From Macrostomum lignano (Eukaryota): DNA of 41,841 nt. This document shows, piece after piece, positions 1 to 41,841 of this stretch (position 1 is the stretch's first letter; every line of letters begins with the position of its first letter). The position numbers were made by a program, and so were the translations under genes. The DNA is taken from the NCBI GenBank assembly GCA_002269645.1, contig NIVC01004565.1, forward strand, positions 1-41,841. Reading direction: 5' to 3'. The notes under the pieces are model-generated. The model saw only the letters and a program-made list of their open reading frames with translations, did not search any database and was not told the origin of the DNA.

Positions 1-1460
1 CTTTAGTTATCAAGCTCAAGTTTTGCTTGAGCAAATGAGCAAATGAGCAAAAAACTTTTTTTTTTAATATTTAAACTACTGTACGTAAGAACATATATTC
101 ACGTATGCTGGATGCATAAAAGTGTATGCCACTTTTTGATCGATTTTCGACTTTATAAACAAGATCTAATAGGACGTAAAGCTTTAAAATTAAAAAATAG
201 ACATGTATAATTACTCGTTCTTCTACGAATGTTCATGATTGATACAGTACATGAATTTCATGGTGTAATAAAGAGTGCATATGTTTAGGCTACATGTACG
301 TACGTAGCCTAGTAGCTAGCTGGTTGCACAATTCGCACGCGATGAGAAGAGTTAAACAATTTTATAATTCCAAGAAAATACCGTCCCGTGAAAGGTTGTC
401 AATCGTAACGAATGAGTGAAAGTCTAAGTTGTTGAGCTATACACGAGCTACAAGCGTTTAGTCCATCTTCACAATACAACAAATATCAACCTGCGTAATG
501 AATTATTACTGTTAGCAATTCTAATTTAAAGACCGCAAGGCTAATGAAAATTCAATAAACTCAGTTTTTTACTGTGCTTTGATTTACTACTCTTGTCGGA
601 ACCTTTGTTTTATTTACTACGATAAAGAAAATTTTATTCAGTTTAAAACAGACATCCTTCGTTTCGTTTGCAATTTTAAGGTCGACGAATACGAATACGG
701 TCGTACATACTGGAATAAATTTACTATGTCGAATGTAGTTTCTAAAAAATAATCCTGGTTGAACCCACAAGTTTTTGGTGAATATGAATTGACTGGAAGT
801 CCTACAAATCCAATTTGTTGAGACTTAAAGCACTCGATTTTTCTCTATCTTTTATTTCTGATTTGTGAAGCAAGAAAGATTTTTTTGAGCTTTTTTAGTT
901 CAATATGTAGCTTTTTATAATTTTCTGTATTATATTGCAGTTACTAACGCTAGATTATAAAAAGTTTATTAGCGAGAAATAAAATTATGAATCCAATTGT
1001 TATGTTATTGTTTTTAAAGCAAAAATACTTCAATTGAAGATTTTGATGTTCATAAGTAAACTTTTTTTAATAAAGCACAATGACTGCTAATAACTTAGAT
1101 ATAGCTCAATTCGGATGTAAAAAGCGGTTATTATTTATCGTAAAAATAAAATTCTATCTCATATCAAAATCACAGCTGGCAAAGAAAAAATAAAAATCTA
1201 CTAACACTTAAAATATTTAGCAATATATCATGGACTTTAAGGTTGTTTTAACGTACTTATTTTACAAGTTCTATGAGAGATTATAGTTTACATCATGCAG
1301 TCTTGACTAAAACAATTTTAACAACTTACGAGTAATATTTGTTTTAAACTTATAAGACGATAGTTTAAAAGTTACTACAACAATTTTGCTCAAATTTTCA
1401 GCAGAATAACTTTCTTTAAACACTGAAACTAATAAGTTACAGCAGCCGTACATAGCCTGA

Positions 1461-1659
1461 ATGGAACGGCACAGACCAGTCAGAACGGTGTCGCAGCCAG
1501 GTGGAAGCAAGTTTATCACTCTCGGCAAACTGCTCAGGCCATGGAAATGGGGCAAATCGGGCGCTAAAGACAGCGGCAACTCGAGCGATTCAACGCAGAA
1601 TTCTGATGGATCCAGTCAATCGTCCAGCCTGCGAGATGTCCGGGGAGAAAGAGGCACTG
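1461..1659 (+). CDS. PHACTR: PHACTR (phosphatase and actin regulator) coding exon 1
   Basis: SKFITLGKLLRPWKW matches the conserved PHACTR N-terminal motif (KxATLGKIFKPWKW). ATG at 1461 is preceded by an in-frame TGA. Donor CTG|GTGAGC after 1659, phase 1. Confidence 0.85.
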
Positions 1660-1849
1660 GTGAGCTGCTCAATGCTTGTTAATATTGGTGCATAAGTCAA
1701 AAGATGCAAATGAATCGTGACATTTGCCAGCAGAATTTTTTGCCAGCCGACGTTGTACTAATCCTAGGTTCACATTTCACATGTATATTAAATAATGCAT
1801 CTATGTCTAGCTCAACATACTGTGCGTGTACATTTTTAGAGACAGGGGC

Positions 1850-2203
1850 TGTGTGCACCCTGGTGCACTTTAAGCGACATTGTAACACAACCGGCGAGAG
1901 GAATGGCTGCCCATTCCACCGACTCCCCTGAGCAGGCACACAAGCGCGCGGATACGCACGCAGTTATACGCACAGGCACACACTCACACAGGAGTGTACA
2001 GCGGCCCTAACTTTATTTATCGTTGGGCATGTACACTTCACTGTGCCTTGGGGGTTGGCCCTCGATCAATGGCGTCAATTGCCCGAGCAGAGCCAAGCCG
2101 AGATTCCAATCTAGTCCCGAATTAATGACTGCACTTGGAATCGAGTCTGGGCCGCTGGCACATCGGAGCGCCGCGCTATACCACTGGGCTACTCCCCCCC
2201 CCC
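1850..2203 (-). mobile_element. tRNA-headed SINE-like element (second family, degenerate)
   Basis: On the minus strand: A-box TAGCCCAGTGG (2191-2181) and B-box-like GACTCGATTCC (2147-2137) with tRNA-like spacing, followed by a non-tRNA body. The 3' boundary is approximate. Confidence 0.5.
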
Positions 2204-3647
2204 ACGTACATGCACATGTAATACATGCATACTTGGCTTCCGTTCAGAATATCCAAAAGGATATTTGCAGTGTGGTATATCTCATCAGAATGCTAAACTC
2301 AAATTTTAACATTTGTTTAGTACATCTCGTACTTGCAGAGAGTGAGGATTGAATGACATTGAGAAACCTAGGTTTTTGATGAGGTTTTTATTTCATCATG
2401 TAGTATATATTGCAAGCGGATTTTCGTTCGACATTTTATTGTGTTTTCATGCTCAAGCTCAATTTATACTTGTTTATTGAGCATCTGCAACTTGCAAGGT
2501 CTTTGGGTTACTATAGTCACTAAAACTTCACAAGCAGCATGGAACAATTGACCCAGCCCCAAAAATGGAACACCTGTTTGGAGTTCTGTTGGTGAGATGA
2601 TTTATCAACCATATTTAGTGTGTTGATGGAGTCAACGGAGAGTCTCGCGGACCGCACTGAGGTCGGAAAGGGCACCCTTAAGCCCGTGCAACATTCCGAC
2701 CTTCGCCAACGTACCCAGCGTAGCTGGATGTCGCATTACGCCGACTGGAAACGACATCAACGAGTAGTTATTGAATACCTTTTTGTGTTAAAAGTCGCTG
2801 GGAAAGAAGCTAAAGGGGCTGAACCAAACTCTGGACGGTACGAGCGTACAGTAGTCTCAAATTCAACCAGTAAAGTTTATCGAGCGTAGGCAGTCTTAAA
2901 ACATTCAGTTTTGCAGCGCACTGCGGCACAGACGCGGTTGCATCTCCCTGCCCTGACGGCCCGTGTTTACAAAACCAGAATTATCATTTTAGCTCGTATA
3001 CGTGAACCACAGTTTGTCAGAACTGTGTTTGAAAACCTTAAACATTTTCTAGCAGCTAATCGTGAACGGAGATGGAAAAGCTTGCTTGCTAGCATATCTA
3101 CACTGCCTTGTATTTTCGAAGGAATGGACTGCACAAACAAGTTTTGTAGTACGCTCGTTACAAGCAATGAGGTGCAGACAGTGCAGTGTGCGGGCTCCAA
3201 AATCAGTATTAAAAAATTGCCGTCATGCTTCCATCATGAGGTTAGCAGGTAGCTCTAATTGCTGCCACGCCTGTATAGAGTAGCGAAGGCGCACGAAAAA
3301 ATGTAGTTAATTATAAATTGCAGGATACGGCCGGTACCGTAGTCAGCTGCTCATCGCAGGCTCAATGGTGGAATCAACTAGAAAATACTCGTACCTCCGA
3401 TTCAATTTTTTTAGACTGGATTAAGGCGTCCCTTTTTCTACCGTACATTCAAAGGTTGCTTCTTTGACGGAATTTAAACTCTCTTTCTCTCTTACTGAAG
3501 TAGTTTCCGAGATCTACTTTCAGAGCGATTTCTACGAGCTGTCTCGAAGACATTACTTTTCCCTTTCCAGTGGCTTCTGCAGGAATTTTATTTGGAGGGG
3601 ACGCAAACCTAAGGGGCACCAATATTTGCTTTCTCTTGGTGGGGGGG

Positions 3648-6281
3648 GGCTTGTCTCCTAGTGGGCGCCCTTTGGTCTTTCTGGGTGTGGGCGCCCCTGT
3701 CTCTTGGTTGGGCGCCCCTGTCTCTTGTTGGGCGCCCTTGTCTCTTGGTTGGGCGCCCCTGTCTCTTGTTGGGCGCCCCTGTCTCTTGTTGGGCGCCCCT
3801 GTCTCTTGTTGGGCGCCCCTGTCTCTTGTTGGGCGCCCCTGTCTCTTGTTGGGCGCCCCTGTCTCTTGTTGGGCGCCCTTGTCTCTTGGTGAGCGCCCCT
3901 GTCTCTTGGTTGGGCGCCCCTGTCTCTTGTTGGGCGCCCCTGTCTCTTGTTGGGCGCCCCTGTCTCTTGTTGGGCGCCCCTGTCTCTTGTTGGGCGCCCT
4001 GTCTCTTGGTGGGCGCCCCTGTCTCTTGGTGGGCGCCCCTGTCTCTTGGTTGGGCGCCCCTGTCTCTTGTTGGGCGCCCCTGTCTCTTGTTGGGCGCCCT
4101 TGTCTCTTGGTGGGTGCCCTTTGTCTTTCATGGTGTGGGCGCCCCAGTCTTTTAGTGGGCGCCCCTGTCTCTTGGTGAGCGCCCCTGTCTTTTGGTGAGC
4201 GCCCCTGTCTCTTGGTGGACGCCCCTGTCTCTTGGTGGGCGCCCCTGTCTCTTGGTGAGCGCCCCTGTCTCTTGTTGGGCGCCCCTGTCTCTTGGTGGGA
4301 GCCCTTTGTCTTTCTGGGTGTGGGCGCCCCTGTCTCTTGGTGAGCGCCCCTGTCTCTTGGTGAGCGCCCCTGTCTCTTGGTGGGAGCCCTTTGTCTTTCT
4401 GGGTGTGGGCGCCCCTGTCTCTTGGTGGGTGCCCCTGTCTCTTGGTGGGTGCCCCTGTCTCTTGTGAGCGCCCCTGTCTCTTGGTGGGTGCCCCTGTCTC
4501 TTGGTGAGCGCCCCTATCTCTTGTTGGGCGCCCCTGTCTCTTGTTGGGCGCCCCTGTCTCTTGTTGGGCGCCCCTGTCTCTTGTTGGGCGCCCCTGTCTC
4601 TTGGTGGGAGCCCTTTTTTCTTTCTGGGTGTGGGCGCCCCTGTTTCTTGGTGAGCGCCCCTGTCTCTTGGTGGGAGCCCTTTGTCTTTCTGGGTGTGGGC
4701 GCCCCTGTCTCTTGGTGAGCGCCCCTTTCTCTTGGTGGGTGCTCTTTGCCTTTCTGGGTGTGGGCGCCCCCGTCTCTTGGTGAGCGCCCCTGTCTCTTGG
4801 TGGGTGAACCTGTCTCTTGGTGAGCGCCCCTGTCTTTTGTTGGGCGCCTATGTCTCTTGTTGGGCGCCCCTGTCTCTTGGTGGGCGCCCCTGTCTCTTGG
4901 TGGGCGCCCCTGTCTCTTGGTGGGCGCCCCTGTCTCTTGGTGAGCGCCCCTGTCTCTTGTTGGGCGCCCCTGTCTTTTGGTTGGCGCCCCTGTCTCTTGG
5001 TGGGCGCCCCTGTTCTGGTGGGCGCCCCTGTCTCTTGGTGAGCGCCCCTGTCTCTTGGTGGGTGCCCCTGTCTCTTGGTGAGCGCCCCTATCTCTTGTTG
5101 GGCGCCCCTGTCTCTTGTTGGGCGCCCCTGTCTTTTGTTGGGCGCCCTTGTCTCTTGTTGGGCGCCTCTGTCTCTTGGTGAGCGCCCCTTTCTTTTGGTG
5201 AGCGCCCCTGTCTCTTGGTGGACGCCCCTGTCTCTTGGTGGGCGCCCCTGTCTCTTGGTGAGCGCCCCTGTCTCTTGTTGGGCGCCCCTGTCTCTTGGTG
5301 GGAGCCCTTTGTCTTTCTGGGTGTGGGCGCCCCTGTTTCTTGGTGGGAGCCCTTTGTCTTTCTGGTGTGGGCGCCCCTGTCTCTTGGTGGGTGCCCCTGT
5401 CTCTTGGTGAGCGCCCCTGTCTCTTGGTGGGTGCCCCTGTCTCTTGGTGAGCGCCCCTATCTCTTGTTGGGCGCCCCTGTCTCTTGTTGGGCGCCCCTGT
5501 CTCTTGTTGGGCGCCCTGTCTCTTGGTGGGAGCCCTTTGTCTTTCTGGGTGTGGGCGCCCCTGTCTCTTGGTGGGTGCCCCTGTCTCTTGGTGGGTGCCC
5601 CTGTCTCTTGGTGAGCGCCCCTGTCTCTTGGTGGGTGCCCTGTCTCTTGGTGAGCGCCCCTATCTCTTGTTGGGCGCCCCTGTCTCTTGTTGGGCGCCCC
5701 TGTCTCTTGTTGGGCGCCCCTGTCTCTTGTTGGGCGCCCCTGTCTCTTGTTGGGCGCCCCTGTCTCTTGGTGGGAGCCCTTTTTTCTTTCTGGGTGTGGG
5801 CGCCCCTGTTTCTTGGTGAGCGCCCCTGTCTCTTGGTGGGAGCCCTTTGTCTTTCTGGGTGTGGGCGCCCCTGTCTCTTGGTGAGCGCCCCTTTCTCTTG
5901 GTGGGTGCTCTTTGCCTTTCTGGGTGTGGGCGCCCCCGTCTCTTGGTGAGCGCTCCTGTCTCTTGGTGGGTGAACCTGTCTCTTGGTGAGCGCCCCTGTC
6001 TTTTGTTGGGCGCCTATGTCTCTTGTTGGGCGCCCCTGTCTCTTGTTGGGCGCCCCTGTCTCTTGGTGGGCGCCCCTGTTCTGGTGGGTGCCCCTGTCTC
6101 TTGGTGAGCGCCCCTGTCTTTTGTTGGGCGCCTATGTCTCTTGTTGGGCGCCCCTGTCTCTTGTTGGGCGCCCCTGTCTCTTGGTGGGCGCCCCTGTTCT
6201 GGTGGGTGCCCCTGTCTCTTGGTGAGCGCCCCTGTCTTTTGTTGGGCGCCCCTGTCTTTTGTTGGGCGCCCTCTCTCTTGG
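3648..6281. repeat. GC-rich minisatellite, about 20-bp unit GGGCGCCCCTGTCTCTTG(G/T)T with 21- and 25-bp variants (PHACTR intron 1)
   Basis: About 2.6 kb of directly visible tandem units. Variant units GAGCGCCCC... and GGGAGCCCTTTGTCTTTCTGGGTGT are interspersed. Confidence 0.97.
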
Positions 6282-7838
6282 AAAAAAAGTTGAATAAGTG
6301 GAAAAAGTTGAGCTTTTGTTTTAGTTCAATTTTTGGGGAGGGGCGATCAAGGGCGGAGTGTCCCCTGGCCCTCCCTTTCTGTCTTTCCTCCCTACAGTTG
6401 TTCAGGTGTGTACATTCAGCTGTACATACAATGGTGGATGGTGGCCCACGGTTCACTAATCGTGCTAATTGAGAGTCAGAAGTCGCAGAATGGCTAAGGT
6501 ACACTTGGGTTTCCAGCTCTGGTGCAATAAATTTGACGCAAAACTGCGCAATTCCGAGGGCCTTTTACGAATCTCTCTGCCAGGGCTGCCTGACAGGACA
6601 GAATGAATTAAATCGAGCCTGATGCTGAAATTGGTCTAAAAATTAATAAAATCGCTCTATAATTGCGAAATATCTAATATTCTACAAGTTTTAATTTGAA
6701 CCGAAAAAATCATAACCGCTACTTTCGACTACTATAAGTAGTAAGCATGTGCACATTTGGATTCTCATAGCTCTGCATTCTCAAGTATTTAATAAAACAT
6801 TTTATTAGTAGTGAGGCATCTAGGCTCCCATTACAGTACAGTAATCTGCATCAGAGTCTCGTGTTGTATTCTAAATTATTCACATTTTCCCGTGCAGTTA
6901 CTTTCCTTCTCGCTCCGCATGTCTATTAGAGTTGTCTCCGTGCAGCTTTTATTGGCCAACGGTCACCATCTGACCACATGCACACGGATGCAGCAGGCCT
7001 TGCCCTCAAGCATATTACTGCGAACATCTTATAATCCTTCCTCTCTGACAAGTCGCGGCAATCAAACCTTCTCGTTTTGCTCCTTTCTATTAAGTTCGTC
7101 CTGTACAGTTCATAAATAGCTTATGACGAAGTTAAAGAACCTAAATAAAGGATCAAAAGTCCCTGAGTGACCTCAGGCTGTACAAAACAGATACAGAAGA
7201 TCTTCTGTGTCATTCTAAATACCGGCGGATTCGTCATTTAATGAGCCTCAACTATACAATTCTGCCGTGCTAAACGACTGCAATAAGCGAGGCTTCGTGC
7301 ACTTGAAAAACGGAGTCGCAGGAGGCAAGAGATTCTATGCTGTACAGAGCTTGCTGGTTTTGAAAGTCTCGTGCTAGGTCAAACTGCCCACACGCTCGTA
7401 AAGTTTAGGCTATTAAAACCGCCGAACTACCCTGTGCATTCGCGGCCTCACTCAACCAAACACACACTCTCTCTCTCTCTCCCGCATCCAACTCGACTAG
7501 AAAAGAAAATCTGTGGAAAGAGAGAATCGGGGGTCGAGTGGGGTACGCAGGGCCTGTGCAAGGAGAAGTATAGTGTGACATTTTACCGCGTACAGAGCCA
7601 GAGTTCTTCTGCGAATAGAGCTGACACCAAAAGCATTCGATTGTAATACTGGAGTCGACCAAATCTTCCTTTACAAACTGATCGCTTCTTATCTTGGAGT
7701 TTGCCCGCATGGTCTGTCTTCTTCTTTGCGACTAAACTGCGATAATAGCAAGCTGACTTTGCACGCAGCCAAGGGAACGATCAAATCTTTTGCAACAGTC
7801 GGTTTCAACGCGCCAGCTCAGATCTTCTCTGTCAAAAG

Positions 7839-8099
7839 AGGCCCAAGAGCTGCTGCAAATGGGCTGCGTCCAGTCCTGCAGCCGACGTTCGAGGGAGCTG
7901 AACAGCTCTGCGACGGCTGAGGGGCACGACGGCTATGACCCGTCCGAGCCGACGGCCACCTCGGCCAAGTACATTTACATACCGCCAGTTCACACAGAGG
8001 CCGCGCCTGTTGAACCAGACTCTACCGAAAGGAACAACCCAAACAGTTGTCAGGACTCAAACAATAATGGCCGGGACGAGAGCGGCAACGATGCAGGAG
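7839..8099 (+). CDS. PHACTR: PHACTR coding exon 2 (acceptor uncertain; alternative near 7769)
   Basis: Open frame EAQELLQMGCV...DESGNDAG. Acceptor TCTTCTCTGTCAAAAG at 7838 keeps phase 1. Donor GAG|GTATTT after 8099. Length 261 nt. Confidence 0.55.
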
Positions 8100-8354
8100 G
8101 TATTTTAACTCTTGAAGCTTAGGATTATCAAGGACTTTGGCTTCATGTTCAAGTTCCTTTTACCGTTGATTGTTGCTCTCACTCTGAGAACAGGAATTTT
8201 ATCTAAGAAATTGATATTTCAAATCATCTACGTGTATTTAATATTTAGGTTTTATTAGAAATGAGCTGGAGGCTGTTAAAAGAGCAAAGTACGTGTTTGA
8301 GTTTCTCTAGAGGAAGCATAGTGCTGTATGGACTTTTTCCATAGACAAATGAGT

Positions 8355-8965
8355 GGTCTGTGAAACCTCCACAATAGCTATCCGGCCGCTCAAGGTTTGT
8401 GTCTCATCTCAGCTCTCTTCTTTCTCTCTCTTCTCTCCTCTCTCATTTTCCCTTCCCCTATCGTCGCTCTCTCCTCTCCCCTATAGTCTCCTCTCCCCTT
8501 TCGTCTCTCTTCACTCATCTCCCCTCTCCTTTCCACTCGCCTCTCTCCCCTCTCCACTCTCTCCTCTCTCCTCTCTCCCATCCCCTCCCCTCTCTCTCCT
8601 CTCTCTCTTCTCCTCTCCCCTCTTTCCACTCATCTCCCCTCTCCCCTCCTCCTCCCCATCCCCTCGTCTCTCCCCTCTCTCCACTCATCTCCCCTCTCCT
8701 CTCTCCTCTCATCTCTCCCCTCTCCCCTCCTCTCCCGTCTCCTCTTTCTCCTCTCTCCCATCCCCTCCCCTCTCTCTCCTCTCTCCTCTCCTCTCCCCCC
8801 TCTCCCCTCCTCTCCCGTCTCCTCTTTCTCCTCTCTCCCATCCTCTCCCCTCCTCCCCCATCCCCTCGTCTCTCCCCGGCCTCTTCAAGCTCCTCTCCTC
8901 TCTCAGGCTCTTGCGCTAGATACTATTTCTAGCATTTAAGGTTCGAAAAAGTTTACCGACCCCCT
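8355..8965 (-). mobile_element. hAT-like non-autonomous element with internal CT/GA microsatellite (copy A)
   Basis: Terminus reads CAGGGGTCGGTAAACTTT on the minus strand (hAT/Charlie-type end). About 500 bp CT-rich tract. The inner flank TGTGAAAC..CAATAGC.ATCC.G.C.GCT.AAGG is shared with copies B and D. Confidence 0.6.
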
Positions 8966-9413
8966 GGCTTAGAAATTGAATTCTCCGTCCAGTTTACTTT
9001 TCTAATTCTACCTTCCCCTCTTTTTCATCCTAGGGCAAAACAGGAATTAATTAGCAGAGTTCGCAAATTCCTGTCTAAACCTAGCGGATAACAATATGAG
9101 ACACGGTGCTTCCTTACCTCCGCACTGTAATATGACCCTAAATGTACATAACTGGGTCTTTTAAAGTTCAAATTAACACAGTCGCTTTTATTCTGAGTGA
9201 TAGGAACAGTCATTTTAATATTTTCGTGCAAGACACGACTATAGAAATTCGTTCGATTTTGTAACTGCCAGAAGCCTTCAGGTTTGAATGGCATTTTGAA
9301 GCAATAAACACGTGACCTGAGAGACTCTATACTCTCACTCAGTGCTACTCCGGTATCATTGAAGCTGAGCTATCCTGATCAATTGCTGAGCTCTAAAAGC
9401 TGCGACATGACAG

Positions 9414-9596
9414 CAGCAAGCTACACTGACTCAAATCTCAATCCACCCACAGTTCCGCCGGACCATCGGGTCAGTCAGCAGCAGGTGACGTCATCAAACC
9501 ACCACAATGGTCCGTCCGCAGTCACAGATGGTCCAGACTCTGTGGACAACTCGGCCAACGGAGTTCGTAGGCCTCTTCAAGATGCTACATCGCCAG
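9414..9596 (+). CDS. PHACTR: PHACTR coding exon 3 (acceptor uncertain)
   Basis: Open Ser/Pro-rich frame AASYTDSNLNPPTVPP...QDATSP. Donor CAG|GTATTT after 9596. The phase-1 acceptor TGACAG at 9413 is weak. Length 183 nt. Confidence 0.5.
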
Positions 9597-9650
9597 GTAT
9601 TTACATGAGCATGCGTTTCATTCTCTTATATCTACTTAAACGTGTAGATA

Positions 9651-9961
9651 GGGGGTTGCAGCCTAGTGGTCAGAGCGTCGGACTCACGACTTGAAGGTTA
9701 GGGGTTCGATTCCCTATCCCACTATGAACAATTTGTGTCCTTGAGAAAGACACTTAACTCTGCATCGCTTCAGTTCACCCAGCTGTAAAATGGGTGCCAG
9801 CATTAGCTGGGGTAACTGAGGGTGTGTGTGGCGACCCCCCAGTCCCTGGACTGAACAGCCGTACTCAGTCTTCAGATGCGCCGCGCAATAGCTGCGGCTG
9901 AGCTGTCGGTTGCACATCTGGCCCAATTGGGGCAGGTGTAATCAATGATTATATTATTATT
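9651..9961 (+). mobile_element. tRNA-derived CORE-SINE, copy 1
   Basis: A-box GCAGCCTAGTGG, B-box GGTTCGATTCC, CORE-like block TGTGTCCTTGAGAAAGACACTTAAC...CAGCTGTAAAATGGG, ATT tail. Flanking direct repeat TTAAACGTGT at 9636-9645 and 9960-9969. Confidence 0.9.
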
Positions 9962-10506
9962 AAACGTGTGTTTTTTCAATTGGTTTGGTTTGGTAACGTT
10001 GACTGTCTCTTCTGTTTCGACCAAATTTGTTCAAATTATCTTTTAAACTGTTGAACTTGCTGCGCAAATCGAGAACCATATGCAAGGTTACATTGTTTGA
10101 CAGTAAACTCTAGTTCAGGGCAAAATTGTGGTGCCAGGTAGCAAAACAATTAATCTCGAACCTGATAAGTCTGATGATTTGACGTACTGAAGCAGTTCTA
10201 TTTCTGAGGGTCTACAAAAACATTTTTAAGTAATACTTTATATCATTTCAACAACTGTATTTATTTTGAACCAAAATGCGAGCTAAAAGCAACTGCATTC
10301 AGTCTAAATTTAGCACCCCGGCAGTCTTAAACCAGCTTACCATGGCATTCCTATCAGACAACCAAAGCTAACCCAACCCGTTCCTTGCTTGCGATTAAAG
10401 CAAAAATCTATTTATGTATGGTTGCTCCCTTGGAGTCTGATTTCTATAAGAAGACGTATACCATCTGTGTATTTATTTATATTTTTGTCTAAAAACGAAC
10501 CTGCAG

Positions 10507-10665
10507 CATTCTCAGCATCCTCTGCAGCCTCATCAACATCCGCATCAGCAGCAGCGCCAGCAACAGCTTTGGCTCTGTTGAAGCCTCGCAGTCGAGTGCC
10601 GATCAGCCTCGGGGAAAGCGTTGCTGAGACGCAGGCGTTGCCGGAAATTCATTGTAAGGGAAATG
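10507..10665 (+). CDS. PHACTR: PHACTR coding exon 4
   Basis: Acceptor CCTGCAG at 10506 after a T-rich tract. Reads AFSASSAASST...IHCKGN. Donor ATG|GTATGA. 159 nt, phase 1-1. Confidence 0.6.
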
Positions 10666-11360
10666 GTATGACGTGGCAGAATAACACGCTTGCAGAGATG
10701 CACTTTTATTCGGACAATGACGGATTAGTTTGACTTTACCAAGCATCAGCTCAGCGGCAACGCGTGGATTGTGTTTGCCGTGTGACTCACTCACGGTGTC
10801 TAGCCTGCCTGACGAGACAGTCAGTACATCCTGAGTGAGCGTGTGTCTGAGCGCGAACTAACAAACCAACTAAAGAGTCATTACCAGGTTTTTCGCCTTT
10901 CTAATGAAGAAACTTAGACTGGAAAACTCTTCAGAAAAGCAGGCTTTCTAAATCGATTTGCAGACATTTTACTATTCAACAGCATTTCTGTTGGATATGT
11001 CACTTAATTGCACATCTGGCACCCAACGTTCTCAAATTCTGTCAAGCTGTATGCTGCTTAAATCTCAGAAAATATTCTCTAGATGACCAAGTTTTCAAGT
11101 CAAGAGAGGCACTCAAATATGTAATTGTAGCTTTTTGACTCTAACCAATTGACTAACAGCATAGCAACAACCGAATGCTCGACTCCCCTGCATCCCCTGC
11201 ACTGCACCCGAACTGAACTGTTTCAGGAAATTGGCACGAAATGAAATTCATGCACGCTTCAGACAGGTTAAATATAGATTGATCAGTGCAGAGAGAGTGC
11301 AGTGACTGCTACAGGCCACGCCAAATCCAAAGCCCCACATTTTCTTCTCTGACACTCCAG

Positions 11361-11468
11361 ACTCTACTAGTCATAGTCAGCCGCAGCAGCAGGAGTTCCT
11401 GCCGGTTGTCACCTTCAATCAGCCAGCAGCTTCGGTAGCAACAGTAGTGCCTGCCTTGGTAGTCAATG
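11361..11468 (+). CDS. PHACTR: PHACTR coding exon 5
   Basis: Acceptor TTTCTTCTCTGACACTCCAG and donor ATG|GTGAGT. 108 nt, open: DSTSHSQPQQQEFLPVVTFNQPAASVATVVPALVVN. Phase 1-1. Confidence 0.7.
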
Positions 11469-12409
11469 GTGAGTCTTTCTAAGCACATTTTTTTACAGTA
11501 AAAGTTGCAGTTCTACCGTAATGATTTTAATCTATGAACTATGCTTTGTAAGGCACATTTATTCCCTTTTACATCTAAATAATCTTAGACGGTAAATCTC
11601 GTGACCAGAAGACATGAGTCCGGGGTAATCCTTAGCTGCAATTCGATTCGAATGCAACTCCGGATTAGAGTAGGTATATACCTCGAGATCTATTATACAA
11701 TAGAATGTTGCAGCTTAGCACTCTATCCCAACCTAAATGAGTAGCTATCGAATTACACTATAGCTCCCCTGTCAAGAGTCAGGAGTCAGAGACAATTCAT
11801 AACAGTGTAGGTCGATATACTTGCATGCAAGAGGGGGGGGGCAGAGCCACTGAGCGGTAAACGGGTCTGAACGCCCCGTGTCAGCGCTTGTACGCGTGGC
11901 TACCTTGCGCTTTGCGTCATTGTGCATCTCATAACCCTCCTGCAAATATTTAATATTTTAGGGACGAAGCAGGGTGTGTATTAATTTGACTTAGTTTGAC
12001 CGAATTATTTCATCAACCGGCTTAAGTTTAACCGCAAAACCTTCCACCAATTCATATAAATCCCCATTTCTACCTTTAGTTTATGTCTCAATACATTGGA
12101 TCACCAGCAATGATCTCACTTTAAATAGATAGAAGAGCGGCTGTATAAAATGAAACAATTATTTTGTGCAAATTGCCCACCAAGAAAAAAACAGGACTGA
12201 AGCAATTATGATGAAGATCGGTTGCAGAGAAAGGGAACGGAGTTTATACCATACCACATCGCGTGGGAGGGCGCTTCGGAACTGAGGAGCCTAAGCATGT
12301 AGAAAACCGGGAGGTGGGGTGCGGCTTCCTGATAAGCGGAGCGAACACAGAATCTTCCCTTGGTCTAACACGGGTCGCGCGGTCCATTTGACCCAATTCG
12401 CCAATGCAG

Positions 12410-13203
12410 GCAAGGACAGCATCGCAGGGCAGAAGCAGCCGCAACAGAATCGGTCCCGGTCGCCGCCGCCACCACCGCGGCCAGCTGACGACGACGACGA
12501 CGACGACGATGATGACGAAGAAGAAGACAAGAAAGATGAGCAGCAGCAGGTGGATGCAAGTTCCGCCGCCAAGTTTAACGTCGTTGACGACGACGGAGAC
12601 AGCGACGACAGCGAACAGAGCGCCGAAGAGCGCGGCTTCTACGACGATGTGGCCGAAGACAGCGACGATGACGATGACATCAGCGAAGAATTCGGCGGCT
12701 CCCGCGGCAAAACGGTATACGAGAAGGTTCGCGCCAGGGAGCCGGACCTGAGCCGCCAGCCGGACCGGGGCATCATGCGCAAGCCGGGCGAGGCCGGCCG
12801 CCTGGCCGCCAAGGTGACTCGCAAGGAGTCGCTCGCGCGCTTCCTTGAAAACCAGCGACGCGAGAGGAAGAACGGCCTCCAATTGCAACGGGTGCCGTCG
12901 CAGCTTCGACGCGAGGAGCGTCGCCGGATTGGCAACGTTCTCGAGCGACGGCTCAGCCAGCGTCCAACAGCAGAGGAGCTGGAGAATCGGAACATTCTGC
13001 ACGTCGACTCGGAGGCGGAGCTGGAGTCCGCCCGACAGCAGACGATCAGGTACCTGACGCGGAAGCTCAGCTACCGGCCAACTGTGCATGAGTTGCGGAA
13101 GCGGCGAATTATCGATTTCAATGACTACGTCGAAGTGACGGACACCGAGGAGTACGACCGCGGCATCGACAAGCCGTGGACCCGGCTCACGGCAACAGAC
13201 AAG
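12410..13203 (+). CDS. PHACTR: PHACTR coding exon 6: acidic tract, C-terminal RPEL repeats and PP1-binding region
   Basis: RPEL motifs LERRLSQRPTAEELENRNIL and LTRKLSYRPTVHELRKRRII, followed by DFNDYVEV...YDRGIDKPWTRLTATDK. Acceptor TGCAG at 12409, donor AAG|GTGAGT after 13203. Confidence 0.95.
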
Positions 13204-13369
13204 GTGAGTGGATCACAATTGTGGATTCATTGAGTTTAGCAAATATGAGCACACTAATGTGAAACTGAACGCTAGGCTTAGACGAGCTCTGGATTATGTA
13301 GCTATAGAAGCATTTCCAAGCAAATTGCAGCAGAAATTGAAAGATTTGAATCATAGCGAACCTCCAGAT

Positions 13370-13562
13370 CAGGGGTCGGCACCTCGAGGACCAGATAGAG
13401 AACCTAGAGCATGACTGCCGGCCAGAGGAGGGGGGAGAGGAGAGGGAAGAGGGAGAGGAGAAGAGAGGAAAAGAGAGGAGGGATGAAATCGAAGAGGAGA
13501 GCGGAGATGTTAGAGAGGAAAGGTTGAGCGGACCGGATTGCTTTTGTGAAGTTTCAAAGGAC
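13370..13562 (+). mobile_element. hAT-like element with GA microsatellite (copy B, last PHACTR intron)
   Basis: Starts CAGGGGTCGGCA, then a GA-rich tract, then TTGAGCGGACCGGATTGCTTTTGTGAAGTTTCA, matching the reverse complement of 8355-8395. Confidence 0.6.
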
Positions 13563-13699
13563 CCGGCGTCCTACTACATTTGTACATTTGTGCTCTATTG
13601 CTCATACATTCATAGCTACTGGCTATTCACGTGAATTTGTTCGTGGTTGAGAAATCTATAATCATCTTTGTTTCCAAATATTTCCCTTCACAACTACAG

Positions 13700-13792
13700 G
13701 CCAGAATTCGCAAGGAGCTCAATGACTTCAAAGCCAACGAGATGCCAGTTCACGAGGAGAGCCGAAAGCACACACGATTTCACAAACCCTAA
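13700..13792 (+). CDS. PHACTR: PHACTR terminal coding exon
   Basis: Acceptor ACTACAG at 13699. Reads ARIRKELNDFKANEMPVHEESRKHTRFHKP*, matching the PHACTR C-terminus (AIRKELNEFK..EMEVH..SRHLTRFHRP). Confidence 0.95.
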   Translation, partial: ARIRKELNDFKANEMPVHEESRKHTRFHKP

Positions 13793-14165
13793 ATAAGCAG
13801 GTGAACCGGAACAGAACCCGAAAACTACATGTATGAATCTGAAAAAAACTTTTTTAAGTCAAACATCGATCAAGCGAAGTCCCTCAATGTTTTTGAGCTT
13901 ATTACCAGTTTTTTAATCCCGAGAGGCGCTACACTTCGAGCCGCGACCGTGTTATGGGTGCTTATTGCATTCGCAAGTCGTGTGTTAGTGCCTCCTTAAC
14001 TCGTAACTCAAAACCACAGGCGTCCTTGCTCGCATTAGCTAAACTTTCGGGCCATAGACGATGAGCCGCTGCATCCCAGAGCTGCCACCAGTGTAGCGCT
14101 CTGCCCCTCTGGATTCTATGCTTCTATGCTCTGGTTCTCTGGTTCTATGCTGGTTTTCTGGTTCT

Positions 14166-14520
14166 ATGCTCTGGATCATAGAATGTGTGCTCTGGATCAT
14201 AGAATCTGTGCTCTGGATCATAGAATGTGTGTTCTGTATCATAGAATGTGTGCTCTGGATCATAGAATGTGTGCTCTGGATCATAGAATGTGTGCTCTGG
14301 ATCATAGAATGTGTGCTCTGGATCATAGAATGTGTGCTCTGGGTCATAGAATGTGTGCTCTGGATCATAGAATGTGTGCTCTGGATCATAGAATGTTTGC
14401 TCTGGATCATAGAATGTGTGTTCTGGATCATATAATGTGTGCTCTGGATCATAGAATCTGTGCTCTGGATCATAGAATGTGTGCTCTGGATCATAGAATA
14501 TGAGCTCTGGATCATAGAAA
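14166..14520. repeat. 21-bp minisatellite GGATCATAGAATGTGTGCTCT, about 17 copies
   Basis: Tandem units directly visible, with a degenerate lead-in at about 14100-14165. Confidence 0.97.
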
Positions 14521-14699
14521 CTTTAGAACCATGGATTAAGCCAAGTTCTCCCAAGCTCAAACTGACCGCAAAATGCAATACACGTGTCTGTGGCCAGCTA
14601 TTGCAATATAAGGGCACTTCTAAGCCGACCAATATCATCTATACTAAGTGTTTGAGTATACCGCGGTCATAACTTTCAAATTTGCTATAAAAACAAGAA

Positions 14700-14964
14700 G
14701 TTCAATCAAGGGCCAGCAATCTGCATCTCCCCTCCCATCTCCTCTCTAACTTCCCCTATTCTCTTCTCTCTCATCTCTAGCTAGCTCTCCCTCTCCTCTC
14801 TGGCCCCTCCCTCTCCTATGTTCTCTCCCTCTCCCCTAGCTCCCATCTCTACTTCACCACTTTTGTCTCTCTCCTCTATTCCCTCACCATTCCTCTCATC
14901 GCGCCGGTGACCATGATCTCAAATTCTTTATTTGGCCCACGAGGTAAAAGTTTACCGAGCCCTG
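14700..14964 (-). mobile_element. hAT-like element with CT microsatellite (copy C)
   Basis: Terminus reads CAGGGCTCGGTAAACTTT on the minus strand. Subterminal AATTCTTTATTTGGCCC is shared with copy D. CT-rich tract. Confidence 0.55.
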
Positions 14965-16235
14965 AGTTAAATAGAAGTTAATTGACCGCAAACAGTAAAT
15001 GCACTCAGCTCGAACTTAGTTTACAGGTAGTGATCTTGCCATTTTGCTTATTCCCTGTGTGTAATCATTCAATTCATCCATAGCTTGTTTATGAGGCTTG
15101 CTTTTGAATAATTTATATTTCAGAGAAAAATAGGAGTCCTTTTAATGCATGTAACTACGCGGGTATAATGAAAATTATTTCGGTATTATAATATTTGCAT
15201 TATTAGTAGTCATGCAGTCGTTGGGGTTTTCTGCGGTTTGTTGATATTTTGCAGCCGTTAAAGTCCTTTTTATAGCGTATAGCGTAAATGTACGCGTTGG
15301 AGTATAAATCAAGTATTCCTTTCTCGGATAATGGAAATTGTGAACTGCTTCCATCTGACCTGATTGACTAAAACTATTTGTCTTATAAACAATATTTTTG
15401 TCATAATAAATCAGTTAAAAATGTACTTTTATTTGTATGCATGTACTCTGTGTTGTATTTAAAGTGTAATAATTATTGCAATACTGAATCGTTTTGTATT
15501 TGTTTTGTACTTTCGTAATAAATCTAAAAGCTTCAATGCGAAGCGTGCGTGCACTGCCGTCTCTTTTGCGCAGGGCGTGGCCGCACTCAATGCAAACCGA
15601 AGTTTGAGCTGCATATAGGATTAATAAATAAATAAATATACATATATTCCTCTGTTGGGGAATTGCGACTTCAAAGCAATGATGATAAGCCGCTGTCTGC
15701 ATTTTGTTTAAAATTAGCTATCATATAAATTAACTAACATATGGCTATCAATTATAGCTAAGCTGTTCCTACATTTCTCCACAGGTGCCCATCTAGCTAT
15801 ACAGCGTATATGTATCGATAATTTTATTTCAATTCTGTTCAATATTCAGTTAACAGACAGCAATTTATACATTTAGGGGTGCGGACTTTGAGGAGCTCCA
15901 TTATTACAGCACAATACAGAATTACAGCTAGCATAAGAAACAGGATAGATAGAGTTATACTACTGCTAGTCTCAGTCAAAGTAGCCAGTTACAGATTTTT
16001 CGAATTACTTTTTTGTTGCAACAAGTTTAAACGAAATAAAGCAAAGATAGCTTTATTGTTATAACAGGGATGTTGGGAGCCAGCAGAGTGAAGTGTAATA
16101 AGAAATGCAATTTACTTACACCAAGAAATGAAAAATTAAAAAAGAGAACAAGCTTATAGATGTGATCAGAAAAAGATCGAGAATACAACTATGAAAATCT
16201 CAACTCTTGATCAAGTTGGCAAAGAGAAACTTCAC

Positions 16236-16686
16236 CACAGATACTCGAATAACTAGTAGATGGGCCACTCAGCACATTTGCGTGTAAGCTACTTTCAGTT
16301 CAGTAGTAAGTTAAACAGAAGCATTTTAATATATTTTTAGAGACAAAGCTTATTTATTGGCCCTTACCCCCCCCCCAGCTTAAACCTTCCAACCGCGCCT
16401 TTCCACTACCCCCCGCCCCATTTTTTTTGCCTTTCTCGGAATTCCAGCCTAAGGCTGCCATGTACATTTCAGTGGACTGGCCAATGTACATTACTGCTGA
16501 ACCAATTAGCAAGTTGTTTACGCCTGCAAGCTTGGGCTTCTAAACTTATCAAAGTCATTTCAGCTGCCTTTAATTTCATAAAAATAGCTTATGTATTCTT
16601 CTATGCTACTGAACTGAAAGTAGAAAGTTGTTTTGCTTAGCATATATGCCTGAGTGGCCCATCCAGTTATTCTAGTATCATCTGTG
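16236..16686. mobile_element. MITE-like element with about 70-bp imperfect terminal inverted repeats
   Basis: GAATAACT..GATGGGCCACTCAG and CTACTTTCAGTTCAGTAG (16247-16308) recur inverted at 16605-16672. Ends are CACAG...CTGTG. No clean TSD. Confidence 0.6.
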
Positions 16687-16846
16687 TTCGGCAATCGTAA
16701 GCTTCGATCTCTAGAGCAATGAACCATTATAATCTACGTTTGCAACAGGGCGAAACACTCGCTTAAAAGTGCATCAATGAGATAGAATAAAAAGTCAACG
16801 ATTTAAAGTACTTAAAGGACGATTTCTTACTTTCGGCCGCTAATAC

Positions 16847-17130
16847 AAATAATAATAATAATTGATTACACAGATGTGCAACCGACAGCTCAGCCGCAGC
16901 TATTGCGAGGCGCATCTGAAGGCTGCGTGCGGCTGTTCAGTCCAGGGACTGGGGGGTCGCCACACACCCTCAGTTACCCCAGCTAATGCTGGCACCCATT
17001 TTACAGCTGGGTGAACTGAAGCAATGCAGAGTTAAATGTCTTGCTCAAGGACACAAATGGTTCATAGTGGGGCAGGGAATCGAACTCCCGACCTTCAAAT
17101 TGTGAGTCCGATGCTCTAACCACTAGGCTA
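16847..17130 (-). mobile_element. tRNA-derived CORE-SINE, copy 2
   Basis: Reverse complement of the 9651-9961 element. Slightly 5'-truncated and missing 16 nt near the tail. Confidence 0.9.
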
Positions 17131-17468
17131 AAATCTAAGCAAAAATGCTAGTGAAGACTGTCATAACTTTAATTCCCAGCCATTAAATGTTTTTTCTCCG
17201 CTCAAGGTTGTCTATGGTAAAAATCCCTCGCAGGCACTGGCTGGAGCAAAAATAAAGCTTTGCAAATAGATAAATGAAGGCCATGCCAATATGACATTCG
17301 GTCTGAGACCCCTAGAAATCAACGGCTCAATAGTGCCGACACAGGAAAGCAATCATATGCTGCTTCACAATAGCTCAACCTCAATGTCTCTTCTCAGTTC
17401 TCTTAATCTCCTCTCTCATCCCATATCCCAGCCAGAAACATAACAGAGACAATCAATCAGGTATCAAA

Positions 17469-17996
17469 TCAGCCCTGGCTGACAGCTGTAGGCCAGTTCG
17501 CGCACAGCCGTTCAATGTCATCCAACGACAGCGAGTCAACCTTGGCGGCGAGAGCGCGGCTAAACATGGCCACATAGGAGTCGGCGTCTGCCGGCGCCAT
17601 GCCCGGATTGTCACGAACAACCCGACGCCGGAGTAGGTCGGCGAATGTCGCTGTTGCTGTTGTTGACGAAGCAGACGGTTTGTCGGTGCCAACATTCGAA
17701 GAGTCAGCGGCAGCCGCGACATGCGCTGGTCCCGATGATTCAGCAGAAGTCGCAGCTTCCTTGACAACCAGAACTAATCGATCGCCGTTTCGAACGCCCA
17801 GACTGGACAGACTGGCATCAGCGACGTCTGCGGGCACCAGCAGTGGCCGGCCGCGCAGCATCAGGCGCTGATTGGCTGGCGGACAGCCGAACGCTTCAGA
17901 TACGGCCCGGTGCAGCTCGGCGAGGCTGGCACCGTCTGGCAGTTCAATGGTGTGCTCACCACCGCGGAGCTGCTTCACTGTCAGGCTGGGCATCAT
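17469..17996 (-). CDS. UBL4A: Ubiquitin-like protein 4A / GET5-like (BAG6 complex), 175 aa, single coding exon
   Basis: N-terminal UBL fold (LTVKQLRG...NQRLMLRGRPL...GDRLVLVVK) plus C-terminal LSLDDIERL, matching the UBL4A BAG6-binding segment LTLDDIERL. Confidence 0.88.
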   Translation of the reverse strand: MMPSLTVKQLRGGEHTIELPDGASLAELHRAVSEAFGCPPANQRLMLRGRPLLVPADVADASLSSLGVRNGDRLVLVVKEAATSAESSGPAHVAAAADSSNVGTDKPSASSTTATATFADLLRRRVVRDNPGMAPADADSYVAMFSRALAAKVDSLSLDDIERLCANWPTAVSQG

Positions 17997-18030
17997 GAGA
18001 GATTGTTGGAGCTCAGCTCAGAGTTGAGTT

Positions 18031-18590
18031 CAGCTATGAATATGAGCCAACTCAGCTATGAACAGGAGCCAACTCAGCTATGAATATGAGCCAACTCAGC
18101 TATGAATATGAGCCAACTCAGCTATGAATATGAGCCAACTCAGCTATGAACAGCAGCCAACTCAGCTATGAACAGCAGCCAACTCAGCTATGAACAGCAG
18201 CCAACTCAGCTATGAATATGAGCCAACTCAGCTATGAACAGGAGCCAACTCAGCTATGAATATGAGCCAACTCAGCTATGAATATGAGCCAACTCAGCTA
18301 TGAATATGAGCCATCTCAGCTATGAACAGCAGCCAACTCAGCTATGAACAGCAGCCAACTCAGCTATGAACAGCAGCCAACTCAGCTATGAATATGAGCC
18401 AACTCAGCTATGAATATGAGCCAACTCAGCTATGAACAGGAGCCAACTCAGCTATGAATATGAGCCAACTCAGCTATGAATAGGAGCCAACTCAGTTATG
18501 AATAGGAGCCAACTCAGCTATGAACAGGAGCCAACTCAGCTATGAATATGAGCCAACTCAGCTATGAATAAGAGAGCTCAGATATGAATA
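18031..18590. repeat. 22-bp minisatellite CAGCTATGAA(TAT/CAG)GAGCCAACT, about 25 copies
   Basis: Tandem units directly visible, starting 35 bp upstream of the UBL4A ATG. Confidence 0.97.
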
Positions 18591-19176
18591 GGAACCATTT
18601 TTATTGCTAGATATGATTCAGATATTTTAACAGAAAATGCAGAAGATTTCATAACTAAGGTGGTTGAGACGCTATAGATGCTGAGAGCAGTTGATGATTG
18701 GGATACTCAGGGACTTAGTCAACCATAAACGGTACAAAAATAAAGCTGAAGCACACAACCACTGGTTGCCAACAGTCTCCAATGACAACAGAACGCACTG
18801 TCCCATTCCCAAAGTTCAGCGCCGGGTCTAAAAATCAATAGACCACGGCAAACACGCAAGAAATGTTTATTAATTTCCTTTCTTCTCTTTCGCAGGCGCC
18901 AAAGGCGAAGCAAAATAAAAATGCACGCAAACAGACAACATCAGCAAAGAGAATTTACCAAAGCACGCAGGACAAGAGCAATGCAATCGGACAAATTAAT
19001 TTGAGTAAAATACAGGAAACACTATTTCTTAGAAATTATTCGAGGCAAATGCACAAAAATTGCTTTTATATTTCGATCATTTTTTATCTTTCCAAGCAAA
19101 AAATGTCTGAAATGACAAACAATATCATTATTCCCTGGTTTCCTCCTAATAAAACCACTGCTTATTCATATTTAAA

Positions 19177-19490
19177 GGGGGTTGTAGCCAGTGGTTAGAG
19201 GGTCGGACTCGCGACTTGAAGGTCGGGAGTTCGATTCCCGATCCCACTATGAACAATTTGTGTCATTGAGCAAGACATTTAACTCTGCATTGCTTCAGTT
19301 CACCCAGCTGTAAAATGGGTGCCAGCATTAGCTGGGGTAACTGAGGGTGTGTGGCGACCCCCCAGTCCTTGGACTGAACAGCCGTACGCAGCCTTCAGAT
19401 GCGCCTCGCAATAGCTGCGGCTGAGCTGTCGGTTGCACATCTGGCCTAATTGGGGCAGGTGTAATCAAATATTATTATAAATTGTATTAT
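19177..19490 (+). mobile_element. tRNA-derived CORE-SINE, copy 3
   Basis: Same head (B-box GAGTTCGATTCC), CORE block and tail as the 9651-9961 copy. Confidence 0.9.
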
Positions 19491-20053
19491 TATACTCTAT
19501 TTGAACCAGCCTCAAATATTTTCTAAGCTTTTGTGAGGCCTACGCTTGGTAACTATAGATGAGAGTACATCAAAATTCAGAGAGACAGGCAGACAAGGGA
19601 ATACAGGTTTAAGCATCCATCAAGAAATTCTAACAGAACAACATTTCACTGAGAACTAATCTCCAGTTGCGATATTCAATAGACTAAGCAATAACAAAGT
19701 CACCCCGAGGATAAAAGCTCAAACCAAAAAGCGCACTGAACAAGGGTTACCCAAGCCTCCTATTTGCTTTCACAAAGCAGAGAGTAAACCTTACTTTACT
19801 AATGAAAATTCAACAAAATTAAGCAAACTCGAGAAACTTGCAACAGTTGAAAATTCTAAATACGAGTATAGTGTCGCAATGGGCTTGGAATTCGAATGAC
19901 ACGCGCGCACAATCGCACGTACGAGGGTATGCCATAAAGCGTATAACTTATCACTAGGCGTGCACAATTGCTGCTTGAACTGTTGAAATTTGCCCTAACT
20001 AATAAATTGACACTTTGAATCATTTGTTGTCACTCTATCAGTAAGATACAGGG

Positions 20054-20749
20054 ACTGTCACTCTCGACCATTGGACTATCACTATTGACAATAGACTGTT
20101 ACTATTGACCATAGACTGTCACTCTTGATCATAGACTGTCACTCTTGACCATAGACTGTCGCTCTTGACCATAGACTGTCACTCTTGACCATAAGCTGAC
20201 CCTCTTGACCATAGACTGTCACTCTTGACCATAGGCTGACCCTCTTGACCATAGACTGTCCCTCTTGACCATAGACTGTCGCTATTGACCATAGACTGTC
20301 ACTCTTGACCATAGACTGTCACTCTTGACCATAAGCTGACCCTCTTGACAATAGACTGTCACTCTTGACCATAGGCTGACCCTCTTGACAATAGACTGTC
20401 CCTCTTGACCATAGACTGTCGCTATTGACCATAGACTGTCACTCTTGACCATAGACTGTCGCTCTTGACCATAGACTGTCACTCTTGACCATAGGCTGAC
20501 CCTCTTGACCATAGACTGTCCCTCTTGACCATAGACTGTCGCTATTGACCATAGACTGTCACTCTCGACCATAGACTGTCACTCTCGACCATAGACTGTC
20601 GCTATTGACCATAGACTGTCACTCTCGACCATAGACTGTCACTCTCGACCATAGACTGTCGCTATTGACCATAGACTGTCACTCTTGACCATAGACTGTC
20701 CCTCTTGACCATAGGCTGTTCCTCTTGACCATAGACTGTCCCTCTTGAC
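20054..20749. repeat. 20-bp minisatellite GACCATAGACTGTCACTCTT, about 35 copies
   Basis: Tandem units directly visible downstream of the SRP14 stop codon. Confidence 0.97.
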
Positions 20750-20918
20750 ATGCCTTAGGAACTGTTTAAGAAACAGGCACTTAAACACAGTAAACTGTTA
20801 ATATTGACCAATACAATAACAGGAAGCGATCCCCCAGACTTTAAATCAACAGTCTGCACAGTTAACCAATGATTAGCGGTGGCAGAACAGAAACAATACA
20901 CAGCTACGGTAAGGCAAT

Positions 20919-21223
20919 TTAGCTAGCCTTGGCCTTGGCTTTGGCAGCAGCGGCAGCGGCGGCAGTGGCAGCAGCGGCGGCTTTTTTATCCCGCTTTTTA
21001 AGCCCGTCAATGTTGCCTTTGAGCAAGCTGGAGAATGCCAATTGGAACCGATTGACATCTTTCTGGTGCACCACTGTGCTCAGCTTCCGGCTGTTCAGTG
21101 TGGCCCGAATCAGGCAGCCGCACTCGCCGCCGCCAGACGATGTGGCATCCCCGGAGCCGCTGCCGCCAGCGCGACGGCGAGGTTGCCGATTTTTGCGCGG
21201 TCTGTGCTGGTCCTGGCCGTCGT
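20919..21223 (-). CDS. SRP14: SRP14 terminal coding exon
   Basis: Acceptor TTGCAG, phase 1 (T|AC GAC GGC = YDG). CLIRATLNSRKLSTVVHQKDVNRFQLAFSSLLKGNIDGLKKRDKK matches the SRP14 C-terminal half. Confidence 0.93.
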
Positions 21224-21467
21224 CTGCAAGAGTTTTGAATAAAAAATTGTTTGAGATTGGCCCAGGGATTAGCTCATCCAAGCTGGGGCGAATTTCGAAA
21301 CGCTGTGGGCTTAAAAAACGTGCGTTATCATTTTCAACAATAAATCGTGATGCCTGTGGGTAAACGGCGGGAGTAACTAGCAAGTAACTCGTCATCTAAT
21401 TAGTGCTCGAGGATTAATAACTCCAGGAATTTATCGTTGATAAAATATTAGTTTATACAAAGTTGTT

Positions 21468-21680
21468 TTCTGTGAAACTTAACAATAGCAATCCAGACTG
21501 CTTAAGGTTTGTGTCTTCTTAGCACTATTATCCCTTCTCTCCTCTCTCAATTCTCTCCTCTCCTCTTATCTAGTACTTTCTAGTCTCCTCTCTCATATTC
21601 TATTCTTTCACCTTTCCTTTATCTGTGATTCTGGCCCGCAGCCATGTGCTGAATTCTTTATCTGGCCCCTGAAGTTGTAG
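21468..21680 (-). mobile_element. hAT-like element with CT microsatellite (copy D, SRP14 intron)
   Basis: Shares the TGTGAAAC..CAATAGCAATCC..GCTTAAGGTTTGTGTCT flank with copy A and TGGCCCGCAGCCATG..AATTCTTTATCTGGCCC with copies B and C. Confidence 0.55.
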
Positions 21681-21859
21681 CACCAATGGGCACACCAGTA
21701 AATCATAAAATAAGCTACTTTTGTACAAAATCTATCCCTTTTAGGGTAAGAGAAGATATGTTAACTAATAGGCTACGAGCATAATTTGCTTCCTGTCTTT
21801 ACTTTGGTCTATAAAAGTAGTTTCGATTTGATCTTGAAATTACACGTCAAGTCACTTAC

Positions 21860-21938
21860 ATTGCTTCATGGTGATGCGTACAGTGCCCGTGCCAGATGAC
21901 TTTGACTTTTGAAAAAGTTTTGTCAGCTCTGTCAGGAA
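21860..21938 (-). CDS. SRP14: SRP14 internal coding exon (not in the ORF track)
   Basis: Acceptor CATTTTAG, then FLTELTKLFQKSKSSGTGTVRITMKQ(Y), then donor T|GTAAGT. 79 nt. Matches SRP14 FLTELTRLFQKCR.SGSVYITLKKY. Confidence 0.93.
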
Positions 21939-22289
21939 CTAAAATGATATTTTTAGACGATGCATTTTAGTAAACAAATATATGCCATACTAAGAATAAA
22001 TCTACAAACACATGGATATCCTGTAAAGTATGCAGACAAGTCTAATTTTATTGAATGTTATAATTATAATTTTATAGCAGATTTTACTAAAGTTGTGGAT
22101 ATTTTAAACCAGCTTCAAGCATACAAGTATGGGAATTTATTTCTTTATCCTTATGGGATGCCAACTACCAAAAGTCAAAATTAAGATTTTAAGCCAGCAT
22201 TGGATCTCATTGGCTAGAGGGACTGGGTTGCTGCACAGAATGACAGGCAATGTCTGTCTAAGACATGCATTGGTAAACTCTGGTATTTT

Positions 22290-22784
22290 CCTCTCTCTTC
22301 TATTTCCTTAGGTCGTAACTTCTCTTCTCTTCTTCCTCTTCTCATCTCTCTCATCTCTACTCTCTATCTCTCCTTTCTAATCTTGTCACTATTCTCTTAT
22401 ATCATATCTTTATTCTTTTATTTCCTTTCCCCTCTTCTTTCTTCATCTCCTCTTTTTACTTATTTCTCTGCTTTTTCTCTTTTCTCTACTCTCTATTTTC
22501 TTATCTCTCTTCTCTCTTCCTTATTCTTCTCTCTTATATTTATTTTTCTTCTCTTCCCATGTCTTTTCAATTCTCCCTTCTCTCTTCTCTTCAATGTCTT
22601 CTCTTTCTTTTTAACCTTCTCCTTTCATTTCTTTTGCCCTTTTCTCTCCCCTCTCTTTTGTCATTCATTTTCTCATATTTTTTTCTTTTATACACATCTG
22701 TTTCCTCACTATTTTCTCATTGTTTATTCTCTTTCTAGCCTGAAGCCATGAGCTAGCCCTAGAGATAAAAGTCTACTAACTCTG
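22290..22784 (-). mobile_element. Degenerate hAT-like element / CT-rich low-complexity tract (copy E)
   Basis: Long CT tract ending in AGCCATG...AAAAGTCTACTAACTCTG, a decayed form of the AAAAGTTTACCGACCCCTG end. Confidence 0.35.
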
Positions 22785-25700
22785 TTCTGAAAGCCTAACT
22801 AAATCTAACAAAGTTTAACAAAACCAAAAGCTATAGTAACTAGGTTTCTAGGTATGCAAATGCCATGACATCTTAATTTTCATTTGGCATCTTGAATATG
22901 GATCCCTGATTTGAAATTGACACTTTGTTTTTAAGATTGATGTCAATCTATGAAACTTAAAAATATTAAGCAAATAAATAATACGGTAAATAAAAATTAA
23001 TTTATTAAGAACTAAATGATATTAAATAAAAAACCAAACAGCTTAAGTCCCAAAACAACTAAAGAACATTTTAACTTTAGCTATACCTTACAGTTTAGAA
23101 TCTGAAGGGATTTCCTAGGATTAAAAATGTTTTTACCATTTATTAGCATATATGACATAGTAGATAAATTGTGTCAAATGACTTTTTATATTGGCGTACA
23201 AGCCGGCATACAAACAAAGTTGTGTCATTTTTTCCAGCAATAAACCTGGTATACAATAATATAAAATCTGAACTATGGGTTATACTATAGTCTAAATCAT
23301 GGTAGGCATATACCAGAATGAAATTTCATGTTCTTCAATTTTATGCTAATGTAAATATAAAAAAAATTATGTCAAGCCCAATATGCCAATTTTTAGAGAA
23401 TATATATAATTAGAAATATAAAACTTTTACTAAACTTTAAAATAGCTTTTTTGCTAAAAACTAATATTCTTTCTTCCAATTTTGTTTTCCTTGTAAATTG
23501 CATTAGTATTTTAAATTTTAGTTTCCAAATAATTTTAGAGCTTTTGTTAGTTGATATTTAACTACATGATTACATTAGCATTGTACTTGCCTATTTTTTG
23601 TATGCTGACTATGTTCACCTCATGTTGAACCTGAAAATTCTATATACCAAGTGTATACCAAGATTGTTAGTGAGAGAAAAAATATGCCAGAATTTTCTGG
23701 CATAAAAGCCACCTTCTGGACTATGGTAACTTTATAAAAGGCTTGTTACCAAATTAATTTGCTATTAATTATCACTGAATTTGCCTTTACCAAATTTCTT
23801 TATATTAAAATTGTGTTATCATTTTTGTCCCCAAATTTTCCTATATCCATAGTAACAACCATTGGTTATACCATAATTTAGCTTAATGTGTCATTGTTGG
23901 ATAGGCCCTATACTCTAGATCATGTAGTACATGCCCAAAAATTTGGGGGTGCATTGGCCATATACAACAAAAGTAAGCATATATAGTTGGCATGCATCAC
24001 TCCTAAGAAAAAAGTATATGTGCACACTTAGTTTTTACACTGGGTTTGAATGCCAATACAAAAAAAAAATTGTCATTTGACACAATATATTTGCTATGTC
24101 ATATATGATAGGAATATATCTTAATATATGCTTAAAATGATAAGACCCTTGTTGCACATTGGGAAATCCTGGCATAATCTGGGTTTTTTTGCCCAAGACA
24201 AGGTGCAAAATTTCACCTTGTGCCAAATTTCAAGGTGTGATTTTAAGGCTCAGAGTGCAATTTCTCTTGTTTCAGAAAACTGGGAATATATATATAGACA
24301 TGTCTTATATAAGGCCATAGGCATATAGGCTATATGACTTAATAGGTCATAGGAGTTATTTCATTTCATATTTTAAGGCAGTGCAAATGAGCTTAAGCAT
24401 GGTTAAGCCTTAAAAAAATAGTTATAAGATCACACCTAAACCGCACCTACTTTTTCAATTTCAAGGTGCAATTTTAAAATTTAAGGTGCATACGCACACT
24501 GCGCACAAAAAACCCAGCCGGCATATATGTTGCTTTCTCAATTATGGCTGGTAATAATCCATTTAAACAAATCTGTGAGTGCATCAATTTTCTACAATAA
24601 ATAATATAGCCCAAAAAGCCAAAGAATTAACCAAATTAACTGCCAAAAAGGGTATATTATACAATTCAAAAAAGGTCATTTATTGTTGCAATACAGGCAT
24701 AGTTTTAAGAATGGGTATATTTCAATTTTTTGGCATGCATTTGTAAACTATTCAATTTTTGTTTATGTGTGCACCCTATATGATCTAGACTATGGGATAG
24801 GCCTAGGTGCTGCACAGCAATGACTAAAGTTCTGACTAGAGCTATTGGAAATCAAGATTTGGACCAAGATGAGATTTGAGATAAGAAAAGTCTACAATTG
24901 AAAAATTTTGAGACGAGACAAGATGAGATTAATAAAATATTTAAAAAATATATAATATCTAATTAAAACAAATATACCATAGATTAGCAGATCCTTTGAG
25001 TCAATTTAAATCACCTTGTTATATGTTTGAAATTATAATAAAAATTTATATTAGTACAAGTTTTTGTCAGCATCTATAATGATGTTTGCATTTGCCATTT
25101 ATTACAATGATATAAAACTGCTCAACTAACCTAACTTATTATAGAATTTATCTATTTTTAAAAATCTTCTTGCTAAAATATTAAAATAAAAAGCATGCAG
25201 GTTTAAAAATAATATTTGGGTGTTTTGAAAAAATATTTGCCTTTTCCCATTTTTTCTTAATCAAAATTTTTGTTCTTATTTGCCTAAGGACCTAAAGGGC
25301 AAGGCGTCCAGTATTGGATGAATAATGTAACTATTATTTGTCCAGTACTGGATAAATAAAAGTGAAATTATTTGTCTAGTACCAGCTGAGCTGCGTGAAT
25401 TTATATGCCATTCTGCACATCTTTTTCTAGCTAGGTATACTAATGTAATGTTAGAGTGTCTTCCTGATGATCAGTCAGTACTGAGTTTGAATCTATAATG
25501 AAGACTCTACTCTTTATTGTAACAACTCCAAGTGTTATTGTAATAACTCTAAGTCCTTACTTTGGCATTTGTGTTAGAAAGCAGCAAATGTCATTATAAA
25601 TTTTGATTATACTATGATTACTATTTACTGTGAAACCAAAATATACCAATATATATATAGAACAAAATATAATAGGCTCATTCCATATAAGATGGACATT

Positions 25701-26302
25701 TTTGGAAAATAGAAAAAAGTCAATATTTTTGCTTGCCATTGCCTTATCAGCCAATTTTTTTACCAAATGTTTTTTATGTGTAATATCTACAATCTAAGAA
25801 TAAATGAATGATAAAATGTTAGATTAGTATGCTATCAAGTGGCAAAAAGTCATTTTTGTAAAAATTTAGACATTTTTCTAAGCAAAAGACATCATTAAGT
25901 TTGTGTACCTTTTAAAAACAAATAGAAAGCTTTGGAAGGTTGAAACAAACTATAGATAAAAGTATAGTACTTGCATCATCAGATAAAAGTATTGGTGACC
26001 AAATAATCTATTATATTTTTAATATATTGGTACCTCAAAGTTACTGAATTGACAGAAAAAAATATGTTACGACCATAATGTTACGACCATAAGGCTGCCT
26101 TTTCTTTTGTATCTTTGTTGCCTTTTTGAGTTTATATATTCTACAAAAAGAGTATGATTACTAAAGATGTTCTTAGTCAAATTTTAAAAAATGTATTGCA
26201 AAATATTAAAAATAAAAATGTTATAAGACTTTTACCTTTTAGTTTCTATATGTCAAAAATCCTGTTGTTACGACCATAAGTGCCATTCAAGGTTTAATAG
26301 CA

Positions 26303-29300
26303 TCCTATATACTAAAAATGGTCTGTCTGTGTCTATGTGATCGATTAGAGAAAAAATGGCTGGACCGATTTTGTTCGAACTTGCACTGTTCGATCAGAAA
26401 TTTTCCCGTGACTGTACATGCATCGTGGCTAAGAAATTGCTCGATGCTAAAGGCATTAAATATTCGAAAAACATGCTTTTTTGCAAAGGTCAAGCAAACT
26501 TTTCGACTTGAAATGCATTGTAAGAATGCTAGAGAAAAAACTGACTGGTTGAATTCTGATTCTGAAATAGATTGCATCATAACTGAATTGTAACTCCGAC
26601 TTGAATTGAAAATGCAGTGTGGAAGCGTAGCACCAGACTTGATTTAAATTGTGTAACCATATTGTTAACTGATACTGACTGACTGAGAAACTGATTATGT
26701 CATAACTGCTTCGTGTGATTTACTCTATGCTTGGATTTTAAAGTGTTGAATTATATAAGTGAAAAATTTCATGTTATCAAAACGATGAGAGCTAGCCTAG
26801 AGGTGAACAAACTGAAATGCTAAATGCAGCGACGATGGTTCATATTTTCATAGAGTGGAATATTTTTAATTAAAGCTTTTCAACGTCAGGAAAACTAAAA
26901 GACTTTAAAAAAAAGCGTCATATAAAAATCATAGATGCGTCATTTAAAAAATCATAGAAGCGTCATGTAAACAATCATAGAAGCGTCATGTAAAAAATCG
27001 TAGAAGCGTCATATAAAAATCGTAGAAGCGTCATTTAAAGAATCATAGAAGCGTCATGTAAACAATCATAGAAGCGTCATGTAAACAATCATAGAATCGT
27101 CATGTAAAAAATCGTAGAAGCGTCATGTAAACAATCATAGAAGCGTCATGTAAACAATCATAGAAGCGTCATGTAAACAATCATAGAAGCGTCATGTAAA
27201 CAATCATAGAAGCGTCATGTAAACAATCATAGAAGCGTCATGTAAACAATCATAGAAGCGTCATGTAAACAATCATAGAAGCGTCGTGTAAACAATGATA
27301 GAAGCGTCATGTAAAAAATCATAGAAGTGTCATGTAAAAAATCATAGAAGCGTCTTTTAAAAAATCATAGAAGCGTCATATAAAATCGTAGAAGCGTCAT
27401 GTAAACAATCATAGAAGCGTCATGTAAACAATCATAGAAGCGTCATGTAAAAAATCATAGAAGCGTCATGTAAACAATCATAGTAGCGTCATGTAAAAAT
27501 CATAGAAGCGTCATGTAAACAATCATAGAAGCGTCATGTAAACAATCATAGAAGCGTCATGTAAACAATCATAGAAGCGTCATGTAAACAATCATAGAAG
27601 CGTCATGTAAACAATCATAGAAGCGTCATGTAAACAATCATAGAAGCGTCATGTAAACAATCATAGAAGCGTCATGTAAACAATCATAGAAGCGTCATGT
27701 AAACAATCATAGAAGCGTCATGTAAACAATCATAGAAGCGTCATGTAAACAATCATAGAAGCGTCATGTAAACAATCATAGAAGCTTCATGTAAACAATC
27801 ATAGAAGCGTCATGTAAACAATCATAGAAGCGTCATGTAAAAATCATAGAAGCGTCATGTAAACAATCATAGAAGCGTCATGTAAACAATCATAGAAGCG
27901 TCATGTAAACAATCATAGAAGCGTCATGTAAACAATCATAGAAGCGTCATGTAAACAATCATAGAAGCGTCATGTAAACAATCATAGAAGCGTCATGTAA
28001 ACAATCATAGAAGCGTCATGAAACAATCATAGAAGCGTCATGTAAAAAATCATAGAAACGTCATGTAAAAATCATAGAAGCGTCATGTAAAATCATAGAA
28101 GCGTCATGTAAAATCATAGAATCGTCCTGCAAAAACTCGTAGAAGCGTCATGTTAAAAATCATAAAAGCGTCATGTAAAAAATCATAGAAGCGTCATGTA
28201 AAAATCGTAGAAGCTTCATGTAATAATCATAGAAGCGTTATGTAAAAATGATAGAAGCGTCATATAAACAATCATAGAAGCGTCATGTAAACAGTCATAG
28301 AAGCGTCATGAAACAATCATAGAAGCGTCATGTAAAAATCATACAAGCGTCATATAAACAATCATAGAAGCGTCATGTAAACAATCATAAAAGCGTAATG
28401 AAACAATCATAGAAGTGTCATGTAAACAATCATAGAAGCGCCATGTAAAAAATCATAGAAGCGTCATGTAAACAATCATAGAAGCGTCATGTAAACAATC
28501 ATAGAAGTGTCATGTGAACAATCATAGAAGCGTCATGTAAACAATCATAGAAGTGTCATGTAAAAAATCTTAGAAGCGTCATGTAAACAATCATAGAAGC
28601 GTCATGTAAACAATCATAGAATCGTCATGTAAAAAATCGTAGAAGCGCCATGTAAACAATCATAGAAGCGTCATGTAAACAATCATAGAAGCGTCATGTA
28701 AACAATCATAGAAGCGTCATGTAAACAATCATAGAAGCGTCATGTAAACAATCATAGAAGCGTCATGAAACAATCATAGAAGCGTCATGTAAAAAATCAT
28801 AGAAACGTCATGTAAAAATCATAGAAGCGTCATGTAAAATCATAGAAGCGTCATGTAAAATCATAGAATCGTCCTGCAAAAACTCGTAGAAGCGTCATGT
28901 AAACAATCATAGAAGCGTCATGTAAACAATCATAGAATCGTCATGTAAAAAATCGTAGAAGCGCCATGTAAACAATCATAGAAGCGTCATGTAAACAATC
29001 ATAGAAGCGTCATGTAAACAATCATAGAAGCGTCATGTAAACAATCATAGAAGCGTCATGTAAACAATCATAGAAGCGTCATGTAAACAATCATAGAAGC
29101 GTCATGTAAAAAATCATAGAAACGTCATGTAAAAATCATAGAAGCGTCATGTAAAATCATAGAAGCGTCATGTAAAATCATAGAATCGTCCTGCAAAAAC
29201 TCGTAGAAGCGTCATGTAAAAAATCATAAAAGCGTCATGTAAAAAATCATAGAAGTGTCATGTAAAAATCGTAGAAGCTTCATGTAATAATCATAGAAGC

Positions 29301-31283
29301 GTTATGTAAAAATGATAGAAGCGTCATATAAACAATCATAGAAGCGTCATGTAAACAGTCATAGAAGCGTCATGAAACAATCATAGAAGCGTCATGTAAA
29401 AATCATACAAGCGTCATATAAACAATCATAGAAGCGTCATGTAAACAATCATAGAAGCGTCATGAAACAATCATAGAAGTGTCATGTAAACAATCATAGA
29501 AGCGTCATGTAAACAATCATAGTAGCGTCATGTAAAAATCATAGTAGCGTCATGTAAAAAATCATAAAAGCGTCATGTAAAAATCATAGAAGCGTTATGT
29601 AAAAATGATAGAAGCGTCATATAAAAAATCATAGAAGCGTCATGTAAACAATCATAGAAGCGTCATGTAAAAATCATAGAAGCGTCATGTAAACAGTCAT
29701 AGAAGCGTCATGAAACAATCATAGAAGCGTCATGTAAAAATCATAGAAGCGTCATGTAAATCATAGAATCGTCCTGCAAAAATCGTAGAAGCGTCATATA
29801 AAAATCATAGAAGCGTCATGTAAACAGTCATAGAAGCGTCATGAAACAATCATAGAAGCGTCATGTAAAAATCATAGAAGCGTCATGTAAACAATCATAG
29901 AATCGTCCTGCAAAAATCGTAGAAGCGTCATATAAAAATCATAGAAGCGTCATGTAAACAATCATAGAAGCGTCATGAAACAATCATAGAAGCGTCATGT
30001 AAAAATCATAGAAGCGTCATGTAAACAATCCTAGAAGCGTCATGTAAACAATCATAGAAGCGTCATGTAAAAATCATAGTAGCGTCATGTAAAAAATCAT
30101 AAAAGCGTCATGTAAAAATCATAGAAGCGTTATGTAAAAATGATAGAAGCGTCATATAAAAAATCATAGAAGCGTCATGTAAACAATCATAGAAGCGTCA
30201 TGTAAAAATCATAGAAGCGTCATGTAAACAGTCATAGAAGCGTCATGTAAAATATCATAGAAGCGTCATATAAAAATCATAGAAGCCTCCTTTAAAAACT
30301 AATGAAAGTGTCATTTAAAAAATTAAGAAGCATCATGGTAGAATAAAAGAAGCGTCATGTTAGACATGAAAGGTGTCATGTAAAAATTAAATGAAGCTAT
30401 AGTGCTGGGCTAGGGAGAAAAACTGAGACGTCAAGGCTCACAGAGAATAACTGAGATTATGGGGGCGTTTCTGAGATGTCAAAGCAACAGTCAGAAGCTA
30501 CTTCAAAGTTCATTTACTTTACTCAATTTTTTTATTACATTTTTTGTTGGCTCGCCACGGGGGGGGCGCTGATAGAAGAAGAGTCATGTAAAAAATAAAA
30601 GTAGCACTATGTATACATAAAAGAAAAGTCATGTCGAAGTTAAAAGATTCATTTGGGAATTGCTACGATGTCAAAGCGAGGGAATCGTTATAGTGCTGTG
30701 ATTCTTAAAGAAGGAATCACTAAAATGTCAAGGCTTAGGGGAGAAGAATTGCTGAGATTCAAGGCTTTAGGTTGGGTTAAAGTTAGGTTTAGGTCAGGTG
30801 TGGGTTGAGGGTTATATTTTATCGGGTTTCAAGGTTAACGGGGGATTTTTCAGATTTCAAGGTTTATGGAGGCCATCGCTGACATGTCAAGGCTTACGGG
30901 GGGGGATAGCTGACATGTCAAGGCTCACGGGGGTATAAATGAGATTTCAAAGCTAAAGTCAGAAGCTACATGTAGTTTATTGAAAACTTTTTATTACATT
31001 ATTTGATGCCTCCTCAGGGGAGGGATCGCTGATAAAAAAAGCGTAATGTAAAAAATAAAAGAAGCTTCATGTCGAAGTTAAGAGATTCATTTGGGAATCC
31101 ATTGCATTGCTGAGATGTCAGGGGGGGAGTTGATATGTTAAAGCTTGTGGGGGGGATTACTGACATGTCAAGGCTTACAAGGTTTGACAGGAGATTTTTT
31201 AAGATTTCAAGGATACATGTAGCTTATTAAAAAAACGTGTATTGCATTTCTTTGGCTCCCCAACGGGGGGCGTAGATTGCTAG
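26303..31283 (+). mobile_element. Non-autonomous Helitron with central tandem repeat
   Basis: 5' end A|TCCTATATACTAAAA followed by GTCTGTCTGT and GGCTGGACCGATTTT, typical of Helitron-N 5' motifs. 3' GC hairpin GCTCCCC-AAC-GGGGGGC (31255-31271), 8 nt, then CTAG|T. Inserted between A and T, no TSD, no Rep/Hel ORF. Confidence 0.82.
26916..30290. repeat. 23-bp minisatellite CATAGAAGCGTCATGTAAACAAT, about 150 copies
   Basis: Tandem units directly visible. Homogeneous core at about 27400-28020, with variant blocks duplicated further right. Confidence 0.98.
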
Positions 31284-31608
31284 TCTATACTAATGATGAT
31301 ATCTACATGAAACTCTATAAAAATATTTTTGACAAAATTATCTTTCATTTAAAATATTGGTTTAGTATATTCTATTATTATATTTCATTTTATAAGTAAA
31401 AATAGCCTGTCATGTTACGACCATGCTTATATGGAATGAGCCAATAGGTAAACATTATATAAAACTTTAGGTATTTTGCCTTTGGCCTTCAAGGGGGTTT
31501 GCCAATTGTGATCCTATAGTATAGCACTATCTAACCATAACAAATATTTTCTGCTTCTAGTCTAAAAGTGAACTATATACTACTTTTTTAAATATTCCCT
31601 GTATATGA

Positions 31609-33817
31609 TGTAACCGCCCTTGTCGCCTGTCCGCTCCGTAGAGAGACGAACGCATGACTAGAGGGGGCAATGACCGTAGGCTGCCTATGACCGGGCAATG
31701 ACCTGACGGACCTCCAGCACCAGACTGTCCCGCCCACATGATTAGTAGCTTTGGTAGCGCTTCGTGACCAGAGGGCCAAGGACCCACATGGACCCCACCT
31801 GTAGCCAAGGTGCAATAGTTGGTCACTCGGTCATAGTATGACCGAGTGGCTGCCACCACTCTATGTGACCTGGCGCACCTGGATCTTTCTACCAGACCTC
31901 TCGAGGCTAGAGCCCCGCCTGGATTGGTTACCAGGGGATTTAGGCTAACAGGGGAGACGCATGCAGCCGAGTACAGGGACTCTGCTTGGGGCATGATCGG
32001 GAACTCTGGGCTCAATCCTGGAGGATTTCTCAGCAGGGGATCCTTTGTGGCTGTGAGCGAGGCTGACTTGCGACTTTGATTACTAAGAGTAGTATGAGGC
32101 GAACATGTACTGTCTACAGTTTAGATTGCTCAGGGCGAAGGGACGCGTTAGCATGGGGTTGCAACCTTCCTACTGCCATGCTGTGCCAAGACTCGCTAAT
32201 CCCTCTACTGCACGCACACGCGGCCCCGCAGCACGCACTCACAGGCGGGCTTTGCACGGGGAGAGGCCATTAGCTTACCCAAACTTCCTTATGCTTTGCC
32301 ACCCCGGGAGAAAGGCTTAGCAAGCCATGAGTGAAATGATGGTGAAAGATTGAATAATGATGAAGTTAGTTAATAGTTAATAATTAGGCCCTTAGGCAAA
32401 TAAGCAGGCAATCAGGCGGCTTCACTATTGAGTAAAATACAGCAAAAGATACGGTATCACAATTGGCTCAGCTCTCTAATCAGACAATGGAAAATAGGCA
32501 AACCCCGGATAAGCAAAGGCAATTAGAGCACAAATTAGTAGCAGGAACTTACCGGCAGCTGCACAGAGAGAGAGAGAGGCGGAGTGACCGAGGGCGGCTG
32601 TAGGCTGCAGTCAGGCAGACGGTGAAGCGGCGATGCGCTGGAGCGACGAGGCGCTGATGTAGATCAGGCGATGCTGATGATGCTGGGCGGTATCAGACCG
32701 CTGGCCGATAGGCGAGCTCACTTGGGGAGCTAAGGATAACTTGGCGGTAACAGACCGCGGGCCGGCAGGGATTCGTCTTATAGACGAATGGGTCAGAACT
32801 CAATCTGACAGCAAGTCCAAAGAAGGACGAGGAGAGGAACAGAGATAAACTCAGTTGAGTATTCTCATGCCGAAATCGCTTCCTTTTATAGACCTCACAG
32901 CCGCCTCCTCAAGGTCGTTACCATGGCTCCCTCTCTCTGATTGGCTGCCGGCAGAATGACGTCAGAATGAGTCATGATGAGAAGCATGAGACCGGCATAG
33001 CAACATGAGAAATCGGGAAATTGCGCAATCCGGAGGTGGGGTGGGGGGATAATTGGCGCAGCGGGTGGTCGCGAAAGTGTTGCGCAAGCAAACATTGAGA
33101 ACAATAGGGCTGGGGTCGAGAACAAAGGAATTGGAAATCGGGATAATTGGGGAAAACTGAGAACAATGGAAAAGTAAACATTGGAGAAAAGGTGATAATT
33201 AGGTGCGAAAACGAGAACAAAAGAAAGAGAAAATCGGAGAAAATGTGATAATTGGTGGGGTCGAGAGAACAAAAGAAGCAAAAACGAGAACAATAGAAGC
33301 GGAGGTGGGGTGGGTGTCACATGAGAAATTTGGGAAGGAGAACAATAGCGTGAGAAAAGGTTGCGCAAGAGAGGGGGATGAGTCATCGATGAGTCACCGA
33401 GGGGGAGAAGGGGTCACACGACTTGCGTCACCGTTTGGGAGTTTGAGAGGGGATGGGGAGACGGTGAGCACACAAAGTACTGTAAGTAGACACAGGGAAA
33501 GAGGGGACAGCGCAGGAAAAGAGTGCAGAGGGAGACAAAAAAAGGGAGGAGGTAGAGAAAGTACAGGAAGAATAGGGCGGGAACAGAAGAGATAGGGTAG
33601 AGGGGGAGGTACAGAAAGGGGTAGGGGCTCCGGAAAGGCAGGTGTGGCGGCAGGAGAGACGGGACCAAGGCAGCAGGAGGGGTGCAGCAGAGCGGGAGTC
33701 TCCAGGCCCGGTCGGAGACCTGGCCGAGTCTCGACAGCTCTGTGCAGAGGGTGCACGGGATAGGAGGCACTTTCAAAAAGTTCCCATGCCCTATCCCGCG
33801 ACCAGAGCGTGGTTACA
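31609..33817 (-). mobile_element. 3' LTR (2209 bp)
   Basis: Bounded by perfect 7-bp inverted ends TGTAACC...GGTTACA, abuts a PPT, and contains a TATA/CCAAT promoter. The second LTR copy is not in the window for comparison. Confidence 0.8.
32883..32974 (-). promoter_or_regulatory. LTR core promoter: AP-1, CRE, CCAAT, TATA
   Basis: TGAGTCA 32968-32974, TGACGTCA 32957-32964, CCAAT 32944-32940, TATAAAAG 32890-32883, in canonical order for minus-strand transcription. Confidence 0.7.
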
Positions 33818-33837
33818 TCACACCCCCACTGCCTTTT
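33818..33837 (-). other. Polypurine tract
   Basis: AAAAGGCAGTGGGGGTGTGA immediately precedes the TGTAACC LTR start on the minus strand. Confidence 0.75.
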
Positions 33838-34425
33838 GTGACGGAACTGGTTCCGTCATCATCACTGCCCAACATGGAACCACACAGACGGGATCGGGAT
33901 CTCAACCGAACGTGAAATCACAGAATTAACAAACCGCGAGCGGGAATGGAAAAAGGCGATAAAATAGAGGGGATAGCAATAAATTCACAAAACGAGATAC
34001 ATAGGTTGGAGTGCAATACAGAATTTCAAAAATTTCAACTGTTGCTGTGGCTAAAGTGGGAGGGGGGAAACACAGACAGCGCAATAGTAGGGAGAAAAAT
34101 AGCGAATTGTCAACAATAAATTATCATAATTGGATAGAAGCGCAGCTGGGAAAGAGAGGAAACGGGGAAGGGTGAGGGAAGTGGGGAAAAAGAAGGGGGG
34201 AAGGGTTGCTAGCACACAGCCAAGGGCAGAGCCTCGGGGAGAATGACGATTACACAGGGGAAAAATACTAATGCAGCGCAGTAAATTAATAAGCTAATTT
34301 CGCCGGGAGTTCAACCGCACGGAGGCCTAGCGTCCTTGAAGGCTCGGACCCCGCTTCAGCCAGTCAGAGGGCTTCGGGGCGATCGGTTGTAGGCTGGGAG
34401 GCGCCGCGCCGTGCGCTGGCCACTG

Positions 34426-34538
34426 TATAAAAGGCGCCACTGATAACGGGAGCCGGCTGCCTGCAACCTACACGGAGTCGCAGTTTCCAACCAAGGCACT
34501 CAGCGCGATTTTCCAAACTATACAACTACTCGGTAAGT
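34426..34538 (+). promoter_or_regulatory. Candidate antisense promoter (TATAAAAG) and first-exon splice donor
   Basis: TATAAAAG at 34426-34433 in GC-rich context, and CG|GTAAGT donor after 34532. Confidence 0.4.
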
Positions 34539-34879
34539 CCCATCACCAACCTGATTTCCTTTCGCCTATACGTTAAACGAAATCTACCCACTCGCCATGC
34601 CTTTCGTTTTAAACTGAGCCAATTGCAGTAATAATATATGGCCTTTCTTACGGTAAAAGTAGTGAGCAGCCAACACAGAGCCATTTTTAGGAATTTTTAG
34701 GATAATGACACAACAATGACTCGTATATTGGTTATTAAAGTTTAAAAATGAGTATTATGGAAGAACCGAATATTAATAGGATAATTTCACACACACACAC
34801 ACGACAAACACAAACCGCAAGGGGCGGAAAGGCGGGTCGGACCGGCCGGCGGACGTCGCTCAGCAGGCAGTCGGCATCC

Positions 34880-36013
34880 TTACTCGAAATGGGCCTCTTG
34901 ATTTAGCTGGTACGGGCCATATGCCGCCACCTGAGCCATGGCACTTGCCCATGCTTCCACATAACGTTGGGCTGCCGCGGCCGTGAGCACCACTCGGTGC
35001 CATCGGCTAGGCAAGATGTCGTTGCGCAGCACGCCCCTCAACTGCGGCAGAGTCGGGATGCCCAGGGCTTGGCATTGGACGACGAAGGCCGCATTCCGTA
35101 CTTGTTGCAGCCGTGTCAGAGTTGGTGCAGACAGGGGCGGCTGCGCGATTGCAAAATGCTGCAAAGTGCCACGGGGCACCTCGGCCAGGCCCGCGTAGCC
35201 GGGCTCAACGTCGCCCAGGGCCGCCAACACCCACCCACAGCGGCGATTGAACCGTTGCGAGAGAGTGGCGGCCCAGGCCACTGTGGCAAACGGCGCATAG
35301 AGGAGGGGCGCAGAGGCCGGCGCGGAGGCCGCAAGAATGCCGTCGTGGATGACGAGAGCCTCTTCTCATTCGGCGCCCTCGCTCAGGAAGCCCCAGAGCA
35401 GCCCTGGCAGGTCCGCAGGAAGCATGCCCCAGCGGCTGGCCAAGCTGGCCAGGCCAATCAATAGCCGGGCTCTCTGGGTTGGTGTCAGTTGTCTAGTCAT
35501 CTGAGAGGAGGCTGCGCAGCTGATGATCACCTTCTTGTAGACCGGCCGATCGCAGGTGCTGAAGATTGCTGTGATGGGGGCACAGGACGGCGGCCGGGCT
35601 GTCAGGTGCGATGGTTCCTCATCCACAACCTTGCGGAGGAACTTGGCGGCCTGCCGGACTAGGTCGCCGAGGGCGTATTTGTAGGCGCTCTGGGCCGCTG
35701 CCTCGATGTACATTAACAGCGTATTGTCAACCAATCCCAGCAGGGCCACTTTTGACAGGATGAGCAGACAGGGCCGGTCCAGGTTGTCGCGGAGTTGGCG
35801 CTCTAGAGTCGCATGCCTGTCCTCGGCCTGGAGTGGGCCATGATAGGACTCAAGCCCGACCCAGTGCACCAGATCCCTAGCTGTCGCCGAAGGTTCGCCA
35901 GCCACCTGACCCCAATCGACTTCTTCTCTTTGCAGGGCGATGTCCACACTTCGGCGGCTGTTGGGCAGAACATCACGCAGGCGGCGGGCCGCCTCGCCGA
36001 ATTCGGCCGCCAT
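34880..36013 (-). pseudogene. Accessory ORF X, 377 codons with one in-frame TGA (35366-35368); unknown product, possibly nucleoprotein-like
   Basis: Track ORFs 35366..36013 and 34880..35281 are in the same frame. The stretch between them is open (EEALVIHDGILAASAPASAPLLYAPFATVAW). Leu/Ala-rich, helical-looking protein at the env position. Confidence 0.65.
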
Positions 36014-36101
36014 GTCCGAAATGTCCGCGGTGTCGCCCCCAGCATTGGCCGGGTCGATTGTCTCCGAAAGAATCCGAAAGAGGAATTAATCATTAATTTG
36101 A

Positions 36102-36397
36102 CTGCCACCAGTTTGATGTACTATTATAAAAGAGAAAGGGGAACCTACCACCATCTTGGCGCATTACCAAAGAAAAGAAAAGGAGGATCAGCCACCATTT
36201 TGAGAGAGGTTGCTAGGGAAAACTGCCACCAATTGTACATTAACAGGGAAGAGAAAGAGGGAACCCGTCACCAATTAGAGTGGATTGCCCGGGGAAACTG
36301 CCACCATTTGCCCTTCTACCAGAGGAGAGGAAGACGAAAAACTGCCATCACTTAGAGGTGTATCATTAAAAGAAGGCGGGGAAGAAGGCTACCACTA
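36102..36397 (-). repeat. Dispersed array of 8 TGGTGGCAG-like motifs
   Basis: Exact copies at 36102, 36223 and 36298; copies with 1-2 mismatches at 36145, 36189, 36265, 36342 and 36389. Spacing 33-47 nt. Confidence 0.8.
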
Positions 36398-36560
36398 CTT
36401 GATCACCTAGAGCTCAAGGGAAGGAGAGGGAATGAAGAAAGGAAGAAACCCCCAGGAAGGCCACTACCACACGCCATAAAGTTAAAATCCCCATCTATCT
36501 ACATCCTAATACCCGGCTAGTTCCCTACTTCTATTTCATCCCTTAAATTCTCATTTTCAG

Positions 36561-36967
36561 GATTCCGGCCGCTAGTAGCCGAGCCCATCCTTGAAGAGGA
36601 GTCCGACTACGAAGCGCCCGAAGACAGCCATTCAGAGCCGGACGCCCCCTCTGATTCTGGGCCGGCTGCGCCATCTGGTGACATAGGCGCCGCGGCTCCC
36701 GGGCCATGCGACCGCCGGGCCGCCAGCGAACCAGCGTCCGGGGCCGGTTGGCATCCGGTACCACCGCCGTTGTCAGCCCGAGCGCACGCTCCGCCGCCGG
36801 TCGCCGCGGTGACGCCCGTGGCTGCCGCTCCACAGCCCTTGCCAACCCCTGTGGTGGGGACCGACGGCTCCTGGCATTTGGTCGTGCTGTCGACGGCCCT
36901 AATAGCCGGTCTCACAATGCACTGGCTACTGCTCTTGGAGCTATTTCTGCGGCTTCCCAACTGCTGA
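36561..36967 (+). CDS. Candidate antisense exon encoding an acidic/Pro-Ala-rich protein with a C-terminal hydrophobic helix
   Basis: Strong acceptor TTCTCATTTTCAG|G at 36560. Frame is open from 36563 to TGA at 36965-36967, reading FRPLVAEPILEEESDYEAPED...HLVVLSTALIAGLTMHWLLLLELFLRLPNC*. No ATG found for this frame upstream of the hydrophobic helix. Confidence 0.4.
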
Positions 36968-37555
36968 TGCTGGTGGTTCTTAATGCTTACTTACTAATTC
37001 TGAACTATCTGTCCCCATAACTTGACTTTAATTACTTACCTGACTTTACATTGACTAGACCACTGGCCTACTCTAAACTAATTGCTGCCCCATTTGCCTG
37101 ATAAACTTAATTACATTGAATGCCCCCCCCCCCTATTGCCTCATCGAAACCAATTAAAAGTTTCCCAAAATCGGACTTTCACAAAGTGTGAACAAACACA
37201 CGAAATCAGACCTAAAGGTGCTAATTTCCTACGGTCCCAGACTTCCATTGTTCCCAGAAAATCTTGAACAGCGGGGCAGGACCTCCTGTGGAGCAGACCC
37301 ATAGAAATTTTACTAGTTTCCAAGTTAATATTTACTGATAGGGAATTAACGCATACTGTACGGGCCTAATTTTCGAGCTAAAATCTTAGATATTTAAACA
37401 ATACCAACGAGCACGAGGTCACAACATAAATTCGAGTAATAGAGGGCATACGTAAATACGCGAAAAGCGGTCTCCAACGGGGCAATACGAGCAAAATTTC
37501 GACACGCGAATCGGGGGGGGATTAAGCAATCACTGGCTAGCTACCGATCTGTTAC

Positions 37556-38080
37556 TCAGCGGGGGTCGAATGGGAGACTCACACCTAGCAAGTAAACCTT
37601 TTCTGTTCGATAGTCTATGATAGCATGCGTACTGGCTAGAAAAGCACTACCCAGGAGGGAAACTGCTGCTGAATTGCCAACGACCAGAAAGAGGATTCTC
37701 ACCTCTTCTAGCCCAATAACTGCTGTGAGGGTGGCCTGGCCTAGCATCTCTAATTCATTGCCCGTGTAGGACACGGCCTTCACACATGGGGGCTCCAGGG
37801 CCTCCACACTCTGTCCGGTAATTTTAGTAAAGTCTTTGACTGTTAGCAAAGACAGCGCACTGCCCCCATCTACCAGGAGGCGGGTGGGAACATTCTCAAT
37901 TGGCAACTCTACAACAATATCTCTCCCGCGTTGTCCTCTAGCTGGTCTTGGCTGATAGAAATCGGGTACCTTCTCAAATCTAAACTTCTTGCTGGGCGGA
38001 CGTGGCAGGTTAAGCTGGGCCCTAGAGAGGGAACGGGGCTGAGTTCGGGCCGGGCCATTCAGCCCTCCCACGGGTTTCCC
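37556..38080 (-). CDS. pro: Retropepsin-type aspartic protease domain, reached by -1 frameshift and ending in a stop codon
   Basis: RLLVDGGSALSLL active-site-like motif, flap SYTGNEL, and SLLGSAFL / IIDY C-terminal motifs of Gypsy proteases. TGA at 37556-37558 with no RT following. Confidence 0.85.
   Translation of the reverse strand, partial: GKPVGGLNGPARTQPRSLSRAQLNLPRPPSKKFRFEKVPDFYQPRPARGQRGRDIVVELPIENVPTRLLVDGGSALSLLTVKDFTKITGQSVEALEPPCVKAVSYTGNELEMLGQATLTAVIGLEEVRILFLVVGNSAAVSLLGSAFLASTHAIIDYRTEKVYLLGVSLPFDPR
38018..38080 (-). promoter_or_regulatory. -1 programmed ribosomal frameshift signal
   Basis: Slippery heptamer G GGA AAC (38080-38074), 8-nt spacer, stem GGGCUGA/UCAGCCC (38065-38059 with 38042-38036), and a possible second stem GGCCC/GGGCC. 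The zero-frame UGA lies inside stem 1. Confidence 0.75.
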
Positions 38081-39501
38081 GAACCCGGGGGCTCTTCAGG
38101 CGTGGAAGGAGGAGGCATCAGAGCTTGCGCGCGCAGCTGGGCGAGCCTCTCCTGCCTCTCCCTGGTAGCCTCGTCTAACATATCTCTGCCCCACTTCTAA
38201 ATCTTGCCTATGGCGATCAGGTGGCGCACGAAGCTGCAATTGCTGCTGCTGCACACCCGGCGCCGGCGGCGTGGGCGCCTCCTGAATTGCAAGCGGCGGG
38301 GGCTGGGGTTGGCGCCAGTTCCTACTGCTATTAGAGCCGCCCTGCCCCTGCCTCCAGTTCCTGTTGGGAGTGGCGGGGCGAGGGGGCCTCATCTGCTGGG
38401 GCAGCTGGGCAACAGACTCTGCTGTCGCCTTCATAGTTTCATTGAGCTGCACCAGCTGGTTGCGCAGATCCTTTTGCGTTTGCTCTAGCGCGCCCAACCT
38501 CTCTTGCATCTCTGATAGGCCGTCACCGTCCTCCTCCGTCTCGTCAGCTTCCTGGTTCACCATCCTGACCCACTTGCGAGGGGGCCTGGGTGGCTGCTGA
38601 GGTTGCAGACGGACTTCGGTGCGGGACTCAGACCTGGGCGGGCCACTACTGTCCCATTTCCCGGCTAAGTCTGCGGCTTCTAACAGGGCTTGCTGCTGTT
38701 CTAACACCTGCTCAATTGTCTGCCAGCGACGGCTCAACAGATCTTGTCTGACCTGGCGGGGGAGCTTAGCGTGTTCCAAGTAGGTGTACACGATTTCTTG
38801 TTCTCTCTGCTCACCCTGAATCTGAGGAAACATGGCCGTTATCTGAGATCTTATCATAGCAGCAAAAGCACTATGTGATTGGCCGGGTTTCTGGCTCAGA
38901 TTCTTCAGCTTATTTCTCTTAGCCAGATCAGTGTTGGCCTCGCCCAACTGCTCTCCTAATCTAGATACGAACTGCTCAAAGGGCAATTGCCCGTCCAATC
39001 CTAAGGCTAAGTTCTGAAATTCACCTGGGAGGTGCGAGATGAGCACCTGCTTCCTAGCCTGATCTCCTACAGTTCTCTCCGCGTCCAGCTTGTAGATCAT
39101 TCTCTCTACCCATTGCACAAAACAGTGTTCGCCGGGAGAGAACTTTTCTACGTAGATTTTCGGCCTCTGGGCGTCTTGGCCCATGTTTAGCTGGTTAAAC
39201 GCATTGGCTATAGCGGCAACTAAGTCTCCTAGCTGCGGGACTGCCTGAGGAGGATTCTGGGCTGCGTCCGGGGAGCAGCGGCGGCTGCTGCGCCACCCTG
39301 ATTGGGAGCGGGAGCTGCTACTCCTTCATCTGGTTCCTCAACTACTACTGCTTCTGGAGGCTGAGGGACCTGGTTACCAGCGGCTGCGGCCATTGCGGCT
39401 GCGGGGGCGGCAACTGCTGGGGTGTCAGCGGCCGAGGGTGGTTGACCAGGGGCGTCTGCGCACACAGCTTCTACGACCCTATCTCCACGCGCCCGTGACA
39501 T
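38059..39501 (-). pseudogene. gag: gag (retrotransposon capsid), about 480 aa after correcting two compensating indels
   Basis: Capsid-like core KIYVEKFSPGE..FVQWVERM...KLKNLSQKPGQSHSAFAAMIRSQ in ORF 38096..39184. The Ala/Pro-rich N-terminus from ATG 39501 joins it if one C is added in the C4 run near 39270. The C-terminus WGRDMLDEATRERQERLAQLRAQALMPPPSTPEEPPGSGN lies in the ATG-39501 frame. Confidence 0.8.
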
Positions 39502-41832
39502 GTGAATGCCGGATAGCTGGGGGAGTACCCACTACCGGGAAGGAAAAGAAAAGAAAACCGGGGCAACTACAGGTAAAGACCGAAAAGTTGACCGAAACAC
39601 ACAAACACACTCACACACACAAACACAGACAAAACCACACACTTGCGGCGTCGAAGAAAACAAATTGAAAAACGGGTGGCTCCACATAATTCCATTTAGG
39701 CAGTCCTAACGGCTTCACTCGGCAAAGCACACTGACTCAAACTGCGGCTACCACTACCAGTTGTCTATGGCACATCCTGACAGGGAAAAATTGGCTATTC
39801 AGAGAGACTTGACCTTCATTTTGCGGCCATGCTAGGGAACCCAAATGCCGACCGTAAACGGACTTACGGCACCTGTACAAATTCTCCCTAGGGTTGCGCG
39901 CCGGACCCCATTTCCTTAAGAAAGCTACTACGAAGAAGCGTTGGCGCCTGGACCCAAAACCCAAGTGGCGGGAGCAATCCCCATGGAGGTCCTCCCACTT
40001 TACTGCCCTTGCACAGCCGGAAAACCGTCGGAGTCCAGTGGGGCTTCCACCTCAGGACTACCAATCTTGTACACGCAGCTTCACAAAAGGCGGGAATCCA
40101 GCTCCCCTACGTCTAGCAGAATCCACAAAAACCAAGACCTCCCCTTCTGTTCAGAGCGAAGGCGCGCAGCGGGAGTCCAGACTAAACTGTCCCCGAAGTT
40201 TTCAGGTTAGGCGGATTACAAGCCTGAAACTCTCGCCCGCTTTCCTAGGATAAACAGACCTAAGTGAGTATCTTCCTGAAATGCTTGCCCCTCCGATACT
40301 CCACCTTTGCTGCAGCTCGAAATAGCATACTTGGGACCTTTATCTGATGGCGGAGAAAGTCCTACAGTTGTCAGCCTCTCCACTTTACTGTACTTGAACG
40401 CCCGGTTCTACCAGGAGACAGGTACCTCCATCTAGGTTATTCCAAGTTGCCAGAGACGTCAACCCGTCTTATTGACCTTGCGGGGCACTGGGGTGGCACT
40501 CTATGTACCGGGGCTTTACATTAGGGGACTGCATGCAACCCTGCGTCTAAGCGCTTAGTGGGCTGCAGTGGCCAGAGGGGAAAAGAGTTGCGCAATAGCG
40601 CCTTCCTGGGCCAGGCTGACAAGTCGGGCAGGAGCGCCGTTCTACCGGGTCGGCTGATTGGCACACCCACCTCCCCTATCAGACTGACAGCAGGGGGAGG
40701 AATTACTAAAGGAGGAGAATGCAGCAGGAAACATTACGAGATCACTGGGGCCACCAGACTTCCAGTACACCATTCCAATACTCACTGAACTCCACTATCA
40801 ATAGGATACTATGGGATCTACTATTTCCAGCCACTGCACCAGCCCAAATGCAACCAAAGCAGTTACTACCGGGTCTGCAATACAGTGGGGAGAGTCAGCA
40901 GACACGTTGGGATCGAATCCCAGCCATGAAGGCACCAGGGGTTACCGCAGAATTCAGGTCCGGGCTGATCGCAGGTATTCCATAGGAGGTGACACTTTTT
41001 TTAGCCCGAGATTTTTGAGTCACACTGATACCCTACAGAGATACAATCACACCGCTATTCCCATTCCTGCGAGACTTTGGTATCCCCCAATGTTTCCAAG
41101 GCCATGACTACTGCTTCCCTTACTATGCATATATAGCGAGTTCCCATAGCCCTTGATAGCTGTTCATTCTAATGGACAAACAAAACACGCTCCGGTCTCT
41201 ACGCATTTCTAGGATTAACTGAGCGATCAGGGAGAGCGACTGTTACACTCCCCCGAGTAAAAGAAAGAGGTAGGACAAAGGAAAGAAATGCTTCGCTTCC
41301 AGCTTCCCTGTGCTTGCGTGATGAGGCTTCCGTACCTGGCTGGCTGTCCACCTCAACACTCACACAGTTCTGCTGTAGGCTAGGCGAGAAAGAAAGGGAG
41401 GGGAAATAAAGCATATTACCATGAAATAGAAAGTGAGTCCGGAAAATTCACTTCGCAGTTCTTCACACACTCCGTTACCAGGTAGCTATTCTGATTGTAA
41501 TCAAATCCGCTCGTCTACCACTTCACACTTTCTAGCGCTGAAACTGATCGGCTAAATTAATTTTAAATTGAATCAGGGCTTTGGCGAATGATGAATTTGG
41601 AAATTTCGAATGAATTGACGAATTCGCAGCCCGAAAATTTGAAAAAGTTACATTAATATTTTTGGATTTTGTTGCCTCACGCCATGGGAAGAAGAAGAAT
41701 CGATTGGCGATTTTACGATTGGTAGATTTAGACATGGCACTCTTTGCGCTTCGGCCACCATTCTGAGGGATGCCACAGGTGCGCTTGTCACATCTAAACC
41801 ACCAGTCCGAAACTCAGCGCTGTTTGCACCAG

Positions 41833-41841
41833 ATCCCACCG
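41833..41841 (-). other. Partial primer-binding site (tRNA-Leu AAG/TAG type)
   Basis: Minus strand CGGTGGGAT equals nt 10-18 of TGGTGGCAGCGGTGGGAT, the complement of the tRNA-Leu 3' end ...ATCCCACCGCTGCCACCA. The remaining 9 nt would lie just outside the window. Confidence 0.7.

Follow-up and report, generated by a model that had tools for sequence, protein, structure and literature searches.

Ty3/gypsy retrotransposons (Metaviridae) carry LTRs with TG...CA ends, a tRNA primer-binding site (PBS) and a polypurine tract (PPT), insert with a 4-bp target-site duplication (TSD) and encode reverse transcriptase (RT), RNase H (RH) and integrase (IN) in that order. The elements described here are alike in all of these respects and differ in that protease and RT-RH-IN reside on separate elements, the one that bears pol having a second, diverged capsid gene. 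The closest precedents are plant Gag or Gag-Pro helpers with complete partners and the complementary plant pararetroviruses. In the wheat pairs RLG_Sabrina_SA/RLG_Wilma and RLG_Quinta/RLG_Cereba, as described in the available parts of the sources (PMC9744471; PMC11302176), a Gag or Gag-Pro element without RT and IN has co-evolved for long with a partner that shares its PBS, PPT and LTR ends, and a supply of Gag is proposed; that partner has the full gene set (the Cereba protease is explicitly named) and the dependence is one-way. Here, in contrast, the partner has no protease, and near-identity extends over the entire LTR and leader of the two elements.

The ePVCVL/ePVCVL2 pair (PMC5491270) and the bipartite florendoviruses (PMC10377300) resemble the present case in that two defective reverse-transcribing genomes have complementary genes and their non-coding regions are homogenised by recombination. 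According to the accessible sections of the same papers these are, however, caulimovirids known as fossils and without integrase (PMC5491270; PMC10377300), and both PVCV-like partners encode protease, the split concerning coat protein and RT (PMC5491270), whereas we are dealing with an integrating LTR element, apparently recently active and split at the protease. TR-GAG (PMC4350172) and zebrafish Bik-1/2 (PMC12067270) are likewise Gag-encoding LTR elements without pol, but they have one ORF only, and their partner is complete or, in the portions of text available, not identified. Multipartite genomes are common among viruses and, as excerpted from a 2023 review (PMC10377300), not among Ortervirales apart from the fossil florendoviruses. 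In freely accessible full texts we came across no pair of LTR retrotransposons divided at the protease, a scope that does not establish absence from print.

A capsid-protease element and its locus

The window, which is the whole of contig NIVC01004565.1 (41,841 nt), contains on its minus strand a recently inserted Ty3/gypsy-type LTR element in which an LTR and a tRNA-Leu PBS are followed by a leader of 2.3 kb, gag, a predicted -1 frameshift, the protease and a stop. We refer to this layout as type A (A1 for the family in the window, A2 for a second family) and to the corresponding partners as B1 and B2. The contig's 3'-coordinate edge falls inside the PBS, of which the 3' part remains (41832..41841, minus strand); the full PBS, taken from sister copies, corresponds to the 3' end of host tRNA-Leu(AAG/TAG) genes (four of 12 pattern matches were scanned and all four were tRNA-Leu), as the original prediction had it. 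The leader, also foreseen there, occupies 39502..41831 (minus strand) and is essentially the same in types A and B. At the other end lie the PPT (33821..33839, minus strand), identical to the sequence before the 3' LTR in B copies, and a 3' LTR of 2,215 nt (TGATG...CATCA, common to type B) at 31606..33820 (minus strand), each end of which extends 3 nt beyond the predicted limits. The 3' untranslated region common to both types spans 33840..34655 (minus strand), types A and B diverging at ~34655, and together with the LTR it is 97.9-98.9% identical to B copies.

The 5' LTR, the LTR identity and the TSD, whose recovery had been proposed as a check, were obtained from contig C2691, which holds the same locus: its 5' LTR is 99.8% identical to the 3' LTR and is preceded by the same TATA that stands at 31602..31605 as the 3' copy of the TSD. 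An empty site on contig C6, flanked in the same way, has a single TATA. The type A layout is found in dozens of near-identical sisters, the internal block being present in 30 full-length copies at 97% identity or more, and the protease stop (37556-37558) lies at the same place in every sister examined. Between 33818 and 37555, where the prediction had seen no room for RT, RH or IN, no frame contains a YxDD or FxDD motif, and tblastn with the partner RT, RH and IN gave no match anywhere in the window element.

The gag gene (38059..39501, minus strand; 481 aa in intact copies) shares its N-terminal arm with type B until ~39292, and its product has a capsid-like domain, a predicted coiled coil, no CCHC knuckle and a weak PNMA match (E 0.028). 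In the window it is split into three pieces; since the same gag is open over 481 aa on C2691 (5 mismatches, 39 gap columns) and gag is also open in 7 of the 14 other sisters examined, these breaks are probably sequence errors. A heptamer GGGAAAC at 38074..38080 (minus strand), in frame in intact sisters, is the putative -1 frameshift signal; the part of the prediction that concerns a slippery site stands, and no stimulatory hairpin was found after it, the downstream 70 nt folding no better than shuffles (z -0.3 to +0.7; pseudoknot-free folding). The aspartic protease ORF (37556..38095, minus strand) is in the -1 frame relative to gag in intact sisters and ends on the clean stop that had been noted. 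Its active-site motif near 37865 is DGG rather than D[ST]G, that of the family-2 homologue being DSG. The match of the window protease to Pfam PF13975 (E 0.021) falls under the cut-off; a profile from related pol proteins matches the A proteases at iE 1e-22 (A1) and 5e-24 (A2), a result that is partly circular because the A proteases were among its seeds. Estimated dN/dS is 0.10 for A1 gag, 0.21 for A2 gag and 0.11 for the A2 protease; for the A1 protease the within-family comparison is uninformative (3 vs 3 changes, p 0.19; 1 vs 3, ratio 1.1). Type A thus presents an intact, selected Gag or Gag-Pro without RT and IN, as in semi-autonomous elements.

The combination of gag, a GGGAAAC -1 site and protease without RT recalls PEG10, a host gene that is fixed, single-copy and devoid of LTRs. 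The likeness, drawn in the original prediction, holds for the layout and goes no further: the window element is multicopy and mobile, has LTRs and has an empty allele, which speaks against a domesticated PEG10-like gag gene. Membership in Troyka was likewise rejected, as the 4-bp TSD and TG...CA ends differ from the 3-bp TSD and CG...CG ends given for Troyka in the available text of PMC12440569. Targeting of a 23-nt satellite found no support: of 24 rows of flanking sequence, one was a clear case and two had a single motif.

Cargo between protease and 3' LTR

The region beyond the protease holds an orphan cargo gene, ORF X. What had been read as a 377-codon ORF is in fact a remnant (34880..36063, minus strand) with an internal stop at 35366-35368 and without its 5' part: relative to the sisters the window lacks 673 nt at 36063..36064, i.e. 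the promoter-like region and N-terminus of ORF X and an antisense splice donor. As C2691 ends exactly here, the gap may be a real deletion or an assembly join. It is the window's own, and other insertions map elsewhere, for which reason we rejected 36064 as a cargo-insertion hotspot. The intact form of ORF X counts 449 aa from its ATG in C650, is open in 9 of 14 sisters that have it and shows a dN/dS of 0.11. The gene is an optional cargo, missing from some mobile copies and broken in the window copy. ORF X has a homologue in family 2, and its only credible relatives outside are two Logan-only clusters, a third profile match being a TPR-repeat false match. It has no Pfam family, no match in the word-indexed protein search and no usable ESM Atlas match. 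Structure models reached a pLDDT of 37 from the single sequence and 61 from seven sequences; with the latter, Foldseek at E 0.001 matched nothing in the PDB or the viral libraries, and the best VIA Z of 7.2 is at background level. Seen as possible env genes ahead of the 3' LTR, as in retroviruses or errantiviruses, ORF X and the antisense ORF described below match no Pfam family, and ORF X has no clear fold.

The predicted antisense unit was recovered as a coding exon of 134 codons (36561..36967, plus strand) that is preceded by a splice acceptor, is acidic and proline-rich, ends in a hydrophobic C-terminal segment (KD19 max 2.0) and has no Pfam family. Its dN/dS is 0.23-0.34 in the coding frame vs 1.06-1.30, with stops, in three control frames, and the GT..AG joint occurs in a single contig, from a run that is presumably RNA; none of the samples listed as containing the sequence is registered as RNA. 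These ratios indicate purifying selection on both ORF X and the antisense gene. The array of PBS-like seeds was found as well, as eight degenerate units resembling the LTR-end/PBS junction (36102..36400, minus strand); such units are absent from B1 and single per copy in family 2.

A partner without protease, in two families

The suggestion that the element is one half of a two-component retroelement is supported by type B, which has the LTR, PBS, leader, PPT and 3' end of type A and a single ORF of 1,543 aa, in which a diverged capsid is fused to spacer-RT-RH-IN without a protease. The finding goes beyond the original prediction in that the partner itself is incomplete and that the arrangement is repeated in a second family. 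Pfam detects RT, RH and IN in the B protein and no protease, the protease profile matched none of 12 B copies in six frames, and the ~30 (B1) or 23 (B2) residues between capsid and spacer are too few to accommodate one. The cut is complementary: in 24 of 31 spacer-bearing relatives the protease ends 7-22 aa before the very spacer with which the B pol starts, which places the A/B split where protease and spacer meet in related, complete pol genes. Of the B coding DNA, 10 of 14 genome matches are ~100% identical and represent at least six loci by their flanks, five with matched 4-bp TSDs. The ORF is open in 2 of 10 B1 copies, whereas in the other eight contigs the frame is broken, in varying positions; a common break interrupts the capsid start of both full-length B2 copies, where the older fragment C251 is open. 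LTRs with TG...CA ends, 4-bp TSDs, tRNA PBS and PPT belong to the two types jointly, the RT-RH-IN order and the gypsy-type RT to type B only, and A is several-fold commoner than B in both families.

Family 2 lives in the same genome and has the same A/B pair under unrelated LTRs, only a 38-nt PBS junction being common to the LTR and leader of both families. Capsid identity is 45% between A1 and A2, 31% between B1 and B2 and 21-27% between A and B. The cis sequences behave differently: 3' LTR substitutions number 8.3 between A and B vs 10.9 among A copies, the leaders of C650 (A) and C936 (B) have no substitutions across the first 2,200 aligned columns, and family-2 leaders differ by 19-32 substitutions per 2,400 for A2-B2 vs 23-92 for A2-A2. 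Role decides how the proteins group and family how the cis sequences do, which suggests that the split is old and has been maintained. Complementary gene sets and common, homogenised cis sequences are what a bipartite element displays, although gene conversion could also have homogenised the leaders.

Among close RT relatives of B, 70 of 76 have a protease, and B1 and B2 form a single clade among them (support 1.0); similarity to the A protease tracks similarity to the B RT (rho 0.55, n 89). B RT-RH shares ~50-54% identity with relatives from the protein collection that do have a protease. Only B1 and B2 exceed 49% RT identity to B1 among the 150 of 4,333 matches scored; the many other Ty3/gypsy families in the genome stay at 48% or less, and at least two of those inspected have a protease. 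In neither family did we find a copy that combines protease and RT among the candidates scored (40/127, 150/962 and 150/4,333 in the respective searches, at which depth a rare complete copy could be missed), nor a complete autonomous partner of the Sabrina_SA/Quinta type, the only partner found being without protease. With RT, RH and IN absent from A and protease absent from B, neither has the gene set of an autonomous Ty3/gypsy element. A pol match was absent from 13 of 16 measurable A1 and all 7 measurable A2 copies, the other three A1 matches being nested foreign elements, so that no sister has a pol of its own after the protease. This result and the presence of the internal block in the sisters run against both outcomes that the original prediction had named as refuting it. 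A search of other organisms with the capsid-spacer region gave no match, and the split was found in no other species. A tapeworm gene model, P0067, has gag adjoining RT without protease; as a single predicted protein it was left out of the counts.

Probable mutual dependence and its alternatives

We consider it probable that these elements constitute an obligately bipartite LTR retrotransposon using one common particle, and equally that type A is the capsid-plus-protease half of a Ty3/gypsy element whose pol is divided over two separately inserted elements; A and B then likely need each other to multiply. Common LTRs would allow both RNAs to be co-expressed. Type A would yield abundant Gag and, via -1 frameshifting, a little Gag-PR, and the capsid domain still present in the B polyprotein would bring it into the same particle, in the usual manner of Gag-Pol, where the A protease would free RT-RH and IN. 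With tRNA-Leu as primer, either RNA could then be copied and integrated. Switches of template between A and B RNAs packaged together would keep LTR and leader identical as the coding parts diverge, and A, relieved of pol, could carry ORF X and the antisense gene as optional cargo. We infer co-packaging, cleavage and frameshifting from sequence.

An argument against mutual need is that B, having its own capsid, may be able to form particles by itself or to rely on a different protease. The DGG motif and uninformative dN/dS of the A1 protease, the lack of a hairpin after the slippery site and the frame breaks in B copies also count against it. It is conceivable, if rather unlikely, that B is self-sufficient in this way, its pol remaining uncleaved or being cut by a host protease or that of an unrelated element, and that A travels as a semi-autonomous Gag-Pro passenger, comparable to wheat Sabrina_SA. 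The capsid-like domain kept in one ORF with pol, the excess of A, the other protease-bearing gypsy families and the unusual DGG motif of the A1 protease would all agree with such one-way dependence. Against it, retroelement RT and IN normally require proteolytic release, and the protease is lost in B and kept, in A2 under selection, in exactly the cis-matching partner, in two families. It is considerably less probable that both types are defective offshoots of a complete master element that mobilises them and is missing from the assembly, as was similarly proposed for zebrafish Bik-1 in the available text of PMC12067270. In its favour, this is a fragmented assembly whose contigs frequently terminate in these LTRs, and only part of the candidates was scored; yet no RT of this clade occurs outside B among the matches scored, the pattern is repeated in two families, the A and B capsids are ~75% different, which recent deletion from one master cannot yield, and the longest contig pieces among those listed from three other samples keep the type A arrangement on both sides of the protease stop. 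Mere deletion of pol, or an assembly artefact, at the window locus, for which the indel errors of the contig and its gap at a contig boundary might speak, is already refuted by the common stop of the sisters and by gag-protease matches at 98% identity or more in 40 of 40 scored (of 127 candidates).

With somewhat less assurance than for the mutual dependence, we favour the view that the pair represents an old, stably segmented Ty3/gypsy lineage, in effect a bipartite metavirus, neither segment of which replicates alone; the pair as a whole would have given rise to at least two families, with one segment providing capsid, protease and exchangeable cargo and the other a capsid-tagged RT-RH-IN. 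An apparently active, integrating bipartite example would make it possible to ask how segmented genomes arise and last, in what way one particle accommodates two diverged capsid proteins, and how packaging both RNAs together makes control regions uniform. A trap for annotation also becomes visible, as B-type elements seem autonomous and A-type elements seem decayed junk. Similar pairs may hide in other genomes, where they could be found as pol elements without protease and gag-protease elements with the same LTR.

The window copy and its sisters

The window, which is the entire contig C4565 (C-numbers denote contigs of the same assembly), carries on its minus strand a family-1 copy (A1) of type A, i.e. 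an LTR element with gag and protease. The LTR (31606-33820, minus strand; 2,215 nt, ends TGATG...CATCA) adjoins the PPT and the leader, likewise on the minus strand, reaches the contig end inside the PBS; the full PBS, read from sister copies, is complementary to host tRNA-Leu(AAG/TAG) genes. The 5' LTR, which the original prediction placed beyond the window, was recovered on C2691, with a TSD of TATA, and the empty site lies on C6; the insertion is recent, since its near-identical LTRs differ by only 2 substitutions and 3 gap columns. RT, RNase H and integrase are absent as predicted: the interval between protease and LTR holds neither an RT motif nor homology to these domains. The window gag is in three pieces, and the breaks are probably sequence errors, because gag is open on C2691 (481 aa), a contig overlapping this locus, and also in 7 of 14 other type A sisters.

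A DNA search with ORF X, the optional cargo gene of type A, gave 38 matches (30 full-length at 97% or more), and with gag-protease all 40 matches scored, out of 127 candidates, were at least 98% identical. Where the flanks of two-LTR copies could be read, 4-bp TSDs were seen in four of six cases, the exceptions being C650 and C4958, a tandem pair of type A copies with one LTR in common. Sisters with a pol of their own, which would have pointed to a simple deletion in the window, were not found: downstream of the protease stop 13 of the 16 measurable copies lack pol homology, and the matches in the other three are nested foreign elements. In intact copies an in-frame GGGAAAC is followed four codons later by the gag stop, and the protease ORF overlaps gag in the -1 frame; we infer -1 frameshifting at this site, in this guarded form because no stimulatory hairpin stood out there. 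Purifying selection acts on the A1 gag (dN/dS 0.10).

Solo LTRs are abundant, as 12 of 13 TATA-preceded LTR starts lack internal element sequence (85-99% identical; TATA on both sides in 11, one interrupted, several being the same locus repeated). An internally deleted A1 protease with its downstream stretch also occurs in a dispersed repeat (C1651, C1113, C93, C2895, C2635, C83; about 0.4-0.7 kb, 74-84% identical) unattached to a family LTR. Elsewhere the window holds minisatellite arrays with units of 20-23 nt (26913-30360, 3687-6281, 14167-14519, 18030-18597 and 20053-20749), the 23-nt satellite also surrounding sister copy C1445, as well as three copies of a dispersed repeat of ~290 nt (9660-9952, 16871-17129, 19190-19475) and, in the element flank, a high-copy repeat of ~165 nt (31284-31448; 1,771 candidates).

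A partner element without protease

The predicted partner with a matching LTR that encodes RT, RNase H and integrase exists. An LTR search identified C691, in which LTRs, leader, the first ~70 gag codons and the 3' end are those of type A and the core differs. This type B element (B1) is present in ten near-identical copies at no fewer than six loci, judged by flanks, with matched TSDs in five; a single ORF of 1,543 aa is open in two copies and broken at varying positions in the other eight. It encodes, in order, a capsid-like domain, a short proline-rich linker, a spacer, RT, RNase H and integrase. Almost all of the B coding DNA is covered by contigs from several further samples of this species. 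No protease was detected by Pfam or by a related-protease profile, whichever frame of the 12 B copies was read; 70 of 76 close RT relatives have one. A stops at the point where B's pol starts, since 24 of 31 complete pol proteins from relatives have a protease whose end lies 7-22 aa ahead of the same spacer.

A second pair (A2/B2) has unrelated LTRs. Its B-type elements, C3095 and C1757, have an RT 72% identical to that of B1 and a different LTR of 2 kb; their LTR and leader gave 13 full-length matches, with pol in those two. All ten other copies examined encode gag and a protease with a DSG motif (truncated in C305), and no pol match was found in them. The capsid start is broken in both full B2 copies and open in an older fragment. 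Selection on the A2 protease is strong (dN/dS 0.11), a figure for A2 only, as A1 protease comparisons hold too few changes.

Control sequences sort by family: over 2,200 columns 0 substitutions separate the leaders of A1 and B1, the LTRs of these two are intermixed, the A2-B2 leader distance is comparable to A2-A2, and the two families have only the PBS junction in common. Capsids group by role (A1-A2 45%, B1-B2 31%, A-B 21-27% identity). In the set of close relatives the RTs of B fall into a single clade, and it is the proteases of these relatives that the A proteases resemble most; loss of the protease from B and its retention in A is the simplest history. Among 150 RTs scored (of 4,333 candidates) none beyond B1 and B2 was more than 49% identical to B1.

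Cargo genes

In sisters, ORF X encodes 449 aa behind its own TATA/CCAAT-like upstream region, and 9 of 14 carriers have its frame open. Its dN/dS is 0.11-0.18 in family 1 and 0.13-0.14 for the family-2 counterpart (27% identical). It matches no protein family and no clear fold, and its outside relatives are two Logan-only clusters; a host-interaction or anti-silencing factor is our tentative guess. It is dispensable in cis, because some mobile A copies lack it (C4958, C2503 and several family-2 copies, with other short sequence in its place). C2503 contains a nested gypsy element in opposite orientation with its own repeats, the pol of which (1,578 aa) has, by eye, a cold-shock-like segment ahead of the protease. 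The window ORF X is broken by one stop and a 673-nt gap, possibly a mis-join, as C2691 terminates precisely there.

In C616 and C3922 the promoter region of ORF X is interrupted by 2.1 kb of inserted DNA, which is flanked by a CCGG duplication and contains an integrase on its own, with a broken frame and about 30% identity to that of B; we take the insertion to resemble a Ginger/GIN-type DNA transposon. A degraded ORF X cassette on C201, 72% identical in DNA and with the promoter region included, lies outside any type A element and may be a clue to the origin of the cargo.

For the antisense coding exon, selection at the protein level is seen only in its own frame (dN/dS 0.23-0.34), and hydropathy alone predicts a membrane anchor. 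A GT..AG joint into this exon appears in a single contig, whose run is conjectured to be RNA; the donor lies in the sequence that the window lacks. In family-2 A copies that carry ORF X (C3287, C1987, C2406), an antisense ORF of ~200 codons occupies the corresponding place, without obvious homology to that of family 1. The window element also has a PBS-like array of eight units (36102-36400).

A probable bipartite Ty3/gypsy element

The feature is real. Shared LTRs would lead to co-expression of A and B RNAs, and A RNA would yield Gag and, through the frameshift, Gag-protease. The B polyprotein would enter the particle via its own capsid domain and be cleaved by the A protease. Given the common PBS, leader, PPT and LTR ends, RT and integrase could act on either RNA, and template switching may be the source of the homogenised ends. 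The main alternative is one-way dependence, in which B is processed by another protease or left unprocessed; we consider this unlikely. A hidden complete master element is very improbable, since both the A/B capsid divergence and the recurrence of the pattern in two families count against it.

Wheat Sabrina_SA/Wilma and Quinta/Cereba work similarly, but the wheat partner is complete whereas B lacks protease (PMC9744471, PMC11302176). The closest logic is that of complementary pararetroviruses, whose non-coding regions are homogenised (PMC5491270), and of bipartite florendoviruses (PMC10377300), which are non-integrating plant virus fossils. Our search of published papers found no protease-split LTR retrotransposon. 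On balance we favour, with fair confidence, an obligately bipartite variant of Ty3/gypsy.
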